Origin: a phage
Sequence record: PZ445515.1
Strand: one strand, 5' to 3'
Length of the DNA: 64,000 nucleotides
In this document: positions 1 to 64,000 of the stretch, in pieces
Position numbering within the stretch: position 1 is the stretch's first letter
How the letters are laid out: the number at the start of each line of letters is the position of its first letter
Notes under the pieces: generated by a model
Told to the model about the DNA's origin: nothing
Seen by the model: only the letters and a program-made list of their open reading frames with translations
Database searches by the model: none
Position numbers and translations under genes: made by a program

Positions 1-747
1 CAGATTATTTGGTAAATTTACTTTAGAACCTTTAACAAATACCAGACGTGAAGCACCCTCCGCCTTAAACGGATCTACTATACCATCAGTAAATAACGGA
101 TCTGCAAAATAATGGAGCTGTACGGAAGAGTAATAAGCTAAGTCGGCAATATCAAAGCCGTACTTTTGTCTACTACTTTCATTGATAGATGTAAATAAGA
201 ATTTGATTTGACCCTGAGTTACTTTAACATTAGATTCTAGTATTAAGTGCATTCGGATACCTGGTTTTAGCCCAGCCGAAGACGATGCATGAGCGATAAA
301 CCCTGCATCAAGAGGAAACATATCCTCACTAATACTATTTAACATCCTAATAATATGTCGAGCCATGCCAACAAGATCAAACTTGTTACAACCACCTGTA
401 TCTACAATACCATCCACGTCCATTGCAATTATATGACTTGGATTAGATACATTAAAGTTGCCCTTCTTACGTCGCACATTATTTTTAGGTGCAAGACATC
501 GACCTCGTACCGCAACGATATGAGGGTCAGACGTTAAACGTCTCATAAGAGGAAGCATTTCTACTAGGGTTTGAGGATCAACTTCATCAATTACATCAAA
601 CTTGAAGGGCATTGAGGCTGGTTTACCTTCAGGATGCTTTGAGGAAAATCTTTTAGCAAAAAGATAGTCTTCTGCTTTAACTTCTCGCCAATTGCCTGTG
701 GCTAAATCGCGATGAAATCCTGCATGACCTTGTAGGATTGAGAACAC
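1..747 (-). CDS. hypothetical protein (partial; 3' end lies beyond window start)
   Basis: Minus-strand frame open across the whole interval; GTG at 747 preceded by AGGAG 7 nt upstream; no family recognised. Confidence 0.45.
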   Translation of the reverse strand, partial: MFSILQGHAGFHRDLATGNWREVKAEDYLFAKRFSSKHPEGKPASMPFKFDVIDEVDPQTLVEMLPLMRRLTSDPHIVAVRGRCLAPKNNVRRKKGNFNVSNPSHIIAMDVDGIVDTGGCNKFDLVGMARHIIRMLNSISEDMFPLDAGFIAHASSSAGLKPGIRMHLILESNVKVTQGQIKFLFTSINESSRQKYGFDIADLAYYSSVQLHYFADPLFTDGIVDPFKAEGASRLVFVKGSKVNLPNNL

Positions 748-1366
748 AACAATACTCCTGTGTTGGAAATAAAATAAGTTTTCTTTAGGACTATTCAGAA
801 AGAATAGAACAACTGTTACTGTCAATTTCTCAACAAATTAATCGCAAATACTGAAGGGGGGTGGCAACTTCCACTTTCACGCTGCGCTGCTGCTTTGCTA
901 TATCGCACAAATCCTTGAGGATGGCCGCTAAGCCAGATTTGCTCACCTAATGCTTCATATACTAGCTCATACTAGATGCAATATAACTTACAGAATCACG
1001 TCTCGGAGTTTTTCACTCCTCCCATCTCACTTCACAACCACCTCATACTAGGTTGCTTCGAGGCCTTACCAGGGTTCCTATGGGACGCAGATCGCTAAGT
1101 ATTCTATTAACTATTTGTTTAAAAACTAACACGTAACAGTTAAAACAACCCTTAATGGGGCAGCCTAACTGTTCCGTATCGCGGATTGTAAACAAGAAAA
1201 ATTAGCAAAATCAATTTTTACTAATGTCTCTCAATTCAATATAAATATTATATCAAGATTTTGGGCATCCTGCAAGTAAAATTTTCCGGATGGTGCTATC
1301 ATTGGTCTTGAGTACGGATAAAACCGAGCCAAAATGACTCGGTAATCAGAGTTCAGCTAATAAAAA

Positions 1367-1759
1367 TCATTCATCATTTAAGCCTGGAACATAAATCCCA
1401 ACACGGTTTAATTGTTCTTTAGCTTCTTTGAGAATATCTGGAGTGTACTCCCAAATATCATCTTCCACCTGTAAAAGATGGGGCGAACAACCATCATCCG
1501 ACACACGACATATGGCCAAACCACGTGGGTGGAACAAAGAGAAATTTAGGGCAACAATTAAACCCATAGCAGACAACTCATTCCAATCCAACTCCCATTC
1601 CCCCGCGTAGCCGGATAGGAAAACACCAACACAGGGATCATCTATTTGCTGCTCCGGAAAAGTGAAGGAGGCTTGTCTTACCCCCAACCAACGTTGTAGC
1701 AGCTTCTCCGCACGTTTCACCAAACTAGGATCAATCTGACGCCAATATACTTGTTCCAT
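1367..1759 (-). CDS. hypothetical protein, paralog of adjacent 1769-2197 gene
   Basis: 130 aa ORF; shares W-x-ELD-x-MGL-x-ALN-x-LF-x-P and C-terminal IPGL motifs with neighbour. Confidence 0.6.
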   Translation of the reverse strand: MEQVYWRQIDPSLVKRAEKLLQRWLGVRQASFTFPEQQIDDPCVGVFLSGYAGEWELDWNELSAMGLIVALNFSLFHPRGLAICRVSDDGCSPHLLQVEDDIWEYTPDILKEAKEQLNRVGIYVPGLNDE

Positions 1760-1768
1760 TCTGCCTCC

Positions 1769-2197
1769 TTAAGCAGTTAAACCTGGGATCATATACCCGA
1801 AACGTCGAAGTTTCTGAATCCCCTCATTTACTTCTTCCGGTGAGTAAGACCAACCATAACGTTCATTAACCTGAAAACCAGGAGATTCACTAGTTTTATA
1901 GTTAACAACAAGGCGATGCTTAGCAGGCATAAACAGCTTATAATTTAACGCAAAAACTAAGCCCATTTCGTCTAACTCTTTCCAGCCCACAATCTCTTCA
2001 AGACCATCCTCTACCTGCACAATTAAACCAATACAGGGGGCCTCATCAATATCATCTTTAAAAGCAAAGGAGATTTCGTTATTCTCACACCATATTTTCA
2101 AGGAGTTAATAGCCTCATTATACAGGCTAGCCGGTAGAGTACGCCAAAAGTTAACCAAAATTGGGTTAGCTTCTTTAGAGAATACATTATTGAACAT
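1769..2197 (-). CDS. hypothetical protein, paralog of adjacent 1367-1759 gene
   Basis: 142 aa ORF; tandem duplicate of upstream gene by shared motifs. Confidence 0.6.
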   Translation of the reverse strand: MFNNVFSKEANPILVNFWRTLPASLYNEAINSLKIWCENNEISFAFKDDIDEAPCIGLIVQVEDGLEEIVGWKELDEMGLVFALNYKLFMPAKHRLVVNYKTSESPGFQVNERYGWSYSPEEVNEGIQKLRRFGYMIPGLTA

Positions 2198-2199
2198 AT

Positions 2200-2706
2200 T
2201 TACACCTTAAATTGTTGTAGGGCTTTACACATTTCAAGATCTGGACTAAATTCTAGCATATAGCTAACAGCCATTAAATCTTGAAGATTTATTCCAGTTC
2301 TACCGTTGACTATAACCGTTGGATACTGGTACATCATAGCACCAGCGTCATCCAGAACACACCAATGTTTGAGCTTATGCTTTTCAACGAAGCGAAGAAC
2401 AGAATTACCCCTAGATAATCCACCCCCAGTAAAATCCGTTGTACCAAGAAAACGATCGATAAGACCTAATCCGGTCATAATCTGAACGTTCTCCATCTCA
2501 TTCCTGACAGAGAACCATGAGGATACTCCAACAATCATTATCGGAGAAGGACGAATAAAGTCCTGAAAAGCCTTGAGAAGCGGTTTGAAAACCCAATCAC
2601 TTCCAAAGAAAATCTTTTCGTCATCAGGTGCATGATGGTGGGAGATGCTCGAATTGAGCACCCCATCAATATCTAGAAAAATAATTGGAGTATTACTTAT
2701 TTCCAT
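2200..2706 (-). CDS. HAD-superfamily phosphatase-like protein
   Basis: 168 aa; HAD motif I FLDIDGVL near N-terminus and VLDDAG motif IV-like. Confidence 0.5.
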   Translation of the reverse strand: MEISNTPIIFLDIDGVLNSSISHHHAPDDEKIFFGSDWVFKPLLKAFQDFIRPSPIMIVGVSSWFSVRNEMENVQIMTGLGLIDRFLGTTDFTGGGLSRGNSVLRFVEKHKLKHWCVLDDAGAMMYQYPTVIVNGRTGINLQDLMAVSYMLEFSPDLEMCKALQQFKV

Positions 2707-2902
2707 TTTTGTTCCTTTCTAAGAACGTATCATACTCAACCGTATCAACATATATAACACCATAGTCATCGGATTTATAGTCCATCTCCCACAGCTCACA
2801 GCGATAGCACCAACTACCATCCGCCCATACAAATATATCATCGGGGTGTGTATATACAGATTTAACTATGGACATATCTGTTTCCCTTGCTTCTCGACAC
2901 AT
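2693..2902 (-). CDS. hypothetical small protein
   Basis: 69 aa ORF bridging HAD and Sir2 genes with short overlaps. Confidence 0.3.
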   Translation of the reverse strand: MCREARETDMSIVKSVYTHPDDIFVWADGSWCYRCELWEMDYKSDDYGVIYVDTVEYDTFLERNKNGNK

Positions 2903-3698
2903 AAGGTCTACCCTCTAAATGAGCTTCTACACGAGCAATAAAATCAGGGTCACTGAAAGCATCTACCGCACCTTTACTCCAGTAAGGGATACCGCGTTCC
3001 TCCAGCTGGTACATCTCACTACGAGTCATACCTTGATAGCCCGGTTCCGCTGCGAGGGCACTATCATAGTAGTTAACAACCATAAGTTTCGCAGCAGTCA
3101 AACTAAGAACAGGAAATAATTCCCAGTAGAAGTTAATTACTTGGTTAGAGCAACCAACCACAATGATCATATCTTGACTGGTAATACCATCAAAAACATT
3201 ATACATTTCTGCGTATGCAGGAGCATGCTCTCCAAAGAAGATTACATTAGGTTTAACCCATTTATAATCATCTGGATCAATAGAATTGTATCCTACATCA
3301 ATAATCCGTTTATTGCTACTATTGTAGCTATCAGCTACAACAACCTCTTTTAAATATCCGTGAATATGCAGAATGTCACTATGTGGAACGCCAGCACGCT
3401 CAATAAGGTCATCAACGTTGGTAGTCAAGTTTACTATTTGACCTGGATATTGTTTATACCATTCACCAATACGCAAATGCGCAAGATTGGGTTCAACAGT
3501 TTTTAGCTCTTCACGACGCTTGTTGTAAAACATATGGGTTTTATGATAAAAATTACCACGAAAGGCATGAATATTACATACTTCTTCTAGATCATAGTCA
3601 TCCCACAATGCTTTACCACTAGCAGTATCAGTACGGAAGGCTCGTACACCACTTTCAACACTCAAACCTGCACCACTAATAATAATTAATCTACGCAT
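2862..3698 (-). CDS. Sir2-family (sirtuin-like) NAD-binding protein
   Basis: 278 aa; N-terminal GAGLSVESGVRAFR matches sirtuin GAGIS-SGIP-FR motif, later HIHG; no Zn CxxC pairs seen. Confidence 0.6.
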   Translation of the reverse strand: MRRLIIISGAGLSVESGVRAFRTDTASGKALWDDYDLEEVCNIHAFRGNFYHKTHMFYNKRREELKTVEPNLAHLRIGEWYKQYPGQIVNLTTNVDDLIERAGVPHSDILHIHGYLKEVVVADSYNSSNKRIIDVGYNSIDPDDYKWVKPNVIFFGEHAPAYAEMYNVFDGITSQDMIIVVGCSNQVINFYWELFPVLSLTAAKLMVVNYYDSALAAEPGYQGMTRSEMYQLEERGIPYWSKGAVDAFSDPDFIARVEAHLEGRPYVSRSKGNRYVHS

Positions 3699-3912
3699 TT
3701 TTCACCTGTTCTCTGAAGTTTTGCCCAATACTGTCTAATAGCTCAGCTAATTCTTTATTGCCTTTCTCCATTAAGGTATTAGCAATAACTTCTAGCATAG
3801 TAGCGCAGGATTCAACACCATCCTTATAGCCAGTTTCCCAGTGCTGCATTAATGCGTTTTCCAAAGCAGCGTTTAAACCCTTATCTGGTAGCATCGGCTT
3901 CGAGAATGCCAT
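3691..3912 (-). CDS. hypothetical protein
   Basis: 73 aa ORF in operon-like array, start/stop overlap with neighbours. Confidence 0.45.
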   Translation of the reverse strand: MAFSKPMLPDKGLNAALENALMQHWETGYKDGVESCATMLEVIANTLMEKGNKELAELLDSIGQNFREQVKNA

Positions 3913-4105
3913 AAAGTTTCTCCTCTAGTTCCATGATACGATTTTCATAAGAGGCACGCAACTTTTCAATTGCCAGCGCACGCACTGTAACCTCATTAGA
4001 ATTAATAGCTAATTGGGCCAGATCTTCCGTTTCCATACGTCCGTTGTAAATTAAGCGATATTTAAGGTGTTTTACATTCTTAGTCATTATTAAACTCCAC
4101 TGCAA
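3881..4105 (-). CDS. hypothetical protein
   Basis: 74 aa ORF, coiled-coil-like, overlaps neighbours. Confidence 0.45.
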   Translation of the reverse strand: MQWSLIMTKNVKHLKYRLIYNGRMETEDLAQLAINSNEVTVRALAIEKLRASYENRIMELEEKLYGILEADATR

Positions 4106-4460
4106 CTGTTTCTAGGTCTTCGTCAGAAAAACTAGAGTATATATCTTTAAGATACTGTTTAATACTCCAAGTAATATCTTCGTACCCATTGGGGCTACGT
4201 TGGTATACTTTTAACACTCTATTATACACAAATTCAAGATTACATTTTACTTCATCTCTGTCTTCATCAAACAAGCAATATGGATTATAAGGTGATACAT
4301 CTAGATTTGTTCCCACCCAATCGCCAATAATGGTAGGGTATGCAACACCCTCTATATGCGAGTAATCACCTGTGGCAGCAAAGACAGCCTCAGCAATATC
4401 ATCCACACCCAGATGGAAACCACCACAAGTAGATTCAACTATATAGGGCTTTAATTCCAT
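4080..4460 (-). CDS. hypothetical protein
   Basis: 126 aa ORF downstream of nrdD; no radical-SAM CxxxCxxC so not NrdG. Confidence 0.5.
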   Translation of the reverse strand: MELKPYIVESTCGGFHLGVDDIAEAVFAATGDYSHIEGVAYPTIIGDWVGTNLDVSPYNPYCLFDEDRDEVKCNLEFVYNRVLKVYQRSPNGYEDITWSIKQYLKDIYSSFSDEDLETVAVEFNND

Positions 4461-4528
4461 ATCTTTCTCCTCTCAAATTTATAAATCTATTATATATAAA
4501 TTTTTGGCTGAAAGCAAATAAAATAAAA

Positions 4529-4553
4529 GCCAGGTCGACTAGCAACCCGGCTG
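4529..4553 (-). terminator. putative rho-independent terminator after nrdD
   Basis: Imperfect hairpin agccagg/cccggct followed on minus strand by T-run. Confidence 0.35.
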
Positions 4554-4559
4554 ATTAGC

Positions 4560-6434
4560 TTATTTAGCTCGAATATCCTGATGTTTCACCCTGCCCATAA
4601 CCTCATGCTGTTTGCCTGGGTTAAATGGACGAGCACCTGGATTTCCAAGATACCCACAAACTCGACGAGTTACTTCAAGAGTTTCGGGGTCGTGATTACC
4701 ACAGATAGGGCACTTAAACCCGTCTTCGGATGCTATTGTTTCACCTAAGAATCCACATTTACCACAAGAATCTACTGGAGTATTAATACCGAAGTAATGA
4801 ACCTTACTAGCAGCATAATTAATAACCCATTCCAGTGCATCTGGGAATCGTTTCATATCCGGTAGTTCTACATAGGAAATACATCCACCAGAAGCAATAG
4901 GAGTAAAGTTAGATTCATAATCAAATTTCACATTGGGAGCAACTTTACGTTCTACATCAAGGTGGTGCGAGTTAGTGTAGTATCCTTTAGACAGAATATC
5001 TTCATGCTCTGGGAAATATTCACGGTCTAGACGACAAAAACGGTCACATAGGGATTCTGATGGTGTAGCATACAGGCTATAACCTAACTTAGTTTCTTCC
5101 TTCTTCTGATCGACTCTATCCCGCATGTACTGCAATACACGCTGAACAAACTTGATGCAGGTCTCGGACATTGTGTCTACATCTTTGCCAAACATGAACT
5201 GTAGCATTTCATGGCAACCAATATACCCTAGAGATACAGAAGCACGGTTATAGAAATGATCGAATACATATTCATCAGGCTCCAAGCGCAGTCCAAAGGC
5301 TCCTGACATATAGAGGATGGGCGCAGCTTTAGCTTGAATGTATTTTAAGCGATCAACTCTCCACTCCAATGCTTTTAACGCTGTATCCACACGTAGCTCA
5401 AGTAAATCAAAGAATAGGTCAATATTTCCTTCAGCTTCGATAGCAATTCTAGGCAAGTTTACAGAAACAACACCTAAGTTATTACGACCGGCAGTTTCAC
5501 CATCTTCTGTAGCAGCTAAGAATGAACGGCAGCCCATAGAAACTTTATAGTCACCAGTAACTTCCACAACCTTATCATAGCTGATATAATCTGGATACAT
5601 ACGTTCAGCAGTACATTTCATAGCTAACTTCTTGATGTCATAATTAACATCTCCTGGTTTCATGTTAACGCCATCACGAAGTACAAATACCAGTTTCGGG
5701 AAGATAGCTGTACGTTTATTGATACCTAAGCCATCCATGCGTACTTTCAGTATTGCTTTCTGTACTAGACGTGCTTCCCAAGAAGTTCCTAGACCAAAAC
5801 CAAAGGTAATAAATGGACTCTGACCATTAGAGTTGAACATGGTATTGATTTCATATTCTAGACCCTGACAGGCATCATAAACTTCTTTTTCAGTCATCTC
5901 CGTAGCCATTACTGATGCTTTGGCCTCATCTTTAGTCCAACGTTTTGCAAACGCATGATTTTTGTCATAGGATTTACGAACATAAGGAGCTAATACTTCA
6001 TCAAGGCGATCCACGGAAGTACCACCATACTGATGGGAGCTAACCTGTGTGATAATCTGAGCTGTAATAGCTGCCGCAGTAGTGATAGAGTTTGGAGTGC
6101 TAATTTCAGCATTACCAACCTTCATACCATTCTTCAACATATCTTCCAGAGCTACCAGACAACAATTAGTCATGCCTAATGCAGCATAATCAGCATCATG
6201 GAAATGAATATCCCCAATCATATGAGCATTTCGAATCTGAATTGGCATTTCTTCTAGAATCAGATACTTACTCAATTCACCTGCAAGCATATCCCTCTGT
6301 GTAGGGAAACGTTCTGAGGGTTTATTGGCATTATTAAACAGCAGCTCTTCATCTGCTGACCCTTCGATAATCTCTTTGCAGTTTCTAATTAACGCCTGCA
6401 TTTCTTTATACTTTAGTTCTTCATTGCGATTCAT
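4560..6434 (-). CDS. nrdD: anaerobic ribonucleoside-triphosphate reductase (class III)
   Basis: 624 aa; C-terminal glycyl-radical motif RVCGYLG, Cys-rich C-terminus, overall NrdD-like. Confidence 0.9.
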   Translation of the reverse strand: MNRNEELKYKEMQALIRNCKEIIEGSADEELLFNNANKPSERFPTQRDMLAGELSKYLILEEMPIQIRNAHMIGDIHFHDADYAALGMTNCCLVALEDMLKNGMKVGNAEISTPNSITTAAAITAQIITQVSSHQYGGTSVDRLDEVLAPYVRKSYDKNHAFAKRWTKDEAKASVMATEMTEKEVYDACQGLEYEINTMFNSNGQSPFITFGFGLGTSWEARLVQKAILKVRMDGLGINKRTAIFPKLVFVLRDGVNMKPGDVNYDIKKLAMKCTAERMYPDYISYDKVVEVTGDYKVSMGCRSFLAATEDGETAGRNNLGVVSVNLPRIAIEAEGNIDLFFDLLELRVDTALKALEWRVDRLKYIQAKAAPILYMSGAFGLRLEPDEYVFDHFYNRASVSLGYIGCHEMLQFMFGKDVDTMSETCIKFVQRVLQYMRDRVDQKKEETKLGYSLYATPSESLCDRFCRLDREYFPEHEDILSKGYYTNSHHLDVERKVAPNVKFDYESNFTPIASGGCISYVELPDMKRFPDALEWVINYAASKVHYFGINTPVDSCGKCGFLGETIASEDGFKCPICGNHDPETLEVTRRVCGYLGNPGARPFNPGKQHEVMGRVKHQDIRAK

Positions 6435-6684
6435 TATACTCTCCTTCTCTAACTAAGACTACTATTATAACTCATTCGAGGGCGGATGTCAACAATATTT
6501 TACTATAAAGTTCTGTAACATGATCTGAGTCAAAAAATTTTATTTGCCAATCTCTATTAAAAATTGTATAATCACGCACTCGTGCACGCGATATAAAATG
6601 ATTATCTAGTATCACACATCTCACGTTAAAAGCAAGCAAATTTTTTATTTAAATGCAATATCATAGGCTTATTTAAAATTGTAG

Positions 6685-6713
6685 TTGCTTTTTACTGTAT
6701 ATATTGGTATAAT
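6685..6713 (+). promoter_or_regulatory. sigma70-type early promoter
   Basis: TTGCTT -35, 17 bp spacer, TATAAT -10. Confidence 0.55.
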
Positions 6714-6786
6714 ATATTTGTAAGTTGATAAACAAGATCTTTTTGTTGATCCTCTGTTAGCGAAGTACACTATAGGAGTGTTATTT

Positions 6787-7539
6787 ATGGGAAAAGCACG
6801 TCAAAAAAGAGAGAACCGCAATGGTTCAAGAAAGCGTGGCAACAAGTATGAGAATAACGTAATTCAGGCTGATTTTTCTAATGATTACGCTAACCCAGTT
6901 GCTAAATCCCTAGTAGGTAAAAACCGCGAGCAAAAATCATATATCAATATGATCAAGAACAACACAGTGACTGTGGGCATCGGTGAGCCAGGTACTGGTA
7001 AAACCTTTATTCCGTCCGTTCTTGCAGCTCAGGAACTCGTAGACATTCACTCAGATATTGAGCAAGTGATCCTCGTACGTCCTAATGAACCTCTAGGTAA
7101 GTCTCTTGGTATGCTTCCTGGTGATCTAGCAGAAAAGCTAGAGCCTTGGTTGGAGCCAATAGCTGATGGTATGAAATGGGCCATCGGCGATCATGCCTAT
7201 AAGGGATATGTCGAACGTCAGAAAATTAAATTTTTGGCTGTCGAACATGCTCGTGGCAGAACTTTCAACAACTCCTATGTAATTGTCGATGAAGCTCAGA
7301 ATATTTCCGTTGAGGCAATGATTTGTCTTCTAACTCGTGTAGGGCAAGACTGCCGTTTAATTATCTGCGGAGATATAGCTCAGAAAGACATTAAAGGTGA
7401 CTCAGGTCTAGCACTCCTTATGGAAGTCTATGAGAAATACGAAAATGCCCCATTCTCAATGATCGAATTGATTGATAACGTTCGTTCTGTTGAGTCTAAA
7501 GCATTCTATGACATCTTTAAAGACATGGGGAAGGTGTAA
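6787..7539 (+). CDS. phoH: PhoH-like ATPase
   Basis: Walker A GEPGTGKTF and DEAQN Walker B; ATG at 6787 after GGAG. Confidence 0.85.
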   Translation: MGKARQKRENRNGSRKRGNKYENNVIQADFSNDYANPVAKSLVGKNREQKSYINMIKNNTVTVGIGEPGTGKTFIPSVLAAQELVDIHSDIEQVILVRPNEPLGKSLGMLPGDLAEKLEPWLEPIADGMKWAIGDHAYKGYVERQKIKFLAVEHARGRTFNNSYVIVDEAQNISVEAMICLLTRVGQDCRLIICGDIAQKDIKGDSGLALLMEVYEKYENAPFSMIELIDNVRSVESKAFYDIFKDMGKV

Positions 7540-7540
7540 T

Positions 7541-7762
7541 ATGGGAAACGTCGTTCATCTGAGCCGTAAAACTAAAATACATCGTACTTCACTGAGTGCT
7601 GCTAATATGATTACACGTAAGGAAGGGGAAGAAAGTCCTAAGACAACCCTAGCGTGGAAAATTGTAACCTCAAATCCAAATAAACCATTCAATTATAACG
7701 AGTTGAGCACCTCCATAGATATTCTATTAAAAGAAGTAGCTAGAACTAAAGTAATTGAATAA
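7541..7762 (+). CDS. hypothetical protein
   Basis: 73 aa ORF, ATG immediately after phoH stop. Confidence 0.45.
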   Translation: MGNVVHLSRKTKIHRTSLSAANMITRKEGEESPKTTLAWKIVTSNPNKPFNYNELSTSIDILLKEVARTKVIE

Positions 7763-7904
7763 GCTAAAAAGCTAGACTGGTAATATACAGGGCCTGGGTA
7801 TGAAAATACTCGGGCCTTTTCTATCAGAAAATTTTATTTGCCTAATGACCGATAATAAAGTAGAATATTCCTTAAATCCTGATAACTATAAAAAGGAAAG
7901 CCAA

Positions 7905-10235
7905 ATGAGCCATCGCATTGAAAAAGTAATTAAACGTGACGGTACTGTAGAAGACTTTGCTCCTGAAAAAATCAATGGTTGGGCAGAGTATGGTTGCAAA
8001 ACAGTTGATGTAAGCTGGTCAGCCATTACTATGGCTGCTCAAAAAACTCTGCCTAAAGGGGTTGTAGATTCCGACACTCTGATGGATGCATTAATTAAAG
8101 CTGCTGAAAGTCTTATTAAAGATAATCCAGCATACGATGTGCCAGCAAAGGAATTACGTCTTGCGCAAATGCGTAAACGCCTTTATGACTCTTTCGAACC
8201 ACCTTCTTTACGCTTCTTCCATGACCACATGGTTAGCGTAGGTGCATGGGAAGACATGAGTGCATGGATTACCGATGAGCAATTTGAAGCTCTGAATCAG
8301 GTTATCGACCATGATCGTGACCGTCTTTTTACTAGTGGTGGGCTGAAGCAGTTCTTTGATAAGTATTCCCGTCGTAATATAGCCACTGGTGAAATTTATG
8401 AAACCCCGCAATTCGCCTACATGGGTATGGCAATGGCGATGTTATCTCAACCTAACTGGACAATTCTAGATGCAATCGACCTCTACAACGCAATGTCGCT
8501 CCACAAAATCAACGTTCCTACGCCGCCACTGGTTGGTCTGCGCTCTAGTGACCGTGGATTTGCTAGTTGCTGTCTCGTGGATTCCACTGACACGTTGGAT
8601 TCAATCGACACCGCCGAGCACATCGTCTTCAAAATGGTCGCAGCCAGAGCGGGAATCGGGTATCATCTTGAAAGCCGATCAATTGCTGATCCGGTGCGAA
8701 ATGGGGCATTCCCGCATTCCGGAAAACTGCCGTATTATCGACACATTGACCGCTCAGTAAAGGCCAATACTCAGCAAACTCGTGGTGGTTCTGCTACAGT
8801 GTCTTATCCATACTTCGACCCTGAAATCATTCAATTGATGCAGGTTAAGCAACAACGTGCTACAGATGAGAATAAAATCGATAAGATGGATTATTCTCTG
8901 AGCTTTAACAATCTTTTGTTAAAACGTTATCTTAAAAACGAAGATATTACGCTAATGTCATACTTCTATGCTCCAGAAGTTCATGAAGCGTTTTATAGTG
9001 ATGACGAGGCTAAATTTGAAGAAATCTACGTGGCAGCGGAGAAACGTGTGGCATCTCTTACAAAGATCGACCACGAAGGAAAAACAGTTCCTGCAGCTCC
9101 TAAAGTCTCTGCAAAAGAAATCCTAGATACTTGGCTACGTATCCGAATGGAAACAGGACGTATGTATGCTCACCACATTGGGGAATCTAATCGTCACGGT
9201 AACTTCCTTGATCCGATCCGTATGACAAACCTTTGTGTTGAAATTACTCAGCCTACACGCCCGTTCCATCACATTACAGAGCTGTACAAGACAAAAGAGC
9301 AGCTTGATCAAATGAAGCCGGAGGATATTGGTGAAGTATCTCTGTGTAACTTAGGTGGTGTTGTACTTGGACGCATGGAATCTCTGGCTGAGTGGGAAAA
9401 AACTTGCTACATCCTTCTGAAATTCGTTGATACAATTATTGAAATTCAGGATTATCCGTTCCCAACTATGGAATATACGGCTAAGAAACGTCGTAATGTC
9501 GGTATTGGCCTAATGAACGCAGCAGGTGCAATGGCAGCAGAAGGTCTGGCTTACGAAGGTATTGAAGCTCGTAACTGGATCCACCGTGAGGCTGAAAAAC
9601 TGTCTTACTTCCTGCATAAAGCCTCTGTACGCCTGGCTAAGGAACAGGGTGCATGTGAGTGGTTTGATCGTACTAAACCATCTAAAGGAATTCTGGTAAT
9701 CGACACGTACAAGAAAACTGTTGATGAGCTGGTATCCGTAGGTCTAGAAATGGACTGGGAGTCTCTGCGTGCAGATATTCTGAAATATGGTATGCGTAAC
9801 TCTGTTCTGACTGCTCAGATGCCGGGAGAAAGTTCTTCTGTTCTGTTAGGTGTTACTAACTCTATCGAACCACCTCGTAAGATTGTATCTATCAAGGGTA
9901 GTGCAGTAAATAAAGTAATTGCAATTGCTCCAGGTGCAACCGATTGGGAAACGTTAATGAGCTATAAATTGGCTTATGATGTAGATCGTATCGAGTGGAT
10001 CAAATGGGTAGCAACTATGCAGAAATTCTTCAGCCAGTCTGTTAGTACTAATATGTACTACGACTACACCAAGTTTGAGAATGAAATTATTCCTGGCCCA
10101 GTAGTAGTTCGTGATTTCATGACTGCTGTTAAATACGGGTGGAAAACTTGGTATTATGCTAACTTCAACACCGCAAATGGTGGTGGTGCTGGAGAAGAAG
10201 CAGCTGGTTGTGCATCAGGCGGTTGTACTATTTAA
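7905..10235 (+). CDS. nrdA: ribonucleotide reductase class I large subunit
   Basis: 776 aa from ATG 7905; N-terminal ATP-cone (VIKRDGTVEDF), C-terminal CxxGGC tail. Confidence 0.9.
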   Translation: MSHRIEKVIKRDGTVEDFAPEKINGWAEYGCKTVDVSWSAITMAAQKTLPKGVVDSDTLMDALIKAAESLIKDNPAYDVPAKELRLAQMRKRLYDSFEPPSLRFFHDHMVSVGAWEDMSAWITDEQFEALNQVIDHDRDRLFTSGGLKQFFDKYSRRNIATGEIYETPQFAYMGMAMAMLSQPNWTILDAIDLYNAMSLHKINVPTPPLVGLRSSDRGFASCCLVDSTDTLDSIDTAEHIVFKMVAARAGIGYHLESRSIADPVRNGAFPHSGKLPYYRHIDRSVKANTQQTRGGSATVSYPYFDPEIIQLMQVKQQRATDENKIDKMDYSLSFNNLLLKRYLKNEDITLMSYFYAPEVHEAFYSDDEAKFEEIYVAAEKRVASLTKIDHEGKTVPAAPKVSAKEILDTWLRIRMETGRMYAHHIGESNRHGNFLDPIRMTNLCVEITQPTRPFHHITELYKTKEQLDQMKPEDIGEVSLCNLGGVVLGRMESLAEWEKTCYILLKFVDTIIEIQDYPFPTMEYTAKKRRNVGIGLMNAAGAMAAEGLAYEGIEARNWIHREAEKLSYFLHKASVRLAKEQGACEWFDRTKPSKGILVIDTYKKTVDELVSVGLEMDWESLRADILKYGMRNSVLTAQMPGESSSVLLGVTNSIEPPRKIVSIKGSAVNKVIAIAPGATDWETLMSYKLAYDVDRIEWIKWVATMQKFFSQSVSTNMYYDYTKFENEIIPGPVVVRDFMTAVKYGWKTWYYANFNTANGGGAGEEAAGCASGGCTI

Positions 10236-10243
10236 TAAAAACA

Positions 10244-10268
10244 AGGAGATCTTCGGGTCTCCTTTTTC
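10244..10268 (+). terminator. rho-independent terminator
   Basis: Hairpin aggagatc-ttcg-ggtctcct then TTTTTC. Confidence 0.7.
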
Positions 10269-10281
10269 TTTGAAATTTTAC

Positions 10282-10310
10282 TTGCTAATCGCTACCAGAT
10301 TTGCTATAAT
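10282..10310 (+). promoter_or_regulatory. T5-type early promoter
   Basis: TTGCTA -35, 17 bp, TATAAT -10. Confidence 0.6.
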
Positions 10311-10341
10311 ATTCCTGAAATAGTGAGAAAGAGGAAAATCA

Positions 10342-11487
10342 ATGACTACTTTACTAAACCTGAATTGGGATCATACTAACGCCGACCTTTTCCTGGGAGA
10401 TTCTCTCGGTATCGCAGATTATGTACGTGTAGCACATCCAGAACTAGAACGTCTGGCACTTCTGCAGCGCTCTCAATTTTGGACTGAAACTGAAATCAGT
10501 CTGGAAGCAGATAAGAAACAATGGCCTAATCTCCCACGAGAAATTCAGGAAATTACACTCCTGAACTTAGCATGGCAAACTCAAACTGATTCCTTTATCA
10601 GTCGTGCCCCTGAAGCAGCTATTATGCCGCTTGTAAGTCGTCCAGAATTGGAAGGTATGCTCAAACAGTGGAGCTATTTTGAAGACCTGCATAGTCGTGC
10701 TTATAGCAATATTATTCGTAATGTGCTGACTGATCCAGCAGAATTTATTGATTCTGTAACCAAAAACCAAGAAGCATTCGCGCGCATCGCTGATTCTGTT
10801 GAACTATTCGATGAACTGTACCAGTTAGGTCAGTATTTCATCGCAGTACGCGATCATCGTGGCGACAATACATATCCAGAAACTGAGTTCCCTGAAGTTA
10901 AACGTGAAACTCAGGCTAAACTATTAGACGCTTACTTTGCGATCTATGGTCTGGAAGCAATGCAGTTTTACGCATCCTTTGCATGTACCTTTGCATTAGC
11001 AGAGAACGATATTCTGCAAGGTATTGCTAAAAATCTGCAATTAATCGCTAAAGATGAAGCTCTGCACACTCAGATGTCCAAAGCAATCATCCAGATTATG
11101 TTTCAGCAATTTGACAAAGATCTGGTAGATGAAGCAGTGGCTAAAGCACCAGCACAGCTCCTGAAAACTCTGAAAACTGAAATTGAATGGGGTCATTTCA
11201 TTTTCAAAGGTCGTAGTCTGATTGGCTTGAATGCAGAACTTCTAGAAGAATATCTGTATTTTGTGGGACGTAATGCATTTATGCACATCGGTGTAGAATG
11301 GCCTAGTCATTTACCAGTAATCACCAAAAACCCTATTCCGTGGATTATGAACTGGTTGGATACTACTTCTCTACAGCCTGCTCCACAAGAAATCCAGATT
11401 GGTGCAGCCTACCGTGTAGGTCAGGTAACTGAGACCTCTACTGATACTCTGAAAGATCTGGGTAATGAATTTGGAGATTTCTTATGA
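10342..11487 (+). CDS. nrdB: ribonucleotide reductase class I small subunit
   Basis: 381 aa; R2-like diiron motifs incl. EALHTQ; follows nrdA. Confidence 0.9.
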   Translation: MTTLLNLNWDHTNADLFLGDSLGIADYVRVAHPELERLALLQRSQFWTETEISLEADKKQWPNLPREIQEITLLNLAWQTQTDSFISRAPEAAIMPLVSRPELEGMLKQWSYFEDLHSRAYSNIIRNVLTDPAEFIDSVTKNQEAFARIADSVELFDELYQLGQYFIAVRDHRGDNTYPETEFPEVKRETQAKLLDAYFAIYGLEAMQFYASFACTFALAENDILQGIAKNLQLIAKDEALHTQMSKAIIQIMFQQFDKDLVDEAVAKAPAQLLKTLKTEIEWGHFIFKGRSLIGLNAELLEEYLYFVGRNAFMHIGVEWPSHLPVITKNPIPWIMNWLDTTSLQPAPQEIQIGAAYRVGQVTETSTDTLKDLGNEFGDFL

Positions 11488-12017
11488 TTACAGCAATGTA
11501 TGCAGTTGGGCCGAATGGGGAGTTCGGCCTCCGCGGTAAACTTCCATGGGGTTCCTTCAAAGAAGAACTAGATGCTTTCTATTCTCAACTGGACGTGTTG
11601 AATCCAGATAACATCATCATTGGTGCGGGTACTTATTTAGCTCTTCCATACGCCGTTAGAGAACGTATGATTGGAGCTTCTGACCTATTTATTCGTGCTG
11701 ATCGTCCACTGCCAGATGATATTACACATGATATTTACACCCCAATTTCTAAGATTGGGGATGCTTTACCTACATTTCTGAAAGATCAGCAGACAGTAGT
11801 TCTAGGTGGTGCTAACCTTCTTCTAGAAATGTATCAATATGGTCATATTGAAAGTGCTTTTGTATCCACAATCTTTAGTAATCAAAAACTAGAGGCAGAT
11901 GTATATCTGGATAATACGATTCTAGATTACAACTATGAATCTACTCGTTTAGTTTACGCAACTGGCGCAAACAGTGATAACAGCCTGCGATTTGTACAGG
12001 AATTGGTTACTTATTAA
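11484..12017 (+). CDS. frd: dihydrofolate reductase
   Basis: 177 aa; GLRGKLPWG...ALPYA resembles phage/bacterial DHFR; sits between nrdB and thyA. Confidence 0.75.
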
Positions 12018-12871
12018 TGGATCAGTATATAGAAGTTGGAAAACGTATTCTATCAGAAGGTCAGTGGGTAACGAATCCCAGAACAGGGGTTCGTTGCCTC
12101 ACCATTATTGATGCAGATTTTACTTTTAACGTAGGTGCAGGTGAATTCCCACTTATTACTACTCGTAAGGCGTTTGCAAAACAAGCAATAATGGAAATGA
12201 TTGGGTATCTACGTGGGTATGATTCAGCAGCACAATTCCGCGCTATTGGTGTTAACACATGGAATGCTAATGCAAATGAAAACTTAGCTTGGCTAGACAA
12301 TCCATACCGTAAAGGTGAGGATGATATGGGACGAGTCTATGGTGTTCAAGGACGTCAGTGGACTAATTCCGATGGTCTTATGTTTGACCAACTAGCCAAG
12401 ATTTATCATAATCTGAAAAAGGGCATTGATGATCGTGGGGAAATTCTAACCTTCTGGAATCCGGGGGAGTTCTCAAAGGGTTGCTTACGTCCATGTATGC
12501 ATACTCATCAGTTCTCTATTTTGGGAGATACATTATATCTGAACTCTTTCCAGAGATCTAATGACTTCCTGTTAGGCCAAGTATTTAACATGGTTCAGTG
12601 CTATACGCTTCTAGCATTAATGGCACAGATTACAGGCCTTAAACCAGGGATTGCACGCCAGAAGATTATCAATCTTCATATCTATGAGGATCAGTATAAT
12701 GTTTTGATGGAGCATAAGCAATTTGATCGTGAACCCTTTGCACCTCCTACTCTAGAAATCAATCCAAATATCCGAACTCTGGAGGATGTATTGACCTGGG
12801 TAAATAAGGATGATTTTACTGTTCGTGGTTACGAACACCATCCTGCTATTGCATATCCATTCACTGTGTAA
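12017..12871 (+). CDS. thyA: thymidylate synthase
   Basis: 284 aa; catalytic [10 protein letters not shown] (PCH motif) and conserved ThyA core. Confidence 0.9.
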
Positions 12872-12875
12872 TTTA

Positions 12876-12900
12876 AATAGCCCTTCGGGGCTATTATATT
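12876..12900 (+). terminator. rho-independent terminator
   Basis: Hairpin tagccc-ttcg-gggcta followed by T-rich run. Confidence 0.65.
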
Positions 12901-12910
12901 TAAATTTCAT

Positions 12911-12939
12911 TTGCTTATTTAGTGAAATTTAAATATAAT
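12911..12939 (+). promoter_or_regulatory. T5-type early promoter
   Basis: TTGCTT -35, 17 bp, TATAAT -10. Confidence 0.6.
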
Positions 12940-12965
12940 ATATTTTATAGATTGGAGATACACAT

Positions 12966-13169
12966 ATGGGACTCTTTAGAAAGAAAGTTTATTTAACAGA
13001 AAGCCAAGAGCACAAACTTCTTACTCTATCAGAACATTATCATTTACCCTATGACTACTTTGTAGATAGAGCAATAGAGGAACTCTTAGATAGGGAATTA
13101 GCGGCTATAAAACCTAACCCTCCCATCCCACCAAAAACCAGAAGTGTAGCAGAAGGTGAAAAGCCATGA
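12966..13169 (+). CDS. hypothetical protein
   Basis: 67 aa ORF behind promoter. Confidence 0.5.
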   Translation: MGLFRKKVYLTESQEHKLLTLSEHYHLPYDYFVDRAIEELLDRELAAIKPNPPIPPKTRSVAEGEKP

Positions 13170-13447
13170 TTTCAGCCAAAGAAGCCCAAGAACTTGCAGG
13201 ATTAACAGAAGTACCCGCTTTTCTAAAGTTTATAGAAGAAAAGATTGTAGAAGCTGCTAAGTCTGGAAATACAGAAGTAATTATTCGAGATAATCCTTAC
13301 GCTAGGTGGCTATATAATCCTAGAGAAATGCCAGGAGCCGCTAAATCGGTACTAAAAACCTTATCGGATAAGGGGTATCATCTCTCTCAATACTACCGAG
13401 AAGCCGCCTTTGTAGACATGGGTCTTAAAATTAGTTGGGAGGTATAA
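13166..13447 (+). CDS. hypothetical protein
   Basis: 93 aa ORF, ATGA overlap with upstream gene. Confidence 0.5.
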   Translation: MISAKEAQELAGLTEVPAFLKFIEEKIVEAAKSGNTEVIIRDNPYARWLYNPREMPGAAKSVLKTLSDKGYHLSQYYREAAFVDMGLKISWEV

Positions 13448-13923
13448 TGTCGGTTTTCCACATTTACACAGATGGTGCTTGTAAGTCTAATCCAGGTCCA
13501 GGTGCTTGGGGTTTTATTGTCTATGATGATAACGACGATCGTTTAGGTTCTAAATCTGGTTATAATCCTAAAACTACAAATAATGAGATGGAACTCACAG
13601 CTATCGTAGAAGCCCTACGTTGGTCTGTTAAAAAAGATAATAGACCAATTGCTATCTATACTGACTCTGCTTATTGCAAAAATGGCATGGAAAGTTGGAT
13701 GTTTTCTTGGCAAAGGAAAGGCTGGAAGAAAGCAGATGGTGAAGTTCCTCTTAATCTAGAACTTTGGCAGGAAGCATTTAAATTAACACAGCAGTATATC
13801 AACTTTCATAATACTAACCCTACCTTTATTAAGGTTAAAGGACATTCTGGTATTAGTGGTAATGAGGCTGTAGACGCCTTATGTAATACAGTTATTACTG
13901 AAGCTGAAATGGCTGAGATGTGA
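13447..13923 (+). CDS. rnh: ribonuclease H
   Basis: 158 aa from ATG 13447; IYTDGACKSNPGPGAWG and downstream E/D/H/D motifs of RNase HI. Confidence 0.85.
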   Translation: MSVFHIYTDGACKSNPGPGAWGFIVYDDNDDRLGSKSGYNPKTTNNEMELTAIVEALRWSVKKDNRPIAIYTDSAYCKNGMESWMFSWQRKGWKKADGEVPLNLELWQEAFKLTQQYINFHNTNPTFIKVKGHSGISGNEAVDALCNTVITEAEMAEM

Positions 13924-13944
13924 TAAATAAATTAAAAAATTCTC

Positions 13945-13973
13945 TTGCTTAAAGCCCTATAATTTAGTATAAT
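13945..13973 (+). promoter_or_regulatory. T5-type early promoter
   Basis: TTGCTT -35, 17 bp, TATAAT -10. Confidence 0.55.
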
Positions 13974-14000
13974 ATTCGTATTGAAAGTGAGGAGGGCTTT

Positions 14001-14285
14001 ATGCGGATCTATAACTCAAATTCATTAGGATTTAAACCATTGAGAAAACGTGCACAATCACCTCGTCAAATAAGAAAGGCTAATATTGGCGAGCCAGAAA
14101 CACGTCTTCCACCTCCTCCAGAACAACGTTTAGTTTATTTGGACGAAGAATTAGCGGAACGCGAAAGAAAAGCTCAAGAAGAGATTGAGCGTAAGAAAAT
14201 GTGTACTGCTCCAGCCTACTCCAAAGGGGCTTATCAGTATATCTATACAGCCGAGGAGGCTAAAGATGCGGGGCGTAAAAAATGA
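14001..14285 (+). CDS. hypothetical basic protein
   Basis: 94 aa ORF. Confidence 0.5.
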   Translation: MRIYNSNSLGFKPLRKRAQSPRQIRKANIGEPETRLPPPPEQRLVYLDEELAERERKAQEEIERKKMCTAPAYSKGAYQYIYTAEEAKDAGRKK

Positions 14286-14731
14286 AGATTACTGAATTTA
14301 AAGGTACTTATAGTTTCTTATCTAACTTTTATTTATCACCAATTACTTTCGAATATCTAAATGAGATATGGCATGCTGATACTGTAGAACATGCTTTTCA
14401 GGCTATGAAATCCGACCAAAAAGATGATGTAGCTCATGTACTCCGCTCCCTAAATGCAGGAGTTGCTAAACGTAGAGGACGTAAATTAACCCTACGCTCT
14501 GACTGGGATAAAGTAAAAGATGATGTAATGCTAGAGCTTTTACGATTAAAGTTTGCAATTCCTGATTTAAGAGATAAACTGTTAGCAACAGAAAATGCAA
14601 CTTTGATCGAAGGAAATACCTGGGGAGATACATATTGGGGTGTTTGCCGAGGCATCGGGGATAATACTTTAGGAGTCCTTTTGATGCAAGTAAGGTCTGA
14701 AATTAAAAGAAGCTTACAGTTAATAAATTAA
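14282..14731 (+). CDS. NADAR / YbiA-family protein (N-glycosidase-like, possible ADP-ribosyl hydrolase)
   Basis: 149 aa; motifs LSNFY, EHAFQAMK, EGNTWGDTYWG, GDNTLGVLLMQVR match YbiA/NADAR core. Confidence 0.8.
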   Translation: MKITEFKGTYSFLSNFYLSPITFEYLNEIWHADTVEHAFQAMKSDQKDDVAHVLRSLNAGVAKRRGRKLTLRSDWDKVKDDVMLELLRLKFAIPDLRDKLLATENATLIEGNTWGDTYWGVCRGIGDNTLGVLLMQVRSEIKRSLQLIN

Positions 14732-14738
14732 AAATTCA

Positions 14739-14768
14739 TTTGCTAAACGCTTCAAATTCTCGTATAAT
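14739..14768 (+). promoter_or_regulatory. T5-type early promoter
   Basis: TTGCTA -35, 18 bp, TATAAT -10. Confidence 0.6.
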
Positions 14769-14806
14769 ATACTTCATAAATTGATAAACAAAAAGGAAAA
14801 CAAATA

Positions 14807-15322
14807 ATGGCTAAGCAGAAAAACGCAAAAACTCAAGCAGCCCCGGCAGTTAAAACTTTCCCGCAGACCGAGGCTAATCGCAAAGCTCGTCTGGAACGTC
14901 ACCTGCGTAAGCATCCTACCGATGCTCAGGCTGCGCAAGCATTGAATAATCCGGCTCCGATTCGTAAGAAGCCTAAAGCTAAAAATGCCACCCGTAAATC
15001 CTACAAAATGGTTATGTATGTAGAAAATTACGGCCACAAATCTGTCCCAGTATCTTTGAGTTTCAACGCTGGGGCTGAATTGTTCTCTCGTAATGGTATG
15101 TCTATGAAAGACTACGAGAAGGCAGTTAACCAGAAGCGTAAACCAACAGCAGATGTATTGCGCGATACTCGTGGACAGTTTGGTTCTGTTAAGCCAAATA
15201 TCTTTGGCGTAGAGTATAGTAAAGATAATGTTCGCGCTCTGTGTTACGGTGTAGGCATTAAGTTCACTGGTGATTCTGCTCGTAAATCTGCTAAACCAGC
15301 TCGCAAGCGTAAAGCGAAGTAA
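14807..15322 (+). CDS. hypothetical highly basic protein (possible nucleic-acid binding)
   Basis: 171 aa, K/R-rich N- and C-termini. Confidence 0.55.
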   Translation: MAKQKNAKTQAAPAVKTFPQTEANRKARLERHLRKHPTDAQAAQALNNPAPIRKKPKAKNATRKSYKMVMYVENYGHKSVPVSLSFNAGAELFSRNGMSMKDYEKAVNQKRKPTADVLRDTRGQFGSVKPNIFGVEYSKDNVRALCYGVGIKFTGDSARKSAKPARKRKAK

Positions 15323-15387
15323 TAGATAAATAGGGGCAGAAGCCCCTACAATCCACTAATTCTCTAACTAATCAAGGATATTTTTTT

Positions 15388-15603
15388 ATGTTCTCTAAGA
15401 AACCACGTTCTGTTACTGAAATCGTTGCTTCCTTTACCACTATCACTGATGAGCTTCAAGCTCGTATTGAGGCTGATCAAAAAATCGCAGCTGATATTCA
15501 GAAACAGCAGGAAGAACTCGCTTTAAAGTTGGCTGAAACCAACAAGAGTGAAAAATCTGCCCAAACTATTATGGAAAATATCCTTAAACTGCTGGGCAAG
15601 TGA
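15388..15603 (+). CDS. hypothetical protein
   Basis: 71 aa coiled-coil-like ORF. Confidence 0.5.
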   Translation: MFSKKPRSVTEIVASFTTITDELQARIEADQKIAADIQKQQEELALKLAETNKSEKSAQTIMENILKLLGK

Positions 15604-15610
15604 TTTAAAT

Positions 15611-15634
15611 CAGGGGGCGAAAGCCCCTCTTATT
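15611..15634 (+). terminator. rho-independent terminator
   Basis: Hairpin gggggc-gaaa-gcccc then TCTTATTT. Confidence 0.6.
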
Positions 15635-15644
15635 TGGAGAAACT

Positions 15645-15881
15645 ATGCGTAATTTTGTGGCAAAGAATGATTTTAACCGTGCTACCACCCATAAGTCAGC
15701 TAGGGATTATACACGACTTTCTAGTCATGAGGTAATGGATACCTGTTATGAAGAGTTGGAAGGTAGTTGGGATGAATGGCCCGACTTCTCTATGGAAGAG
15801 AACTGGGATGTCAGTGAGGATATGCTCCCTGGTTTTAAAGACCCCAAGAAGTGGGAGTCTATTAAAGAGACAGCTCTTTAA
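15645..15881 (+). CDS. hypothetical acidic protein
   Basis: 78 aa ORF. Confidence 0.5.
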   Translation: MRNFVAKNDFNRATTHKSARDYTRLSSHEVMDTCYEELEGSWDEWPDFSMEENWDVSEDMLPGFKDPKKWESIKETAL

Positions 15882-15909
15882 TAGTTTTCTACACAATAAA
15901 GGATAACTT

Positions 15910-16611
15910 ATGAAAGTAAAACCATTTGGTATGCTAGATATTGAATCTCTGGGAACTCCAGGAGATTGTGGTACTACTCATATCGCAATGCCTTCTTTCG
16001 CTTTTGTGGCTATGCATGGAATTGATAAAGACCCTGATCTAGTATTTGTTACTTTGGATGTACAAGATCAGCTTAATTCTGGTGCTAAAGTTACAGCATC
16101 TACTCTAGCATTCTGGATGGATCAAGCTAAAAATAGCCCGTCTGCTATTCACATTATGGAAGCTATGAAGGAACGTAATCCAAAACTGATTGCCTTCCAA
16201 AATGGTAAACATCATTGCACTAATAAATTTGGCTCAAACTATGCTGCCTTCTCTATGGCTCAAAATATTATGGAGTTGGCTCTAGGCGAAAATGCTTTGT
16301 ATTATGGTAATGGCCCAGAGTTTGATATGACTATCTACTCTGCAAACACATTCCATGCTGGAACCAATGAAGAGGTAGTTCCGTGGAAATTCTGGAATTT
16401 GGGCAATGTTCGATCTCTTCGTAATCTCTGGATGCAAGCTGATTATAGTTACAAAGATCTAGAGGCTGAAGGTATTAGCTGGGCAAAAGCTAAAATGGAG
16501 AAGATGGACACCATTCGTTATGGGATCTATCCGGTTAAGCATGATCCTGCATTTGATGCCTTAGTTGAAAGCTATTGTGTTGCAGCTATGATCGAAAAAA
16601 TGAAAATTTGA
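15910..16611 (+). CDS. putative DEDD-type 3'-5' exonuclease-like protein
   Basis: 233 aa; MLDIESLG (exo I-like) and HDPAFDA (H-x4-D exo III-like); assignment tentative. Confidence 0.35.
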   Translation: MKVKPFGMLDIESLGTPGDCGTTHIAMPSFAFVAMHGIDKDPDLVFVTLDVQDQLNSGAKVTASTLAFWMDQAKNSPSAIHIMEAMKERNPKLIAFQNGKHHCTNKFGSNYAAFSMAQNIMELALGENALYYGNGPEFDMTIYSANTFHAGTNEEVVPWKFWNLGNVRSLRNLWMQADYSYKDLEAEGISWAKAKMEKMDTIRYGIYPVKHDPAFDALVESYCVAAMIEKMKI

Positions 16612-16612
16612 T

Positions 16613-16641
16613 TTGCTTCCGGCTCCAAAATTCTGTATAAT
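16613..16641 (+). promoter_or_regulatory. T5-type early promoter
   Basis: TTGCTT -35, 17 bp, TATAAT -10. Confidence 0.6.
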
Positions 16642-16681
16642 ATATTCATAAATTTGAGAAAACAATAAAAGGAAAACAAAT

Positions 16682-16864
16682 ATGCCAGTATCTAAAAATG
16701 TTCGTAAAAATGGTAAGAAAGCTACTCGTAATCTGGGTATCCGTCGTATGGCTGAACGTCAATCAGGTGTCCAGAAAATCTTTGATCTGCTAAATCGTGC
16801 TAATCCTAAAATTGATAACAGTAACGATACTGTTCTGCGCACTCTGCTGGCAATTGGTCTGTAA
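16682..16864 (+). CDS. hypothetical small basic protein
   Basis: 60 aa ORF. Confidence 0.45.
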   Translation: MPVSKNVRKNGKKATRNLGIRRMAERQSGVQKIFDLLNRANPKIDNSNDTVLRTLLAIGL

Positions 16865-16917
16865 TAGACCAACTTTAAACAAATTCAAATCTCAAACCTC
16901 ATATAAGGAAACAAATA

Positions 16918-17556
16918 ATGACTACTCGTATTTCTAAAACTCGCGCTCTAGCAACTATCAAATCTCTGGAAGCTAAAATCCGTAAAGCTACTGAACAGCA
17001 GCTTCTGATCGCTGTTGGTGAAGGTAAGGATAAAAACCAGGTTGTAGTTGGCGCTGCAATCGAAGTAGCTGATCTGTCTACTCGTATTAAGACTGATTTC
17101 CAGTCTCTGCTGGATATGATGTCTCAGCGTGATCGTATTAAATCTGCTCTGATTAAGAGCAATGCAGAAACAATCGTTGAGATCGGTTCTCGTAAAATGA
17201 CTGTTGCGGAAGCAATTGAAGCTAAGCGTTCTATGGAGCTTAAAGCTCAACTGCTGGCTAACATGCGTAAGCAGTTCCATGCCGCTACGGTTAAGTTTAA
17301 TACGCAGAAAGCACAGTTTGATGCTAAATATGAGCGTTTGCAGGATAGCATGGCTACCCGTGATAAGAAAACTTCCGAAGATGAAGTTAAAATGCAACTC
17401 AACCTGCTGGAACTCAAGAATACTCCATTCTTGATTGATCCGCTGGAACTGGAGAAGTTGATTAAGCAGCATGACGAGGAATACCAGGACTTTGCAACAA
17501 ATGTTGACTTTGTTCTGTCCGAGTCTAACGCCTCTACCTTCATTGAAGTAGAGTAA
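16918..17556 (+). CDS. hypothetical protein
   Basis: 212 aa ORF with RBS; antisense ORFs in same interval judged spurious. Confidence 0.6.
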   Translation: MTTRISKTRALATIKSLEAKIRKATEQQLLIAVGEGKDKNQVVVGAAIEVADLSTRIKTDFQSLLDMMSQRDRIKSALIKSNAETIVEIGSRKMTVAEAIEAKRSMELKAQLLANMRKQFHAATVKFNTQKAQFDAKYERLQDSMATRDKKTSEDEVKMQLNLLELKNTPFLIDPLELEKLIKQHDEEYQDFATNVDFVLSESNASTFIEVE

Positions 17557-17938
17557 TAATTTAAAAGCTAGTAAATCGGTAGACGAAAGCCCAAGCATCT
17601 TACCTCGCAGCAGCGGTTGAAATACGAGGTTAAATAAGACCGCTGACCATACTATAAAGTATAATCTATTGGAGATTATGTTTATTACACCAGCCTTTTA
17701 AGCTGACACGTAAGAACAAAGCGTCGTTGATATTACCGACACAACTTCAAAGATCAACATTTAAGTATGAAAGCTGAAAAGTTTAAAGAACTCAAACTTC
17801 TAAACTTCTAAAGCTAAAAGATGCAAAGTATTCGTTGATGATTCAAACCCTAGATCAAAGGTACATGGCTCATAAGATATGGCCTGTGGCGCCTCTAGGC
17901 TGTTTATCGGTTTACTAGTTTCACAATTTAAAAATGTA

Positions 17939-17968
17939 TTTGCTAATTTACTAAGTTATCTGTATAAT
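17939..17968 (+). promoter_or_regulatory. T5-type early promoter
   Basis: TTGCTA -35, 18 bp, TATAAT -10. Confidence 0.6.
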
Positions 17969-17998
17969 ATATTTTTAAATTGATGAAACGAGGCTATT

Positions 17999-18316
17999 AT
18001 GACTTTTCATATTTTGATTGATGATGTGCGTAATCTTCACGGAATGGACATTATCATTCGAACCCCAGAAGCCGCTGTAGAGTTTCTGAATAAAACTGAT
18101 ACCACCGGCCATTTCGTTTATATGGATAATGACTTGGCTGTAGATGGTATGGAAGGTTATCAAATTCTTCGTTTACTCTTAGAATTTGGGCAGAGACCAA
18201 AGAAAGTGGTACTAGTAACCTCGAACCCAGTAGCTAAGCAAAATATGCGTAATGATTTGCTTGACTTAGGGTATAAAGAAAATCCCAATCGTGTTGAATA
18301 TGATTGGCAGGAGTAA
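17999..18316 (+). CDS. hypothetical protein with receiver (CheY-like) domain resemblance
   Basis: 105 aa; ILIDDV...MDNDL...LVTSNP pattern resembles response-regulator receiver fold; tentative. Confidence 0.3.
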   Translation: MTFHILIDDVRNLHGMDIIIRTPEAAVEFLNKTDTTGHFVYMDNDLAVDGMEGYQILRLLLEFGQRPKKVVLVTSNPVAKQNMRNDLLDLGYKENPNRVEYDWQE

Positions 18317-18321
18317 AAAGA

Positions 18322-18771
18322 ATGAAGGCAGCTTTGCTTTTAGTAGCTGCCCTTACCTTCAGCTTTAGTAGTCAGGCATCGCACGATGCAAAAGAAATAG
18401 ATTGCATTGCTAAAAATATCTATTTCGAAAGTCGTGGTGAGGGCATAAAGGGAATGACGGCGATTGCACATGTTACTAAAAACCGTGTAAACTCCGGTAA
18501 ATTCCCAGATTCCTACTGTAAAGTAGTATATCAGTCTAACCAGTTCTCTTGGGTATCTAAGAGACCAAAAGTTGATAAAACTGATGAGGCTTGGCAAACC
18601 GCTAAGAATTTAGCTAGAGTGATATACTACGTTGATTTACCACAAGATCCTACATATGGAGCACTATACTTCCATAGTGGTAAAGATAAACCTTACTGGA
18701 CAAAGAAGTTTAAGAAAACAACTAAGATTAAGGGACATACATTCTATAAACCTGTTGTCACTAAAACTTAA
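18322..18771 (+). CDS. secreted cell-wall hydrolase (SleB/CwlJ-like)
   Basis: N-terminal signal peptide; IAKNIYFESRGEG...AIAHVTKNR...FP-SYCKVVYQSNQFSW matches hydrolase_2 family. Confidence 0.6.
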   Translation: MKAALLLVAALTFSFSSQASHDAKEIDCIAKNIYFESRGEGIKGMTAIAHVTKNRVNSGKFPDSYCKVVYQSNQFSWVSKRPKVDKTDEAWQTAKNLARVIYYVDLPQDPTYGALYFHSGKDKPYWTKKFKKTTKIKGHTFYKPVVTKT

Positions 18772-18778
18772 AAATTTA

Positions 18779-18808
18779 CTTGCTTAGCTACTTAAATTTC
18801 TGTATAAT
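18779..18808 (+). promoter_or_regulatory. T5-type early promoter
   Basis: TTGCTT -35, 18 bp, TATAAT -10. Confidence 0.6.
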
Positions 18809-18838
18809 ACTTTCATAAATTAATGAGAGGAAGCGAAA

Positions 18839-19010
18839 TATGAAATCAGTTGTAATTATTGGTGTTAACACTCGCGGTATTCGTACTACGAAAACTGTTA
18901 AAACTTCTAACGTTGCTGAAATAACTACGAACCCTAAAAAGTTTGATTTCGCCAAAGTCTCAGCAGTTATGACAGAACAATCTTTTAACCAAGCATTGGG
19001 GATGAAATAA
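18839..19010 (+). CDS. hypothetical small protein
   Basis: 56 aa ORF with RBS GAGAGGAAG; stop overlaps next ATG. Confidence 0.4.
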
Positions 19011-19444
19011 TGGGTGAAAATATTCTAATGACCCTTCGTGGACTACTTAGTCTAGCACGTACTCACGGTGATAAGGAACGGGCACTTAATCTTCAGACCA
19101 TGATTGGTGATCTGCAACGTATTGATAAAGACATTGTTACTCGAACCGAGTTCGTAGCCTATCTGAAAGCTCAGATTAAGGCTCTAGAAAATGCAAAACA
19201 ACGCGCTATTAAAGTTGGTATGGAAGTTCCTACTGATGTAGACTATGAGCAACTGCTTTATTCCATGCTGCAAGAGTATCAGCCAAGTCAACTGACTGAG
19301 GTTCAGATTCGTGAGTATTTTGCAGAACTGGTTAAATTAAACCCAGGTATTACCAAAGCTCTATTAATGAAAACTATTAAGGCAGAATTTCCCGGACGTT
19401 ATGACGGTAAAACAACTGCTTTGATTGCTAGTGAATTTTTCTAA
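19010..19444 (+). CDS. hypothetical protein
   Basis: 144 aa ORF. Confidence 0.55.
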   Translation: MGENILMTLRGLLSLARTHGDKERALNLQTMIGDLQRIDKDIVTRTEFVAYLKAQIKALENAKQRAIKVGMEVPTDVDYEQLLYSMLQEYQPSQLTEVQIREYFAELVKLNPGITKALLMKTIKAEFPGRYDGKTTALIASEFF

Positions 19445-19452
19445 AAATTCAT

Positions 19453-19481
19453 TTGCTAAATGCTTATAAATTCTGTATAAT
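19453..19481 (+). promoter_or_regulatory. T5-type early promoter (no ORF follows)
   Basis: TTGCTA -35, 17 bp, TATAAT -10; followed by about 800 nt without ORF. Confidence 0.6.
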
Positions 19482-19704
19482 ATATTCATAAATTAGGGAA
19501 CAGCGAGCCGATTACGCTGAGTGCAGAATCCCAACCGGAGCGCATTGAATAGAGTCGGTGGGTTAGTTGTAAAACTAGTACACAGGGGGCGGCAATCCCG
19601 GTTAGTGGCTAGAACGTGTAAAATGAGGCGTCTGAAACCTCTCCCCTAAACTCTTCTCTGATTTATAAATAGTGGGGTGTGGAAATCACTTATGTAGTAA
19701 CACT

Positions 19705-19776
19705 GCCGTCCTAGTATAATTGGTATTATCAAGCCGTAACTGGTGGAAGATGTAGGTTCGAATCCTACGGTCGGTA
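19705..19776 (+). ncRNA. tRNA-like element (no encoded CCA, poor D/anticodon arms)
   Basis: T-arm gtagg-TTCGAAT-cctac and 6/7 acceptor pairing, but no 3' CCA unlike all other tRNAs here. Confidence 0.3.
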
Positions 19777-20278
19777 AGAACTGGATAACTGATGCTTTTA
19801 ACATAAAAGCTTCCGAGGTTAGTTGCGCACTGCCTAAACCACGCGGTAGTTGGTTCCAGACTAACCAACCAGTCTGCTGAATAGTTTTATTACGATTTAA
19901 CTATGTCCAGGCTAAAGAAGAACTTTAGAAGGTATTCTAGGATAGTGAAGTTCTTTCTCCATATCGGAGTAGTTTTTCAAGCTATCCACAAAGTGGGAAA
20001 TGCTGACATGAGAGATGTCACTAATGGTGCACAATAGCACAGGTAATTCGCGATAACTCCTGTTGAGTAGCAGCAAAAGGTGGGAAGTCATGACCCCAAG
20101 CCTAACCGAGTCCTCAATATACCGCAGGACATAACCACTAAGTCACCCTGACTTAAACTGGAAAATAATAGACGTTACTGTATTTTGTCTTGAAATACTT
20201 AATGAGTGAGACTTATGACTCTCCCGGTATCGTCTGTATTTTTAAGAGTTTTTACGAGAGTTCTTAAAAATACTTAAA

Positions 20279-20350
20279 CGGGGTGTAGTCTAAGGGAGAG
20301 GCAGGAGTCTTCTAAATTCCTTTATGCAGGTTCGAATCCTGTCACCTCGG
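20279..20350 (+). tRNA. tRNA-Arg (anticodon TCT)
   Basis: Acceptor cggggtg/cacctcg, anticodon loop CTTCTAA, T-loop TTCGAAT, CCA encoded. Confidence 0.8.
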
Positions 20351-20387
20351 CCAATTTTATTAACTGTAACTAAAACAAAGGAAATAT

Positions 20388-21335
20388 ATGTTTGCTACTA
20401 AAAATATGAAAGAACTGACTTCTGAGCAGAAAGTAATTCGTACTATTAAACGTTGGGGTATTGGTGCTGTAGTTGGTTTAGCAGGTTTAATCCTAGCTTT
20501 TAATTCATATACTATTGTTTCTGATGGTACGGTTAAAACCCAAACATTCCTGGGTAAAGTAGACCCTAATCCAGTATTGCCGGGCTTCCATCTTGTAAAC
20601 CCGTTTGCATCTTTCGATACTTTTAGTACAAAAGATATTGCTGTAAAATTAGATAAACTTCAGGTTCCTAGCCAGGATAAGTTTAAATCCACTGTTGACC
20701 TGACTGTTATGTTGCAGTTTGATGGTTCTAAAGCACCGATTAACCGTATTAACGCAGGTACTCAGGATCAGGCACTAGACAAGTATGTAACTGAAAAATT
20801 ACTGTCTACTATTCGTGAGTTTGGTAAGTCTGTACCTAAAGCACAAGATTTATTTGATGCTAAAATTCAGGCTCAATTGCAAACTGCAATTCAACAGGAA
20901 GTTGAAGAGTATGCGCGCCCATATGGTTACACAGTTAAGCAGGTATTCCTTCAGGATATTACCTTGCCGCCAGTAATCATGGAACAGGTACAGAATACCA
21001 AAGTTCGTGAAGAGCAAGTTAATGCTGCGAAAGCTGAACTTGCTCGCGTTGAACAGGAAGCACAGCAAAAAGTTAAACAAGCAGAAGCAGATCGTGAAGC
21101 TCGTAACAACCAAGCTATTGCTAATGAACGTGACGCAGATGCTAAACTGTACGCAGCTAAGAAAGAAGCTGAAGCTAACGCCGCATTGCAACGTACCATT
21201 ACTCCTGAAATGATTCGTTGGAAACAACTGGAAGTTGAAATGATCCGTGCTCAGAAGTATCAAGGTGGTGTACCTCAGACTGTGGTAGGTACTGGCTACG
21301 ATGGTCAAATGATCATGGATATGCGTAACAAGTAA
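20388..21335 (+). CDS. SPFH/band-7 (prohibitin/HflC-like) membrane protein
   Basis: 315 aa; N-terminal TM helix, SPFH-like core, C-terminal A/E/Q-rich coiled coil. Confidence 0.55.
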   Translation: MFATKNMKELTSEQKVIRTIKRWGIGAVVGLAGLILAFNSYTIVSDGTVKTQTFLGKVDPNPVLPGFHLVNPFASFDTFSTKDIAVKLDKLQVPSQDKFKSTVDLTVMLQFDGSKAPINRINAGTQDQALDKYVTEKLLSTIREFGKSVPKAQDLFDAKIQAQLQTAIQQEVEEYARPYGYTVKQVFLQDITLPPVIMEQVQNTKVREEQVNAAKAELARVEQEAQQKVKQAEADREARNNQAIANERDADAKLYAAKKEAEANAALQRTITPEMIRWKQLEVEMIRAQKYQGGVPQTVVGTGYDGQMIMDMRNK

Positions 21336-21358
21336 TAGTTACACGTAATCTTCGAACC

Positions 21359-21394
21359 AAGCCCGCGTTTCCTACGAGAGCGCGGGCTTTTCTG
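21359..21394 (+). terminator. rho-independent terminator
   Basis: Hairpin gcccgcg...cgcgggc followed by TTTTCTG. Confidence 0.7.
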
Positions 21395-21411
21395 TATTTA
21401 AGGCAAAAGAA

Positions 21412-21447
21412 AAAGCCCCTTACCTTTCGGCAGGGGCTTTTGTTTTT
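21412..21447 (+). terminator. bidirectional rho-independent terminator
   Basis: Hairpin agcccct...aggggct flanked by A-run upstream and T-run downstream; between convergent genes. Confidence 0.65.
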
Positions 21448-21654
21448 GGTTTAGAACCATACTCTCGGTGTACAGCAACCACCCATACGGGAGGCCAATC
21501 TTGACTGAAAATCTACTCTAGGGGGCAGGATAAGAGTAGGCTTAAAGGCAAAGGGATTGAACGCCGGTATTTGCGTAAACATTGCTGGAGAGCAACAACG
21601 TGCTACAGGCACTGGGCAGCACGAAACAGATTTTCTGCAACACATATTTCCTCC

Positions 21655-22071
21655 TTAGGAGTTACTACCCCCATTTTGAGCTTTTGCAACTTGGCTTTGG
21701 CAGAAGCTATTAAACTTACCCATAAGTGATACAAGCTGTTTCCCATCCTCTGTCTTTGCGAAGTCTTCGAAAAGGGCTAGTACTGCCTGTCCTTCCGCAG
21801 AAACCTGCGGTTGTTGGGTTTGTTGCTGAACTTGCTGCTGAGGCACCTGTTGCTGCATTTGTTGAGGCATTTGCGACTGCCCGCTCATTTGCTGCATCAT
21901 TTGCATAGGACTCACACTTCCAGGGTTTTGCTGGAGTTGTTGCTGCATCTGTTGCGCTTCTGCTAAACGCTGTTGCAACTGTTGTAAGTAGGGGTTATCC
22001 AGACCCGGAATGGGCTGCTGGGAGCCCATACTTTGATTAAGTCCGTTATTTACAAAACCATATTTACTCAT
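21655..22071 (-). CDS. glutamine-rich low-complexity protein
   Basis: 138 aa; central Q-rich tract QQMQQQLQQ...QQVQQQTQQPQ; opposite strand to neighbours. Confidence 0.5.
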   Translation of the reverse strand: MSKYGFVNNGLNQSMGSQQPIPGLDNPYLQQLQQRLAEAQQMQQQLQQNPGSVSPMQMMQQMSGQSQMPQQMQQQVPQQQVQQQTQQPQVSAEGQAVLALFEDFAKTEDGKQLVSLMGKFNSFCQSQVAKAQNGGSNS

Positions 22072-22092
22072 AATGGGCTCCTCCCCTTAATA

Positions 22093-23082
22093 TTAAGCCG
22101 GCAGTTTAGCCTGCAGACCAGCCAGAGTCTGAGTGATAGCACCAAGACTTAAAGCGATTTGATTAATTACCTGACCGTTAGCACCGCTACCCGCAGCGAT
22201 TGCTTCACGTAGGCGACATGCGTCTAACTCATCCTGGATACGCGCAGTAGTTACACCAGCGATCGCAGTCTGAAGTTCACAGCAACATTCAGCGATCTGA
22301 CGTTCCAGAGAGTTCTGGTTAGCACACATCTGAGCCTGAACAGCGGCAAACTGGTTATTAGTTTGTAAAGTCTGCTGGAAAGCGATCTGTGCAGAATCAA
22401 ACTTATCTTGTGCACGAGCTATCTGGTTAGCTGCGAAAGATTGATCAATCTGGCGAGAAAGATCGAACTGACCCTGAATAACGTTGCGAGTTTCCTGGCA
22501 GATCTGATTAGACAGATTAGCACCTGTACCGTAGATCGTAGTTAGTACAGACTGAGTATCACGGCTCTGGTTTTGGGTTGTCTGGCTAAAACCATTGTTA
22601 ACTGCGCTTAAAACAGCTCCAGTACCCTGGTTAGCCTCTGTACGAGTAGTGTTGATAGCTGCTAGAATACTAGCGGTATCTTGGTTCTGAAGTACTGCAT
22701 CAACTGCGGTACCTTCACCAACTACACCACGTCCACCGAATCCACCGAAACCACCGAATCCGCCGGTTAATAGAGCACCGATTAGGATAGCTCCGAATAG
22801 TCCCATACCTTCACCACCGAAAGCACCTGCGTTTGCTGGGTAACCACCCAGTAGGCCAGGGAAGCCACTAGTGAATACGTTTACTGGTTCTTGCATTTTA
22901 TGTTTTCCATATTTATGACAATGTTCATCATCGTCATCTTCTTCTTCATCATCGTGTTCACGATGTTTTTCTTCGTAGGCTCTGACCTTCTCCCACTTTT
23001 TCTTATCTGATTCCTCGTGACGGTGCAGTTCTGCTGCAACGCTAGCGACGGTCTCAGGACTCTTAGCTACTTCTTCTGTCAT
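22093..23082 (-). CDS. low-complexity protein (acidic tract, Gly-rich repeat, Q/N/T/A-rich domain)
   Basis: Start at internal ATG 23082 with AGGAGG RBS; EEEDDDDEH, GGFGGFGGFGG, then long Q/N/A-rich region. Confidence 0.5.
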   Translation of the reverse strand: MTEEVAKSPETVASVAAELHRHEESDKKKWEKVRAYEEKHREHDDEEEDDDDEHCHKYGKHKMQEPVNVFTSGFPGLLGGYPANAGAFGGEGMGLFGAILIGALLTGGFGGFGGFGGRGVVGEGTAVDAVLQNQDTASILAAINTTRTEANQGTGAVLSAVNNGFSQTTQNQSRDTQSVLTTIYGTGANLSNQICQETRNVIQGQFDLSRQIDQSFAANQIARAQDKFDSAQIAFQQTLQTNNQFAAVQAQMCANQNSLERQIAECCCELQTAIAGVTTARIQDELDACRLREAIAAGSGANGQVINQIALSLGAITQTLAGLQAKLPA

Positions 23083-23289
23083 ATTTTGACACCTCCTAGT
23101 ATATAGAAAATGTGTGTCTCTTTGATCACTCATCCATAACATATACTTTACACTACCCCAGCGAAAATGTCAAGGGGTCTTTAAAAATTGCCCCCGGATT
23201 TTTAGTGGGGTCACAAATTTTGGTCCTCCCCACTTATCTGCTACCCTTAAGTGCCCTATGATTTTCCTCTAAAAAGTTAAAAAATTTGA

Positions 23290-23318
23290 TTGCTTGAATG
23301 CTAAATTCTCTGTATAAT
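23290..23318 (+). promoter_or_regulatory. T5-type early promoter
   Basis: TTGCTT -35, 17 bp, TATAAT -10. Confidence 0.6.
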
Positions 23319-23348
23319 ATATCTATAAATTTGAGAGAGGAACCAAAT

Positions 23349-23867
23349 ATGAATGTTGATGAGCTAACACAGCACCTCTTATCCAGAGGATTTGATACAG
23401 ATAAATATCATTGCTGGTTAAGTCCGGAAGGATGGCTAACAGTCCCGTTGTATGACTTCTCCGGGATGTTGCGAGGCTATCAGACGTATAATCCTTCTGC
23501 TCCAAAAGGTCATGGTAAGTGTCCCTTTGAAGCTAAATATTTTACTTATTCTACTACCCAGTGTGTATGGGGACTAGAAACTCTCAATGGAGATGAAAAA
23601 GTAGTATTGATCGCTGAATCTGTATTTAAGGCAGTTGCGCTACATAACGCTGGTTATCCAGCCCTGGCAATGTTAGGTTCTTCTCCAGGAAAAGCGTTAT
23701 TAAAGCAACTGAAATTATTACCTTTTAAATTGGTAGCTGTCGGAGACAACGATCCTGCGGGTGAAAAATTTGCTAGAAAATTAAACGGCTTTGTTTCTCC
23801 CGTAGATGTGGATGAGATGTCTACCGAAAACTTGAAAAATTTTCTTGCTATGAAGCTAAATTTCTAA
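23349..23867 (+). CDS. hypothetical protein with Toprim-like motif
   Basis: 172 aa from ATG 23349; VVLIAESVFKAV...VGDNDPAGEKFA resembles Toprim fold; tentative. Confidence 0.35.
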   Translation: MNVDELTQHLLSRGFDTDKYHCWLSPEGWLTVPLYDFSGMLRGYQTYNPSAPKGHGKCPFEAKYFTYSTTQCVWGLETLNGDEKVVLIAESVFKAVALHNAGYPALAMLGSSPGKALLKQLKLLPFKLVAVGDNDPAGEKFARKLNGFVSPVDVDEMSTENLKNFLAMKLNF

Positions 23868-23873
23868 TATAAT
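23845..23873 (+). promoter_or_regulatory. T5-type promoter overlapping CDS end, driving tRNA cluster
   Basis: TTGCTA -35, 17 bp, TATAAT -10. Confidence 0.5.
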
Positions 23874-23888
23874 ATATCTTATAAATTC

Positions 23889-23974
23889 GGAAGAATAGCA
23901 TAACGGTATTGCAGCAGATTGCTAATCTGTCGGTTTGAAATATAGCCTTGTGGGTTCGATTCCCACTTCTTCCG
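23889..23974 (+). tRNA. tRNA-Ser (anticodon GCT)
   Basis: Acceptor ggaagaa/ttcttcc, anticodon loop TTGCTAA, long variable arm, T-loop TTCGATT, CCA encoded. Confidence 0.8.
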
Positions 23975-23983
23975 CCAAATTCT

Positions 23984-24058
23984 GGTTCTCAAGCTCATAT
24001 GGTATGAGCACCCGGCTCATAACCGGAAGGTACGTAGGTTCGAATCCTCGGGGAGCCA
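23984..24058 (+). tRNA. tRNA-Met/Ile2 (anticodon CAT)
   Basis: Acceptor ggttctc/gggagcc, D-stem gctc/gagc, anticodon loop CTCATAA, CCA encoded; T-stem imperfect. Confidence 0.7.
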
Positions 24059-24081
24059 CCAACTTAATTAGGGGATTACAA

Positions 24082-24270
24082 GTGGAATTATACATAGTTT
24101 ATGTTGTATTTATTCAAGATAGAGAATACCCGGATGAATATAAAAAAGGATATAGGTTAGCCAGAGCTACCTCTGAGGCCCAAGCTATGGATAAAGTGGC
24201 AGATTATATGATTATGGTAGAAAACGTATACTATATCGACTCCCTTGAAGCCTCAAAAGTAATTGACTAA
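24082..24270 (+). CDS. hypothetical small protein
   Basis: GTG start after AGGGGA; longer ORF-track version would overlap two tRNAs. Confidence 0.35.
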   Translation: MELYIVYVVFIQDREYPDEYKKGYRLARATSEAQAMDKVADYMIMVENVYYIDSLEASKVID

Positions 24271-24279
24271 GGAGACTAT

Positions 24280-24465
24280 ATGTCCAAGTTTCAAGAACTC
24301 AAGCAAGAGCTAGAAGAATGTGCCTGCCCTGAGTGTAGGGGAATTGGTGAAAGTTCTGATGCAGAAGCAGGAGATACTTTTTGCAATATCTGGATTTGTT
24401 CAAATTGCAACGGTACAGGTATTAATCCTAACTGCGGTGTTTCCCTAGATATTGAACGAGGATAA
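24280..24465 (+). CDS. small Cys-rich (zinc-ribbon-like) protein
   Basis: 61 aa; CPEC...CSNC pairs. Confidence 0.5.
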   Translation: MSKFQELKQELEECACPECRGIGESSDAEAGDTFCNIWICSNCNGTGINPNCGVSLDIERG

Positions 24466-24566
24466 TACCTGTGAAACTAAAAGATTATTATATTGGTTGG
24501 TTTGTGGGACTAGTAGTAGGATTTTCACTAGGCTATAATATGTATCAACTAATAAACTGATTACAT

Positions 24567-24640
24567 GGGGGTGTAATCGAATTGGTATAGGTACTGGACT
24601 TAAAATTCAGGTTTTGTGGGTTCGAATCCCACCACCCCTA
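24567..24640 (+). tRNA. tRNA with anticodon TAA (Leu-type anticodon, short variable arm)
   Basis: Acceptor gggggtg/cacccct, anticodon stem ctgga/ttcag loop CTTAAAA, T-loop TTCGAAT, CCA encoded. Confidence 0.65.
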
Positions 24641-24658
24641 CCAACTTAAGGAAATAAG

Positions 24659-24826
24659 ATGTATAGACATCCACCTCCGCCAACACGTCGTTCTAGAGAA
24701 GTTATCCTCATGGAATTGACGAAAAACTTCAAGGCAACTCTTGAAGATAGAGATCTAGGCACAGATGAAGACATTGATTTTATTTGTAGACTATTAAACA
24801 TGAAACTGGAGAAACAACATGGCTAA
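24659..24826 (+). CDS. hypothetical small protein
   Basis: 55 aa ORF right after tRNA; stop overlaps next ATG. Confidence 0.4.
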   Translation: MYRHPPPPTRRSREVILMELTKNFKATLEDRDLGTDEDIDFICRLLNMKLEKQHG

Positions 24827-25025
24827 TCCCGAAATTACCGCACAACGTTTCATGCTTAAAGGCATGATTGCTGAGGCAGGTATGACTCAAGAGGTTGCAG
24901 ACTTTCATAAGCAATTTCTTGATATTATAACCCTAGCTAAAGAGACAGGAGAAAGAGAACACGGAGCAGCAATTATGGCTATATCTCTTATTAGCCTAGA
25001 CTTAGCTGAAGAATCTGGAGTTTAG
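24819..25025 (+). CDS. hypothetical protein
   Basis: 68 aa ORF. Confidence 0.5.
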   Translation: MANPEITAQRFMLKGMIAEAGMTQEVADFHKQFLDIITLAKETGEREHGAAIMAISLISLDLAEESGV

Positions 25026-25055
25026 CTCCTCCAAACAGAATTTTTAAAAATGTAC

Positions 25056-25085
25056 TTGCCTTTTGCTTTAAATTTCTGGTATAAT
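25056..25085 (+). promoter_or_regulatory. T5-type early promoter
   Basis: TTGCCT -35, 18 bp, TATAAT -10. Confidence 0.5.
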
Positions 25086-25115
25086 AGTTATATAAATTGA
25101 TGAAGGAGTTAACGA

Positions 25116-25391
25116 ATGCAAAATCGTGTTATAGCAACTGGTATTGAAAGTGCAATCTGTAAATCCTGGGAAGGCTGGGAAGGTGAGATTGAATGGCTTT
25201 ATTTCTACGATGTAGAACTTCTGCCGGAAGTTAAAGCTAAATGTATTGAAGCTGGCATGGCTCCAGATGCAAAAGCTGATATTGATATTTCAATGTCTGA
25301 ACTTAAAGGTCGTGTAATTACTGTTAGTGATGAGGGCGAAGAAGTTTTCGAACTTCCATTCTCCTTAACTGTCGCTCCTAAGTTCGACTAA
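25116..25391 (+). CDS. hypothetical acidic protein
   Basis: 91 aa ORF. Confidence 0.5.
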   Translation: MQNRVIATGIESAICKSWEGWEGEIEWLYFYDVELLPEVKAKCIEAGMAPDAKADIDISMSELKGRVITVSDEGEEVFELPFSLTVAPKFD

Positions 25392-25427
25392 CTAATACAG
25401 CACTGAGCAAGTTCTTTAAAATTTGAC

Positions 25428-25456
25428 TTGCTCAGTGCCATAAAACTTGATATAAT
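25428..25456 (+). promoter_or_regulatory. T5-type early promoter
   Basis: TTGACT/TTGCTC -35, 17 bp, TATAAT -10. Confidence 0.55.
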
Positions 25457-25519
25457 AGTTATCTAATTTGGAAACATATCTAAAAGTGTTTAAACTAGTA
25501 TTTGAATACTTTTAAATAT

Positions 25520-25607
25520 GTTGGATTAGTATCGTAGAGGTAGCGAAGCAGACTGTAAATCTGCCGACTCGGAAGGGTCTCGGGTGGTTCGACTCCATCA
25601 TCCAACA
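25520..25607 (+). tRNA. tRNA-Tyr (anticodon GTA)
   Basis: Acceptor gttggat/atccaac, anticodon stem gcaga/tctgc loop CTGTAAA, long variable arm, T-loop TTCGACT, CCA encoded. Confidence 0.8.
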
Positions 25608-25617
25608 CCAAATTTAA

Positions 25618-25691
25618 GTCCTGTTAGACAAACTGGTAAAGTCACTACCCTTTCAAGGTAGGATTTGCGGGTTCGATCCCCGCACAGGACG
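25618..25691 (+). tRNA. tRNA-Glu (anticodon TTC)
   Basis: Acceptor gtcctgt/acaggac, anticodon stem ctacc/ggtag loop CTTTCAA, T-loop TTCGATC, CCA encoded. Confidence 0.8.
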
Positions 25692-25699
25692 CCAATTCC

Positions 25700-25776
25700 T
25701 GCATTCCTAGAGTGTTACTGGACAGCATGTCGGTCTCCAAAACCGTACGGTCTAGGTTCGAGTCCTAGTAGGTTTG
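25700..25776 (+). tRNA. tRNA-like, probable tRNA-Trp (anticodon CCA); 5' boundary uncertain
   Basis: Anticodon arm cggtCTCCAAAaccg like E. coli tRNA-Trp, T-arm ctagg-TTCGAGT-cctag, CCA encoded; acceptor pairing not found. Confidence 0.4.
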
Positions 25777-25785
25777 CCAAAATTT

Positions 25786-25857
25786 GCACCTTTAGCTGAG
25801 ATGGATTAGCGCTTGCCTGAAGAGCTTGAGAGGTTCGTTCGATACGAACAGGGTGCA
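25786..25857 (+). tRNA. tRNA (anticodon probably GAA, Phe)
   Basis: Acceptor gcacctt/agggtgc, T-arm gttcg-TTCGATA-cgaac, CCA encoded; anticodon stem imperfect. Confidence 0.6.
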
Positions 25858-26142
25858 CCAAATTGAGGGAGCTGCTGATGCACCCTGAAAACTTCTTTAT
25901 TTACTGCGCGGATAAGTTGCTGAAACGTAGAATTAACAAAGTCTATCATTATCGTGCTAGTCAACAGCCTTATGTATACGCTTTTGACGGTGATCACATT
26001 CCATTAGAACAATTATCCTGTGATTACATGATATTGAAGAACTTTGACGAGACAAAGATCTCAAGCGTTCATAATCGACAGAATCCCTTAACGTGGAAAT
26101 ATAAGAAGAAAAAGAAAGGCATCAAATTTTTAAAAAATGTAG

Positions 26143-26171
26143 TTGCTTAGTTTCCAAAAGTTCTGTATAAT
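26143..26171 (+). promoter_or_regulatory. T5-type early promoter
   Basis: TTGCTT -35, 17 bp, TATAAT -10. Confidence 0.6.
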
Positions 26172-26219
26172 AATTACATAAATTGAACTGGAGAAGCAAC
26201 ATGACAGAACAAGATAAAT

Positions 26220-26292
26220 CGACCGTTGGCTGAATGGCTTAGGCGAAGGATTGCAAATCCTTTTTATGTGAGTTCAAATCTCATGCGGTCGT
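26220..26292 (+). tRNA. tRNA-Cys (anticodon GCA)
   Basis: Acceptor cgaccgt/gcggtcg, anticodon stem aagga/tcctt loop TTGCAAA, T-loop TTCAAAT, CCA encoded. Confidence 0.8.
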
Positions 26293-26297
26293 CCAAT

Positions 26298-26438
26298 TTG
26301 CTGAAAGAGTTGTTAAATCAATTCAGGCACGCGTAGGAACACTGTCTCCGTAATTGAAAGATGAGGCACGGTTTGGAGAGGTATGCCGCTACACGCTACG
26401 GTGCTAACTCCGTCTAGGTGAAAATCCTAGTCAGCAAT
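26298..26438 (+). ncRNA. tRNA-like / stable-RNA candidate (about 140 nt)
   Basis: 7-nt ends ttgctga/tcagcaa complementary, T-arm-like ctagg-TGAAAAT-cctag at 3' side; no CCA; too long for tRNA. Confidence 0.25.
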
Positions 26439-26447
26439 ATAAATTTA

Positions 26448-26527
26448 GGGTCGTTAGCCAAGCGGTTTGGCGGTGGACTGTTAATCCATGTCGAAAGACA
26501 ACGTAGGTTCGAATCCTACACGGCCCG
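26448..26527 (+). tRNA. tRNA with anticodon GTT (Asn-type) and unusually long variable arm
   Basis: Acceptor gggtcgt/acggccc, D-stem gcca/tggc, anticodon stem gtgga/tccat loop CTGTTAA, T-loop TTCGAAT, CCA encoded. Confidence 0.65.
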
Positions 26528-26632
26528 CCAAATTCTGTGTAGAGTTAAGTAAACCGGTAGCCAACCAGCTATCATTGCTGACATCGAATTCAGTCACAGA
26601 TACCATTTTCATTAATAACTGAGGAAACAAGC

Positions 26633-26818
26633 ATGTCCAAGAATGTAATTGCACAGCTAGAAGTTCATCGTGATAGCACTATCAACAATATTGAAGTTGA
26701 GAAGAAATACATCGAAGAACTTAAACATGATATACTAGTAAGTCTCAACCGTCTTAATGTACGAAAAAAGTTTCTTAAAGAACTTAATGCAGCTATTGAA
26801 AAACTCAAAGCTGAGTAA
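26633..26818 (+). CDS. hypothetical small coiled-coil protein
   Basis: 61 aa ORF. Confidence 0.5.
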   Translation: MSKNVIAQLEVHRDSTINNIEVEKKYIEELKHDILVSLNRLNVRKKFLKELNAAIEKLKAE

Positions 26819-26827
26819 ATGAATTAT

Positions 26828-26901
26828 GCGACCGGGGCTGGCTTGGTAATGGTACTCCCCTGTCACGGGAGGGAATGTGGGTTCAAATCCCATCGGTCGC
26901 G
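26828..26901 (+). tRNA. tRNA-Asp (anticodon GTC)
   Basis: Acceptor gcgaccg/cggtcgc, anticodon stem ctccc/gggag loop CTGTCAC, T-loop TTCAAAT, CCA encoded. Confidence 0.8.
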
Positions 26902-26930
26902 CCAAATTAAACTAGTACGAGAAATATGCT

Positions 26931-27278
26931 ATGATTAATGCTAAAGAAGAATTGTTACTTGCCTTAAAGAATATTAATTCTGAAGTTAAGTGTATTAAGA
27001 TAGAATTCGGTTATTATGGGGACAAAGAAGTTTGGGTGTTACCCGTAGGTTATACAGAAAAAGATATTGAAGATTTTCTAAATAATCTAGACTTTAAATA
27101 TGATTCTGGTTTCGGTGGGCAATTGCTTTATGGTAACGTGTGGTTTACTGATGGAACTTGGTTAGAACGTGGTGAATACGACGGTTCTGAATGGTGGGAA
27201 TATAAGGCTACACCAGCAATCCCAGAAGAATGCCGAACAATTAATGGTGAAGTAGATAATACTTTACGGTTAAACTAA
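26931..27278 (+). CDS. hypothetical protein
   Basis: 115 aa ORF. Confidence 0.55.
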   Translation: MINAKEELLLALKNINSEVKCIKIEFGYYGDKEVWVLPVGYTEKDIEDFLNNLDFKYDSGFGGQLLYGNVWFTDGTWLERGEYDGSEWWEYKATPAIPEECRTINGEVDNTLRLN

Positions 27279-27670
27279 TAAAATTTCAGTGCAGAACACG
27301 GAGCTAGCAATTCGGAAGTGCTGACTCATGATAAGCTGCCTATGTACTTGCGAAGCGGTCGTGTCCAAGACTCGGACTCTTGCACTGAAAACAATCAAAC
27401 ATTCTAGCGTGGTTGATGGGGAAACCAGCTTGGCGAGGGCAGAAGCTCGTTCGATTCGAGTGAAAGAATGGTTCTCGTAAGTCCGCACAAGTGATAACAG
27501 GTTCGAGTCCTGTCTAGAATGACACTATAAAGTTTACTTATTATGTAGGTTCCGATAGATCGGCGGGTCTATTCTGGCACTTAAGAGAGGTCTCGCAAAC
27601 TTCTTTGTCAGCCGTGGGGTTGGTAGCCTCCAGGTGGCCTACACAATAAGTAAATTTATTAAAAATTCAT

Positions 27671-27699
27671 TTGCTATTATGCTTAATTCTCTGTATAAT
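27671..27699 (+). promoter_or_regulatory. T5-type early promoter
   Basis: TTGCTA -35, 17 bp, TATAAT -10. Confidence 0.6.
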
Positions 27700-27731
27700 A
27701 TACCTTATAAAGTGTTGAGAAGGAAAGCAAA

Positions 27732-27929
27732 ATGAAAAAAGTTTTACTGCTGTCTGTATTCCTACTTACTGGTTGTTTTAAACTTGACTCAACCATTAAT
27801 AAAGAGTATGAATTTGCTAAAAATTTCTGTGGCGGAGAGAGTAATATAAAGAATTTCTACATATATAGTACAATTCCTAGTACCGTTTATTGTGTAGACG
27901 GACGAATTATTAATATTCCTCCACAATAA
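27732..27929 (+). CDS. small putative lipoprotein
   Basis: 65 aa; signal peptide with lipobox LLTGC. Confidence 0.5.
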   Translation: MKKVLLLSVFLLTGCFKLDSTINKEYEFAKNFCGGESNIKNFYIYSTIPSTVYCVDGRIINIPPQ

Positions 27930-27938
27930 AAGAATTAA

Positions 27939-28011
27939 CAGTGCGTAGCGCAGTTGGTAGCGTGGGAGCCTTGGATGCTTCGGGTCGCAGGTTCGAGTCC
28001 TGCCGCACTGA
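27939..28011 (+). tRNA. tRNA-Pro (anticodon TGG)
   Basis: Standard 73-nt cloverleaf: acceptor cagtgcg/cgcactg, D-stem gcgc/gcgt, anticodon loop CTTGGAT, T-loop TTCGAGT, CCA encoded. Confidence 0.85.
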
Positions 28012-28020
28012 CCAAACAAT

Positions 28021-28095
28021 TGCGGGTTAGATCTCTGGTAGAGATCGCTAGTCTCATAAGCTAGAAAGAGGTAGGTTCGATTCCTGCACCCGCTT
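28021..28095 (+). tRNA. tRNA-Met/Ile2 (anticodon CAT)
   Basis: D-stem gatc/gatc, anticodon stem ctagt/gctag loop CTCATAA, T-loop TTCGATT, CCA encoded. Confidence 0.75.
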
Positions 28096-28118
28096 CCATT
28101 TTAATAGAGGATTTCGAA

Positions 28119-28286
28119 ATGAAAGTATTTCGATTAGTAGTAAGTGACAAACGGTTAGGTAAGAATACATCAAAATCCTTACTCGCTCATTATGGTAAAA
28201 ATTGGGATGAAGTAATGGTAGAGTTTAGTACTAATCACCCTTACTTAAAAGTCCACTCTATTAAAGAAGTGTATAATGGTTACTAA
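28119..28286 (+). CDS. hypothetical small protein
   Basis: 55 aa ORF between two tRNAs. Confidence 0.4.
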   Translation: MKVFRLVVSDKRLGKNTSKSLLAHYGKNWDEVMVEFSTNHPYLKVHSIKEVYNGY

Positions 28287-28287
28287 T

Positions 28288-28363
28288 AGATCGCTAGCTC
28301 AATAGGTTTAGTAGCATCCGACTTTTAATCGGAAGGTTCTGGGTTCGAGTCCCAGGCGATCTA
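28288..28363 (+). tRNA. tRNA-Lys (anticodon TTT)
   Basis: Acceptor agatcgc/gcgatct, anticodon stem tccga/tcgga loop CTTTTAA, T-loop TTCGAGT, CCA encoded. Confidence 0.8.
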
Positions 28364-28384
28364 CCAATTTCAAGAAAAACGCAG

Positions 28385-28413
28385 TTGCTTAATGCTTAAT
28401 TTCTTGTTATAAT
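28385..28413 (+). promoter_or_regulatory. T5-type early promoter (drives non-coding block plus tRNAs)
   Basis: TTGCTT -35, 17 bp, TATAAT -10. Confidence 0.6.
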
Positions 28414-28430
28414 ATTTATATAAATTGATG

Positions 28431-28650
28431 AGGAGAAATCCTCATCATAGTTCACTAAGGTATTAGCTCGACCTAGGACTGGCTGCCAAAAAGCACGATC
28501 CCTACGATTCGGGAGAAGTTCTAGATTAGTCCACTAGATTCAGTGGCAACTGAATAGTGTATCGGGTTTGCGAGATGACGCGGTTCCTTCCGCTCGAAGC
28601 GAAGGTGCTGTAGTTACGCCGAGCTAATAGCCTTAGTAAACTAAATAATT
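28431..28650 (+). ncRNA. candidate structured non-coding RNA
   Basis: No ORF; hairpin gatgagga...tcctcatc at 5' end; 10-nt complementary pair tattagctcg/cgagctaata enclosing about 150 nt. Confidence 0.3.
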
Positions 28651-28651
28651 T

Positions 28652-28727
28652 GGGGAATGGGTCTGCATGGAGTGGACACCTCGCTTGCACCGAGGACATC
28701 AGAACGGTTCGATTCCGTTATTCTCCA
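28652..28727 (+). tRNA. tRNA-Ala (anticodon TGC)
   Basis: Acceptor ggggaat/attctcc, anticodon stem cctcg/cgagg loop CTTGCAC, T-loop TTCGATT, CCA encoded. Confidence 0.8.
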
Positions 28728-28735
28728 CCAAATAC

Positions 28736-28809
28736 GCGTGATTGATGGAATTGGCATACATACCGTCCTTAGAAGTCGGGTTTTGAGGGTTCGAATCCCT
28801 TGTCACGCA
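28736..28809 (+). tRNA. tRNA with anticodon TAG (Leu-type anticodon, short variable arm)
   Basis: Acceptor gcgtgat/gtcacgc, anticodon loop CTTAGAA, T-loop TTCGAAT, CCA encoded. Confidence 0.65.
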
Positions 28810-28924
28810 CCAAATTTGATGGTCAGAGTAAATTAAACCTACTATCTCGGTTGAGCTGTTTTAATGGGTTCGAATCCCAGCGAGGCGTAACTGCCTGGTG
28901 TGATAGAGGCATCATCTTGTTATT

Positions 28925-29012
28925 GGAAGAGCAAATCGAATTGGTGACGAAAACCGCTTGGAAAGTGGCTGACTGGTAAAACGGCTTGAGAGTTCAAATC
29001 TCTCCTCTTCCG
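28925..29012 (+). tRNA. tRNA-Ser (anticodon GGA)
   Basis: Acceptor ggaagag/ctcttcc, anticodon loop TTGGAAA, long variable arm, T-loop TTCAAAT, CCA encoded. Confidence 0.75.
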
Positions 29013-29027
29013 CCAAACAATTTATAT

Positions 29028-29119
29028 GGTAGGTCAATCCAATGGCTGGCGCTGGACTCCGACTTGAAATCGGTTGATCGTAGTGATACGGTGTAAGGGT
29101 TCGATCCCCTTACCTACCT
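29028..29119 (+). tRNA. tRNA-Ser (anticodon TGA)
   Basis: Acceptor ggtaggt/acctacc, anticodon loop CTTGAAA, long variable arm, T-loop TTCGATC, CCA encoded. Confidence 0.75.
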
Positions 29120-29488
29120 CCAAATCCTGAAGTATGCCGGAATCGGTAGACGGGGCTGCCTAAAAGGTTTATAGGGAACATCCACTCCCTGCAACATACC
29201 TCATAAAGCGGCTGAGATAAATGGTCTATCTCGTGAAGGTTCAAGTCCTTCTGCTTCTTGATACACCAATGGCTCAAAGTGTAACGGTGCTATTTGATGC
29301 GCTTAGTAAGACTTCCCCGACATGCGTTCGGGAGTAAGCTGCTAAGACTAGAGTAGAAGAGTTTCTGAGAGCCGCCACAATTGAAAATTCGTACTCGTCT
29401 TGAGCTGCGTGCAATAGGAGATAACTTGATTAGTATTCTAGAACATGCTAATTGAGGAAGGTTTCGCTAACCCTGCGAGTTTTCAATT

Positions 29489-29562
29489 GTGGCTATATCA
29501 TAATTGGTTAATGATCCTGATTGTGAATCAGGCCTATGTGGATTCGAATTCCACTAGCCACC
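29489..29562 (+). tRNA. tRNA-His (anticodon GTG)
   Basis: Acceptor gtggcta/tagccac, anticodon stem cctga/tcagg loop TTGTGAA, T-loop TTCGAAT, CCA encoded. Confidence 0.8.
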
Positions 29563-29590
29563 CCAAATTAACTTAAATAGGAAATAAAAT

Positions 29591-29785
29591 ATGGCTGATT
29601 TCTGCAAACAATGCTCCATTGATATGTGGGGTAAAGATACTGGTGATCTTTCTGGTTTGATTACAGAAGCTGAGGTCAAAGAAGGTTATGGTGCAGTTGT
29701 GATTTGCGAAGGATGCGGCGTTATTCGTGTTGATCATGAAGGCAAACGTTTGGAAGAATCTGAGCCAACAACAATTTTTCCGTAG
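29591..29785 (+). CDS. small Cys-rich (zinc-ribbon-like) protein
   Basis: 64 aa; CKQC...CEGC pairs. Confidence 0.5.
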   Translation: MADFCKQCSIDMWGKDTGDLSGLITEAEVKEGYGAVVICEGCGVIRVDHEGKRLEESEPTTIFP

Positions 29786-29797
29786 AATAAAAATTAT

Positions 29798-29870
29798 TGG
29801 GATGTAGATCAATTGGCAGATCGTCGGCCTCTGACTCCGAAGGTTCCACGTTCGATCCGTGGCATCCCAG
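29798..29870 (+). tRNA. tRNA-Gln (anticodon CTG)
   Basis: Acceptor tgggatg/catccca, anticodon loop CTCTGAC, T-loop TTCGATC, CCA encoded. Confidence 0.8.
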
Positions 29871-29879
29871 CCAAATAAT

Positions 29880-29952
29880 TGGAGAGTAGTGTAACGGTTA
29901 GCACAACGGCCTTTGACTCCGTTAATGGTAGGTTCGATTCCTCCTTCTCCAG
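29880..29952 (+). tRNA. tRNA-Gln (anticodon TTG)
   Basis: Acceptor tggagag/ttctcca, anticodon loop CTTTGAC, T-loop TTCGATT, CCA encoded. Confidence 0.8.
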
Positions 29953-29962
29953 CCAAACAATA

Positions 29963-30036
29963 AGCGGTTAAGCACACGGGTTGTGCCGCAGGCCTTCCAA
30001 GCCTCGCTGAGTAGGGTTCGATTCCCTCTAGCCGCT
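29963..30036 (+). tRNA. tRNA-Gly (anticodon TCC)
   Basis: Acceptor agcggtt/tagccgc, anticodon loop CTTCCAA, T-loop TTCGATT, CCA encoded. Confidence 0.8.
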
Positions 30037-30055
30037 CCAACTTTAAGGAAACATT

Positions 30056-30307
30056 ATGCACGTTTTTGAGTTTCGTAATAAAAGTACCGAAAAACGAGTT
30101 ATTGTTATTGGAGAAACATACCGAGCATACGAACAAACTGACGGCTCTGTTATCCTGAATGATGAGAAAGGAGGTTTTAGCTTTTATCCAGAAGAACCTT
30201 ATGAAGAGTTTCGAAAACAATTTAACCTAGACTGGAGAAAGCATTTAAACACTGTTGCTTCATCTGTAGTATTGCCAACTACCAGTACTGTACTCTCTAA
30301 TGGCTGA
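30056..30307 (+). CDS. hypothetical protein
   Basis: 83 aa ORF. Confidence 0.5.
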   Translation: MHVFEFRNKSTEKRVIVIGETYRAYEQTDGSVILNDEKGGFSFYPEEPYEEFRKQFNLDWRKHLNTVASSVVLPTTSTVLSNG

Positions 30308-30464
30308 TAACCTAAAAGTCAAGATCGATAAACAAAAGAAACGTGTAGAAGTAGAGATTGGTGAAGAACGTGTAGCCTTCACCTTTGAATTTCTACAACA
30401 AATGGCAATGGCGGTTATGACTGATAAGTCTCCTGTTATTGAAAAAGAAATCCCGTTGAAATAA
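30300..30464 (+). CDS. hypothetical small protein
   Basis: 54 aa ORF, ATG overlaps upstream stop. Confidence 0.4.
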   Translation: MADNLKVKIDKQKKRVEVEIGEERVAFTFEFLQQMAMAVMTDKSPVIEKEIPLK

Positions 30465-30472
30465 CGGGTTCT

Positions 30473-30556
30473 GCTGGGTTGGCAGAATGGTTGAATGCAC
30501 CTGATTTGTAATCAGGAGGAGTAATCCCGTTACAGGTTCGAATCCTGTGCCCAGCA
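30473..30556 (+). tRNA. tRNA with anticodon TGT (Thr-type) and 15-nt variable arm
   Basis: Acceptor gctgggt/gcccagc, anticodon stem cctga/tcagg loop TTTGTAA, T-loop TTCGAAT, CCA encoded. Confidence 0.7.
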
Positions 30557-30573
30557 CCAACTTAAGGACTATT

Positions 30574-30741
30574 ATGTTTAAATTATTAGTAGTTATCTGG
30601 TATAGTCAATCAAATAGAGCGAATACCTCCCACGTTATAGACTTTAATACTAAAAATGAAGCTGAAAAAGCATATTCTAATTTAATAGAACGTAATAAAG
30701 AATCTCGTAGTATAGTTTATGAAGTGACTAAACTTTATTAA
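30574..30741 (+). CDS. hypothetical small membrane protein
   Basis: 55 aa from ATG 30574; hydrophobic N-terminus. Confidence 0.45.
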   Translation: MFKLLVVIWYSQSNRANTSHVIDFNTKNEAEKAYSNLIERNKESRSIVYEVTKLY

Positions 30742-30748
30742 AAATTCA

Positions 30749-30778
30749 TTTGCTTTCTCTCTTATTTATTGTTATAAT
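30749..30778 (+). promoter_or_regulatory. T5-type early promoter
   Basis: TTGCTT -35, 18 bp, TATAAT -10. Confidence 0.6.
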
Positions 30779-30808
30779 ATTTATATAAATTAATGAGAGG
30801 GAAGCCAA

Positions 30809-31102
30809 ATGAAACGTTATCTTTCTGTTGTGTTCCAAACTGGTGGTCAACGCTATACCTATGAATTTCCTGGCTCTTGGAAGATCAAAGAAGGTGATCA
30901 AGTAGTAGTGTTAACACCGCGTGAGGGTTTTAAGGTAGTAACGGTTAAGCAAGTATTTCCAAAAGAGCATGAACCAGCTAAAGGCATTCGCTATAAGATG
31001 ATTCATGGTGTAGTTCGTCAAGTACCACGAGCGGAAGTCGAAATCAAAGTAGATAAAGATGGTAAACTTAAATATACCTCTTGCTTAGACGAGTTGCTAT
31101 AA
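30809..31102 (+). CDS. hypothetical protein
   Basis: 97 aa ORF. Confidence 0.55.
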   Translation: MKRYLSVVFQTGGQRYTYEFPGSWKIKEGDQVVVLTPREGFKVVTVKQVFPKEHEPAKGIRYKMIHGVVRQVPRAEVEIKVDKDGKLKYTSCLDELL

Positions 31103-31308
31103 TGAGGATTACTTTTACAGAAAAGATCATGAGTAATGGTGTTATGATCATTACCGCATGGGATGGTAATCAGTGGTGTAGTGTTTCAGGTATTAAGCCT
31201 GAAGAACAAACACTAGAAAATATCTCAAAGATTAAGCGAAGAATGGCAGAACGTGCACGACTTCCAGGTGCACCTAGAAATGGCAAACGTTCTGCTGCAA
31301 AATGTTAA
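31081..31308 (+). CDS. hypothetical protein (start 31081 or in-frame ATG 31102)
   Basis: 75 aa ORF overlapping upstream gene end. Confidence 0.45.
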   Translation: MLRRVAIMRITFTEKIMSNGVMIITAWDGNQWCSVSGIKPEEQTLENISKIKRRMAERARLPGAPRNGKRSAAKC

Positions 31309-31309
31309 T

Positions 31310-31383
31310 GCTTCGGTAGCTTAGCGATCTAAAGCACTCGGCTGATAACCGAGAGATCGGGGGTTTAAATCCCTCCCGGAGTA
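31310..31383 (+). tRNA. tRNA-Ile (anticodon GAT)
   Basis: Acceptor gcttcgg/ccggagt, anticodon stem ctcgg/ccgag loop CTGATAA, atypical T-loop TTTAAAT, CCA encoded. Confidence 0.75.
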
Positions 31384-31400
31384 CCAAATTAAGGTTATGT

Positions 31401-31559
31401 ATGGAAGATATTGATAAACTTGCAAAAATATTTGCTGAACTTTCTGATATAGAAGTCTCAGAGAACTCTAGAATAGATATGTTTATTGACCAATATAGAG
31501 AAGGACTTATCAGTAAGAAAGATCTTCTAGATCTAACCTATAAAGAATTAACTAGTTAG
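31401..31559 (+). CDS. hypothetical small protein
   Basis: 52 aa ORF; TAG stop overlaps 5' end of next tRNA. Confidence 0.4.
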   Translation: MEDIDKLAKIFAELSDIEVSENSRIDMFIDQYREGLISKKDLLDLTYKELTS

Positions 31560-31626
31560 TTGGCAGAGTGGTTATGCACCTCCTTCATACGGAGCGACTA
31601 CAGTGGTTCAAATCCACTACTAACTA
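31554..31626 (+). tRNA. tRNA-Met (anticodon CAT)
   Basis: Acceptor agttagt/actaact, anticodon loop TTCATAC, T-loop TTCAAAT, CCA encoded. Confidence 0.75.
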
Positions 31627-31666
31627 CCATTAAAAGAGCTAGAGATAGCTAACTTTAGGAGCAGCT

Positions 31667-31861
31667 ATGTTAACAATTAAAATAATGTCAGCCAAGAATG
31701 GGGAACAGATTCATACAGGCAAAAGTGTAAGCTTTAATCCTAGAAATAAAAGATTGGCTATAGTTGGAGTAGACCAAGCCATCTTTTTAAAAGAAGATGA
31801 AGTAGCATATGTCATGAACCAAACTGGTAAGACAGTTTCCGTATACTATGGAAAAGTATAA
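31667..31861 (+). CDS. hypothetical protein
   Basis: 64 aa ORF. Confidence 0.5.
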   Translation: MLTIKIMSAKNGEQIHTGKSVSFNPRNKRLAIVGVDQAIFLKEDEVAYVMNQTGKTVSVYYGKV

Positions 31862-31903
31862 AGAATAAATAGCTGAGCCAAATTCTAACATCGGGGAGAT
31901 CTA

Positions 31904-32272
31904 ATGAAAGCATATCAAAATCTTAAATCTGGCGTAATTAACCTTGTTCATGAAAATCAGATTATTCAGCTATACTCCGACAACGGTGAACTTAAACAGA
32001 AAGTTCTAGTTGAAGATCTAGAAGGTATCACACCACAATTCGATCCCGAAGCCTTCCGTGAAGTCAAAGTGGAAGTCGCCCCTCAAATCGAAGGTGGTCA
32101 GCACCTAAATGTCAATGTGTTAAGCTGTGATCAGCTTTTGGATGCGCAGAAACATCCTGAAAAATATCCTCAGTTGACCATCCGTGTCTCTGGTTACGCT
32201 GTTCGATTTAACGCACTGACTCGTGAACAACAGAACGACGTTATTAGTCGTACATTTACTCAGGCGATGTAA
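31904..32272 (+). CDS. grcA: autonomous glycyl radical cofactor (GrcA/YfiD-like)
   Basis: 122 aa; [10 protein letters not shown]...[23 protein letters not shown] matches YfiD/PFL C-terminal glycyl-radical domain. Confidence 0.8.
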
Positions 32273-32353
32273 TGGGGTTTGGGTACGATTTCTCCGAACT
32301 ACGTGAGGTAGTCGAGCAAACTCCGTTTATCTCCCAAGTTTTAGGAGAAATGT

Positions 32354-32668
32354 GTGGATCGAGCATTAAGACGCCATCACCGGCAACGTGTGAAGAACAA
32401 CCGCAAGAAGTATTGGACAGTCTTTCCACATGAAGAAAGCCCTAAGCGGTTAGGTATTATCACTACTACTCCTTGCATCTGTTCTTGTTGGATGTGCGGG
32501 AACCCTCGCAAATATTATAAGAATAGTAAAGCAGGCATGAAAATTTCGGAGATTAGGAAAATGGAAGCAATGATTATGGGCATCTCAAATGATGAATTTG
32601 ATGGCTTTGTAGGATTCGGAGAAGGAATCAGCTCAGGCTATTCCGAAGATGAACGCCCCGATCTGTAA
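32354..32668 (+). CDS. hypothetical Cys-rich protein
   Basis: 104 aa, GTG start after AGGAG; CICSCWMC cluster. Confidence 0.45.
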   Translation: MDRALRRHHRQRVKNNRKKYWTVFPHEESPKRLGIITTTPCICSCWMCGNPRKYYKNSKAGMKISEIRKMEAMIMGISNDEFDGFVGFGEGISSGYSEDERPDL

Positions 32669-32677
32669 TTAATAACA

Positions 32678-32713
32678 AACCCCAGCTATTGAATAAGTAG
32701 TCTGGGGTTTTTC
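32678..32713 (+). terminator. rho-independent terminator
   Basis: Hairpin aaccccag...ctggggtt followed by TTTCTG. Confidence 0.65.
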
Positions 32714-32789
32714 TGTATAAAGGTACATAATATATGTATAATAAAATTCATCCACATTAGGTTAATTTAAAAGACTTAATGGAGGTAAT

Positions 32790-33137
32790 ATGAGCCGTAC
32801 TTATCGTAAACAATCTGGTGATCAGTGGTGGAAGTCTAAAGAACACTTCTCTCAAGAATATTCTTTCTTCAAAGAAAATGGCTACTGGATTCGTGTTATT
32901 TATGCCAAATCCTGGGACGACATCAAAAAAGAAATGAAGGAAGCAACCATTCGTAATGAGAAAAAGGATGGTTATAACTGGAATTCCATTAGTAAGAATG
33001 TTAAGTGGCACTCTAATAAAATGGTTCGTCAAGGGAATCGTCAAGAACTTCACCGCGTGATGAAAGATCCAGAAAATTACGACTATAATCGCGATCATGA
33101 CATGCGTAAGCGTGGGTTATGGTGGTGCTATGACTAA
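32790..33137 (+). CDS. hypothetical protein
   Basis: 115 aa ORF with RBS GGAGG. Confidence 0.55.
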   Translation: MSRTYRKQSGDQWWKSKEHFSQEYSFFKENGYWIRVIYAKSWDDIKKEMKEATIRNEKKDGYNWNSISKNVKWHSNKMVRQGNRQELHRVMKDPENYDYNRDHDMRKRGLWWCYD

Positions 33138-33154
33138 ATTCTGAAATAATTCAT

Positions 33155-33183
33155 TTGCTAAACCTCTCTTTTCTTGCTATAAT
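33155..33183 (+). promoter_or_regulatory. T5-type early promoter
   Basis: TTGCTA -35, 17 bp, TATAAT -10. Confidence 0.6.
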
Positions 33184-33213
33184 ATGTTTATAAATTGATG
33201 AGAGAGGTTTGAA

Positions 33214-33495
33214 ATGAAAACTCGTCTAGACTGTGCTGTTCATGTTCTTGAGCATGATGTTGCTGGAACCTGTATGTCTTACCACGAAGCAGGTCGTTTA
33301 ATTAAAGAACGTGTGGCAGATGTGTGCGGATTGAAGATTACTGCTGAGGAAGCTGATGATCTTTTAGGTCAAGCACTGGAGAAAACCGAAATGTTCCTCT
33401 GCGATTCTTGTTCTTGGTGGTGTGAAGCTCACGAACGTTCTTTCAATGATTATGATGTATGTCGTGATTGTAGTGGGGAGGATGAAGATGAATAA
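33214..33495 (+). CDS. hypothetical Cys-rich acidic protein
   Basis: 93 aa; CDSCSWWC...CRDC; acidic C-terminus EDEDE. Confidence 0.5.
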   Translation: MKTRLDCAVHVLEHDVAGTCMSYHEAGRLIKERVADVCGLKITAEEADDLLGQALEKTEMFLCDSCSWWCEAHERSFNDYDVCRDCSGEDEDE

Positions 33496-33787
33496 GTTTA
33501 TTATTGCACTGATGATCTCCGCAGTTAGTTTCGGTTCTCTGGCGTCTACCAAAGTTTCTATGAAAAATGGTAATGTTAAAGTCCAACAGAACGGCATTAT
33601 TACCGAGTATGGTAAAGTTCGTGATGTTAAGGAACGTAATGGTAAAGTAGAAATCTATACTAATAAAAACTTCTCTACTCCAGCCATTACTATTAGCAAA
33701 CGCGGTGAAATAACCACCCAACGTACTAATAGCTCCAGTTCTTTTACTTGTCGTTATGATTGCGACTTTGAAGGTGAAGATGAATAA
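33488..33787 (+). CDS. hypothetical secreted protein
   Basis: 99 aa from ATG 33488; N-terminal signal-peptide-like segment; C-terminus EGEDE. Confidence 0.5.
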   Translation: MNKFIIALMISAVSFGSLASTKVSMKNGNVKVQQNGIITEYGKVRDVKERNGKVEIYTNKNFSTPAITISKRGEITTQRTNSSSSFTCRYDCDFEGEDE

Positions 33788-34175
33788 TTTAGACCCTAGA
33801 ATTAAATTTGCAATTACAGAAATCCAAGATCAAATTGATGAGGATTTCACTGTTTGGTCAAGGTCTGGTAATGGAGAATATTGCCAGCTTTATAGTATGA
33901 AAATGGGTATCTCAATTGAGCTTAATATCAACCCTGAAGGTAGAGTAGAAGCCCAACCCATGTTCAGTGTTCCAGGCTTCTCTGGATTTGTTGCAGGCAT
34001 AAAATTGTGTCTACCAAATAACCATCTTCATCGAGTTATTTGTCAGCTAGAGACTATTAAGCATTTCTTGCCAGAAGATAACATTAATGACTACTACCAC
34101 GAAGTTGTAGCAGCTCATATGATGAAAGAATCTAAACGTCGGAGAGAAGAACGTGAAAAGACTAAACATCAATAG
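33780..34175 (+). CDS. hypothetical protein
   Basis: 131 aa from ATG 33780. Confidence 0.5.
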   Translation: MNNLDPRIKFAITEIQDQIDEDFTVWSRSGNGEYCQLYSMKMGISIELNINPEGRVEAQPMFSVPGFSGFVAGIKLCLPNNHLHRVICQLETIKHFLPEDNINDYYHEVVAAHMMKESKRRREEREKTKHQ

Positions 34176-34449
34176 CACAGTGCAGATTCCAGCAACTAAG
34201 GATGTTTTAACATTCCTACGGAGTGAAAACGCTCAGTTTTGGCATGATCATGTTGTAAAGAACGGTAGTACTCCAGATGTAGTTGCCTTTGCTAAAAAAC
34301 GTATCGAAGAATATAAAGATCCAGAGATTAAAGATGGGATGATTACTATGCAATTGTGGGTAGCCATGAATACGTTTGGACCTACTATGAGTCTAGGAGT
34401 TACTCCACTGTTTACTAATATTCTAATTAATGAAAAGGATCTGAAATGA
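34153..34449 (+). CDS. hypothetical protein
   Basis: 98 aa ORF. Confidence 0.5.
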   Translation: MKRLNINSTVQIPATKDVLTFLRSENAQFWHDHVVKNGSTPDVVAFAKKRIEEYKDPEIKDGMITMQLWVAMNTFGPTMSLGVTPLFTNILINEKDLK

Positions 34450-34730
34450 TTATCTCTCCATTTGCCCTTTGGTTCGTCATTGGATCTATAGTAGCTATTT
34501 ACAGCTTGGTTGATGATCTGTATATTTCTAAGAATAAAGATGTAATATTATACGTTATACATAAAACTCGACCGTTAGATCTGCCTCCTCTTGATGATAA
34601 AACATTACTCAGATGTGCTAGATCTATGATATTTATTGTGGATATTCTTCTAGGCCCAACATCTGTGTTTTTCTTTTATAGAAAGACTCGTAATATGAAA
34701 AAATTTAAAGCTGAAATGCAGAATACCTAA
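34446..34730 (+). CDS. hypothetical membrane protein
   Basis: 94 aa, two hydrophobic segments. Confidence 0.5.
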   Translation: MIISPFALWFVIGSIVAIYSLVDDLYISKNKDVILYVIHKTRPLDLPPLDDKTLLRCARSMIFIVDILLGPTSVFFFYRKTRNMKKFKAEMQNT

Positions 34731-34840
34731 AGAACTCGCGTAGGACCGAGTTGCGTCACCTGCAACTGTTACGGATAAGGGAGTCGTGCCCCTTAGTGCG
34801 GTAAGTGGTGAGGTGGCTGCTAGCCATAACTGGAGATAAT

Positions 34841-35185
34841 ATGACTATATTACTAATTCTTGTTACAACTTGGTTTTTAATCGGTGCTGGATATGCGATA
34901 GCTATTATTAGACATTTGGATGAACATTCTGCTGAATGGTTTGTTAAGTATCTACGTATTGATGATCAAGAACAGAAGTTTAAAGATGAAAAGCAGAAAA
35001 AAGCAGTAAATAATATGACAGCCAAAGAATGCTTGTTCTACATGCGTATTGTAGGGTTCTTTGGACTATTAGTTGCTGGCCCAATTGGTTCTACCATTGC
35101 TCCATATAAAGAAACAGTTGCCGACATCAAATTGTGGAGAAACGCAGGGGTACTACGCAAAGCTAGAGAAACTAATATTACATAA
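34841..35185 (+). CDS. hypothetical membrane protein
   Basis: 114 aa from ATG 34841 after GGAGA; TM segments. Confidence 0.5.
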   Translation: MTILLILVTTWFLIGAGYAIAIIRHLDEHSAEWFVKYLRIDDQEQKFKDEKQKKAVNNMTAKECLFYMRIVGFFGLLVAGPIGSTIAPYKETVADIKLWRNAGVLRKARETNIT

Positions 35186-35228
35186 GATTGATACTAAATC
35201 AACTTACTAGCAAAAGCAAATAATGACA

Positions 35229-35265
35229 AAGCCCAGCCTGCACTTTTGCGACTGGGCTATTTTTA
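35229..35265 (+). terminator. rho-independent terminator
   Basis: Hairpin agcccag...ctgggct followed by ATTTTTAT. Confidence 0.6.
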
Positions 35266-35278
35266 TAATAAAATTTTA

Positions 35279-35307
35279 GTTGCTTAGATGCCCAAACTTT
35301 TGTATAA
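35279..35307 (+). promoter_or_regulatory. T5-type early promoter
   Basis: TTGCTT -35, 17 bp, TATAAT -10. Confidence 0.6.
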
Positions 35308-35339
35308 TATGTTTATAGATTGAGGCAAGAGGATTAAAT

Positions 35340-36038
35340 ATGAGGATTATTTCTAAGTTCGCCGATGTGTATGACTTGCAGAACAGTTTGTTCGACCCAG
35401 ATCGTGTTTGGGAACGTAAAACTGAAGAGTTGCTGGTCAAAGTAACCGATGATGCAGAAAAGAACATTGTGCATACTCGCCAGGTATTTCGTGATGGTTC
35501 GCTATCTTTCCGTGGTGATTTCGAATATTTTGTAAACCCACTATTTGTTGCAGGTGAAGTTTACTGGTTACACGAGCTGTACTGCTGGCATCCAGCATTT
35601 AGCTTCAAAACGTTCAACCTCGACACTATGTTCGATAAAATGGAAGAGATGGGATTGCATGCTCGCTCTTATTTAATGGATAAGAGTCGCGGAGATGTTC
35701 GTGAAACAATGCGTGATTTGCTCGCGGAAGCAAAACCTAAAGCAGAACGTATCTTATCCGAACTGCGTGTACCGATTGCATATGTGAAAGGTATTAAAAA
35801 GAACGATAACGATGATGTTCGTAACTTCGTGATTCAGACTAACATTCGTTTCCATCAATCAGGTATTCCGTGGCAGGAAATTGAAAGTAACTTATACCGT
35901 TTACACCAAGTTCTCGAACAGTATATCTTTGGAGTACTAGGAACTGGTGAGCCTGATATGATTAAAGTATCAGATAAAGACAGGTTAGCAGCGCATGGAT
36001 TTGATACAAAAACTTCTTTCAGGAATATGGCACGGTAA
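35340..36038 (+). CDS. hypothetical protein
   Basis: 232 aa ORF. Confidence 0.6.
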   Translation: MRIISKFADVYDLQNSLFDPDRVWERKTEELLVKVTDDAEKNIVHTRQVFRDGSLSFRGDFEYFVNPLFVAGEVYWLHELYCWHPAFSFKTFNLDTMFDKMEEMGLHARSYLMDKSRGDVRETMRDLLAEAKPKAERILSELRVPIAYVKGIKKNDNDDVRNFVIQTNIRFHQSGIPWQEIESNLYRLHQVLEQYIFGVLGTGEPDMIKVSDKDRLAAHGFDTKTSFRNMAR

Positions 36039-36444
36039 GTGGTATATCCTGGGAGCAGGTCTAGCGATAGGCATCGGATTCGGTGCTTATCACTTAGTAG
36101 ATAAAGTGGAGACTTTAGCGGGAGATCTTGCAGTAGCTACTAAAAAGATCTCTTCTCTAGAGACTTCCCTTAATAAGGTGAAAGCTGAAAGTGAACTTCG
36201 TGAGACTAGAATGAATCAGTATTTCACGATGAATAATATTTCTCAAGCAGATCTAGACAAAAAGATTAAGCAGCTAGATAAAGCTCTTAGTCGTCAAGAT
36301 GTTATCGCTGCAAAACCTGGATTGGTAACATTGATTGCTAAAAAGCAGAATAAAGAGTTCGAGGAAAGATTAGCGTGTTTAACTGGAAACTTGGAGTACT
36401 GCTCGCAGCCACAATCACAATCACAGGCTGTGCAGAAGAAATAA
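35995..36444 (+). CDS. putative i-spanin-like protein (N-terminal TM plus coiled coil)
   Basis: 149 aa; single N-terminal TM helix, periplasmic coiled-coil region; next gene is an overlapping lipoprotein. Confidence 0.4.
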   Translation: MDLIQKLLSGIWHGKWYILGAGLAIGIGFGAYHLVDKVETLAGDLAVATKKISSLETSLNKVKAESELRETRMNQYFTMNNISQADLDKKIKQLDKALSRQDVIAAKPGLVTLIAKKQNKEFEERLACLTGNLEYCSQPQSQSQAVQKK

Positions 36445-36728
36445 AACCAGAGCCATCTCATGAGTTAAAGCAAGCTCATGTAGACTGGCCTAAAGGACTT
36501 CAACCTTGTAGCTTTGACTTTAAGTTTGAAAAGAAATTAGCTACAAATGGAGAAGATGGCGTAGTAGTTGTTATACCATACAAAGATTGGAATGCAAAAG
36601 CAAAATGTGAGGAAGCAGTTTACTCTTACATTTCACGACTGACTGGTATGGTCTGCTTCTATCGTCAAGATTTACAAGAAAAACGTTGCTTAGTTTACTA
36701 TCCACCAATTAACAATAGGAAAGATTAA
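36375..36728 (+). CDS. putative o-spanin-like outer-membrane lipoprotein
   Basis: 117 aa, GTG start; signal peptide with lipobox ITGC; 5' end overlaps upstream gene in another frame. Confidence 0.4.
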   Translation: MFNWKLGVLLAATITITGCAEEIKPEPSHELKQAHVDWPKGLQPCSFDFKFEKKLATNGEDGVVVVIPYKDWNAKAKCEEAVYSYISRLTGMVCFYRQDLQEKRCLVYYPPINNRKD

Positions 36729-37480
36729 TGTCAGTATTAGTCGGTTTACATGGTGAAGCTGGTTCGGGAAAAGATACCGTTGCAAAATTAATTATCGATT
36801 GGTGTAATGACACGTATCCAACGTGTTTATCTCGTCGTTATAGTTTTGCTAAGCCCGTTTATGAACTTGCATCCGTAATCCTCGGTGTAACTCCAGAGTT
36901 TCTAGGAGAGCGCAGGGGAAAAGAGATTGACCAATGGTTTACGGTCACACAATCTCAGTTGGAACGAGCCAGGGATGTGTGGTTTAAGTACGGTATCGAT
37001 AAGTTTGAAGACTTCTCGTACGTTTGGCCTATTTTTGAGGAAAAATATCTTAATCCTCAACAACTTATATCAGAGAATAAAGAAGACGGTCTTTATAGCT
37101 TATTTATTTCTCCGAGAAAAATGTTACAGCTCGTAGGGACAGAGCTAGGAAGGCAGCTGGTGCATGAACGCATTTGGCTCATAATTCTGGAGCAATCCAT
37201 CGCTAAAGACGACCCAGATGTCGCCGTAATAACAGATGTTAGATTCCCCAATGAAGGAGAGTTACTCAGAGAAACAAACCATTTAGATATGGATTCTTTG
37301 ATAGTAAATGTAGTACCCGCTGAGCAGAAGTTCACTATTAAATCAGATCATCCATCTGAAAGTGGTATTCCTGCAAAATATATTACTCACGAATTAGTTA
37401 ATAAATTCGATGGTATCAATAACCTTAAACTAGAAGTTTATAACTTCTGTGACTTAGAGCTAGAACCACTAGTTGGATAA
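36728..37480 (+). CDS. dnk: deoxynucleoside monophosphate kinase
   Basis: 250 aa; P-loop GEAGSGKDT; size and position as in T5-like phages. Confidence 0.7.
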   Translation: MSVLVGLHGEAGSGKDTVAKLIIDWCNDTYPTCLSRRYSFAKPVYELASVILGVTPEFLGERRGKEIDQWFTVTQSQLERARDVWFKYGIDKFEDFSYVWPIFEEKYLNPQQLISENKEDGLYSLFISPRKMLQLVGTELGRQLVHERIWLIILEQSIAKDDPDVAVITDVRFPNEGELLRETNHLDMDSLIVNVVPAEQKFTIKSDHPSESGIPAKYITHELVNKFDGINNLKLEVYNFCDLELEPLVG

Positions 37481-37492
37481 TCAAGGATCACT

Positions 37493-38092
37493 ATGACTAA
37501 TAAAAAAGAAGAAAAGACTAACCTGTTTCACTCCATTCGCCAATCTAATGAGTATACCTTTTTCTTTGATGAAGAATTAGGCCCGCCGGATGAATACCGT
37601 GATTTATCAATGGTACTTATGCAAGCAAATGAGGACGACGAAATTAATCTGATGATTAATGGCCCTGGTGGTTATGTTGATACTGCTGCACAGTTATCTA
37701 ACTTAATTGCTAATTGCCGTGGAACAGTTATAGGACATCTGGTTGGTCCTAGTGCTTCTGCTTACTGCACAATTTTCCTATCCTGTCATGGGTGGGTAGT
37801 ACATCCACATGCTACGCTAATGGGACACACGTTCTCTGGCGGATTCTGTGAGAAGGGTCAAGAAATCAAGAAAGCCTATGAATCTTACAACAAGTTCGTA
37901 GAAGATATGATGCTAGATGTCTACTATCCGTTTTTCTCAATAGACGAAATCGATGAGATGGTAAAAGACAACAAAAATATCTATCTAGATAGCAAAGAAA
38001 TCCATAAGCGTATTGAAATCTTGGCAAAATATCGATCTGAGCAGTATAATAAAGCCCAGTTACCTCAATCAGAGGAGCATAAAGAAGAGTAA
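37493..38092 (+). CDS. ClpP-like serine protease
   Basis: 199 aa; INGPGGYV, GPSASA (Ser) and VVHPH (His) resemble ClpP catalytic motifs. Confidence 0.6.
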   Translation: MTNKKEEKTNLFHSIRQSNEYTFFFDEELGPPDEYRDLSMVLMQANEDDEINLMINGPGGYVDTAAQLSNLIANCRGTVIGHLVGPSASAYCTIFLSCHGWVVHPHATLMGHTFSGGFCEKGQEIKKAYESYNKFVEDMMLDVYYPFFSIDEIDEMVKDNKNIYLDSKEIHKRIEILAKYRSEQYNKAQLPQSEEHKEE

Positions 38093-38100
38093 GTAGTTTT

Positions 38101-38133
38101 AAGCCAGGGTTTAACGACCCTGGCTTTTCTTTT
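38101..38133 (+). terminator. rho-independent terminator
   Basis: Hairpin aagccagggt...accctggctt followed by TTCTTTTAT. Confidence 0.7.
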
Positions 38134-38196
38134 ATCTAAAATTCTTCTTGACAACGACAAAATTTTGTGCTCCAAAGAAAATCTTTAAAAACACAT

Positions 38197-38224
38197 TGTA
38201 ATTTTCCTCCAAAATTAGTATAAT
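38197..38224 (+). promoter_or_regulatory. sigma70-type promoter upstream of lysis genes
   Basis: TTGTAA -35, 17 bp, TATAAT -10; also TTGACA at 38148. Confidence 0.4.
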
Positions 38225-38248
38225 GGTACTGGTTAGAGGAGGTTACAA

Positions 38249-38905
38249 TTGGAAAAGTTCTTACAATTATTAACGGTACTGCTCCAAGAAGCGAAAGATC
38301 CAGCATCGCTTCTTAAACGTCTGCTAACTATCTTAGTTGCTGTCATTATTTTCTTATTTGTTAGTAATACTAGCGAGGTGATGTCATTCTTAAAGACTTT
38401 CTCCACGTCTGCGGTTCTACAGGATGTTCAAACTCAAAGGATAGATAACTTTCCTAATGTAGCTAGAGAAAAGAGCATGGTACTCTTTTCTCAAACGGGT
38501 GCGGATGCTGTTTTTGTAGTCAAGTATAAACCCGATGCCATTAATGATTATTCTAACATTATTGCATGGGAAAGCAATGCGCAATTAGATAGGGCTGACT
38601 TGGCCGATAAAGCAGTAAATAAAACGTCTGAGCTATACAGACGTCACTTAGAGGGCTTTAACTACGCATCGGATTTAAGTGTAAGAGTAAATAAATATAC
38701 GGGGTTAAATATACCTGCGTTTAAGAACGTTACTTTTAATTACATATACACTTGTCCATATTTCAATCTAAACAATATCTATGCTGGATATATTGGTATT
38801 GCTTGGAAAGATAATCCTGTAGATGCAGCCGATTCTGAGAAATTTAAGGAATATTTAACAAAGCTCTGTTCCCCACAACAGAGATCTTTAGGTAGATCAA
38901 TATGA
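38249..38905 (+). CDS. holin (T4 T-type, single TM with large periplasmic domain)
   Basis: 218 aa; one N-terminal TM helix; immediately upstream of endolysin with 4-nt overlap; TTG start after GAGGAGG. Confidence 0.7.
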   Translation: MEKFLQLLTVLLQEAKDPASLLKRLLTILVAVIIFLFVSNTSEVMSFLKTFSTSAVLQDVQTQRIDNFPNVAREKSMVLFSQTGADAVFVVKYKPDAINDYSNIIAWESNAQLDRADLADKAVNKTSELYRRHLEGFNYASDLSVRVNKYTGLNIPAFKNVTFNYIYTCPYFNLNNIYAGYIGIAWKDNPVDAADSEKFKEYLTKLCSPQQRSLGRSI

Positions 38906-39315
38906 GTTTTAAATTTGGTAAAAATAGCGAAAAACAATTAGCTACCGTTAAGCCAGAGCTACAAAAAGTAGCTCGTAGAGCTTTAGAATTATCTCCATAT
39001 GATTTCACGATCGTACAGGGTATTCGTACAGTAGCACAAAGTGCCCAGAATATTGCTAATGGTACTTCATTTTTAAAAGATCCTAGTAAAAGCAAGCATA
39101 TTACTGGGGATGCCCTTGATTTTGCTCCATACATTAATGGCAAAATTGATTGGAATGATTTAGAAGCATTTTGGGCAGTTAAAAAGGCTTTTGAACAAGC
39201 GGGTAAAGAACTAGGCATTAAACTTCGTTTTGGTGCTGATTGGAATGCTTCGGGAGATTATCACGACGAAATAAAACGTGGTACCTATGATGGCGGTCAT
39301 GTCGAACTAGTTTAA
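38902..39315 (+). CDS. endolysin, L-alanyl-D-glutamate peptidase (M15 family)
   Basis: 137 aa; SKHITGDALD matches S-x-H-x-x-G-x-A-x-D zinc-binding motif; size as T5 endolysin. Confidence 0.85.
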   Translation: MSFKFGKNSEKQLATVKPELQKVARRALELSPYDFTIVQGIRTVAQSAQNIANGTSFLKDPSKSKHITGDALDFAPYINGKIDWNDLEAFWAVKKAFEQAGKELGIKLRFGADWNASGDYHDEIKRGTYDGGHVELV

Positions 39316-39326
39316 TTAATAACTGA

Positions 39327-39349
39327 GGCGGGAATATTCCCGCCTTTTT
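39327..39349 (+). terminator. rho-independent terminator
   Basis: Hairpin ggcggga-atat-tcccgcc followed by TTTTTA. Confidence 0.75.
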
Positions 39350-39392
39350 AGGCAAAGGGGGCTTTAATAATTTTTGAAGATAGGAGAAAGCC

Positions 39393-39809
39393 ATGTTTGC
39401 AGAACTATTCACTATGATGCTGCTAGGTATCTGGAAAATAAGTCTAGTAGTATTCGTTTTAATGATAGTCTTTACTATCATTGCATTAACTACCCGAAAT
39501 AGCTTATTAATAAAGGTTATTCACGGACTAGAGTATATAATTATGGGTTCATTCGGCGTTTGTAAATGCAATTGCCATAGAGATACGAAATATTGTTGGT
39601 TATGGATGGAACTAGAGAATCCTATATCCATAGCTTTGGCTGTTTCATTCGGTATGATTCTTATGGCCCTTACTCTAGCATTAATACCTTTGATGTTAGC
39701 TGGGGGAGTTACAGCGTATTTCACCCTTTTCTCCCCGATACTTATGTACTCAATTTACCCAATAACTATGTATCTAGTTAGGAAAAAATTTATACATGCA
39801 GTAGATTAA
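39393..39809 (+). CDS. hypothetical membrane protein
   Basis: 138 aa, several hydrophobic segments. Confidence 0.5.
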   Translation: MFAELFTMMLLGIWKISLVVFVLMIVFTIIALTTRNSLLIKVIHGLEYIIMGSFGVCKCNCHRDTKYCWLWMELENPISIALAVSFGMILMALTLALIPLMLAGGVTAYFTLFSPILMYSIYPITMYLVRKKFIHAVD

Positions 39810-39822
39810 GATAAAAAAGTAG

Positions 39823-39851
39823 TTGACTTTTAGCCCTAGTTATTATATAAT
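39823..39851 (+). promoter_or_regulatory. T5-type early promoter
   Basis: TTGACT -35, 17 bp, TATAAT -10. Confidence 0.6.
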
Positions 39852-39884
39852 ATATACATAAATTAGTTAAGAGAGGTATATATT

Positions 39885-40316
39885 ATGTCTGATCGTTTCT
39901 ATACTCAAATGGCGGAACATTTTCGTATACCACATTACGAGCTAAACATTGTACTCCGTGATCATGACTCTCCTGAGTACAAAAAGCTCGAAAAGAAAGC
40001 GGAAAAATCTATTGATACAAAGGTAGGTGCATCTATGTCTAAGGGCAAAAAGTTAACTCGTCTTGATCTTAATAAAATTTTAACTGAACTTTTGGGTACT
40101 GATATTGAAGGTGCTAAATTACCGCTTCTTGTACTAGAGACTATGATTAAAAAGGTCAAAAATAAAGAATATAAGAAGGTAGAAGTCCCGGAAGGCAGAT
40201 TAAAAGCTCCTTATCAGGAAGCATTAACCGAGTGTTTGGGTGTAAATCTTGATCTGAGCACCGCAACCGTAAAAACTATGAAAAACTTCTTAGAGGCCAT
40301 TAATAACTATGAGTAA
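39885..40316 (+). CDS. hypothetical protein
   Basis: 143 aa ORF. Confidence 0.55.
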   Translation: MSDRFYTQMAEHFRIPHYELNIVLRDHDSPEYKKLEKKAEKSIDTKVGASMSKGKKLTRLDLNKILTELLGTDIEGAKLPLLVLETMIKKVKNKEYKKVEVPEGRLKAPYQEALTECLGVNLDLSTATVKTMKNFLEAINNYE

Positions 40317-40599
40317 ATTAGTATACCTATTAAAAGGTTCCACTTGCAATCCTTGCAAAATGTTTGAGCCAGTATTTGATAAAGTAGTCAATGACTATAA
40401 TTTGGAAATCCATAAAGAGACTGATAATACAGAATTAATGCAGAAATTTGGTGTGCGCCAAGTTCCTGTAGTAGTTCTGGCAGATCGCTTACCTAATGGT
40501 CGAGTAGAAGCTAACCATATTTTGATTGGACGTCAGCTTCGTAAAGAAACTATGCACGAAGCTATTAAAAATTTCCTGGATGATAATCCAGAGGACTAA
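40309..40599 (+). CDS. thioredoxin/glutaredoxin-like redoxin
   Basis: 96 aa; CNPC active-site motif near N-terminus. Confidence 0.6.
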   Translation: MSKLVYLLKGSTCNPCKMFEPVFDKVVNDYNLEIHKETDNTELMQKFGVRQVPVVVLADRLPNGRVEANHILIGRQLRKETMHEAIKNFLDDNPED

Positions 40600-40605
40600 T
40601 AAACA

Positions 40606-40636
40606 AAGCCTGATCTTAGCAGATCAGGCTTTTATT
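40606..40636 (+). terminator. rho-independent terminator
   Basis: Hairpin agcctgatct-tagc-agatcaggct followed by TTTATTTT. Confidence 0.75.
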
Positions 40637-40640
40637 TTAC

Positions 40641-40668
40641 TTGCTTTTTGCTAAAATTTTGGTATAAT
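40641..40668 (+). promoter_or_regulatory. T5-type early promoter
   Basis: TTGCTT -35, 16 bp, TATAAT -10. Confidence 0.55.
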
Positions 40669-40779
40669 ACTTATATAAATTGATAAGAGAGCCATTAATA
40701 TGCTTACGCCACCTATCTTTGCAGGGATTTTAGCCATATTAATGGACATCTTTGCCACTCAAGAAATAGGAGTATTACG

Positions 40780-41157
40780 ATGAACTATGCATATCTAATT
40801 ATTAATAACAATGTAGTTTGTGGTACTCGCGCCGTTGAGATGGGTATTACAGAAGAAAAGTATAAGTCACTTCCAGAAAAGGAACAACAATATTATGTTG
40901 AAGAAGCTGCTTGGGAATATGCTGATGTTTATCCCGAACAGCGTGAAGATCGCGTTACTATTGTTGTCTCTTTGGGGCTGGTTGGCTGTGATACCGAAGT
41001 TGATACAGACCTAGAGACTTTAGAAGAGTGGGGAGAATTAGACATTTCAGCTAAAAACTCTTTAATCCGTGAGGCTTTTTGGGAAGCAGTTGACTGCCAT
41101 GTTGTCTTTGAGCCTAACGATGAGGAAGCTGAGAAGCATACTAACCACTGGAGATAA
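40780..41157 (+). CDS. hypothetical acidic protein
   Basis: 125 aa ORF. Confidence 0.5.
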   Translation: MNYAYLIINNNVVCGTRAVEMGITEEKYKSLPEKEQQYYVEEAAWEYADVYPEQREDRVTIVVSLGLVGCDTEVDTDLETLEEWGELDISAKNSLIREAFWEAVDCHVVFEPNDEEAEKHTNHWR

Positions 41158-41408
41158 TTAAATGTTAGCGGAACAAGCAAAACGTTTAGCTAGGATAAAT
41201 AGAGCTGCAATTCTTAAGAGCAGAAAGAAACCATATAAGTATGTTAAAAAGAGAATAGTTTCTTCTGTGGAGATTGGGGTTCTTTTGTACAGTTTAATCG
41301 TGATGAAATTAGTTATGAAGCTATAAAAGCCCTCTATAAAGAGGGTTATACTCTCCAACTATCTAATGAGTATGGCACAACTATTTTAACTGTTATTTGG
41401 GAATAATT

Positions 41409-42272
41409 ATGAAAAAAGAATTTAATGTACATAAAACTCTAGTAGTGCCAGATGATGCCAACTTGTTTTTCGTTGGTGATATTCATGGATGCAATGATTT
41501 GCTGGAAGATGCGTTGAAATTAGCTGGGTATAATAGCAAGAAAGATTGCTTAGTATGTGTTGGTGACTTAATTGACCGAGGCACACAAAACCTACAAGTT
41601 TTAGCCAAATTCCTGTATAATCCACATTTTATCAGTGTCCGTGGTAATCACGACCAATTTATGATTGCAGGAGATTGGGCTAATTGGATGTATAACGGTG
41701 GTATATGGGCTATGGAAGAGCTGGATGCAGACACCATTAAAAATATCGCCGAAGATATGGCTGAAAAAATGCCAGTATTCCTAACTGTTAGGCATCGTGG
41801 TAAGAAGTATGGTGTTGTTCATGGTGGTGTACCTTTTACGTACAAAGAATGTGGTAATGAAGTAGAAACCCCAGTATGGGATAATCTTATTGCACAAGTA
41901 GAAGCAGCTAAGGAAGACCCACATGACCATCCTGGATACCATATTGAACCATATTTATGGGATCGAGATGTAATCCAAGAAATAGGCTTCTACTTGTCCA
42001 AAAATGGTGAGGAACACCCGTATTTCCAGCGTTATTCAGGATTTAAAGAAAAATATATGGTAGAAGTGCCAGAAGTTAAAGGGGTAGATTTCGTGTTTCA
42101 TGGGCATACTGGAGTACCTTACCCACTTCTTTATAAAAACCGTGTTTACCTTGATACTGGCGGTGTTTTCAACGGGCAGTTGACGGTTGCGCAAGTTAAT
42201 GATGAAACGGGCAAAATCACCACATTTACTACACTCCGGGAAGATAGCTGTGGTGTACAGAGGATTCTTTAA
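41409..42272 (+). CDS. Ser/Thr protein phosphatase (calcineurin-like metallophosphatase)
   Basis: GDIHG, GDLIDRG, GNHD metallophosphatase motifs; ATG 41409. Confidence 0.75.
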   Translation: MKKEFNVHKTLVVPDDANLFFVGDIHGCNDLLEDALKLAGYNSKKDCLVCVGDLIDRGTQNLQVLAKFLYNPHFISVRGNHDQFMIAGDWANWMYNGGIWAMEELDADTIKNIAEDMAEKMPVFLTVRHRGKKYGVVHGGVPFTYKECGNEVETPVWDNLIAQVEAAKEDPHDHPGYHIEPYLWDRDVIQEIGFYLSKNGEEHPYFQRYSGFKEKYMVEVPEVKGVDFVFHGHTGVPYPLLYKNRVYLDTGGVFNGQLTVAQVNDETGKITTFTTLREDSCGVQRIL

Positions 42273-42571
42273 TGAATGATAGAATGAAAGAAGTACGAGA
42301 AGAATTACGAGCAATGCGTATTGATGCCCTTCGTTGGAGGGCATTAGTTAATGCTTTCGTCAAAGGAGATACGGGGGTAATATATTCTGGGATAGCAGTC
42401 AATTTTTGTTTTAATTCTCCTACTGAAATAGAGGTAGAAACAAGGCTTACTACCTATCTTAATGAGGTAGACCTTAAGGAAGGAGAGACTTCCGAGGAGT
42501 TTAAAACCAAAGTGTTAACCTCTTGGGTTGATAGTTTAATACAGAATAAGGAAAAGAGTAATGAAAGTTAA
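42272..42571 (+). CDS. hypothetical protein
   Basis: 99 aa ORF. Confidence 0.5.
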   Translation: MNDRMKEVREELRAMRIDALRWRALVNAFVKGDTGVIYSGIAVNFCFNSPTEIEVETRLTTYLNEVDLKEGETSEEFKTKVLTSWVDSLIQNKEKSNES

Positions 42572-43151
42572 ATTCTGGTCAGACTTGCACCTAGACCACC
42601 CTGGAGCGTTACGTTTCCGTCCGTGGTTTAAGAACATGAAAGAGCACGATGAGTATATTCTAGATACTTTGTCCAAGCATATTGGTAAACGAACAAAACT
42701 TATTTTGCTAGGAGATATTGCAGTAGGTCGTGAAGGTCTAGCTAAATTAAAGTCGGTTATCCACAATGTTCCTAATCAACTGATTATGGGTAATCATGAT
42801 GCAGAACGTCAGGGACTGAGCATTAGGGACTTGGCGGAAGTTTATGACGATATTCAGGCTCTAGGTAAACAGACTGGAGGTGGCAAAAAGTTTTGGCTAT
42901 CTCACTGCCCTTTGCACCCTAATGAACTTCGTGGCAAACTAAATATTCACGGACACGTACATACTACTTCTCTACGTGATCCACGTTATATCAATGTCTC
43001 ATTTGAAATGAGTAAAACTCCAATTCCACTAGAAGATATTGTGTCTGGTAAGTTTACTAGTTACGATAGAGTAGTTAATTGTACTACCGGCGAGGTATTA
43101 CAAATAGGGGAAGACGTAGCTGCTGTATTGCGTGGTGATATAAATGTCTGA
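42561..43151 (+). CDS. metallophosphoesterase (calcineurin-like)
   Basis: 196 aa; SDLHLD, GDIAVG, GNHD, GHVH motifs. Confidence 0.7.
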   Translation: MKVKFWSDLHLDHPGALRFRPWFKNMKEHDEYILDTLSKHIGKRTKLILLGDIAVGREGLAKLKSVIHNVPNQLIMGNHDAERQGLSIRDLAEVYDDIQALGKQTGGGKKFWLSHCPLHPNELRGKLNIHGHVHTTSLRDPRYINVSFEMSKTPIPLEDIVSGKFTSYDRVVNCTTGEVLQIGEDVAAVLRGDINV

Positions 43152-43258
43152 GTATATAGCTGAGGCTATTATTAAACGAATTATACAAGCGATAGCAATA
43201 CTTATAATCATTTGTATTGCTATTGGTACAGGATTAGGCATTTTAATTAAAAGTTTTA

Positions 43259-43288
43259 TTTGCTAAAATGCCTAAGTTTCTGTATAAT
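43259..43288 (+). promoter_or_regulatory. T5-type early promoter
   Basis: TTGCTA -35, 18 bp, TATAAT -10. Confidence 0.6.
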
Positions 43289-43318
43289 TACTTTATAAAT
43301 TGATGAGAAGGAATCAAA

Positions 43319-43750
43319 ATGAACAAAGTTGATAAAGCTCTAGTTTTCGCAGCAGCAGATAAGTTTGAACAAGTTAAGGCAACTTTCCGAACCTTGTTCC
43401 AGTCTTACGTTCAAGATAAGTCTAATCCTATCTCTGAACGTTTGATGGTCTGGGAATGCCGTGCTTGCAATGCCCTATTAATTGCGGATTATCGTAGCGA
43501 TATAGATAAAGATCTGTGCGAAATTCTTATCGCTGAGGAAGCAGAACGTTATCAGTTAATCTCTTTCCAAGATTTGGCGGAGCATATCATCCCTGATGAT
43601 CTTTGGGACAAATACTACGGTGATCCTGAAGATGAAGGAATGACTCCAGAAGCATGTATTGAGCTGATCTGCAAAGATCATCCTGAAATTGCAGAGAAAT
43701 TTGAAAAGGTTTTTGCTTCTGAGTTCTCCGGCGTTGTTAACGATTGGTAA
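43319..43750 (+). CDS. hypothetical protein
   Basis: 143 aa ORF. Confidence 0.55.
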   Translation: MNKVDKALVFAAADKFEQVKATFRTLFQSYVQDKSNPISERLMVWECRACNALLIADYRSDIDKDLCEILIAEEAERYQLISFQDLAEHIIPDDLWDKYYGDPEDEGMTPEACIELICKDHPEIAEKFEKVFASEFSGVVNDW

Positions 43751-43767
43751 GTAATTAAAAAATTCAG

Positions 43768-43796
43768 TTGCTTTAAGCCTTAAAATTCTGTATAAT
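43768..43796 (+). promoter_or_regulatory. T5-type early promoter
   Basis: TTGCTT -35, 17 bp, TATAAT -10. Confidence 0.6.
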
Positions 43797-43828
43797 AAGT
43801 TCATAAATTAATGAGAGAGGAAATTCTA

Positions 43829-44080
43829 ATGGAAAACATGACTAAAAATGAAATGGCTAACGTTCTGGCAATTCTCCTCGACATGCAGGGTTTTGAGGGT
43901 CAGCTCATGAAGATGTCTATTCCGGCAATGAAAAAGATGTATGATTCTCTGAATAAGAATGCTATGGCGTTCAACCTCGCAAAACAGGAAGCACGTTTTG
44001 CGAAAGAGCATCAGGCAACTGCCGAACGTCGTGCAGCATCTTTTGAGCGTGAAGTTAAGCAACTGAAAGGTAAGAAATAA
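43829..44080 (+). CDS. hypothetical protein
   Basis: 83 aa from ATG 43829 after GAGAGAGG. Confidence 0.5.
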   Translation: MENMTKNEMANVLAILLDMQGFEGQLMKMSIPAMKKMYDSLNKNAMAFNLAKQEARFAKEHQATAERRAASFEREVKQLKGKK

Positions 44081-44505
44081 TGACTAATGGCCAATTTTTC
44101 TATACTATAGCAGTTAACTCGCTGCTTTCTTTAGCAATATCGATTGGTGTTACCGACTATATACTTAATCAACGTGACGAAGTGAAGGAAGTTGTAATAG
44201 AGGAACATATCAGTCCAGAAATTAAAGCTAGGGCAGAAAGCAATAAGTTACTATCAAAACATAAAATAATGCTTGCAGAAGCAGACCTTGTGCTCAGGCA
44301 AATAAAACTAGATGAAGCCTTATCTAAAGATTCTGGGGTTGAAGTAGTAGATGCCTACAAAATGGAAGATTCAATTGAGGCCAAACTTCAAATTGAAGAG
44401 GGTAAGAGATTTTGTAGAGCAGTTAACGGATCTTTAGTCAAGATTAAATTCTACGAAACTGTAAGCCCCTACATTAAATGTAGTAATGGAGTAACGGACA
44501 AATGA
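44080..44505 (+). CDS. hypothetical membrane-anchored protein
   Basis: 141 aa, N-terminal TM. Confidence 0.5.
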   Translation: MTNGQFFYTIAVNSLLSLAISIGVTDYILNQRDEVKEVVIEEHISPEIKARAESNKLLSKHKIMLAEADLVLRQIKLDEALSKDSGVEVVDAYKMEDSIEAKLQIEEGKRFCRAVNGSLVKIKFYETVSPYIKCSNGVTDK

Positions 44506-44783
44506 TTATAGAAATTCTTATTGGACTGCTAGTGCTTATGACACTAGCAGCGATTGGTGGGGTTATTGGTATTGTAAGCATACGAAAAAATATGGAGAGT
44601 ATGCGTATTACTAATAGTGGACTCCACTGTCGCTTAATAGAACAAGAACAAGATATTGAGCTAACGCAAAGACGCTCAGATATTCTAAAAGAAAAACTAA
44701 ACAATATTGAAGCAATAGCTGGGAATACAAAACTACCTAATAAAGTAATGCGTGCACAGATAATTACGGAGATTAAAAAATGA
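44502..44783 (+). CDS. hypothetical membrane protein
   Basis: 93 aa, N-terminal TM. Confidence 0.5.
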   Translation: MIIEILIGLLVLMTLAAIGGVIGIVSIRKNMESMRITNSGLHCRLIEQEQDIELTQRRSDILKEKLNNIEAIAGNTKLPNKVMRAQIITEIKK

Positions 44784-45025
44784 TGATGTTTATTCTCGCA
44801 TTTTATTTAGTTGTGGTTGGTGTACTAGTTACTAAGTACCATACATGGACACCAAAGAATGTAGCTAAGGTAGCATTATTTGTTATTCCAGTACCTTTTA
44901 TTATCTTTTCTATGTTACTGGTAATGCTAATCGGTAAAGTAACAAAAACCGATGTTAAACGTATTGCTGATGAATTGCAACAGTCTTGTGATATGGTAGA
45001 GGATATTATTAAAGATGAAGCTTAA
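44780..45025 (+). CDS. hypothetical membrane protein
   Basis: 81 aa, two TM segments. Confidence 0.5.
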   Translation: MMMFILAFYLVVVGVLVTKYHTWTPKNVAKVALFVIPVPFIIFSMLLVMLIGKVTKTDVKRIADELQQSCDMVEDIIKDEA

Positions 45026-45341
45026 TTTTAATGAATTAAATACCTTACATGAGATATTACAGTTTGTGAATAATAATATTAGTATTCCAGATGATACATT
45101 GGAAGTTCTCATGATAATTGAGAAAAAGGTAGGAATTGAGATTGAGGACTCTTGGAAACCACTTTCTGTATTAACACCACTTAATATGAAAGTGATAGTT
45201 AAAAATATTGATACTGGTGAAGAGTGTGAAATGATTCGTAAAGAACTAGCTGATAGTTATTCACCAAAGTCTGTAGTAATGTATCATGATGACACACCTA
45301 AGATCCTACAGACAGCTAATTACGTATGGCGTCTCCCATGA
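45015..45341 (+). CDS. hypothetical protein
   Basis: 108 aa ORF. Confidence 0.5.
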   Translation: MKLNFNELNTLHEILQFVNNNISIPDDTLEVLMIIEKKVGIEIEDSWKPLSVLTPLNMKVIVKNIDTGEECEMIRKELADSYSPKSVVMYHDDTPKILQTANYVWRLP

Positions 45342-45440
45342 TTGATTTAGTACCAATTACTGCGGGGCTACTAGCACTATTAGTGCTCGCAGTTTTTATT
45401 ATTGTGGAGCAGGCCAAAGTAATAAGGAGACTTAAAAACA

Positions 45441-45641
45441 ATGATAAAACGTCTTGTTTATCAGGCACCAAAGATTGTAACTGAGTATTTTGTATTACTG
45501 CCTCAGATTGTATTTCTAACAGCATTATTTAATATACTTTTTCGACATCTAGGAATAACGGAAAATATCTTCTACACTTCTAAACTACTTCCTTTTATGT
45601 ACGAAGGCATCATCGTGGCAATTAACGGAGTTCGTAAATGA
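45441..45641 (+). CDS. hypothetical membrane protein
   Basis: 66 aa ORF. Confidence 0.45.
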   Translation: MIKRLVYQAPKIVTEYFVLLPQIVFLTALFNILFRHLGITENIFYTSKLLPFMYEGIIVAINGVRK

Positions 45642-46099
45642 CAGCACTACAACAACTACAGAATTACTGGTTTGATAACCAATTTAACGATCTCTTTATC
45701 CAGTTATTTGTCGAAACGAACGGACGTTTCAACTACCGATTCTTTAATAAGTTTCACGAAACAAAATTCTCCCATACAGAAATTAATGCAGCTATCCAAG
45801 ATTTAACTGGTTCTAAAGTAATTCAATATCGTGAAGTAGATTTTACACCAGATTGTTTTGGGTTTGAATTGTTTAAGAAAGCGTATAAATTTGGTAAGTT
45901 TGAGGATGCTCGTCAATGGGTTCATGATTTCTGGTATAATACCGATATTGTTCCTAGTCGTGTACTGATTCTTAACTGGATTGCTAAACAACATCCACCT
46001 AAAGCTCAATCGGCTTTCTTACCAACTGACACAGGAAACCTCTACCATGACAGAAAAGAAAAATCCATTGCTGGAGCAGATGAAGGAATGGGAGAGTAA
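45638..46099 (+). CDS. hypothetical protein
   Basis: 153 aa ORF. Confidence 0.55.
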   Translation: MTALQQLQNYWFDNQFNDLFIQLFVETNGRFNYRFFNKFHETKFSHTEINAAIQDLTGSKVIQYREVDFTPDCFGFELFKKAYKFGKFEDARQWVHDFWYNTDIVPSRVLILNWIAKQHPPKAQSAFLPTDTGNLYHDRKEKSIAGADEGMGE

Positions 46100-46418
46100 T
46101 ATTGAATCTGGTCTAGTAGACGGAGAAGATATTGTTAACTCTATGTTGGAAGTAACAATAGATAATATTAACCCTATTTTGGCCAGTGAAACCTCAGATC
46201 TTATAGGACTTTCTAGTACTTTCGATTCTTTAGCTAAATTAGCTTTAGATAATGAAGAGATAACCAAAGAAGATCTCGCCTCAGCTATGAATATGGCTAT
46301 TAACGCTTACATTGGCAAACGTACCGATGAACTGGACAAACAAATCAAAAAGCGTGATATAACGTTAAATCTTATGGAAACGGCCACTATTTTAAGAAGT
46401 GGTAAACAACTCCACTAA
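46047..46418 (+). CDS. hypothetical protein
   Basis: 123 aa from ATG 46047; overlaps upstream gene end. Confidence 0.45.
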   Translation: MTEKKNPLLEQMKEWESNIESGLVDGEDIVNSMLEVTIDNINPILASETSDLIGLSSTFDSLAKLALDNEEITKEDLASAMNMAINAYIGKRTDELDKQIKKRDITLNLMETATILRSGKQLH

Positions 46419-46423
46419 TTCTA

Positions 46424-46456
46424 GAGGCCAGGACTTAATTGTTCTGGCCTTTTGTG
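46424..46456 (+). terminator. rho-independent terminator
   Basis: Hairpin aggccagga...tctggcct followed by TTTGTGTTT. Confidence 0.65.
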
Positions 46457-46472
46457 TTTCAAGGAACTTAGT

Positions 46473-46670
46473 ATGAAAACATTAGATAACTACCTAAAGG
46501 CTAGATATAGCCCTACGGAAGATCAATCTGCTGTAACCTGTGAAATAAGCAAAAATAAAACAGTACGATTAGCTCAAAAAGGTGGAGGAACATCCCCCAA
46601 TATTATTTGGCTATCCGAAGAACAAGCAAAAGACTTATACTGCAAACTAAATAAGTTATTTAATAAGTAA
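46473..46670 (+). CDS. hypothetical protein
   Basis: 65 aa from ATG 46473. Confidence 0.45.
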   Translation: MKTLDNYLKARYSPTEDQSAVTCEISKNKTVRLAQKGGGTSPNIIWLSEEQAKDLYCKLNKLFNK

Positions 46671-46671
46671 C

Positions 46672-47118
46672 ATGCGTGATAAAATAAATGAATTATTAAT
46701 CGAGGAAGCTAACAACTTCCCAATAAATAGGTTTATCAAATCGGATGGGTCTATTAATAGAACCAAGATTAAGCAGCTACATCCCGACTTTCAACAAGAA
46801 GCACTAAATATTATATTTATCAAGAAAGCTGTTGCAGTTCATGGAGCTTTCTTTGGATATGAGCATGTAAATTATAAAACAATGCAACAGCAAGTCGAGA
46901 TCTATTGTCCAGATCATGATGGTTATTACTGGCAAACTGCTAGATCTCATTTAGAAGGGCATGGTTGTCGACTGTGCGCACACAAGGTTGTGCAGCGTGT
47001 CACGGATTATGGAACTTATACCGTACCAGCATGTTATCATAAATTTGTAATTGACGATAATCATATAGTTTGGTATAATAAGTTTTCAAAGTTAAGAATG
47101 GAGATAAATAGTGAGTAG
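46672..47118 (+). CDS. hypothetical protein with Cys/His metal-binding cluster
   Basis: 148 aa; CPDHDG...HGCRLCAH cluster; HNH-like possibility not established. Confidence 0.4.
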   Translation: MRDKINELLIEEANNFPINRFIKSDGSINRTKIKQLHPDFQQEALNIIFIKKAVAVHGAFFGYEHVNYKTMQQQVEIYCPDHDGYYWQTARSHLEGHGCRLCAHKVVQRVTDYGTYTVPACYHKFVIDDNHIVWYNKFSKLRMEINSE

Positions 47119-47401
47119 CTATATTATATGGTCAAATCCATTAGCAGCACTTAGTAACAAACTATTTAAAACAACATGGGGCTATAATGAAATAGAATTA
47201 AGCAGCCGCCCCATACCAAATACATGCTCTCTAGTCCCAGATCTGTATAAAGTAGTAATAAATAACGTAGAATATTTGGTTGACGAATTTGACAGAAGGT
47301 ATATACTAGAGTGCATTTATGATAACAATACATCAATGAATGAATTGATAGATCATGCCCAAATGTGTGATAAAAGCTGGATGTTAGTATGGAAATCATA
47401 G
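47111..47401 (+). CDS. hypothetical protein
   Basis: 96 aa ORF, GTG start. Confidence 0.4.
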   Translation: MSSYIIWSNPLAALSNKLFKTTWGYNEIELSSRPIPNTCSLVPDLYKVVINNVEYLVDEFDRRYILECIYDNNTSMNELIDHAQMCDKSWMLVWKS

Positions 47402-47622
47402 CAATTATTTTAGTAGTTATGTTATTCATCGTAGTACTTGTATCTTTTGCTATTATGCGTAGAGCCAGAGAATTAGCAGAAGATGTAGTAAAATTACGTG
47501 GTGAGGTAGCGGGGCTCAAACTACAACGTGAAGCTCTCAAGCTATTCGTAGCTCAAGGTAGTGTAGAGCATACAGCAGAAGACTTCATCGTATATCTTAA
47601 ACGTTACATGGGAATCAAATAA
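47389..47622 (+). CDS. hypothetical membrane protein
   Basis: 77 aa, N-terminal TM. Confidence 0.5.
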   Translation: MEIIAIILVVMLFIVVLVSFAIMRRARELAEDVVKLRGEVAGLKLQREALKLFVAQGSVEHTAEDFIVYLKRYMGIK

Positions 47623-47807
47623 TGGAAACTCTTTTTCTTTTAATGCTCGTAGGTTCTCTGTTACTAATACTAGCACTTCTACTAATCTGCAACATTCTTA
47701 ACAACAAGAATCTAGAGTTAAAGTGTGAGAACCAAATCCTTAACCGTGAACTTAAACAATATAATCTAGCAGCCCATAAACTGTTAGACAAACTGGAGAA
47801 TAAATAA
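47622..47807 (+). CDS. hypothetical membrane protein
   Basis: 61 aa, N-terminal TM. Confidence 0.45.
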   Translation: METLFLLMLVGSLLLILALLLICNILNNKNLELKCENQILNRELKQYNLAAHKLLDKLENK

Positions 47808-48421
47808 TGTTTACACAACAGCCTATTCAAGTAGTACCAGACCATGAACTGAACACATGGGATTACAGCTTTAAAGATTTAACTGCTACTGTACAATTCA
47901 AATCTATGAAGCTAACATTTGCACACACCGACCTTAAAGCCTGTAAAGATCTTGAGAGTAAGCTCGAAGATGCTCGTAAGATTTTTGGCACGGCTCGCAT
48001 CCCGGCTGATAACCTGATTAATGCACTAATAGACGCTGGTTATAAACTCGTGAAGACTGAGGTGAACCGTCCTAGTGCTCCAGTAACTATTCGAGATTCA
48101 TGGCCGTCCGGACCAATCGCAATGCTGAATAACTCCGATAAAAGATTAATGTCGGATATGCACAATATTCCTTGTGGGGGTGTGGTAAGTAGTACGCAGT
48201 CATATAAGTTTGTGGAAGATTACGGCCCATCTGTACAGCTAAAACATACTCAAGAAGCTTTTGAATCTGATATGCGAAGCGTAGCACCTGCGGATGCTGG
48301 AGTTTCTAGGAGTTCTGTTTGTACTATTCATTTTAATAATCCTGGTAAACATGGAAGTTTAGAGGATGCTATTATGGAGGCGTTGGGAGCTGCTATTAAT
48401 GAAGATAAGAGAGGTAGCTAA
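47807..48421 (+). CDS. hypothetical protein
   Basis: 204 aa ORF. Confidence 0.55.
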   Translation: MFTQQPIQVVPDHELNTWDYSFKDLTATVQFKSMKLTFAHTDLKACKDLESKLEDARKIFGTARIPADNLINALIDAGYKLVKTEVNRPSAPVTIRDSWPSGPIAMLNNSDKRLMSDMHNIPCGGVVSSTQSYKFVEDYGPSVQLKHTQEAFESDMRSVAPADAGVSRSSVCTIHFNNPGKHGSLEDAIMEALGAAINEDKRGS

Positions 48422-48498
48422 TCCTCTAATACATGAGCCTCTACGGAGGCTCTAAAATAAAAAGAAGGTCATCCAGACCTTAAAAATGGGAGATAATA

Positions 48499-49383
48499 AT
48501 GTATAACTTTAAAGATAAACTAAGACAAAACGCTGGTAAAACAAAACCTAAGGAAAATAATAGTGTTCCTGATGCTAAAGTACTTCCATTTCCTGAACTA
48601 ACCCAGGAAGAAAAAGATAAACTAGCATTTATGTTCGATGCACTTATAGGATTAAGTGGACGACTGTACTCCACCCTTAGTATTAATGAGAAACGTCTAG
48701 TAGAGATGTTTTGTAAACGTTACCAAGTTACTTCAAAAGGCAACGCCCATAAAGAAGGTGAAAAAGCATTCACAGTCTTAAAAATCAGTGCATATGCACA
48801 TCGTTTCTTAGTTTATGGGTTACAGATGGAATACTTCACCATTCCACCATTTAAGTCATTTCACATCTTTGAAGATGAACGAATGAATATTGATGATCTC
48901 TATGGAGATACATACAAGTACTCAGGAAGTCCATTCCATGATGCATTAAGAAGCTATCCTACTAGTTATTTACCAGTTAGGGCATCACAGGGTAAAGCTA
49001 GCATCTTTGCGGTATACTCAGGATCTAAAGCATCGGATCTAGAAACTTATATATTTAAAGAGCGTAAATCTGTGCTTCCAGATGAAGCATTATATAATAA
49101 TCCATTGCTTCCAGAAAAAGAACCCGAGAAAATTGATGTAACCCCACCAACCCCATCTGATTCTCAATATTTAATCTACGAAAAACAAGTTAAGCTATCT
49201 CTAGAGATTGGTTTAGTCACACCGCTTGCTGCAGCATTCATCAATAGATACCTAGAAATTCCTAACGAGTTCCACACACGTTATAATACGAACATTCAGA
49301 TAACAGATGAACTAATTGCACTAGCAAAAGATACACCTACTGACACTGAGGCGTACCAAAAAGCATACCAAGAGTTACTGTAA
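48499..49383 (+). CDS. hypothetical protein
   Basis: 294 aa ORF; last early-region gene before repeat block. Confidence 0.6.
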   Translation: MYNFKDKLRQNAGKTKPKENNSVPDAKVLPFPELTQEEKDKLAFMFDALIGLSGRLYSTLSINEKRLVEMFCKRYQVTSKGNAHKEGEKAFTVLKISAYAHRFLVYGLQMEYFTIPPFKSFHIFEDERMNIDDLYGDTYKYSGSPFHDALRSYPTSYLPVRASQGKASIFAVYSGSKASDLETYIFKERKSVLPDEALYNNPLLPEKEPEKIDVTPPTPSDSQYLIYEKQVKLSLEIGLVTPLAAAFINRYLEIPNEFHTRYNTNIQITDELIALAKDTPTDTEAYQKAYQELL

Positions 49384-49919
49384 GATCCTGCATGTCTCGG
49401 TGCACAATACCTGTACCGAGACTCAAATACAAACTCTCGTTGACAGATAGCTAAATGTATGTTATCATAACTCTATGAGTTAATAGAATTAACCATTTAG
49501 AGTTGCCACACAGAAGGTGTGGTGGTTCAGTAATTTAAAATTACTAACTTGTAGCGGAGGATACGGAGCGACAGGACAAGTTAATAAGTAATTTAATATA
49601 AATTGCTAGAAACATCACGAGACCTTCTGGCGGGGGCAAAGCTCTATATGAGAACCCTGGGGGATCTTATATTTAAAATAAAAGTAAAACTTTTGACCAC
49701 ATAATTTACATTCAAGATGATACACCTGTTGCCGCTCATCTGCTAGGATGGCACAACACTTTCCTAGAAACTCCAGAGTTCTCACGAAATACTCACTCTT
49801 TCTAGGGCGGTTCTCCTAAGTTTCTAGGAACATATACTAGGCGGTTTAATACAGGGCGGTTATGGGGAGGGCGGTTATTTCTAGGAGACATTTTTTGAAA
49901 ACACATTTCCAGAAATTAC

Positions 49920-50520
49920 TGTCGGATTTGCACATTGTGTTTCTAGAAATTTATGGTCGGATTTGCACAATTGCCTAAGTTTTTAGGAACATATAATCTC
50001 TTGAAAATGGCAGCATTATTTCGGGCCGAAGGCCCATGATTGCCTGAGTTTTTAGAGCCACAGAAACTTTCACTTGTCAAGCTATTTTGCCCCATTTAGC
50101 TAATAAGATTTTACTTTATCTGCACTAATCTCAAATTAACCCAAATCTTCTCAACTCTTCCCCAAAATCCCCGCAAATCAGGTGCTACGCACCAAACATG
50201 CGCCCCTCTCGCAGTTCCCTCAAATTTTTCTCGATCTCTCAACTTCTCCCCAAACTCTTACAATCACACACTCTCCAATCGAAGTCACAAAAATCTTGTC
50301 GGATTCGCACAAATAAACCCATGTCGGATTTGCATATATTCTAGTTAATTCCACAGGATTGATGCGCAGCATCGGATTGCTGGAGTTTTTAGGAAAATTC
50401 ATTGTCGGATCCGCACATTATAAAAATTTTTCGGGTCGGATTTGCACACTACCAAAAATTGTCGGATTCGCACATACACGCCCACGCGTAATCCATGGGG
50501 GCAAATGTCGGATTTGCACA
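49920..50520. repeat. array of 8 direct copies of 15-bp motif TGTCGGATTTGCACA (injection-stop-signal-like repeats)
   Basis: Copies at 49920, 49955, 50297, 50322, 50403, 50434, 50460, 50506 with 1-2 substitutions; no ORF. Confidence 0.8.
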
Positions 50521-50559
50521 AAAGCGCAGGGCAATTGCCCTGCTTGCCTGAATACGAAT

Positions 50560-50750
50560 GATAATGAGAATCATTCTCATTTAAAAAGCGGAATGTGAAT
50601 GATAATAATTCGCATTTAAGAATGGAAGTGAGAATTATTCAGGAAGTGAAACGATTCTCATTTAAAAAGTGGAATGATTATTAGTTAGATAGTGAAATGC
50701 GAATGATACTGATTCGTATTTAAGAATGGAAGTGAGAAACACTATTATTT
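50560..50750. repeat. tandem approx. 90-bp repeat pair with palindromic cores
   Basis: Units alternate gagaatcattctcatttaaaaagYggaatg and gaatgata...ttcgYatttaagaatggaagtgagaa; extra copy near 51059. Confidence 0.7.
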
Positions 50751-50753
50751 AAG

Positions 50754-50846
50754 TTATCCACAGACTTATCAACAGCACGATTTGACTTGACAAAATCCTA
50801 GCCATTTTGAGGCGTTATCAACAGACTTATCAACAGCTTATCCTAC
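50754..50846. promoter_or_regulatory. DnaA-box cluster I
   Basis: Perfect TTATCCACA at 50754 plus TTATCAACA x3 and TTATCCTAC within 90 bp. Confidence 0.6.
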
Positions 50847-51414
50847 TGTATAAATATACAGTATTCCTATGCAGTGAATAATTCTAATATACAGCTAAAA
50901 CGCTCTCAAACGCATTCTAACGCGTTTAATTTTGTTGGGGATACTAAAACACGGGTAAAATTGGAGGAGGCTTAGAAATTAGTTAGCGAGCTAACGATCA
51001 CACAAGGCGACACGTAACACCCTAATCATTAGCAGGCTAACCATCGCGGGCGCGGTTAAATGAGAATCATTCTCATTTGAAAATTGGGGGCACTCCCTGA
51101 TAGTTGCGCCCCGTGATTATTAGTCTGGTAGTCGATGCGTGATTTTTTCCTCCTCCCCGTAGGAATCCACCAAATACTGATAATAACCATCGTGATCATA
51201 AATCACTTTATCATATTCGCCACGCTCGACCGCTTGCCGATTCTCCGGCGTATCTGGCACGTAAAAACATCAACCATTGTACTGATCTTGGTTACAACTA
51301 TTTTATTACTCATAATAACTCCCTAGTAAATATATTTTTGCCAATAGTGGCGAATGTTATCGCCACCAGCGGAATCATTAGCGGCCTTACTATTACCAAC
51401 GAAAATATATAATC

Positions 51415-51774
51415 TCATTGCGCCACCTTTCGAAACGCTGTTTCAATACTATCCGCAGTGGATTGAATATATGCGCCTTTCATTATCAGGCGCTCGGTAC
51501 ATACCTTGCGGAAAATATTAATAAAATCATCTTCATTTTCTGCAATTAATGCTTCACCCATAACCTGAACGTCACAAGATGCAAAGGTCAAAAATTGAAA
51601 CGCTAGTTCACGGGCAACGACCGCATTAATTTTATAATGTGCCTTGCCCTCATAAATATTAATAACGCCCTTATAAGCTGGGGAAAGCTGATTTAAATAG
51701 TTTGCTAATAATGCTGGGCGGCAATTAGCAACAAAACGATTGCCTTCATAAATTATCATTTGCATAGCTCCCAA
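51415..51774 (-). CDS. hypothetical pre-early-region protein
   Basis: 119 aa ORF, last gene of leftward operon. Confidence 0.55.
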   Translation of the reverse strand: MGAMQMIIYEGNRFVANCRPALLANYLNQLSPAYKGVINIYEGKAHYKINAVVARELAFQFLTFASCDVQVMGEALIAENEDDFINIFRKVCTERLIMKGAYIQSTADSIETAFRKVAQ

Positions 51775-51878
51775 ATAGTTCCGCCGATGATCATTAGCTG
51801 ACTAATAATTATCAGAATAAAACCAATTGAAGGCAGGACGCCCCAAAAACGAAAAGCCGTTTTAATTTGCTGAATCAT
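51759..51878 (-). CDS. hypothetical small membrane peptide
   Basis: 39 aa hydrophobic ORF overlapping neighbours. Confidence 0.3.
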
Positions 51879-52005
51879 TTGTTAGCCTCCCGATTAGATA
51901 GCCAGATAAAAGCATAAAGATCCCCAATGAAATGGGGTCATTTTTAAATAAGGTGGCGATAAAACCGCCAGCCATTGCAAGGATAATAACAATAACGCTT
52001 TTCAT
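51862..52005 (-). CDS. hypothetical small membrane peptide
   Basis: 47 aa hydrophobic ORF. Confidence 0.3.
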   Translation of the reverse strand: MKSVIVIILAMAGGFIATLFKNDPISLGIFMLLSGYLIGRLTNDSAN

Positions 52006-52214
52006 AGTACCCCACGAAACGCAGCGTAAAAGGTGGCAAAGTGTTTAACTGTTTCAGCTATCACGTTGCCGCGCTTATCAAATTTTTTCTCGGTAACACG
52101 AAAGGCATTTTTGTTACGTGCTACATATTCGATTTTACAATCTTCCCGCTCGAACGTGTTAACATCCACCAGCTTAAAGCCTTTCGAACGTGCAAGGGAA
52201 ACGTTGCGGATCAT
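52002..52214 (-). CDS. hypothetical protein
   Basis: 70 aa ORF with AGGAGA RBS. Confidence 0.5.
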   Translation of the reverse strand: MIRNVSLARSKGFKLVDVNTFEREDCKIEYVARNKNAFRVTEKKFDKRGNVIAETVKHFATFYAAFRGVL

Positions 52215-52216
52215 TT

Positions 52217-52366
52217 TTATTCTCCTTTACTAGTCATGCAGCCCAGCAGATAAGAAAACGCAGCAATGCCAGCGCCAATAATAACGGCGTGAACGCCAAA
52301 AGCTATTGCAAACAACGATAAAATAGCGCCCAAGATACCCGCCAGAATAGCTCGAAAAATAACCAT
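52217..52366 (-). CDS. hypothetical small membrane peptide
   Basis: 49 aa hydrophobic ORF with AGGAGA RBS. Confidence 0.35.
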   Translation of the reverse strand: MVIFRAILAGILGAILSLFAIAFGVHAVIIGAGIAAFSYLLGCMTSKGE

Positions 52367-52413
52367 TTTTTATTCTCCTAGTCAGTGGGGGATATAATAT
52401 CCCCCGTTACTAA

Positions 52414-52644
52414 TTACATTAAAACAATTTTTGCAGCTTGTTTTTTAGTACAGTGTTCCGCTTTCAGCGTGTCCAGCAAAAAGCCCGCCGTTTGCTGATC
52501 GATTTTATCGGCGTTGTATAGTTCTTGGATGGTGTTATAAGTTTTAGCAATGCCGAACTCCTGCACCATTTCATGAATAATGGCGCGGTTAGATACCCAG
52601 CCTTGAGCGGTGAACAGATGAGTAGCAGAAGAGTAAGCAACCAT
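52414..52644 (-). CDS. hypothetical protein
   Basis: 76 aa ORF. Confidence 0.5.
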   Translation of the reverse strand: MVAYSSATHLFTAQGWVSNRAIIHEMVQEFGIAKTYNTIQELYNADKIDQQTAGFLLDTLKAEHCTKKQAAKIVLM

Positions 52645-52747
52645 TTTAAGCCTCCAAATTTTTGGGAAATTTTTAATCCACCGTTTTGGTGTAAAGGCAT
52701 TATAACAAAAAAGCCACCATAAAAGGCGACCTTTACAAAACTTTACA

Positions 52748-53242
52748 TTAAACTACTTGTAAGGACTCAACATTGAAACATCGTTTCAATTCGTCATGCA
52801 AAACAGCGTATTCCTCCCATCGGGTATTATCAGGAATATAAACAAGCTGTTTTAATCGATTTGCGTATATTACCGCTTTGTTACCAACTATCTCGACGCC
52901 GCCATATTTAATAATTAATTTCATGACGGAATTAATAGGATCGCCGCCGTTTACATATGTGCCGGATTTACTTAGCTGATAATGATAAAGGCTTGCGTAT
53001 ACGTTTTCATTTTCATACCATTCGCCAGTATCCTCGTCTTCATAGCCATCGCTACCAAAACGAGAAGCATTATCAATAGCCATTTCATGAGCGAAAGCGT
53101 CCAGATCCGTACCAGCAGGAACAAAATATTCCTCGGTGTTCCCTTCCCCGCAATAGCCAGTATGGCAATCGACTAAAATGATCATATCGTGTTTAGCCGT
53201 GCTTACTTCCCCTAGCGAGAAGCCGTATTTTTCATCAGCCAT
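52748..53242 (-). CDS. hypothetical protein
   Basis: 164 aa ORF with RBS. Confidence 0.55.
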   Translation of the reverse strand: MADEKYGFSLGEVSTAKHDMIILVDCHTGYCGEGNTEEYFVPAGTDLDAFAHEMAIDNASRFGSDGYEDEDTGEWYENENVYASLYHYQLSKSGTYVNGGDPINSVMKLIIKYGGVEIVGNKAVIYANRLKQLVYIPDNTRWEEYAVLHDELKRCFNVESLQVV

Positions 53243-53307
53243 TAGTTAGCCTCCTATTAATTAACAAGGGAATAGTAAAGCGGGGTAACAATCCCCGCTA
53301 AATATTA

Positions 53308-54318
53308 TTACTCGCTTTCGGTGTTAGTGGTAAAAGTAGAAATATCGATACCTTTTACCATTTCATCAATCATTTCAGCGATGTTAAAACTTTGCACCAT
53401 TTCTAACATTGCCGCTTCCATAGCCGCCCCTGCTACCGCTTTCGCTTTCTGGTTAGTCGGTGCGTACTGGTCAACCGCTACACTCAGCAGGTTAGCAATC
53501 ACTACTCGACCAATAGGCGTATCGATATAACCTTTGATCATGAACGGTGCTTTTTTAGCCGCTACTTTCGTGATTTGAGTTAATGCAATCTTACCCGCTT
53601 CCAGTTTTGCAGCGTTTACAGCAGCGGATTTATTAGCGGCAACGATGTTAGCAATCTTGGTCATGGTATTTTTTCCTTTGTTTTCAGTAGTTTGAGTATT
53701 AACGTTTTGAGTGTTAGAATTTACAGCATGGTTTTCTACGCTGTCAATAATCTGATCTTCATCTTTCCAGAAAGAAAAACCAGCGCTTTCTATATCCCCA
53801 TCATAAATATATGGGTATAGCTCCCGTGGTAACAAAAAATTACCATCGCCATCAAAAGCCATTATAGCGGTATATTGAGATCCGTCGTTATCCGGCTTAT
53901 GCCATCCAGCAGGTAAATACTTCCAGATAACATCTAAAAATCCCTCAATGCTAGAAAGTCCATTTATCAGATCAAGCCCAATAAGCTCGAAACCATTTAT
54001 ATTAAATGATTGACGGCCTGAATTGCTATGATACGCAACAATATTATTGCCCTGCGCAATAATAAAATCGGCATCCGGCCCCGCTCCCCTGCCTGTAAAG
54101 ATATGGCAATCCCGATTATATAAAACAAGCGTTGCCCCTTGTTTATATAACGGCAAAAAACCATCCATATCATAAGCGTCATAATCATCAAAAAAGTTTT
54201 GATGAATAGTTTCAGCCTTGTTAATAAAATGTTTAATGCTGGTTGACTTGCTACCATCCAGCAGGTTGCGCAATGCACCTTTTAAAACGGTGGCATTATC
54301 AGGTTTATACAGCCTCAT
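53308..54318 (-). CDS. hypothetical protein
   Basis: 336 aa from ATG 54318 preceded by GAGGGAGG; first gene of leftward operon. Confidence 0.55.
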   Translation of the reverse strand: MRLYKPDNATVLKGALRNLLDGSKSTSIKHFINKAETIHQNFFDDYDAYDMDGFLPLYKQGATLVLYNRDCHIFTGRGAGPDADFIIAQGNNIVAYHSNSGRQSFNINGFELIGLDLINGLSSIEGFLDVIWKYLPAGWHKPDNDGSQYTAIMAFDGDGNFLLPRELYPYIYDGDIESAGFSFWKDEDQIIDSVENHAVNSNTQNVNTQTTENKGKNTMTKIANIVAANKSAAVNAAKLEAGKIALTQITKVAAKKAPFMIKGYIDTPIGRVVIANLLSVAVDQYAPTNQKAKAVAGAAMEAAMLEMVQSFNIAEMIDEMVKGIDISTFTTNTESE

Positions 54319-54600
54319 TTGTTCGGCCTCCCTCGTTAATCGGTGAGTGAATGATATAGATATTTGTTCACTAGGGGCAAGAAAAAAGAAAATGTTTTTT
54401 ATTCCTTGCCTAGCGCCTAGTTTTATGCTAACCGCGCAGCGGTGCAATAAAGAGCAAAACACGGCGAAGCCACCAGGGCGACGGGTGAAGGCTTTACTTT
54501 AATATTACCCCACCGCATTTAGTTCGTTAGAAAGCGTTTTAGGCCGCTTGAAATTGATTGCAGTTGTTAACACTACCTTTTTACCCTGTATATTTATACA

Positions 54601-55020
54601 GTAGGATAACCTGTGGATAAGTCTGTGTAAAAGTCCTTATATCGCCGCCTATCGTGTCAAATTATTTTGTGCTGTGGAAAACATTGTGGATAACTTAAAT
54701 GATAGTGGTTCTCACTTAGACCGATGATTTCTTATAGTTATTATTTCTCATTAATTTATATGTATATTATATATCATGAAATAGTTAGTTAGCTAATGAG
54801 ATTTTCCGTGATTAATAGTCTGCTAATAATTTAAGCCGTTACAATCCACCAGCATGATTATCATCCTAGCAATTATTAGCCTGCTATCTTTCTGATGCAT
54901 ACTAACAAATAAAAGTCAATTAATTTATTTTATAAAATAAGTAGTTATCCACTGGAAAATAAAAGTCAAGTGGATAACTAGGAAAATTTCATTTTTGCTT
55001 TTGGGGATAAGTTATCAACA
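54601..55020. promoter_or_regulatory. DnaA-box cluster II in divergent intergenic region
   Basis: TGTGGATAA at 54612 and 54685, TTATCCAC 54945, GTGGATAAC 54970, TTATCAACA 55012; very AT-rich. Confidence 0.55.
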
Positions 55021-55423
55021 AGGCTAGAATGCGTCTAAAACGCCCTAGAACGCGATGAAGTTTTTAGCCATCCCATCATAAGGGGGCACGCCGTTTATCG
55101 CTGCCACGAGCTTTTTAGATTTTGTCAAGTAGGGCAAAGCAAATATAAATGAAAAAATTACTTGCCTATTTGCTTTATTTTGTGGTATTCGCGCGCCCGT
55201 TTCTTTTAATTTTAGGCCGTCGCCGCACGCCATTCGGTGGATCATGTCTTTACGTTTCTTTACAAAAATAAGGTTGCGCCATTTTTGGTATTTGCTATTA
55301 TTTATCTCGTAGGGCGGCAATGACGAACTACACGGCGGGAAGTTTACCGCCACGCTCTTTAAAAATTGGGTATATCTTAAAGCCTATCGGCGGTAAACTT
55401 ATCTATTATAAGGAATCGACGAT

Positions 55424-55627
55424 ATGAAACAAACTTTATTGATCACTGGTAAACCTAGCAAGGCACTGGATAGCGAAACTAAAAAATTGTTGACAGTAGC
55501 GCAAAGATCGGTAAAATACCGATTCACGCAGTACAAGAAAGGCCGCCAGCAAGGTTTAGAAATGATCTGGCGAAACATTATGATTGACTTGAAAGAAAAT
55601 CATAAAAAACTGCAAAAAATTGTTTGA
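55424..55627 (+). CDS. hypothetical protein
   Basis: 67 aa ORF. Confidence 0.45.
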   Translation: MKQTLLITGKPSKALDSETKKLLTVAQRSVKYRFTQYKKGRQQGLEMIWRNIMIDLKENHKKLQKIV

Positions 55628-55853
55628 CAACCTAGCCGATAGGTTTTAAGATGTACCCAGTTCGATAAGAGCGATAACTTGATAAAATTTGACGGTCGGT
55701 GCTTACCATAATGCGCCCCGCCCCCTAACGGGATATAGCGGCCTACATGGAGTTCTTTAAATTGATTAAACTGGCGAGCGGATTGTTACTTATTACCTGC
55801 TACCTTCTAGCAGGTAATGCGGAACAATCCCCTAAATAACTGGAGTTTATATT

Positions 55854-56105
55854 ATGCAAAACGTTATTACCGCGCCTAAAATTGGTCAATCCGTCTTTAT
55901 TCCTTTCGTTACTAAAACGGATGAATTAACCGGAAAAGCCGAACGTATTAAAGGTGCGGCGCTTATGCCGTTCGATACAATCGACGCGGTATATGCTGAA
56001 AATGAACGCAGTAACAACGGCAAGCCGATTTATAACGTTCGCGTTAAATCCGGCGACGCTGTAAAAGTTATCCAGCGTAACGAAAAATGGGAAGCGGTGG
56101 CATAA
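55854..56105 (+). CDS. hypothetical protein
   Basis: 83 aa ORF with RBS. Confidence 0.5.
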   Translation: MQNVITAPKIGQSVFIPFVTKTDELTGKAERIKGAALMPFDTIDAVYAENERSNNGKPIYNVRVKSGDAVKVIQRNEKWEAVA

Positions 56106-56377
56106 AAATAACCTTCTTTAACTGGTATAAGCACCGCCACAGGTGAACATATCAAGCTACCGTGGCAATTGTGAGCGGCAAATAAAGCGGCTTAAATAGC
56201 GGCTAATATATTCTAAATAGAATAGCTTTAAAGTGTTAACCGAATATACTTGAACTTGCGCGGCGGGTAGTTATTTCTAGAATAACTGAACTCAAGACAA
56301 TATTAGTTGAAAGTATATTCTGATTAACATTTAGTTAATCATTAAATCCCTTAAATTAAACAAATAGGAGTTACATC

Positions 56378-56785
56378 ATGACTAACGCAAAAACCGCAAA
56401 ATTCGCATGGAATGAAGAAAACACTCAGAAAGCTGTTACCATGTACCAGCAGTTAATCAACGAAAACGGTTTAGATTTTGCAAATAGCGACGGCCTGAAA
56501 GAGATTGCAAAAGCAGTAGGCGCGGCCTCCCCCGTATCCGTTCGGTCAAAATTGACCAGTGCAAAAGCCTATCAAAAAAGCGATAAGCCGCGTAAAGTTG
56601 GCGGCGGTAGCTCTGTGCGTAAAGCTCACTATGTGCGAGTAATTGCAAAACACGCTATCGATTCCGGTATTATCAAAGACGCCGATGATCTGGCAAGCCT
56701 TGAAAGTGCTAAACTGGAAACGCTGGACGCGGTGGCGCAACTGTTAGGCGTTGCCGATGAAGTAAAACAAGCCGCAGGCGAATAA
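56378..56785 (+). CDS. hypothetical protein
   Basis: 135 aa ORF with RBS AGGAG. Confidence 0.55.
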   Translation: MTNAKTAKFAWNEENTQKAVTMYQQLINENGLDFANSDGLKEIAKAVGAASPVSVRSKLTSAKAYQKSDKPRKVGGGSSVRKAHYVRVIAKHAIDSGIIKDADDLASLESAKLETLDAVAQLLGVADEVKQAAGE

Positions 56786-56875
56786 TAGTTATACCTTGCC
56801 CCCTCACTAGAAGGGGGCAATAATATAACTGTTTAGCGATAGTTATTTTCTTCCCTTAAATCAGGAGTTTTAAAA

Positions 56876-57073
56876 ATGGTTTTCTTTCCTACTGAATCTT
56901 TAATTCTAGGCTTATTTATTATGGCGGCCTCGTTATTGTTCGCTTATTTTCAAAATGATTTAGATTCGTATTATTTTAAACGTAAATCTAAATTAGCAAA
57001 GCGTTTAGGTCTGATTTGTTTTATTGCCGCCGTTGCTTGTGGTGTTAGTTCTAGCCTAGTGCCTTTAAATTAA
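56876..57073 (+). CDS. hypothetical small membrane protein
   Basis: 65 aa, two TM segments. Confidence 0.45.
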   Translation: MVFFPTESLILGLFIMAASLLFAYFQNDLDSYYFKRKSKLAKRLGLICFIAAVACGVSSSLVPLN

Positions 57074-57163
57074 TGTTGCAAATTATAACGCCTATTATTC
57101 AAGGCGTTATATTTGGCAATATTGCCATTATTAATCTAATCCCTTTAATGGAGTTTTATTACT

Positions 57164-58834
57164 ATGATTATTTCCGCAGAAAAACAAACCGTTATCCTGA
57201 AAATGGCCGCTGACTTTAATTTCTATGGTAAACGTCTGCGCGCTACTAAACTGGAAGTCTGCGACGATATATCAAAAGCGGTCTACGATACAACGAAACA
57301 TTCAACCGCTATCTGCGACTGGCTGGAAGCAAATAAACCAGTTAAACCAAAAGCGGCAAAAGTAGCAAAAGCCATTAAAAACGATGAGCGCCCCGAAGCG
57401 GCGGGGATTGTTTCTAGTACCGTGGAACAGTGGGAAGTAAAACAAGGTAAACGCTTTATTATTACGTCGATTCAGAATAATACTTTCCCGCATAAAAACT
57501 TTTTAGCATCACTGGAGCAATTTGCTAAATATATCGGTGCTGATTTGCTTGTTTCTAAGTATATTTATAATAAAAACGGATTCCAAAATGGAGAAGGTGC
57601 GGATGGAATCAAATATGATTCCGCTTTTGATAAATATATTTGCAGCAAAAACGTGTTTTTAAATAACCGCCGTTTTGCTTTCATGGCTGAAATTAATGTT
57701 TTGCCAACCGCAGATTATCCGCTTTCAGGATTCGCAGAAACTGCAACCGCGCTCAATATTGAGGGGCTTGCGATTGGTCACGCTAAAATTACCGCTGAAA
57801 GTGTGCCAGCTTTAAAAGGTGAAGTAGTGCGCCGCATGTATTCAACCGGAACGGCAACCCTCAAAAACTACATTCAGCAGAAAGCAGGACAAAAAGCGGA
57901 AGCACTGCATAACTTCGGCGCGCTGATTGTTGAGTTCGACGAGGACGGGGAATTTTTTGTACGCCAGCTTGAAACAATGGACGAAAGCGGGGTGTTTTAT
58001 GATCTGAACGTTTGCGCTACTCCTGCCGGATGCTATGAAACATCGGGGCATGTTTTAGGCTTGCAATATGGCGATATTCATGCGGAAAAATTAGATGAGG
58101 AGTGCGCCGCCGCATCTTGGGGGCATGGCGATACTTATGGGCTTGTGGATATTCTTAAACCAAAATATCAGTTTGTACATGACGTGCATGATTTTACATC
58201 CCGCAACCATCATAACCGCGCATCCGGTGTATTCCTAGCAAAACAGTACGCCGCAGGACGTGATAAAGTTCTGGATGATCTTATCGACACGGGGCGCGTG
58301 CTGGAATCAATGGAACGCGATTTTAGTCAAACGATTATCGTAGAATCTAACCATGATCTAGCGTTATCCCGTTGGCTTGATGATCGTAATGCTAACATCA
58401 AGGACGATCCCGCGAACGCGGAACTATATCACCGCCTGAATGCTGCAATTTACGCGGCAATCGGTGAACACGACGAAACGTTCAACGTGCTAGATTATGC
58501 CTTGCGTAACGTCGCAGGTTGCGAGTTTAACGCCATTTTCCTGACCACTGACCAATCTTTCAAGATTGCAGGCATTGAATGCGGCGTACACGGTCACAAC
58601 GGCATTAACGGGAGCCGTGGCAATCCTAAACAATTTAAGAAATTGGGCAAGTTAAACACGGGGCATACGCATACCGCCAGTATTTACGGCGGCGTATACA
58701 CCGCTGGCGTAGCGGGTAGTCTGGATATGGGTTACAACGTTGGCGCGTCAAGCTGGACGCAAACGCATTTAATTACCTATGCAAACGGCCAGCGCACTTT
58801 GATTGACTTTAAGAATGGTAAATTCTTTGCGTAA
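57164..58834 (+). CDS. A1: pre-early protein A1-like (metallophosphatase-fold, host takeover)
   Basis: 556 aa, same length as T5 A1; GDIH, GHGD, SNHD, GHTH metallophosphatase-like motifs; followed by A2- and dmp-like genes. Confidence 0.7.
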   Translation: MIISAEKQTVILKMAADFNFYGKRLRATKLEVCDDISKAVYDTTKHSTAICDWLEANKPVKPKAAKVAKAIKNDERPEAAGIVSSTVEQWEVKQGKRFIITSIQNNTFPHKNFLASLEQFAKYIGADLLVSKYIYNKNGFQNGEGADGIKYDSAFDKYICSKNVFLNNRRFAFMAEINVLPTADYPLSGFAETATALNIEGLAIGHAKITAESVPALKGEVVRRMYSTGTATLKNYIQQKAGQKAEALHNFGALIVEFDEDGEFFVRQLETMDESGVFYDLNVCATPAGCYETSGHVLGLQYGDIHAEKLDEECAAASWGHGDTYGLVDILKPKYQFVHDVHDFTSRNHHNRASGVFLAKQYAAGRDKVLDDLIDTGRVLESMERDFSQTIIVESNHDLALSRWLDDRNANIKDDPANAELYHRLNAAIYAAIGEHDETFNVLDYALRNVAGCEFNAIFLTTDQSFKIAGIECGVHGHNGINGSRGNPKQFKKLGKLNTGHTHTASIYGGVYTAGVAGSLDMGYNVGASSWTQTHLITYANGQRTLIDFKNGKFFA

Positions 58835-58888
58835 TTAAATTATTCCCCTAGCGGCTTGAAATATAGCCGCCATTACAGGAGTCAAAAA

Positions 58889-59146
58889 ATGAAAGTTACA
58901 TTACCCAAAACATTGGACGAAAAAGCATTCATTTCACCGGATGAAATGGAATCCGATAAAGTTTACAGCTTCGGGCCTATCCTAGCCGCCAAAACTAATA
59001 CGGATGGCATTATTTCCATCGATTATCGTGATAATGATGTTGTTCCTTTTGATGACGATGGCGCTTTTTATGAGTGGCTAAGCGATAATAATTTACCCGT
59101 AAACGGTGAATTAACGCCGTACCAGATGCAAATTATTATCAAATAA
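58889..59146 (+). CDS. hypothetical protein
   Basis: 85 aa from ATG 58889 after ACAGGAG. Confidence 0.5.
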   Translation: MKVTLPKTLDEKAFISPDEMESDKVYSFGPILAAKTNTDGIISIDYRDNDVVPFDDDGAFYEWLSDNNLPVNGELTPYQMQIIIK

Positions 59147-59185
59147 ATTAAACCCCCTTATTAAACTAATTGGAGTTTTATAAAT

Positions 59186-59578
59186 ATGAAAAAGCAAAAT
59201 ATTCCATTCGATCGCGCTCAATCCTCAATTGTTCTGGTTTATTCTAATGGCGAACGTTACCACGTCGAGGCGGGGCACGTTATTGATGAATTGTTAGATT
59301 TCAATGACGCCTTGCAGGTTACAACATTTGCATATATGCAGGGCAAACTAACCAGCCATATTAAAGCAAAAGGCGTTTATGTTGACACGATGAAACAAGA
59401 AACAATCATTATTGACGCGGTAAAATCTGGTCTAGCCTTTGCAGTTGTCGCGCCTTGCCCCGCTTGCCTTGATGATCAATTGATCAGTGCAAAAGTATAT
59501 ACTTGTGCGGGGATTCGTTCCAGCGTATCAGGTGAAGATGTTAGTTTTATCGCTGATGCGTTGGCTTATGGTCTTTAA
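59186..59578 (+). CDS. A2: pre-early protein A2-like
   Basis: 130 aa ORF immediately downstream of A1-like gene, as in T5. Confidence 0.5.
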   Translation: MKKQNIPFDRAQSSIVLVYSNGERYHVEAGHVIDELLDFNDALQVTTFAYMQGKLTSHIKAKGVYVDTMKQETIIIDAVKSGLAFAVVAPCPACLDDQLISAKVYTCAGIRSSVSGEDVSFIADALAYGL

Positions 59579-59657
59579 TAGTTGATTTATTATTACCCGC
59601 TTATAAATAGCGGGTAATGCTGAATTAATCTAATCCCTTAAATGGAGAACGTAACAA

Positions 59658-60392
59658 ATGAATAAAGCTATTATGAATATTTCCCGCAGCTTCCCGCATA
59701 TTTCCCGCGTCATGATTTGGGATTTAGACGGCACTATCGTTAATTCTTTCCATCGTGTAGCGCCTTGCTTTGATAATGAGGGCAATTTAGATTTAAATAA
59801 GTATAAGAATGAAGCGTGTAAACATCATTTAATAATGCAGGATACTTTATTACCATTGGTTGAATACATGCGCCAGTGCATGAATGACGCAAATACTTTA
59901 AACATTATTTGCACCGCTCGACTAATGAGCAAGTCGGACTATTATTATTTGCGCAAACAAGGCTTGCGCGGTCGTGGTAATAGTAATATCCGCGTGTTTT
60001 CCCGTGATACACTGCATAAATATTTTGAGGCTGATAAAGTTAGCGAAATATACCACAGCAAGGACGCAGTATATAAATCTTATTATTTTGAATTATTTAA
60101 ACAACTATATCCGAACGCTGATTTTACAATGATTGATGATCATAAAGGCGTGCTATCGGCGGCGGCATCATACGGATTTAAAACGCTGGACGCGCAAGCC
60201 GTTAACGATATTCTATCAATCGGCGTGGCATTAATAGGTGAAACCTTTATTGATGAATCCCTCGATGATGATAATGATTATCAATTCCTAGCTGACCGTT
60301 TGAAATTATGTTGGGAAGGTATGACCGAGGAAGAACGCGCAGAATATAGTTGCAGCCCGCAACAATATATTGAGAAATTAAAAGTTGCGTAA
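59658..60392 (+). CDS. dmp: 5'-deoxyribonucleotidase (HAD family)
   Basis: 244 aa; HAD motif I IWDLDGT and later DD motif; position next to A1/A2. Confidence 0.65.
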   Translation: MNKAIMNISRSFPHISRVMIWDLDGTIVNSFHRVAPCFDNEGNLDLNKYKNEACKHHLIMQDTLLPLVEYMRQCMNDANTLNIICTARLMSKSDYYYLRKQGLRGRGNSNIRVFSRDTLHKYFEADKVSEIYHSKDAVYKSYYFELFKQLYPNADFTMIDDHKGVLSAAASYGFKTLDAQAVNDILSIGVALIGETFIDESLDDDNDYQFLADRLKLCWEGMTEEERAEYSCSPQQYIEKLKVA

Positions 60393-60409
60393 TAATTAAA
60401 GTTAAAATA

Positions 60410-60446
60410 GTTTCATCCTGCAATTAAAATGGTTGCAGGATGAAAC
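60410..60446. terminator. bidirectional hairpin terminator
   Basis: 14-bp stem gtttcatcctgcaa/ttgcaggatgaaac between convergent dmp and minus-strand operon; T-run on minus side. Confidence 0.6.
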
Positions 60447-60556
60447 AGTTACCCTGCTAATAGTAACGGGGGTGGCGGTTAGCAGACTAAGTATTCTCCC
60501 CCAACCCACTGGACACACCTCCATGTGTAATCTTATGAAATTTGGCAAAAGTCAAA

Positions 60557-60802
60557 TTAGCGCATAGAATGGTCATCAAACCTGTGTTCTGGTCTGAACT
60601 CACGGAATCTCTTCCGCGACGCCCGAGATCCGTCCGACCACTCCCGCTCAAACTCCGCACGTTTCTCGTCAAACTTCCGCTCCCTTTCCGCAATCTCCCG
60701 CGATACTTCCGCAATATATTTACGATGCTTGTTGATTGCCGCAGTTGTCCCGAAAACTCCCGCAAGTATCCCGATAATAAAAGCAATTACAATACTAAAC
60801 AT
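60557..60802 (-). CDS. hypothetical membrane-anchored protein
   Basis: 81 aa, N-terminal TM then charged tail. Confidence 0.5.
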   Translation of the reverse strand: MFSIVIAFIIGILAGVFGTTAAINKHRKYIAEVSREIAERERKFDEKRAEFEREWSDGSRASRKRFREFRPEHRFDDHSMR

Positions 60803-60989
60803 CTAATTCCCTCTCAATTTGCAGAATACGGGTGCTATCACAACGTTGCAGTAGTACTAACTTTTCTAGAATAACTTGTTGTTGTTTCACCTGAGCTTCT
60901 AGAGTTTTTAGGCGGAGATACACGATACGAGAGACAATGAGGATTACCCAGACTAATATTACTATTAGTGTAATTCCCACTTCCATCAT
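60795..60989 (-). CDS. hypothetical membrane protein
   Basis: 64 aa, N-terminal TM. Confidence 0.45.
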   Translation of the reverse strand: MMEVGITLIVILVWVILIVSRIVYLRLKTLEAQVKQQQVILEKLVLLQRCDSTRILQIERELDV

Positions 60990-61093
60990 TTACGTTTCTC
61001 CGATAGTAAGGTTTCGATTCTAGCTAAGTGATTATCTAAAATACATTGTCCAATAATCACAATCCCCAGTAATGCAATAATTACCCATTCCAT
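60986..61093 (-). CDS. hypothetical small membrane peptide
   Basis: 35 aa hydrophobic ORF, ATGA-type overlaps both sides. Confidence 0.3.
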   Translation of the reverse strand: MEWVIIALLGIVIIGQCILDNHLARIETLLSEKRK

Positions 61094-61221
61094 TAAATCC
61101 ACCCCGCCATAGCTGCTAACCAAAAACCTACGAAAATAAAGAATAAGATAGTTCCGAATCCAAAACTATTTATCCAGCTATCATATACCTCTCCACGTCT
61201 GGTCTTTCTTTTATTTGACAT
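61093..61221 (-). CDS. hypothetical small membrane peptide
   Basis: 42 aa ORF, basic N-terminus then TM. Confidence 0.3.
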   Translation of the reverse strand: MSNKRKTRRGEVYDSWINSFGFGTILFFIFVGFWLAAMAGWI

Positions 61222-61398
61222 ATCTTTCTTGCTCCAATAAATATGATATTTTAAATTATTTTATAATTTGTGCATAACCAACCATGCTTGTGACTTCCTA
61301 GAAGGACTTCTACTTTTCTTACATAGTGGTTTCTGCCAATATACCATCCAAAAAATAAAAAATTTAGTTTACTTGGATGTCTTTTTGCTTTATACTAA

Positions 61399-61665
61399 TT
61401 ACAGGTAGTTAGATTGCTCTAGTTTAAATTTACAATCACCATATTTAAGGTCAAACTGACTGAGATCCCACCATCCAAACTTAGTACGGAGCTGTACTAC
61501 TGGGAAGCGATCTCCCTTAATACGAACTTTTTGAACCTTGAGGCCGTAATGTTCTTCTCCCGCACCACCAAAAGATTTTACAAATCCAGTACAAAATGGT
61601 TTGGGAGCAGGTGCACAACCAGATAACATAACTGCGGCAACTAGTGCAATCACAAACTTTTTCAT
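61399..61665 (-). CDS. llp: Llp-like lipoprotein (receptor-blocking superinfection-exclusion candidate)
   Basis: 88 aa; signal peptide with lipobox LSGC; divergently adjacent to pb5-like gene as in T5 llp/oad. Confidence 0.6.
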   Translation of the reverse strand: MKKFVIALVAAVMLSGCAPAPKPFCTGFVKSFGGAGEEHYGLKVQKVRIKGDRFPVVQLRTKFGWWDLSQFDLKYGDCKFKLEQSNYL

Positions 61666-61750
61666 ATTTATCTCTCCATTTCTAATTTATGAGTATATTA
61701 TAGCAAAATAGAGAGATGAAAGCAAATACATTTTTATAATAGGAGATTAT

Positions 61751-63508
61751 ATGGGTTTTTTCGCTGGAAAATATAGCGATGGTAAGACCGTACTATCTTT
61801 AAATACTGAATCTGGTGGTGACATTAACCGTCACTATAGTCCAAATAATAATAGTATTTTTCATAGTGATATGCCATTTGTCCTAGTTGATGGTACCTAT
61901 GAGGCGGGACTAGGTAATGCTGGCAACGGCTTTTTTGTATGTCAAATGCCCGCTGACATAATAAATATTAAATCTAATGATCCTGGTAGAGTTATACTAA
62001 CTGCTATTGAGATAAATGGTACTCACAGAGCTTTTCTTAATGGTACTCAGAGTAAGGTAGGTCAAACTATAGTTGCTACTCAGGCAGATCCTTTTAGATC
62101 TTTTGCTAGCGTTTCCCAGACTAGTGGATTTGCATTTGGTAATAGCCTGGCATCCGGGACTTATAATTATAACCCATCTATAGGACATGAAGAATCTATC
62201 TCTAGAAATGGTACTGGTGGAACTACCCTACATAGTACTTATCATGGTATAGTTAGGCCAGGTGCAGGAGCTCCAGTAGGTATTACTGTTGCAGAGGCCT
62301 TTGCACAGTTAGGATTCCCTACTAATAGTAGTACAGTACCTATAGATGGTAATAACCAATATTACTGGGACCCGGGATGGATGTCTCCTTTAGGGTCAGC
62401 ACACAGAGGGCACGATTGGTTTTATGTTTGTAACTCTAACATACGTGGGTATGGTGGGGTAAGACAAGGTCTTCCTGGTAGTGTAAATACTATGTACCAC
62501 GATGGGGGTAACAGATTTGTTTGCAGGGGTTCTACAACTAATTTAGCTAACCAATCTGGTAACGCTACAATATTACAGGATTGGTATAACATAACTCCTA
62601 CTAAAGTTATTTGGTACGTTTTGAATTTAAGATACTCAAATGGTGGTATGAGTATCTCTGGTAATCCTTTTACGGGTTCAGATATTCTTATATCTCCTTC
62701 TAATTTCATAATTAAAGGGGTTAGTCTTCCCAATACGGGTTATAAGTTTATTAATCAGAACGCTTTCGGTAACTTAGGTTATAGACCAGATATGGAATAC
62801 ATTGGAAATAACGCAGCATACACTGGGGCCTTTGGGGATACCACTGCAAGATGTGAACTTGTAGGTTCTAGTAATGGGAGTTTATGGTCTCCTGTGGACT
62901 ACGGAGGGGCTAAGTCTCAAATTAGTATTTACAAATTCGGAGCTGGTAAGCAATGGTACGTAAACTCTAATGATAATACTATCGGTAATGAACACGGGGT
63001 TGTTTGGGGGCCTTCAGCAGTTCCACTACGACTTTTTAGCGGAAATGTTGGTAGTTCTTACATGGGGGATGATATTACTCCCAGCTATCCAGGAACTGGA
63101 GATAGATACGTTGGTTTATCAACTATTGGGCTAGGTATACCGAGTGGCAATGCTACAGTAATTCTTACCACTGAAGTTATATCAGGTAACCTTAACTGTG
63201 CAGGTGTTCCTGCTAATACATGGAATAACGGTGTGTTTCAAGTGCAAGGAAGAAGAGCATATAGTTATAGTAATGGAGACGCGATATTCCACCAGATTTT
63301 AACATTACCAGTAGGGTATTTAGTACCTTTTCATACTACATCTGCTTTTAGATACACACCTAACAATGCCCTAAGTAGAAATAGTTTTATATATACTGCT
63401 AAAAATCTAGGAAATGGAAATGTAGAGTTAGGGGTAGTTATGCACGTAAGTTTAGGTAGCGCAGTTTTCCTACCTAGACTAAGAGTAACAGTTCAACGCC
63501 TTACCTAA
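61751..63508 (+). CDS. oad: receptor-binding tail protein pb5-like
   Basis: 585 aa, G/N/S/T-rich; AGGAG RBS; paired with llp-like lipoprotein gene. Confidence 0.55.
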
Positions 63509-63518
63509 AGGAGGAAAT

Positions 63519-64000
63519 ATGGCAAATGATGTATTAGTACCAGATCTTATGTCCCCTGAAGGGATGGATGTAATTGAAGCTTATTTACAGTGTGGGAGTG
63601 ATGTGCCTTCTGCCGCACGTAGTCTTGGAATGTCAGAAACTGCTTTTCGAGATATTATGAATCGTAGTGAAGTTAAGAATTACTTGAACGATATTTTTAT
63701 GGAGAGTGGATTCCGTAACAGAGATCGTTTGTTTGGTGTTCTAGATGAAGTTATTAAACGTAAGCTGGAGGAACTGGAAGAAACTGGCATGGGTTCTGAC
63801 CAGGATATTATGGATATTCTCTGGAAAGCACATAAAATGAAAATGGAAGAAATGAAAATGATGGTAGAACTGGAAAAAGTAAAGGCAGCAGCCCGTACTC
63901 CCGCTAACCAGACCAATATCCAGAATAACATTATTGCTGGAGCTGGGGATCAAAACTACATGGACTTAATTACTTCCCTGGCTACTGGAGGTAAGAAGTA
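63519..64000 (+). CDS. HTH DNA-binding protein, possible terminase small subunit (partial, runs off window)
   Basis: N-terminal HTH-like segment [16 protein letters not shown]; RBS AGGAGG; no stop in window. Confidence 0.35.

What the first reader, a model, noticed from the sequence alone, without database searches (positions are those of the whole stretch)
49384..60450. GC-richer 11 kb block consistent with a collapsed terminal repeat carrying the pre-early genes
Early genes stop at 49383. A repeat-dense non-coding region follows, then a leftward 8-gene operon, a DnaA-box-rich divergent region, and rightward genes including a 556-aa A1-like, an A2-sized and a dmp-like gene; a strong bidirectional hairpin at 60410-60446 precedes the llp/pb5 late module. 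In T5 these pre-early genes sit in the roughly 10 kb terminal repeat next to the injection stop signal. The block also looks more GC-rich than the AT-rich early region. The physical genome ends would then lie near 60.4-60.5 kb, with the inner repeat boundary near 49.4-50.6 kb.
Basis: inference. Interest (0 to 1): 0.6.

Follow-up and report, generated by a model that had tools for sequence, protein, structure and literature searches.

The report
Collapsed T5-type terminal repeat, pre-early genes
This block is the single assembled copy of the roughly 10.5 kb terminal repeat of a T5-like coliphage (T5_ev212), carrying the well-known first-injected "pre-early" genes and the injection stop region; it is textbook T5 biology plus a routine short-read assembly collapse, not a new feature.

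Summary
The window is 100% identical to Escherichia phage T5_ev212 (LR597659.1, 108,546 bp, Tequintavirus), read as a circle across the record's artificial origin. The flagged block is the homologue of the T5 long direct terminal repeat, also called the first-step-transfer (FST) region.

- **Content:** dmp, A1 and A2 (94-98% aa identity to T5), the divergent pre-early promoter region, the paired 132-nt inverted repeats with 8 DnaA boxes, the injection-stop repeat region and the 7.9% nick site.
- **Boundaries:** both repeat-boundary sequences of T5, EASG3, MM-1 and BF23 (termini by PhageTerm) are conserved. They place the repeat at window 50055-60515 (10,461 bp), not 49384-60450.
- **Collapse:** the record holds one copy. 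Its authors assembled short reads with SPAdes and trimmed the contig-end repeats, so the collapse comes from the method. The inferred virion genome is about 119.0 kb.
the repeat density, DnaA boxes, hairpin and gene order are real.
- **GC:** the GC difference holds only against the adjacent AT-rich early region (40.2% vs 36.5%). 26% of same-size windows are at least as GC-rich.
- **"A2-sized" gene:** the 130-aa gene after A1 is the T5.002 homologue. A2 lies upstream of A1.
- **Hairpin:** it has a U-tract on one strand only.

Read depth could not be tested. The feature is already known and of low interest.

The parts
48499..49383 (+). Last early gene before the block. It is the T5.018 homologue and lies outside the repeat.
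   Evidence: 294 aa, 93.9% identical to T5.018; phrog_8583.
49384..50054 (.). Unique non-coding spacer. It is the part of T5 'Repeat Region 3' that runs beyond the terminal repeat, and it holds copies of the DRD-type and DRA-type repeats.
   Evidence: No CDS in the record. D1 copies at 49913 and 49948; D4 copies at 49811 and 49970. It aligns to T5 unique sequence 10220-10935. Davison states that this region overruns the left repeat by 270 bp.
50055..60515 (.). Predicted long direct terminal repeat, 10,461 bp, present once in this assembly. It equals LR597659.1 positions 10637-177.
   Evidence: Boundary sequences are conserved with T5, MM-1, EASG3 and BF23. There is only one copy in the window and in the record.
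50055..51119 (.). Non-coding injection-stop (iss) repeat region inside the repeat.
   Evidence: Homologous to T5 iss 9140-10149. Repeat families D1 (8 copies of 22 nt), D2 (5 copies of 25 nt), D3 (2 copies of 67 nt) and D4. It lies within the most repeat-dense stretch of the window.
50523..50524 (+). Homologue of the T5 major single-strand interruption (the 7.9% nick), next to the palindrome GCAGGGCAATTGCCCTGC at 50526-50543.
   Evidence: T5 nick at 9748/9749. The 100-nt context is 98% identical.
50730..50861 (+). Inverted-repeat arm (IRD'-spacer-IRC') with two pairs of DnaA-type boxes, each pair 3 nt apart.
   Evidence: I1 arm, 132 nt, 77% complementary to 54586-54717. Boxes at 50754, 50766, 50815 and 50827. 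Matches Davison's description.
51120..54318 (-). Leftward pre-early genes: homologues of T5.011, .012, .013, .014, .015 and .017, a 164-aa gene absent from T5, and several very small ORFs.
   Evidence: 10 CDS in the record. Identities to T5 are 67-100%. phrog_4263, phrog_6741 and phrog_4379.
54319..55423 (.). Divergent pre-early control region. It holds the second inverted-repeat arm (54586-54717) with four consensus DnaA boxes, four more DnaA-like boxes at 54945-55020, and T5 'Repeat Region 1'.
   Evidence: The T5 promoter annotations map to this region and its flanks. The RAST CDS at 55045-55320 has no PHROG hit or T5 homologue.
55424..56105 (+). T5.008 and T5.007 homologues, with the P-H22 and P-D/E20 type promoters.
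   Evidence: 89.6% and 89.2% aa identity. Promoter-like sites at 55490-55517 (11/12) and 55624-55652 (10/12). T5 promoter annotations.
56378..56785 (+). A2 DNA-binding protein, required for second-step transfer.
   Evidence: 135 aa, 98.5% identical to T5 A2; phrog_1725.
57164..58834 (+). A1 DNA transfer protein.
   Evidence: 556 aa, 96.2% identical to T5 A1; phrog_1745, E = 1.6e-244.
59186..59578 (+). T5.002 homologue.
   Evidence: 130 aa, 95.3% identical to T5.002; phrog_4576, unknown function.
59658..60392 (+). dmp, deoxynucleoside-5'-monophosphatase.
   Evidence: 244 aa, 93.9% identical to T5 dmp; phrog_415.
60410..60446 (-). Strong hairpin 69-105 nt inside the left end of the repeat. It is the homologue of the T5 terminator annotated at 69-105.
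   Evidence: Folds. AY587007 annotates T5 69-105 as a plus-strand terminator, which is the window minus strand. A hairpin is present in all six genomes compared (window plus five relatives). One change is compensatory relative to T5, and K37 has a different sequence at the same place.
60514..60516 (.). Predicted left physical end of the virion DNA, which is also the junction of the unique region and the right repeat.
   Evidence: T5 and EASG3 start at the base matching 60515; MM-1 and BF23 start at the base matching 60514. The T5 junction of unique region and right repeat aligns continuously across it.
60557..61221 (-). T5.159-162 homologues, small membrane proteins. They form the right end of the unique region and lie outside the repeat. 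The deposited record's origin (60691/60692) cuts the first of them.
   Evidence: Record CDS mapped, where the last CDS is flagged incomplete. Wrap-around verified with 0 mismatches.

Best explanation
**What it is.** Window 50055-60515 is the only assembled copy of the long direct terminal repeat of a T5-like phage (Tequintavirus T5_ev212). In the virion the DNA is inferred to be linear, about 119.0 kb (108,546 + 10,461), with this 10.46 kb segment at both ends.

**How it works (established T5 biology, not tested here).**
- The left copy is the first-step-transfer DNA. It enters the cell first, dmp end leading.
- Entry pauses at the injection stop signal in the repeat-dense non-coding region at about 50.1-51.1 kb.
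- Host RNA polymerase then transcribes the pre-early genes outward from the strong sigma-70 promoters of the divergent region at about 54.3-56.0 kb.
- dmp, A1 and A2 bring about host DNA degradation, host shut-off and A1/A2-dependent entry of the rest of the genome.
- The paired 132-nt inverted repeats with eight DnaA-type boxes flank the leftward genes. They are the conserved elements that Davison proposed as part of the stop signal. That proposal is a hypothesis.
- The hairpin 69-105 nt from the end most likely terminates transcription that reads from the T5.159-162 homologues into the right-hand copy of the repeat.

**Why it appears once.** A short-read assembler merges two identical copies and returns a circular-looking contig. 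In that contig dmp abuts the right end of the unique region, and the injection-stop region abuts the first early gene. That is the layout seen in the window.
For: **Shown here**
- 100% identity to LR597659.1, with one copy in 108,546 bp.
- Synteny and 84-91% nt identity to the T5 repeat wherever the two align. The unaligned stretches are gene-content differences, listed in the full report.
- 14 of the 20 annotated CDS checked have T5 homologues, 13 of them inside the block; A1 96%, A2 98.5%, dmp 94%.
- Both boundary sequences are conserved and map to the same window positions (60514/60515 and 50055) in T5, MM-1, EASG3 and BF23.
- The T5 junction of unique region and right repeat aligns without a break across window 60515.
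- The nick-site context is 98/100 identical.
- The eight DnaA boxes lie in pairs 3 nt apart within a 132-nt inverted repeat.
- The hairpin is conserved in structure across relatives.

**From papers**
- BF23 termini were determined with PhageTerm (PMC10644984).
- T5_ev212 was assembled with SPAdes, contig-end repeats were removed and nt 1 was set by reference (PMC6969025).
- The injection-stop anatomy is described in bioRxiv 10.1101/866236.

**Context**
- About 80 of the 445 records that carry A1 hold two copies. In a 60-record sample the two-copy genomes with an intact A1 match are 116-123 kb and the single-copy genomes are 101-115 kb, apart from one 138 kb record and two fragments.
Against: - Nothing in a single-copy sequence can prove duplication. 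Read depth and read-start data were not available.
- One relative (Kenya-K37) annotates its repeat boundaries 16 nt and 29 nt away from the T5 positions, so the exact ends could be off by tens of bases.
- The roles given to the injection-stop repeats, the DnaA boxes and the hairpin are inferred from T5 literature and from conservation. They are not demonstrated for this phage.
Confidence: 0.93

Rival explanations
1. The phage has terminal repeats, but their limits differ materially from the T5 positions. They might, for example, be the reader's 49384-60450, taking in the whole non-coding region, or a shorter repeat.
For: K37's annotated repeat is offset by 16 and 29 nt from the T5 positions. 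Repeat lengths vary among relatives: 9,743 bp in BF23, 9,846 in K37, 10,219 in T5 and 10,407 in MM-1.
Against: The 60-100 nt around both T5 boundaries are nearly identical in the window. The length differences among relatives come from internal gene content, not from moved boundaries. Window 49384-50054 aligns to T5 unique sequence.
Confidence: 0.06
2. The block is an internal, single-copy region. On this reading T5_ev212 has lost the long terminal repeat, or packages by a permuting headful mechanism.
For: Only that the assembly shows one copy and closes as a circle.
Against: Relatives whose termini were examined or annotated carry the repeat: T5, BF23, MM-1, EASG3 and K37. Two-step injection needs the pre-early genes at the entering end. 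The assembly method collapses such repeats. The boundary sequences are conserved.
Confidence: 0.02
3. The block is a compositionally foreign, horizontally acquired GC-rich island.
For: It is 3.7 percentage points more GC-rich than the adjacent early region.
Against: It is only 0.9 points above the window mean, and 26% of equal-size windows are at least as GC-rich. The block is conserved and syntenic in hundreds of T5-like genomes.
Confidence: 0.01

Closest known systems
[quoted passage not shown]
   Same: - Same gene order: dmp, T5.002, A1, T5.005, A2, T5.007, T5.008, divergent promoters, T5.011-.017, injection-stop region.
- Same boundary sequences, the same nick-site context, and the same inverted repeats with DnaA boxes.
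- Same terminal hairpin, and the same neighbours on both sides.
   Different: - About 84-91% nt identity only.
- No hegG HNH endonuclease, and no T5.003, T5.009 or T5.016.
- An extra 164-aa gene (52748-53242) and a different 85-aa ORF between A1 and T5.002.
- Present once in the assembly rather than twice.
Terminal repeats of BF23 (OR083247), EASG3 (MK373799) and vB_EcoS_MM-1 (PV577657)
   Same: - Identical boundary positions to within 1 nt.
- The 164-aa gene is shared with these phages.
- MM-1 is 93% identical over the block.
   Different: These records were deposited with both copies. The MM-1 hairpin has its loop inverted.
Collapsed direct terminal repeats in short-read phage assemblies (a general artefact that tools such as PhageTerm address)
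   Same: One copy is present, the contig looks circular, and the origin was chosen by convention. About 82% of the deposited genomes that carry this A1 gene hold one copy.
   Different: Nothing specific to this case.

Membership tests
Tequintavirus (T5-type) long direct terminal repeat / FST region | The segment is present as two identical direct copies at the two ends of the linear virion DNA. | not testable with these tools
   Only a single-copy assembly is available. This needs read depth, PhageTerm or long reads.
Tequintavirus (T5-type) long direct terminal repeat / FST region | Homology to the T5 repeat along its length, including both boundary sequences. | tested here: met
   The same boundaries appear in MM-1, EASG3 and BF23.
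Tequintavirus (T5-type) long direct terminal repeat / FST region | Carries the pre-early genes dmp, A1 and A2. | tested here: met
   93.9%, 96.2% and 98.5% aa identity to T5. PHROG hits.
Tequintavirus (T5-type) long direct terminal repeat / FST region | A non-coding injection-stop region at the inner end, with the conserved direct and inverted repeats, the 7.9% nick site and the paired DnaA boxes. | tested here: met
   Compared with the AY587007 annotation and with Davison's description.
Tequintavirus (T5-type) long direct terminal repeat / FST region | Neighbours: the outer end abuts the right end of the unique region (T5.162 homologue, llp, pb5). The inner end abuts the first early gene (T5.018). 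| tested here: met
Tequintavirus (T5-type) long direct terminal repeat / FST region | Two-step DNA injection that pauses at the injection stop signal. | not testable with these tools
   This is an experimental property. It is inferred from homology only.
Bidirectional intrinsic (rho-independent) terminator (hairpin 60410-60446) | A stable G+C-containing stem-loop. | tested here: met
   A stem of 14-17 bp; -24.8 and -21.8 kcal/mol; z = -6.1 and -5.1.
Bidirectional intrinsic (rho-independent) terminator (hairpin 60410-60446) | A U-tract directly after the stem on both transcribed strands. | tested here: not met
   The plus-strand tail is AGUUACCCUG. Only the minus-strand tail, UAUUUUAACUUU, is U-rich. 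The consensus scan did not list the hairpin. T5 annotates one strand only.
DnaA-box cluster (oriC-like array) | Enrichment of TTATCCACA-type boxes in a fixed arrangement. | tested here: met
   38 boxes against 19.6 expected in the window. 5 of the 11 strict-consensus boxes lie in the two 132-nt arms, in pairs 3 nt apart.
DnaA-box cluster (oriC-like array) | DnaA protein binds these boxes and the binding has a functional effect. | not testable with these tools
   The literature treats this as a hypothesis only.

The most novel reading that the evidence does not exclude
The evidence leaves little room for anything new. The most novel reading not excluded concerns the conserved sequences at the two repeat boundaries ('GGAGGTG|TGTCCA' and 'TGTGGCTC|TAAAAACTCAGG', the latter inside a copy of the DRA-type repeat) together with the structurally conserved hairpin about 70 nt inside the left end. 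They could be the still undefined cis signals that the T5 terminase uses to cut and duplicate the repeat. That would make terminus generation in T5-like phages testable by mutating these sites. It is an inference from conservation in six genomes only.
Probability: 0.15. Interest if true: 0.4.

Novelty: already known. Interest (0 to 1): 0.08.

Why it matters
- **Annotation hygiene.** The deposited T5_ev212 genome, like about four fifths of deposited T5-like genomes, lacks its second repeat copy.
- **Misplaced origin.** The record's origin lies 176 nt from the likely physical end and splits a gene.
- **True size.** The true genome is about 119 kb.
- **Practical use.** Anyone who uses this record for engineering, restriction-site counts or studies of injection and anti-defence should treat record positions 177-10637 as duplicated and as the first DNA to enter the cell.
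- **Biology.** It adds nothing new to T5 biology.

Tried and rejected
- **GC content as a marker of the repeat: rejected.** The block is not an outlier in the window.
- **Foreign-island reading: rejected.** The block is conserved across several hundred records.
- **Rfam search of 48500-61800 at E <= 0.1:** no RNA family matched, so no known structured RNA explains the repeats or the hairpin.
- **Consensus terminator scan:** it did not pick up the 60410-60446 hairpin, because the plus strand has no T-run and the loop and stem fall outside its rules. Folding was needed to confirm the hairpin.
it is the T5.002 homologue.
- **The 80-bp difference in repeat length between the two T5 records (10,139 vs 10,219):** checked, and attributed to an internal length difference rather than different ends. 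Downstream features, such as the nick site, shift by about 80 nt.
- **The annotated 91-aa CDS at 55045-55320:** it has no family hit and lies in T5's untranslated Repeat Region 1, so it is probably not a gene.
- **A shared motif at the two boundaries:** none was obvious by eye, and no formal motif search was run.


Full report
**Identity of the window.** Window 49384-60450 is 100% identical to Escherichia phage T5_ev212 (LR597659.1, 108,546 bp, Tequintavirus), positions 11308-242 on the minus strand. Window 46384-60691 equals the reverse complement of record 1-14308 with 0 mismatches. Window 60692-64000 equals the reverse complement of the record's last 3,309 bases with 0 mismatches. The window was therefore read from the record treated as a circle, and it crosses the record's artificial origin at 60691/60692. 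That origin cuts an ORF (60557-60802, minus strand, the T5.162 homologue), which the record annotates as incomplete.

**Check of the observation.**
- The last early gene (48499-49383) is the T5.018 homologue, 93.9% aa identity.
- 49384-51119 has no annotated gene. It is the most repeat-dense part of the window: 172 repeated 10-mer positions, against a median of 24 and a maximum of 62 anywhere else.
- Its repeat families are 8 copies of a 22-nt unit, 5 copies of a 25-nt palindromic unit, 2 copies of 67 nt, and 4 copies of a 23-nt unit.
- Leftward genes occupy 51120-54318.
- DnaA-type boxes with at most 1 mismatch number 38 in the window against 19.6 expected, and 0 of 100 shuffles reach that. 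They cluster at 50754-50835, 54612-54693 and 54945-55020.
- A1 (57164-58834), A2 (56378-56785) and dmp (59658-60392) are 96.2%, 98.5% and 93.9% identical to the T5 proteins (PHROG hits).
- The hairpin at 60410-60446 is real and strong: -24.8 and -21.8 kcal/mol, z = -6.1 and -5.1.

**Corrections to the observation.**
- The 130-aa gene after A1 is the T5.002 homologue, not A2.
- The hairpin has a U-rich tail only on the minus strand.
- Four small genes lie between the hairpin and llp.
- The GC claim is only local. The block is 40.2% GC, the preceding 11 kb is 36.5%, and the whole window is 39.3%. 26% of equal-size windows are at least as GC-rich.

**What it is.** The block aligns to the T5 terminal repeat (NC_005859 1-10219 and 111532-121750) over most of its length, at 84-91% nt identity in the aligned pieces. 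The alignment to the right end of T5 runs without a break from inside the repeat, across the junction of unique region and right repeat, into the T5.159-162 homologues (window 59140-61256).

*Boundary sequences.*
- T5 begins 'TGTCCACTGCC...', preceded at the right-repeat junction by '...CACATGAAGGTG'.
- The window, read as its reverse complement, has '...CACATGGAGGTG|TGTCCAGTGGG...' with the bar after base 60516, so the repeat starts at 60515.
- T5 ends '...TTTCTGTGGCTC', followed in the left copy by 'TAAAAACTCAGGCAATC'.
- The window has '...GTTTCTGTGGCTC|TAAAAACTCAGGCAATC' with the repeat ending at 50055.
- EASG3 (both copies deposited) and MM-1 (left repeat annotated) give the same positions to within 1 nt.
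- BF23, whose termini were determined with PhageTerm (PMC10644984), gives the same positions.
- Kenya-K37's annotated repeat is offset by 16 and 29 nt.
- The two T5 records give repeat lengths of 10,139 and 10,219 bp. The difference looks internal, because downstream features such as the nick site shift by about 80 nt.

The predicted repeat is therefore window 50055-60515, 10,461 bp, which is record 10637-177. Davison notes that 'Repeat Region 3' overruns the left repeat by 270 bp.

**Why there is one copy.** The window and the record hold a single copy. The source paper states that genomes were assembled with SPAdes from paired short reads. [quoted passage not shown] Collapse is thus expected from the method.

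It is also the norm among deposited genomes. The A1 gene finds 445 records but only 525 places, so about 80 records carry two copies. In a 60-record sample the two-copy genomes with an intact A1 match are 116-123 kb, and the single-copy genomes are 101-115 kb, apart from one 138 kb record and two fragments. The inferred virion genome is 108,546 + 10,461 = 119,007 bp, close to K37 (119,011 bp) and MM-1 (118,039 bp).

**Internal anatomy.** Every element maps onto annotated T5 features.
- The 132-nt inverted repeat (50730-50861 and 54586-54717, 77% complementary) corresponds to IRD'-spacer-IRC' and IRC-spacer-IRD of T5.
- Each arm carries two pairs of DnaA-type boxes 3 nt apart. All four boxes in the 54.6 kb arm match the consensus. 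The 50.8 kb arm has one consensus box and three of the TTATCAACA type.
- This is the eight-box arrangement Davison described for 25 T5-like phages. He proposed, without experimental test, that it is part of the injection stop signal. The BF23 paper notes that functional studies are lacking.
- The T5 major nick (9748/9749) maps to window 50523/50524 in a context that is 98/100 identical.
- Promoter-like sites at 55490-55517 and 55624-55652 fall in and near the areas homologous to T5 promoters P-H22 and P-D/E20.
- Differences from T5: no hegG, T5.003, T5.009 or T5.016; an extra 164-aa gene (52748-53242), shared with MM-1, K37, EASG3 and BF23; and a different 85-aa ORF at 58889-59146.

**The hairpin.**
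- It lies inside the repeat, 69-105 nt from the predicted end and 18 nt after the dmp stop codon.
- AY587007 annotates the T5 homologue (69-105) as a plus-strand terminator. That is the window minus strand, the strand with the U-rich tail.
- The hairpin is kept in T5, BF23, EASG3, MM-1 and K37.
- Relative to T5 the window shows one compensatory C:G to T:A change. MM-1 has the loop inverted. K37 has an unrelated hairpin sequence at the same spot.
- The most likely role is to stop transcription that runs from the T5.159-162 homologues into the right-hand repeat copy. A role for dmp transcripts is possible but is not supported by a U-tract.

**Mechanism.**
- *Shown here:* homology, gene content, boundary conservation, the single copy, and the repeat and box arrangement.
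- *From the T5 literature:* the left copy enters first, entry pauses at the injection stop signal, the pre-early genes are expressed, and A1 and A2 then allow the rest of the DNA to enter.
- *Inferred:* this phage does the same, and its ends lie at 60515 and 50055.
- *Not testable here:* read depth and terminus mapping.

**Other checks.** Rfam found no known RNA family in 48500-61800. The CDS annotated at 55045-55320 has no family hit or T5 homologue and lies in T5's untranslated Repeat Region 1, so it is probably spurious.

**Verdict.** The feature is textbook T5 biology combined with a routine assembly collapse. It is already known and of low interest.

Noticed in passing
window 60691/60692; ORF 60557-60802 (-): The deposited record's nt 1 lies 176 nt from the predicted physical end. 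It splits the T5.162-homologue gene, which the record therefore annotates as a partial CDS. The window reads across this artificial origin.
   Followed up: yes
window 61751-63508 (+) and 61399-61665 (-): The receptor-binding protein pb5 is 585 aa (T5 oad spans 1,923 nt, about 640 aa). It does not align to T5 at the DNA level (gap at 61256-63492). The source paper says it is closest to DT57C, which binds BtuB. The paired llp gene is 88 aa.
   Followed up: partly
window 60410-60446; L002 (MM-1) record 69-105; L006 (K37) record ~45-80: The terminal hairpin shows a compensatory C:G to T:A change relative to T5. MM-1 has the loop sequence inverted, as expected from a palindrome-mediated flip. K37 has an unrelated hairpin sequence at the same position.
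   Followed up: partly
window 49440-49468 (+): A near-consensus sigma-70 promoter-like site (TTGACA, 17 nt, TATCAT, with an upstream TG; 11/12). It lies just after the stop of the T5.018 homologue and points into the non-coding injection-stop region. T5 has no annotated counterpart.
   Followed up: no
window 55045-55320 (-): The record's 91-aa 'hypothetical protein' has no PHROG hit and no T5 homologue. It lies in what T5 workers treat as untranslated Repeat Region 1, so it is probably an over-call.
   Followed up: partly
window 50039-50061: The predicted right physical end (50055) falls inside one copy of a four-copy 23-nt repeat family (ATTGCCTAAGTTTTTAGGAACAT type; the other copies are at 49811, 49970 and 50376). 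Whether this matters for terminus cutting is unknown.
   Followed up: no
window 20279-31629 (+): A block of 21 tRNA genes, as expected for a T5-like phage. It coincides in part with GC-richer 1-kb bins at 28-30 kb.
   Followed up: no
window 52748-53242 (-): A 164-aa pre-early gene (phrog_6741, unknown function) that is absent from T5 but present in MM-1, K37, EASG3 and BF23. Terminator-like hairpins flank it at 53279-53299 and 52709-52734.
   Followed up: no

What the first reader, a model, noticed from the sequence alone, without database searches (positions are those of the whole stretch)
49920..50520. Array of eight 15-bp TGTCGGATTTGCACA repeats with interleaved TTTCTAGGAA and GGGCGGTT motifs
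Eight near-identical direct copies lie within 600 bp of ORF-free DNA. At least seven TTT(C/T)TAG(G/A)A copies lie within 49768-50400 and four GGGCGGTT copies within 49805-49876; a perfect 18-bp palindrome gcagggcaattgccctgc sits at 50527-50544. This density of short iterons is not explained by coding or promoters. It resembles the repeat-rich injection stop signal described for T5 first-step-transfer DNA, or iterons bound by a host or phage protein.
Basis: partly seen in the sequence, partly recalled or inferred. Interest (0 to 1): 0.65.

Follow-up and report, generated by a model that had tools for sequence, protein, structure and literature searches.

The report
T5 DRD iterons near injection stop
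The eight 15-bp repeats are real, but they are the already-described 'DRD' direct repeats of the non-coding injection-stop / terminal-repeat-boundary region of phage T5, conserved across most of the T5 family and almost certainly protein-binding sites whose function has never been shown.

Summary
The window is a T5-like phage, 100% identical to Escherichia phage T5_ev212 and about 89% identical to T5 here, read in reverse of the T5 map. The eight co-oriented TGTCGGATTTGCACA copies exist as described; 0.11 are expected by chance. They are the published 'DRD' repeats of T5 'Repeat Region 3'. In the T5 reference record, the six inner copies lie inside the feature annotated 'injection stop signal'. 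The two outer copies lie beyond the terminal repeat.

New here:
- The core GTGCAAATCCGA is kept, always co-oriented, in Klebsiella, Pantoea, Pectobacterium and Vibrio T5-like phages whose spacers are unalignable.
- Its two clusters bracket the right end of the terminal repeat.
- It is missing from the Proteus and Providencia relatives.
- A basic motif of the pre-early DNA-binding protein A2 (RKxH[Y/F]xR) is invariant wherever DRDs occur and is broken in the two DRD-less lineages.

Best guess, at low confidence: these are A2 (A1-A2) binding iterons that act just behind the stop point to restart second-step DNA transfer. The main rival is a pac-like terminase site.

The sequence feature is already known and the function is unproven. 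Interest is modest.

The parts
49920..49969 (+). Outer DRD pair (49920-49934 and 49955-49969), in unique DNA just outside the terminal repeat
   Evidence: Homologous to T5 10305-10354. The 35-bp spacing is conserved in all Tequintavirus and Epseptimavirus loci examined.
50297..50520 (+). Inner DRD cluster of six copies (50297, 50322, 50403, 50434, 50460, 50506), inside the terminal repeat and therefore present at both genome ends
   Evidence: Homologous to T5 9752-9975. In records that hold the right terminal repeat, the cluster lies about 245-470 bp from the right genome end (loci L026, L033, L041, L043, L044).
50039..50061 (+). Right boundary of the direct terminal repeat, placed by homology at 50054|50055. 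It lies inside one copy of the 23-nt repeat ATTGCCTRAGTTTTTAGRR.
   Evidence: T5 10219|10220 maps here. The LTR ends annotated in BF23, MM-1 and Elw fall at the same homologous position. The boundary motif CTGTGGCTC|TAAAAAC is conserved in Klebsiella Kpn9-P3 and Pantoea AAS21 and is similar in My1 and PR1. The only blastn match to the Klebsiella phages is this 75-bp piece.
49805..49877 (+). GGGCGGTT / GGCGGTTW cluster: three exact copies and one variant
   Evidence: GGGCGGTTAT is present in two copies at the same relative place in the Klebsiella and Pantoea phages. A single co-oriented GGCGGTTA lies about 40 bp inside the left genome end at 60474, conserved as AGTCTnnnWACCGCC in T5, My1, phi3 and PR1.
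49762..50394 (.). TTTYTAGRA motifs: five on + and two on -
   Evidence: These are part of the 23-nt family at 49811, 49970, 50039 and 50376 (family D5).
50523..50543 (-). Homologue of the T5 7.9% major single-strand interruption (50523|50524), with GCGC and the 18-bp palindrome 50526-50543. On the - strand this also looks like a terminator.
   Evidence: The T5 misc_feature at 9748..9749 maps here. Palindrome.
50551..50740 (.). AT-rich AATGAGAATCATTCTCATTT repeats, the DRE/DRC families of T5. The estimated FST shear point falls here, at about 50575.
   Evidence: families D2, D3, D7. The shear estimate of 9618 in AY587007 was converted using the 80-bp difference in LTR length. That conversion is my inference.
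50753..50837 (+). Two pairs of DnaA / DnaA-like boxes (50754, 50766, 50815, 50827), corresponding to IRD'-spacer-IRC' of T5. This is the published candidate for the stop signal proper. The partner set lies at 54612-54693 on the - strand.
   Evidence: Davison 10.1101/866236.
49440..49468 (+). Near-consensus sigma-70 promoter-like site (TTGACA-17-TATCAT, with TG) pointing into the repeat region
   Evidence: A promoter-like site is positionally conserved in Klebsiella, My1 and phi3; Pantoea AAS21 shows a similar TTGACG...TAAGAT site that I read by eye in its sequence.
56378..56785 (+). A2, the pre-early DNA-binding protein required for second-step transfer. This is the candidate DRD-binding protein, by inference.
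48150..48164 (+). Isolated DRD-like copy (TGTCGGATATGCACA) inside the T5.019-like ORF
   Evidence: It is conserved in 25 loci, but it lies inside a conserved coding motif (..D[L/M]HNVPCGG..), so the conservation is explained by coding.

Best explanation
The array is the T5 'DRD' iteron family: eight co-oriented binding sites (core GTGCAAATCCGA on the T5 map strand) for one sequence-specific DNA-binding protein.

In the order of DNA entry the sites lie immediately behind the injection stop point, which is the DnaA-box / DRE segment. They are therefore the first DNA that has to move when transfer resumes.

Proposed mechanism: A2 is made from the first-step DNA. It binds successive DRDs as they become accessible at the cytoplasmic face. 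This either rectifies inward diffusion or targets the membrane-bound A1-A2 complex to this DNA. Either way it releases the pause and starts second-step transfer. On this view the DRDs are a restart or hand-over signal rather than the stop itself.

Shown: the repeats, their homology to T5, their conservation, orientation and position, and the A2 sequence pattern. Inferred: that A2 binds them, and everything about how the restart works.
For: 1. The repeats are real and non-random.

2. There is selection on the motif itself. Among 28 distinct Tequintavirus and Epseptimavirus sequences, the 13-nt core columns are 51% invariant against 23% for the spacers. In Klebsiella Kpn9-P3, Pantoea AAS21, Pectobacterium My1 and Vibrio phi3 or Cody the spacers cannot be aligned, yet the core TCGGATTTGCAC is kept. 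Eleven of the 13 core positions GTCGGATTTGCAC carry at least 1.3 bits of information; the first G carries 1.02 bits.

3. Every copy is in the same orientation in every genome. One inner site moves by exactly 10 bp between lineages, with spacings 25/81 versus 35/71. That is what a helical-face constraint would give.

4. Position. The published shear estimate for the end of first-step DNA maps about 55 bp before the first DRD in the direction of entry.

5. A2 is a purified DNA-binding dimer that is needed, with A1, only for second-step transfer (Davison 10.1101/866236). It is one of the few pre-early proteins conserved across the family.

6. Co-variation. The A2 motif (V/L)RK(A/E)H(Y/F)(V/L)R is invariant in all DRD-bearing lineages sampled and near-invariant in 26 database homologues. 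It is altered differently in the two DRD-less lineages: Providencia PR1 has LQKITLIR and Proteus Stubb has IRKAHVVF. PR1 A2 is only 28% identical to this phage's A2, although A1 is 46%, dmp 48% and TerS 52% identical.

7. The A2 AlphaFold model (pLDDT 84) is all-helical with an N-terminal three-helix, HTH-like unit. The best fold matches are HTH DNA-binding domains, though none is significant.
Against: - No binding data exist.
- The co-variation rests on two DRD-less lineages that share derived TerS residues and may be one clade, so there may be effectively one event.
- Stubb A2 as a whole is not unusually diverged: A2 43% against A1 44%.
- If the pause really is at 7.9%, the DRDs would still be outside the cytoplasm and out of reach of A2.
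- The model does not explain why the two clusters bracket the terminal-repeat boundary in every DRD-bearing lineage whose boundary could be placed (T5-like phages, My1, and, by the boundary motif, Klebsiella Kpn9-P3 and Pantoea AAS21). It also does not explain why a conserved promoter points into the array.
- A 12-nt recognition sequence unchanged between phages whose A2 proteins are only 36-43% identical is unusual for a phage protein and would fit a conserved host protein better.
- Fold matches for A2 all have E > 0.6, and the local Pfam copy has no family for it.
Confidence: 0.33

Rival explanations
1. The array is a pac-like packaging or terminus-formation site. The two DRD clusters would be recognition repeats for the terminase, or an accessory factor, that bracket the cut which creates the right genome end. 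That end is the one packaged first. The arrangement would resemble the hexamer repeats that flank the P1 pac cut, SPP1 pacL/pacR or lambda cosB.
For: The right boundary of the terminal repeat falls in the gap between the outer and inner clusters in T5-like phages: 85 bp from the outer pair and 242 bp from the inner six. The same is true in My1 and, judged by the conserved boundary motif, in Klebsiella Kpn9-P3 and Pantoea AAS21.

The boundary sequence is the most conserved piece of the region between genera. The left boundary (60515|60516) sits in only about 165 bp of non-coding DNA without DRDs. That asymmetry is expected if packaging initiates at the right boundary.

Packaging starting at the right end follows from the left end being injected first, which is established for T5, plus the general last-in, first-out rule. 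That step is my inference. A conserved strong promoter reading toward the cut recalls the transcription dependence of T3/T7 concatemer processing, a point I hold from memory.
Against: The putative HTH recognition helix of TerS is not conserved among DRD-bearing lineages: T5-like [11 protein letters not shown], My1 KEVDCRLMLQK and phi3 PVAEIDAQLKK. The DRD core is nevertheless identical in them. The DRD-less PR1 and Stubb keep long terminal repeats and a TerS 50-52% identical to this one, closer than the Vibrio TerS proteins of DRD-bearing phages. No terminase binding or pac mapping exists for T5 in the papers I could search. The bracketing is inherited, so it is not four independent observations.
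Confidence: 0.25
2. The array is part of the injection stop itself, read by a pre-existing host protein. One version treats the DRDs as low-affinity DnaA boxes that extend the DnaA-box cluster of Davison's model and capture the incoming DNA at the membrane.
For: The stop needs no new protein synthesis. The inner six copies lie in the annotated iss. An almost unchanged motif across phages of Escherichia, Klebsiella, Pantoea, Pectobacterium and Vibrio fits a slowly evolving host partner. The 3' nine bases ATTTGCACA match the DnaA consensus TTWTNCACA at 8 of 9 positions, and one Vibrio phi3 copy (TGTGCAAAA) matches at 9 of 9. Eight DnaA-type boxes lie nearby. An array of co-oriented sites would raise the chance of capturing fast-moving DNA, which is my inference.
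Against: The invariant positions TCGG lie outside the 9-mer. The 9-mer's own critical positions vary: T/C at box position 4, a mismatch at position 1, and T/A/G at position 9 across lineages. Copies here score only 6-8 of 9. The Proteus and Providencia relatives keep the DnaA-box pairs but have no DRDs. Two or more copies lie beyond the terminal repeat. I could not match the motif to any host-factor consensus from memory (Fis, IHF, CRP, FadR, MatP, XerC and others).
Confidence: 0.15
3. The array is a set of replication-origin iterons bound by the phage's UL9-like 'origin-binding' helicase, working with the adjacent DnaA boxes, the AT-rich repeats and an incoming promoter.
For: The architecture looks like an origin: co-oriented iterons, an AT-rich repeat block, DnaA boxes and a strong promoter reading inward. 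T5-like phages encode a 929-aa protein that scores above the Pfam threshold for Herpes_ori_bp. The DRD variant TTCGCAC equals the core of the herpes UL9 box GTTCGCAC, which I recall from memory.
Against: The Pfam and PDB matches cover only the helicase core, residues 388-533. The C-terminal part has no detectable match to UL9. That C-terminal part is 61% identical in a DRD-less Proteus phage but only 39-45% identical in DRD-bearing Vibrio phages. The Stubb genome has no DRD pair anywhere. T5 origins were mapped by electron microscopy near the middle of the genome (cited). The spacing is irregular: 25, 26, 31, 35 and 46 bp.
Confidence: 0.07
4. The motif acts at the RNA level. The conserved promoter at 49440-49468 would transcribe the array, and the repeated UCGGAUUUGCAC would be a protein- or RNA-binding module.
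For: A near-consensus promoter sits at the same place in this window and in three other lineages scanned for promoter-like sites (Klebsiella Kpn9-P3, My1, phi3); AAS21 shows a similar TTGACG...TAAGAT site that I read by eye in its sequence. All repeats are co-oriented with it. The first ~300 nt downstream fold unusually well (z = -4.4, -4.3 and -3.3 in three lineages).
Against: No Rfam family matches. In My1 a strong terminator stops the transcript before most copies. The repeats straddle the terminal-repeat boundary, so the inner cluster at the right genome end has no such promoter. The motif has no stable hairpin of its own.
Confidence: 0.05

Closest known systems
DRD direct repeats of phage T5 'Repeat Region 3', the injection-stop (iss) region. 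Sources: Heusterspreute et al. 1987 and Wang et al. 2005, as cited by Davison 2020 (bioRxiv 10.1101/866236).
   Same: The DNA is homologous, 88.6% identical and collinear. The motif, orientation, order and spacings are the same: 35 / about 343 / 25 / 81 / 31 / 26 / 46 bp. The neighbours are the same: the nick site with its palindrome, the DRE repeats, the DnaA-box inverted repeats and the terminal-repeat end.
   Different: The differences are only point changes within copies. T5 has an extra degenerate copy (CATCGGATTTGCACA at 10477), where this phage has a deletion. The function is as unknown in T5 as it is here.
Terminase recognition repeats that flank a packaging cut: the P1 pac hexamers, SPP1 pacL/pacR and the lambda cosB R sites
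   Same: Two clusters of short co-oriented repeats bracket a sequence-defined genome end. They lie in the largest non-coding region of the genome.
   Different: No terminase binding has been shown. The TerS HTH does not co-vary with the motif. DRD-less relatives still make long terminal repeats. The cut generates a 10-kb direct terminal repeat, not cos or headful ends.
Short repeat arrays (SRL/SRR) next to the terminal repeats of phage T7
   Same: They are arrays of short direct repeats immediately adjacent to an exact direct terminal repeat, and their function is unresolved. This comparison is from memory.
   Different: The T7 repeats are 7-mers on the inner side of each repeat. The sequences are unrelated and no homology was tested.
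Plasmid or phage origin iterons with DnaA boxes, for example P1 oriR and pSC101
   Same: There are multiple co-oriented repeats of 13-15 bp near DnaA boxes and an AT-rich block.
   Different: There is no adjacent initiator gene. The neighbouring T5.018 and T5.019-like ORFs are not conserved in other DRD-bearing lineages. The spacing is irregular, and T5 origins were mapped elsewhere.
DnaA boxes (TTWTNCACA)
   Same: The 3' part of the repeat matches the consensus at 6-8 of 9 positions, and true DnaA boxes lie 230 bp away.
   Different: The most conserved bases (TCGG) lie outside the box, and key box positions vary.

Membership tests
T5 Repeat Region 3 / iss region, DRD repeat family | Sequence homology to T5 about 9.7-10.5 kb | tested here: met
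   The blastn match is 88.6% identical over 1680 bp and the global alignment is collinear. The window is 100% identical to Escherichia phage T5_ev212.
T5 Repeat Region 3 / iss region, DRD repeat family | Location in the large non-coding gap between convergent pre-early and early genes, spanning the right end of the left terminal repeat | tested here: met
   The flanking ORFs are orthologous. The boundary was mapped by homology to 50054|50055.
T5 Repeat Region 3 / iss region, DRD repeat family | Eight to nine co-oriented copies of the same 15-mer, in the same order | tested here: met
T5 Repeat Region 3 / iss region, DRD repeat family | Adjacent paired DnaA boxes in IRD'-spacer-IRC', with an inverted partner about 4 kb away | tested here: met
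   The boxes lie at 50754, 50766, 50815 and 50827 on the + strand and at 54612-54685 on the - strand. The blast match of T5 9412-9543 to window 54586-54717 shows the inverted partner.
T5 Repeat Region 3 / iss region, DRD repeat family | DNA transfer actually pauses here | not testable with these tools
   This needs first-step-transfer mapping. The literature gives only about 7.9% for T5.
Terminase pac/cos recognition repeats | The repeats flank the mapped genome terminus | tested here: met
   This holds by homology to the annotated termini of T5, BF23, MM-1, Elw and My1. It was not measured for this phage.
Terminase pac/cos recognition repeats | The DNA-binding region of the small terminase subunit tracks the motif | tested here: not met
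   The TerS HTH helix differs among DRD-bearing lineages. DRD-less PR1 and Stubb have a TerS closer to this one than the TerS of DRD-bearing Vibrio phages.
Terminase pac/cos recognition repeats | The terminase binds or cleaves in a repeat-dependent way | not testable with these tools
   No data were found.
Replication-origin iterons | A cognate initiator is encoded next to the iterons, or demonstrably tracks them | tested here: not met
   The neighbouring ORFs are not conserved in other DRD-bearing lineages. The C-terminus of the UL9-like helicase is conserved in a DRD-less Proteus phage.
Replication-origin iterons | Regular helical phasing of the repeats, about 11 or 22 bp | tested here: not met
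   The spacings are 25, 26, 31, 35, 46, 81 and 342 bp.
DnaA boxes | Match to TTWTNCACA, with conservation concentrated in that 9-mer | tested here: not met
   Copies match at 6-8 of 9 positions. The invariant TCGG lies outside the 9-mer, and box positions 1, 4 and 9 vary.
Known RNA families | Match to an Rfam covariance model or a tRNA | tested here: not met
   There were no Rfam hits at E <= 1 and no tRNAs.

The most novel reading that the evidence does not exclude
The DRD array may be the long-missing cis-acting partner of the A1-A2 second-step-transfer machinery. On this reading A2 reads GTGCAAATCCGA iterons placed just behind the stop point and uses them to restart genome entry. The alternative novel reading is that the same iterons are the pac-like site that defines the right end of the 10-kb terminal repeat. 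Either would give the first defined protein-DNA pair for a step of the T5 two-step injection and packaging cycle that has been unexplained since 1968.
Probability: 0.3. Interest if true: 0.6.

Novelty: already known. Interest (0 to 1): 0.3.

Why it matters
How T5 stops after injecting 8% of its genome, and how A1 and A2 restart transfer, is still open. Papers from 2023 to 2026 say so.

The repeats themselves are not new. Three observations made here turn 'a bewildering array of repeats' into a small set of cheap binding and mutagenesis experiments:
- the same 12-13 nt core is conserved across three subfamilies of Demerecviridae and further genera not placed in a subfamily (Klebsiella Kpn9-P3, Pantoea AAS21);
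- its two clusters bracket the terminal-repeat end;
- it is lost in the Proteus and Providencia lineages together with a change in a basic motif of A2.

The boundary mapping is also of practical use for annotating T5-like genomes that are assembled with a collapsed repeat, as this one is.

Tried and rejected
- Rfam and tRNA scans of 49.0-51.8 kb found nothing.
- Pfam on A2, A1 and the T5.018 and T5.019-like ORFs found no family in the local copy. PHROGs only repeats 'DNA binding protein' and 'terminase small subunit'.
- The neighbouring T5.018 and T5.019-like proteins were considered as the iteron binder and rejected, because they are absent from the Klebsiella, My1, Vibrio, PR1 and Stubb loci.
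- TerS co-variation gave no support.
- The UL9-box lead (TTCGCAC) failed. Homology is limited to the helicase core, and the C-terminus is conserved in a DRD-less phage.
- I scanned 185k bacterial genomes for two DRD cores 10-40 bp apart. None of the listed hits was in an enterobacterium. The scan was uninformative. The same scan of viral contigs returned T5-like genomes plus isolated pairs that look like noise.
- Literal searches of the paper library for the motif found no paper.
- Foldseek on the A2 model gave no significant match.
- The PhageTerm-annotated repeat end of Proteus phage Stubb does not lie between any repeat clusters, so I did not use it. The Seafire repeat end falls at a position homologous to the nick site rather than the T5 boundary. 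The cott162 end falls between the boundary and the inner cluster, and the Kenya-K20 end falls inside the inner cluster between the last two copies. I treated these three as unreliable.
- Comparison of the motif, from memory, with host-factor consensus sequences (CRP, LexA, IHF, Fis, FadR, MatP, XerC arm, MarA, sigma-54, sigma-28, tRNA T-arm) gave nothing convincing.
Full report
**What the window is.** The 2 kb around the finding is 100% identical to Escherichia phage T5_ev212 (Tequintavirus) and matches 459 T5-like phage records. It aligns collinearly with T5 itself (NC_005859 9.0-11.0 kb) at 88.6% identity, on the opposite strand, so the window runs in reverse of the T5 map. The ORFs on the + strand up to 49383 are the first early genes (T5.018 and T5.019-like). 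The - strand ORFs from about 51.1 kb are the last pre-early genes. A2 (56378-56785), A1 (57164-58834) and dmp (59658-60392) follow. The assembly has a single, collapsed terminal repeat. T5 position 1 maps to window 60515, and the DNA beyond it is the right end of the unique region: llp, the receptor-binding protein and the small terminase subunit.

**The observation.** Eight copies of TGTCGGATTTGCACA, with 0-2 mismatches and all on the + strand, start at 49920, 49955, 50297, 50322, 50403, 50434, 50460 and 50506. Shuffles of the whole window give 0.11 such matches. The accessory motifs are also real and clustered:
- Seven of the window's 14 TTTYTAGRA matches fall in 49762-50394.
- There are three GGGCGGTT and one AGGCGGTT in 49805-49877.
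- The 18-bp palindrome is at 50526-50543.
- The 1.7 kb from 49384 to about 51120 has no credible ORF, no tRNA and no Rfam match.

**What it is.** T5 carries the same repeats at 9752, 9798, 9824, 9855, 9936, 9961, 10305, 10340 and 10477. The reference record annotates 1..10219 as the left terminal repeat, 9140..10149 as 'injection stop signal (iss)' and 9748..9749 as a major single-strand interruption. Davison's preprint (10.1101/866236) describes the same DNA as 'Repeat Region 3', containing 'nine copies of direct repeat DRD', palindromes, DRE/DRC repeats and the inverted repeat IRD'-spacer-IRC' with paired DnaA boxes. It notes that the region overruns the terminal repeat by 270 bp. He places the probable stop signal at IRD'-spacer-IRC' plus DRE, just left of the shear point at about 9618 in AY587007 coordinates. 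He explicitly leaves the other repeats without a role. The finding is therefore a rediscovery of a published sequence feature. Later papers still call the mechanism unknown.

In window coordinates:
- DnaA-type boxes lie at 50754, 50766, 50815 and 50827, with the inverted partner set at 54612-54685.
- The AT-rich DRE/DRC repeats lie at 50551-50740.
- The shear estimate falls at about 50575. This is my conversion, using the 80-bp difference in repeat length between the two T5 sequences.
- The nick homologue is at 50523|50524, three nucleotides after the last DRD.

**Anatomy relative to the genome ends.** The T5 repeat boundary 10219|10220 maps to 50055|50054. The independently annotated repeat ends of BF23 (determined with PhageTerm according to PMC10644984), MM-1 and Elw fall at exactly the same homologous position. 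The boundary lies in the 342-bp gap of the array. Two DRDs are in unique DNA, 85-135 bp outside it. Six are inside the repeat, 242-465 bp from it, and are therefore also present about 245-470 bp from the right physical end of the virion DNA. The cut falls inside one copy of a 23-nt repeat, ATTGCCTRAGTTTTTA|GRR. The left boundary has no DRD. The Seafire repeat end falls at a position homologous to the nick site rather than the T5 boundary, while the cott162 end lies between the boundary and the inner cluster and the Kenya-K20 end lies inside the inner cluster; all three look unreliable.

**Conservation.** In every Tequintavirus and Epseptimavirus locus examined, the array has 8-10 copies, one orientation and conserved spacings. 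One inner copy sits either 25/81 or 35/71 bp from its neighbours, a shift of exactly 10 bp. Across 28 distinct sequences the 13-nt core columns are 51% invariant against 23% elsewhere.

More telling are the distant relatives:
- Klebsiella phage vB_Kpn9-P3 shares only a 75-bp blastn match with this region, and that match is the boundary motif. It nevertheless has five outer and five inner copies of TCGGATTTGCACA.
- Pantoea phage AAS21 has 3 outer and 5 inner copies around GAGTTTTTAGAGCCACAAG.
- Pectobacterium phage My1 has 6 copies inside and 3-4 copies outside its annotated repeat end.
- Vibrio phage phi3 has eight GTGCAAAACCGA copies at its repeat end, and Vibrio Thalassavirus phages have 1-3.

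Pooling 65 copies, positions TCGG-TT-GCAC are invariant or nearly so, and the flanks carry no information. By contrast, Providencia phage PR1 and Proteus phage Stubb have the large non-coding region, the DnaA-box pairs, A1, A2, dmp and TerS, but no DRD.

**Who reads the motif?**
- The adjacent early proteins are not conserved in other DRD-bearing lineages.
- DnaA is unlikely. The copies match TTWTNCACA at only 6-8 of 9 positions, the invariant TCGG lies outside the 9-mer, and box positions 1, 4 and 9 vary.
- The small terminase subunit has an N-terminal HTH-like segment, but its putative recognition helix differs completely among DRD-bearing lineages. The DRD-less phages have a TerS closer to this one (50-52%) than the Vibrio phages do.
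- A2 behaves differently. Its most conserved stretch, VRSKL...KPRKVGGGSS(V/L)RKAHYVR, includes the motif RKxH(Y/F)xR. That motif is invariant in T5-like, AAS21, My1, phi3, Cody and pVp-1-like proteins and nearly so in 26 database homologues. It reads LQKITLIR in PR1 and IRKAHVVF in Stubb.
- PR1 A2 is only 28% identical to this phage's A2, although A1 is 46% and dmp 48% identical. Stubb A2 is not globally aberrant.
- The A2 model (pLDDT 84) is all-helical with a three-helix N-terminal unit. Fold matches are HTH domains but are not significant.

This is a modest, single-clade correlation. It is the only discriminating signal I found.

**Mechanism.** I commit, at about one chance in three, to the DRDs being A2 (A1-A2) binding iterons that act immediately behind the pause to restart second-step transfer. 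This could work by rectifying inward movement of DNA or by directing the membrane-bound A1-A2 complex to this DNA. The latter would also fit Davison's suggestion that A2 gives A1 a specific target to the right of the stop, in both repeats.

The main rival, at about one in four, is a pac-like role. The clusters bracket the sequence-conserved cut that makes the right genome end, and that end is the one packaged first, because the left end is injected first. The arrangement would resemble P1 pac or SPP1 pacL/pacR.

Less likely readings are a host-factor stop element, origin iterons read by the UL9-like helicase, and an RNA-level role. For the origin idea, the only sequence homology is in the helicase core and the C-terminus is conserved in a DRD-less phage. 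For the RNA idea.

None of these can be settled from sequence. The decisive experiments are footprinting with A2, TerS and DnaA, plus DRD mutagenesis with separate read-outs for transfer and packaging.

**Verdict.** The feature is already known in T5, and this phage is a near-identical relative. Its function remains an open and now somewhat better-posed question.

Noticed in passing
window 49440-49800: A near-consensus sigma-70 promoter (TTGACA-17-TATCAT with TG) is followed by about 330 nt that are ~100% identical to T5, although the flanking genes are only ~90% identical. A promoter-like site sits at the same place in Klebsiella, Pectobacterium and Vibrio relatives (scanned) and in Pantoea AAS21 (read by eye). 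The downstream RNA folds unusually well: z = -4.4 here, -4.3 in Klebsiella and -3.3 in Pantoea. There is no Rfam match. This may be an unannotated structured ncRNA, or transcription directed into the repeat array.
   Followed up: partly
window 50054|50055 and 60515|60516: By homology to T5, BF23, MM-1 and Elw these are the right and left ends of the ~10.5-kb direct terminal repeat. The source assembly has the repeat collapsed, so the window runs straight from dmp into the right end of the unique region.
   Followed up: yes
window 60471-60481; compare 49805-49877: GGCGGTTA lies about 40 bp inside the left genome end, in the same orientation as the GGGCGGTT cluster outside the right boundary. 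The left-end element AGTCTnnnWACCGCC is conserved in T5, My1, Vibrio phi3 and the DRD-less PR1. It may be an end-recognition element common to both cuts.
   Followed up: partly
window 50523-50543: This is the homologue of the T5 7.9% major nick (AAAA|GCGC), directly followed by the 18-bp palindrome. The terminal-repeat end annotated from PhageTerm for Salmonella phage Seafire falls at this position rather than at the T5 boundary, which suggests that nicks can mislead terminus prediction.
   Followed up: partly
window 50551-50740 and 51056-51083: There are five copies of an AT-rich, internally palindromic 25-mer, AATGAGAATCATTCTCATTTAAAAA, and a 67-nt duplication. These are the T5 DRE/DRC families. 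One copy sits 470 bp away in inverted orientation.
   Followed up: no
window 50754-50835 (+) and 54612-54693 (-): Eight DnaA-type boxes occur as pairs separated by 3 bp, in two inverted-repeat blocks 3.8 kb apart. This matches Davison's description for T5-like phages. The distal block has four consensus boxes.
   Followed up: yes
window 48150-48164; L254 1904 and 3322: Isolated, co-oriented DRD-like copies lie inside early genes. The one in the T5.019-like ORF is conserved in 25 loci but sits in a conserved peptide..D(L/M)HNVPCGG.., so coding explains it. Pantoea AAS21 has two others.
   Followed up: partly
L016 (Providencia PR1), L058/L067 (Proteus Stubb): T5-like phages of Morganellaceae lack the DRD motif entirely, although they keep the large non-coding region, the DnaA-box pairs, A1, A2 and TerS. 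PR1 instead has a tandem 8-bp repeat (ACGTCTAG-like, seven or more copies) and a 3-copy CGGGGARCAGGRGA family around its repeat end.
   Followed up: partly
window 1-606 (-), continuing outside the window: This is the N-terminus of a 929-aa helicase annotated elsewhere as 'replication origin binding protein'. It matches Pfam Herpes_ori_bp at 29 bits over the helicase core only. The DRD variant TTCGCAC resembles the herpes UL9 box, but no homology of the DNA-binding part could be shown.
   Followed up: partly
window 50023-50035: The hairpin GGGCCGAAGGCCC, which has a UUCG loop on the T5 map strand, lies about 20 bp outside the terminal-repeat boundary. It is conserved in T5, BF23, MM-1 and Elw and in similar form in Pantoea AAS21.
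   Followed up: no
loci L006, L009, L003 versus window: One inner DRD sits exactly 10 bp further along in BF23, MM-1 and Kenya-K20 (spacings 35/71 instead of 25/81). The sum, and therefore the helical face relative to its neighbours, is preserved.
   Followed up: no

What the first reader, a model, noticed from the sequence alone, without database searches (positions are those of the whole stretch)
50560..50750. Two tandem approx. 90-bp repeat units with palindromic gagaatcattctc cores
The sequence alternates an A-type unit (gagaatcattctcatttaaaaagYggaatg) and a B-type unit (gaatgata...ttcgYatttaagaatggaagtgagaa), each present twice, with a further A-type copy at about 51059-51080. The palindromic cores could form cruciforms or bind a dimeric protein. 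Location is between the 15-mer array and the first DnaA-box cluster.
Basis: seen in the sequence. Interest (0 to 1): 0.5.

Follow-up and report, generated by a model that had tools for sequence, protein, structure and literature searches.

The report
Fur-repressor binding array in T5
The repeated palindromes are the long-known but unexplained "DRC/DRE" repeats of phage T5's DNA-injection stop region, and by sequence they are a dense array of near-consensus binding sites for Fur, the host's iron-sensing repressor, which turns that old puzzle into a testable host-factor hypothesis.

Summary
The window is phage T5_ev212. Positions 50557-50749 correspond to T5's annotated direct repeats C1-4 and palindromes E-I, in the non-coding "injection stop signal" (iss) region of the terminal repeat. 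The repeats are already known, but the literature I could search assigns them no function.

New here: the cores are Fur boxes.
- A matrix built only from the phage boxes picks out the fecA, fecI, fhuA, entC, entS, fes, cirA, ryhB and exbB promoters in 219 kb of E. coli K-12.
- A matrix learned de novo from 12 K-12 Fur promoters ranks these boxes top in the 64-kb window. They score 17-24 bits, against 14-24 for native sites and 18.9 for the best null score.
- Sites overlap at 6-bp offsets, as in genuine Fur operators.
- All 26 distinct T5-like arrays keep 4-8 such hits.
- A Vibrio T5-like phage has different iterons but the same order of Fur, DnaA and LexA boxes.
- Unrelated myophages carry similar arrays with 29-bp spacing.

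No conserved promoter, no Rfam match and no conserved perfect palindromes were found.

Best reading: a host-Fur-binding module of iss. Binding and function are untested. Interest is moderate to high.

The parts
50557..50581 (.). Fur operator 1 (A-type core). Two overlapping 19-mers 6 bp apart: AATGATAATGAGAATCATT and AATGAGAATCATTCTCATT.
   Evidence: They score 20.2 and 23.8 bits with the E. coli-only Fur matrix. The site is 17/19 to GATAATGATAATCATTATC. It shares 16 contiguous nt with the aerobactin iucA operator.
50592..50616 (.). Fur operator 2 (B-type core). Overlapping 19-mers at 50592 and 50598 (AATGATAATAATTCGCATT).
   Evidence: They score 13.9 and 21.9 bits. D3 copy 2.
50621..50662 (.). 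Two weak or half-site units: AATGGAAGTGAGAATTATT, and A-type copy 2, AAGTGAAACGATTCTCATT.
   Evidence: They score 12.3 and 11.3 bits. D3 copy 3. The right half-site ATTCTCATT is intact and the left half is decayed.
50673..50691 (.). Decayed unit. In T5 itself it is intact: GGAATGATTCTCATTTAAAAAG.
   Evidence: It scores 11.2 bits. Comparison with L001 2170-2195 and the alignment.
50696..50720 (.). Fur operator 3 (B-type copy 2). Overlapping 19-mers at 50696 and 50702 (AATGATACTGATTCGTATT).
   Evidence: They score 15.4 and 17.2 bits. The homologous box in other T5-like phages scores 20-25 bits.
50731..50749 (.). Weak Fur-like site AGTGAGAAACACTATTATT at the start of inverted repeat C'.
   Evidence: It scores 13.6 bits. 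Its inverted partner at 54698 scores 17.0.
51059..51077 (.). Isolated Fur operator, a perfect palindrome AATGAGAATCATTCTCATT, beside the terminator of the leftward pre-early genes.
   Evidence: It scores 23.8 bits. It is present in Lindwurm and, as two boxes, in Vibrio phage X1, but absent from T5 itself.
49915..50520 (.). Context: array of 15-mer iterons TGTCGGATTTGCACA (T5 'direct repeat D').
   Evidence: In Vibrio phage X1 it is replaced by a different iteron, AGAATCCGCACTCACA. That suggests a phage-encoded partner.
50526..50543 (-). Context: GC hairpin GCAGGGCAATTGCCCTGC (T5 palindrome J). It is terminator-like on the minus strand and overlaps the GCGCAGGG motif annotated as the 7.9% major nick.
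50753..50837 (.). Context: two pairs of DnaA boxes (TTATCCACA and TTATCAACA) separated by a conserved spacer.
   Evidence: D10. Davison 2020, bioRxiv 10.1101/866236.
50844..50863 (.). Context: near-consensus LexA (SOS) box TACTGTATAAATATACAGTA (T5 palindrome D).
   Evidence: One mismatch to TACTGTATATATATACAGTA, with 0.01 matches expected. It is conserved in Erwinia, Klebsiella and Vibrio T5-like phages.

Best explanation
The repeats are an array of high-affinity operators for the host ferric-uptake regulator Fur. They sit in the non-coding control region at the inner end of the T5 terminal repeat, the 'injection stop signal' (iss) or Repeat Region 3. Each full unit is a 19-25-bp Fur box made of two binding frames offset by 6 bp, followed by a spacer of about 10 bp. 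Ten overlapping positions of at least 10 bits in 193 bp, plus one outlying box, could seat several Fur dimers, perhaps up to about ten if every frame were filled. Shown here, by computation only: the sequence identity with Fur operators, its conservation, and its fixed neighbourhood (iterons, nick motif, Fur array, DnaA boxes, LexA box). Inferred: Fe2+-Fur occupies this DNA once it is in the cytoplasm, this being the last stretch to enter in first-step transfer. Together with DnaA and LexA bound next door, it would form a host-protein complex that acts in cis on the phage DNA. My preferred role is holding or marking the DNA at the pause in transfer. Roles at the repeat boundary in packaging or replication remain open. 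It is not a classical promoter operator: the flanking genes converge on it and no promoter is conserved.
For: (1) Identity of the locus. The window equals T5_ev212 LR597659 (100%), and the region equals T5 9468-9637, 'direct repeat C 1-4 / palindromes E-I', next to the 7.9% nick. Davison 2020 calls the function 'impossible to guess', and a PNAS paper and a preprint, both from 2026, still describe only repeats, palindromes and DnaA boxes.

(2) Phage to host. A matrix built only from 10 T5/ev212 boxes, or only from 8 boxes of unrelated myophages, was scanned over 200 kb of K-12. Its top hits fall in fecA, fecI, fhuA, fepB-entC, fepD-entS, fepA-fes and cirA: 9 of the top 12 hits lie in 0.75% of the DNA. 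In a further 19 kb it finds ryhB (26.9 bits), exbB, fur, fiu and tonB.

(3) Host to phage. A motif learned de novo from 12 K-12 Fur-regulated upstream regions has the consensus AATGATAATAATTATCATT. In the window its best hits are 50563 and 51059 (23.8), 50598 (21.9), 50557 (20.2) and 50702 (17.2). Native sites score 13.7-24.1. The null maximum averages 16.2 and never exceeds 18.9. There are 10 hits of at least 10 bits in 193 bp against 0.17 expected, P about 5e-15.

(4) Overlapping hits lie exactly 6 bp apart: 50557/50563, 50592/50598 and 50696/50702. This is the signature of footprinted Fur clusters (Chen et al. 2007, PMC2189734).

(5) Box 1 shares 16 contiguous nt with the aerobactin iucA operator, which I verified lies 21 bp upstream of iucA.

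(6) Conservation. All 26 distinct T5-like arrays have 4-8 hits of at least 14 bits, up to 26.7, although the number of units varies. The one position that varies freely (G/T at 6 and 14) is the least informative position of the E. coli motif.

(7) Vibrio T5-like phage X1 has different iterons but the same order: 4 Fur boxes, 3 DnaA boxes, a LexA box, then 2 Fur boxes. The sites for host proteins stay at the host consensus while the phage-specific repeats drift.

(8) Similar arrays with 29-bp spacing lie next to iteron-like repeats in Stephanstirmvirinae and Vequintavirinae. Fur-box clusters without that regular spacing occur in Vibrio and Pseudomonas phages and in a 53%-GC metagenomic phage contig.
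Against: No binding data exist: everything rests on sequence. There is no conserved sigma-70 promoter overlapping the boxes (and inspection), so the usual logic of a Fur operator is missing. The right half-sites are consistently ATTCGCA or ATTCTCA rather than ATTATCA. All units also share the same direction of flank (CATTTAAAAAG), as iterons for a phage protein would. T5 degrades host DNA early, and its receptor FhuA is made mainly when Fur is inactive, so it is not obvious when Fur occupancy would matter. The same kind of array in phages not known to inject in two steps argues against a role specific to the injection stop. I could not read Heusterspreute 1987, Wang 2005 or Davison 2015, so prior mention of Fur cannot be excluded.
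Confidence: 0.62

Rival explanations
1. Fur sponge (decoy). The boxes do bind Fur, but their purpose is titration. Replicating genomes, each with two terminal repeats of about 10 sites, would soak up the cell's Fur pool. That would de-repress iron uptake, or keep Fur off the rest of the AT-rich phage genome.
For: Many boxes are closer to consensus than native operators: up to 26.7 bits against 24.1. The array is denser than anything in 219 kb of K-12. No promoter is associated with it. Arrays also occur in unrelated virulent phages that have no two-step injection. It is established that multicopy Fur boxes titrate Fur (the FURTA assay; my own knowledge).
Against: T5 destroys host DNA and shuts off host expression within minutes, so de-repressing host genes would do little for T5. 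A sponge also would not need a fixed place between the iterons and the DnaA/LexA boxes, yet that place is conserved from Escherichia phages to Vibrio phages.
Confidence: 0.15
2. Iterons for a phage-encoded DNA-binding protein (for example the pre-early A2 protein, a terminase subunit or an origin-binding protein) that merely resemble Fur boxes.
For: All units point the same way and share a flank (CATTTAARAAG). Copy number varies by whole units. The array lies in a region full of other phage-specific repeats. A2 is reported to bind DNA (my own knowledge).
Against: The phage-only matrix recovers the host Fur regulon, and the host matrix recovers the phage boxes. The motif is kept in phage families with unrelated gene sets and in Vibrio and Pseudomonas phages, while the true phage iterons (the 15-mers) change sequence. 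Variation sits at the position Fur does not read. A phage protein with exactly Fur's specificity would be needed.
Confidence: 0.12
3. DNA secondary structure. The palindromes extrude as cruciforms or hairpins that physically jam DNA passage through the tail or channel. This is the classical idea for iss.
For: The single strand folds better than shuffled sequence (z = -4.1 as DNA). A strand nick lies about 30 bp away. The literature proposes secondary structures.
Against: Stems are short, AT-rich and imperfect. Only 2 of 39 distinct boxes are perfect palindromes, and the half-sites change independently with no compensating changes. Unit number and spacing vary between phages.
Confidence: 0.05
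4. A small non-coding RNA is transcribed leftward across the repeats and ends at the 50543-50526 hairpin.
For: There are promoter-like hexamers on the minus strand at 50772-50744 and 50833-50804, and a terminator-like hairpin with a T-run. The RNA fold has z = -3.05.
Against: No Rfam match at E <= 1. The -10 hexamers are not conserved in T5, Shivani or KEY. Unit copy number varies. There is no covariation.
Confidence: 0.04
5. Chance similarity of AT-rich sequence.
For: The window is AT-rich. One perfect 7-1-7 Fur box (60269-60283) lies inside a coding region and is probably a codon artefact.
Against: 0.07 matches are expected at up to 3 mismatches, and 5 are seen. Scores exceed every Markov simulation. 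Poisson P is about 5e-15 for the cluster. The array is conserved in more than 460 phage records.
Confidence: 0.01

Closest known systems
T5 injection stop signal (iss) / Repeat Region 3: direct repeats DRC1-4, DRE1-2 and palindromes palE-palI (Heusterspreute 1987; Wang 2005, AY587007 annotation; Davison 2015 and 2020)
   Same: This is the same locus by homology: window 50002-50951 aligns to T5 10192-9242 at 89.5%. The order is the same: DRD 15-mers, 7.9% nick with palJ, DRC repeats, DnaA-box inverted repeats, palD.
   Different: ev212 has one decayed unit and an extra box at 51059 that T5 lacks. The published descriptions I could read list repeats, palindromes and DnaA boxes only. None mentions Fur, iron, LexA or SOS.
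Fur operators of E. coli iron-uptake promoters (iucA aerobactin P1, fhuA, fecI, fepA-fes, entC, cirA, ryhB)
   Same: The 19-bp consensus, the score range, the 6-bp overlapping frames, and use of both GAGAAT and GATAAT half-sites are shared. Box 1 has 16 contiguous nt in common with the iucA operator.
   Different: Native operators overlap a promoter and hold one strong box, with weaker overlapping frames around it. Here 4-5 strong boxes are spread over about 190 bp between convergent genes, with no conserved promoter.
Host-factor sites in phage cis-acting DNA, such as IHF sites in lambda cosB and attP, and DnaA boxes in plasmid and phage origins
   Same: Sites for abundant host DNA-binding proteins are interleaved with iterons for a phage protein, in a non-coding region next to a genome end.
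   Different: To my knowledge Fur has no described architectural role in packaging, replication or DNA entry. This comparison is an analogy from memory, not a test.
Fur-box arrays in Stephanstirmvirinae and Vequintavirinae myophages (alia, tuntematon, phAPEC8, DU_PP_I, KE22)
   Same: They have two to five boxes, mostly 29 bp apart (23-38 bp in alia and at one DU_PP_I position), of the same TGAKAATNATTMTCA type. They lie next to iteron-like repeats in an ORF-free gap of about 0.5-0.9 kb. The blastn similarity to the T5-like array is 70-87% over 55-120 nt.
   Different: No DnaA or LexA boxes are adjacent. They are followed by a conserved element of about 170 nt that T5 lacks. These phages are not known to inject in two steps.

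Membership tests
Fur box / Fur operator | Match to the 19-bp consensus GATAATGATAATCATTATC (or the 7-1-7 form TGATAATnATTATCA) | tested here: met
   50560-50578 is 17/19, with 0.07 matches expected at up to 3 mismatches. The 7-1-7 mismatch counts are 1-3 for most boxes in ev212, T5 and the relatives.
Fur box / Fur operator | Scores within the range of native operators under a matrix derived from native operators alone | tested here: met
   The matrix was learned de novo from 12 K-12 promoters. The phage boxes score 17.2-23.8 bits, native sites 13.7-24.1, and the null maximum is 18.9.
Fur box / Fur operator | Reciprocity: a matrix from the candidate sites retrieves the known regulon | tested here: met
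   It retrieves fecA, fecI, fhuA, entC, entS, fes, cirA, ryhB, exbB, fur, fiu and tonB.
Fur box / Fur operator | Clustered overlapping sites spaced exactly 3 or 6 bp apart | tested here: met
   Three pairs lie at a 6-bp offset in the window, and the same holds in all T5-like arrays. The criterion is from PMC2189734.
Fur box / Fur operator | Overlaps the -35/-10 region of a regulated promoter | tested here: not met
   The flanking genes converge on the region. The promoter-like hexamers are not conserved among T5-like phages.
Fur box / Fur operator | Metal-dependent binding of Fur protein (EMSA, footprint or ChIP) and an iron- or fur-dependent phenotype | not testable with these tools
   This needs wet-lab experiments. 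No such data were found in the searchable literature.
T5 iss region repeats (DRC/DRE, palE-I) | Homologous position inside the terminal repeat beside the 7.9% nick, in the same order as its neighbours | tested here: met
   and the alignment of 26 T5-like arrays.
T5 iss region repeats (DRC/DRE, palE-I) | Cis-acting arrest of DNA transfer after about 8% of the genome | not testable with these tools
   Even for T5 itself the element responsible has not been mapped genetically.
Cruciform-forming palindrome | Conserved perfect inverted repeat kept intact by compensating changes | tested here: not met
   2 of 39 distinct boxes are perfect. The commonest box has 7 of 9 symmetric pairs.
Structured non-coding RNA | Match to a known family, a conserved promoter and terminator, and covariation | tested here: not met
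   No Rfam match. The promoter is not conserved. Units are gained and lost.
Replication-origin or packaging-site iterons | Direct repeats bound by a phage-encoded initiator or terminase | tested here: inconclusive
   The direct orientation and unit-wise copy-number changes fit. However, the motif tracks the host Fur consensus across phage families while the neighbouring 15-mers do not.

The most novel reading that the evidence does not exclude
Large virulent phages of at least three unrelated lineages carry a portable array of Fur operators with roughly 29-bp spacing, placed beside their own iterons. The lineages are the T5-like Demerecviridae (from Escherichia phages to Vibrio phages), the Vequintavirinae and the Stephanstirmvirinae. 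Vibrio phage F90 and Pseudomonas phage PsgM04F also carry Fur-box clusters, without that regular spacing. On this reading the host iron sensor Fur is a recruited cofactor for handling phage DNA. In T5 it would act with DnaA and LexA as the long-sought cytoplasmic 'stop' that arrests DNA transfer at 8%. That would make the arrest depend on iron status and on the fur gene.
Probability: 0.25. Interest if true: 0.85.

Novelty: new variant of a known kind. Interest (0 to 1): 0.62.

Why it matters
The mechanism that halts T5 DNA entry after 8% of the genome has been open since the 1960s. The iss region is still described only as repeats, palindromes and DnaA boxes. If its most prominent repeats are Fur operators and palindrome D is a LexA box, the region becomes a cluster of sites for three abundant host regulators. 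Direct experiments follow from that: fur, lexA and iron-chelation effects on first- and second-step transfer, Fur ChIP and footprinting, and box-scrambled phages. It would also link a phage whose receptor, FhuA, is itself Fur-regulated to the host's iron sensor. Similar arrays in unrelated virulent phages suggest a general and so far unremarked way in which phages use or neutralise Fur.

Tried and rejected
- **IMG/VR scan for the exact 15-mer TGAGAATCATTCTCA.** The hits were mostly single occurrences in unrelated contigs, at a rate I judge consistent with chance. It was useful only after filtering for clusters.
- **Promoter hypotheses.** The plus-strand TTGCCT-16-GAGAAT, and the minus-strand TTGATA-17-AATAAT, TTGATA-18-CAAAAT and TTGAGA-17-TAGAAT, are consensus-level matches only. 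They are not conserved in T5, Shivani or KEY.
- **Rfam.** No matches in the T5 region or in the myophage loci.
- **Single-strand folding.** The z-scores are significant but cannot discriminate, because any palindrome array gives them.
- **The perfect Fur box at 60264-60288.** It lies in a coding sequence (DDDNDYQ) and is probably a codon effect.
- **Literature searches for Fur with T5 or with phage arrays.** Nothing relevant turned up. The only 'fur box' remark, in the paper that described T5_ev212, concerns the lambda sit operon.
- **Papers not held.** The Davison 2015 review could not be fetched by DOI or by the PMC id I guessed for it. I made no attempt to fetch Heusterspreute 1987 or Wang 2005, which I did not read.
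- **Other E. coli regulators, compared from memory only.** ArgR, CRP, Zur, PurR and NrdR do not fit the cores or the 15-mers.
- **A circular result.** The matrix correlation (r = 0.92) is partly circular, because the boxes were chosen with the Fur matrix. I do not count it as independent evidence.

Full report
**What the window is.** Megablast of 50000-51200 gives a 100% match to Escherichia phage T5_ev212 (LR597659.1, minus strand) and 89.5% to T5 itself at 9242-10192. In the T5 record the homologous stretch lies at the inner end of the 10,139-bp left terminal repeat and is densely annotated. In window order, the features are:
- nine copies of direct repeat D (the 15-mer);
- the "major single-stranded nick 1, 7.9%" with palindrome J;
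- direct repeat C copies 4 to 1, with palindromes I, H, G, F and E;
- inverted repeats C' and D' with direct repeat B (the DnaA boxes);
- palindrome D.

This is the "injection stop signal" (iss), or Repeat Region 3, where T5 DNA transfer pauses after about 8% of the genome has entered. The flanking genes converge on it.

**The observation.** The repeats are real.
- Five in-register copies of a 25-nt unit lie at 50563, 50598, 50644, 50702 and 51059.
- A 67-nt higher-order repeat occurs twice, 104 bp apart (82% identity), which is Davison's DRE1/DRE2.
- TRF reports a period of 46.

There is no 90-bp period, and two units in ev212 are decayed relative to T5. So the feature itself is already known. 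The literature I could read assigns it no function. [quoted passage not shown] A preprint and a PNAS paper, both from 2026, still list only repeats, palindromes and DnaA boxes.

**What the cores are.** GATAATGAGAATCATTCTC (50560-50578) is 17/19 to the textbook Fur box, with 0.07 matches expected at up to 3 mismatches. I tested the resemblance in both directions with real sequence.

*Phage to host.* I built a symmetrised 19-nt matrix from T5/ev212 boxes alone, and another from boxes of unrelated myophages alone. I scanned each over 200 kb of E. coli K-12. The top hits fall in the promoters of fecA, fecI, fhuA, fepB-entC, fepD-entS, fepA-fes and cirA. In a further 19 kb the T5-only matrix finds ryhB, exbB, fur, fiu and tonB.

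*Host to phage.* A Gibbs sampler was run on 12 K-12 Fur-regulated upstream regions with no phage input. It converged on AATGATAATAATTATCATT. With that matrix:
- the three best hits in the 64-kb window are 50563, 51059 and 50598, with 50557 fifth and 50702 sixth (the fourth, 60267, lies in a coding sequence);
- their scores (17-24 bits) span the range of native operators (13.7-24.1) and, except for 50702, exceed the best score seen in 20 Markov simulations of the window (18.9);
- ten positions of at least 10 bits fall within 193 bp, against 0.17 expected.

Strong hits come in pairs exactly 6 bp apart, the spacing found in footprinted Fur clusters (PMC2189734). Box 1 shares 16 contiguous bases with the aerobactin operator, which I confirmed lies 21 bp upstream of iucA on IncF plasmids.

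**Comparative evidence.** All 26 distinct T5-like arrays, from GenBank and IMG/VR, carry 4-8 hits of at least 14 bits, up to 26.7, even though whole units are gained and lost. The position that varies freely (G/T in GAGAAT versus GATAAT) is the least informative position of the E. coli motif. Perfect palindromes are rare, at 2 of 39 distinct boxes.

The most telling case is Vibrio phage vB_ValS_X1, a distant member of the family. Its iterons have a different sequence (AGAATCCGCACTCACA), but the order is preserved: iterons, a GCGCAG motif, four Fur boxes, three TTATCCACA DnaA boxes, a CTGT-N8-ACAG LexA box, then two more strong Fur boxes. Sites that match host proteins stay at the host consensus while the phage-specific repeats drift. 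That is what host-factor binding predicts, and what a phage-protein iteron does not.

Arrays of the same boxes, mostly 29 bp apart, also lie beside iteron-like repeats in ORF-free gaps of Stephanstirmvirinae (alia, tuntematon) and Vequintavirinae (DU_PP_I, KE22). Fur-box clusters without that regular spacing occur in Vibrio phage F90, Pseudomonas phage PsgM04F and a 53%-GC metagenomic contig.

**How it probably works.**
- *Shown:* the sequence-level identity with Fur operators, its conservation, and its fixed neighbourhood.
- *Inferred:* Fe2+-Fur occupies the array, several dimers and perhaps up to about ten, once this DNA is in the cytoplasm. It is the last DNA to enter in first-step transfer. 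With DnaA and LexA on the adjacent boxes it would form a host nucleoprotein complex acting in cis.
- *Preferred role:* I favour a role at the transfer pause. Current thinking already invokes interaction with host components, and the array abuts the estimated shear point. From memory, and not checked here, T5 ejects its whole genome in vitro without host cytoplasm, which would fit a host-dependent stop.
- *Reservations:* the myophage arrays argue for something more general, such as a Fur sponge or an architectural role in packaging or replication beside the iterons. The 15-mers straddle the terminal-repeat boundary, which fits a terminase site.
- *What it is not:* a classical promoter operator. 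No promoter is conserved, there is no Rfam match, and the fold z-scores follow trivially from the palindromes.

**Comparison and novelty.** By homology, the locus is the T5 iss DRC/DRE repeats. By sequence, it meets every computational criterion of a Fur operator except promoter overlap. Binding itself is untested. I therefore file it as a new variant of a known kind: a promoter-less, multi-box Fur operator array in a phage cis-acting region. I found no earlier mention of Fur or LexA at iss. However, three key subscription papers were not available to me, so priority cannot be excluded.

**Verdict.**
- Observation: confirmed.
- Confidence that these are selected Fur-binding sites acting in cis as a host-factor module: about 0.6.
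- Confidence in any particular downstream function: no more than 0.3.
- Interest: 0.62.

Noticed in passing
window 50844-50863 (also 54584-54603): T5 'palindrome D', TACTGTATAAATATACAGTA, is one mismatch from the 20-nt LexA SOS-box consensus, with 0.01 matches expected. It is conserved in Erwinia, Klebsiella, Epseptimavirus and Vibrio T5-like phages. A second, weaker copy (3 mismatches) lies about 3.7 kb to the right, apparently in the inverted partner repeat. The T5 papers I could read do not mention LexA or SOS.
   Followed up: partly
window 60264-60288: A perfect 7-1-7 Fur box, TGATAATGATTATCA, scores 20.7 bits. It lies inside a coding sequence (...DESLDDDNDYQFLADR...) about 130 bp before the stop codon, near the presumed left genome end. 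It is probably a by-product of Asp/Asn codons.
   Followed up: partly
window 49915-50520; L234 440-930: In T5 the 15-mer iterons TGTCGGATTTGCACA straddle the terminal-repeat boundary (T5 10139, about window 50055). In Vibrio phage X1 they are replaced by a different iteron, AGAATCCGCACTCACA. This suggests the site of a co-evolving phage protein, perhaps a terminase or an origin-binding protein.
   Followed up: partly
window 50526-50543: The hairpin GCAGGGCAATTGCCCTGC reads as an intrinsic terminator on the minus strand. It overlaps GCGCAGGG, the motif annotated in T5 as the 7.9% major nick. A GCGCAG(G) motif also sits next to the Fur arrays of phage alia (L003 about 1600) and Vibrio phage X1 (L234 about 946).
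   Followed up: no
L003 1690-1830; L004 1230-1370 (minus strand); L230 1650-1790; L232 1640-1780: An element of about 170 nt is almost invariant between Stephanstirmvirinae and Vequintavirinae, just downstream of their Fur arrays (...TCTTTACAAA...GACGAGCTACCGGCGATC.ACCTTCC...GTTAGCCCCGCCTTTACGCCGTGGGG...). It has hairpin-like segments that differ by paired changes. It has no Rfam match.
   Followed up: partly
L009 5700-5950 (IMGVR_UViG_3300015606_001365): A viral contig of 53% GC carries five near-consensus Fur boxes (17.9-25.3 bits) at irregular spacing, inside a 1-kb gap free of ORFs of 60 aa or more. Other IMG/VR contigs (L027, L034, L064, L066, L077, L111) also have at least 3 boxes within 300 bp.
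   Followed up: partly
window 49760-49880: Further repeats lie to the left of the 15-mers: four copies of AGGGCGGTT-like motifs, and TTCCTAGAAACT / AGTTTCTAGGAA inverted repeats (T5 'direct repeat A' area). Their partner is unknown.
   Followed up: no
L127 39582 (K-12 189,581, map-rpsB intergenic); L128 13862 (yeiS-preT): These are high-scoring Fur-like sites in E. coli K-12, outside the iron-uptake promoters I used (ATTGAGAATCATTCTGAAT and ATTGAGAATAATTATTACT). I did not check them against published Fur ChIP data.
   Followed up: no
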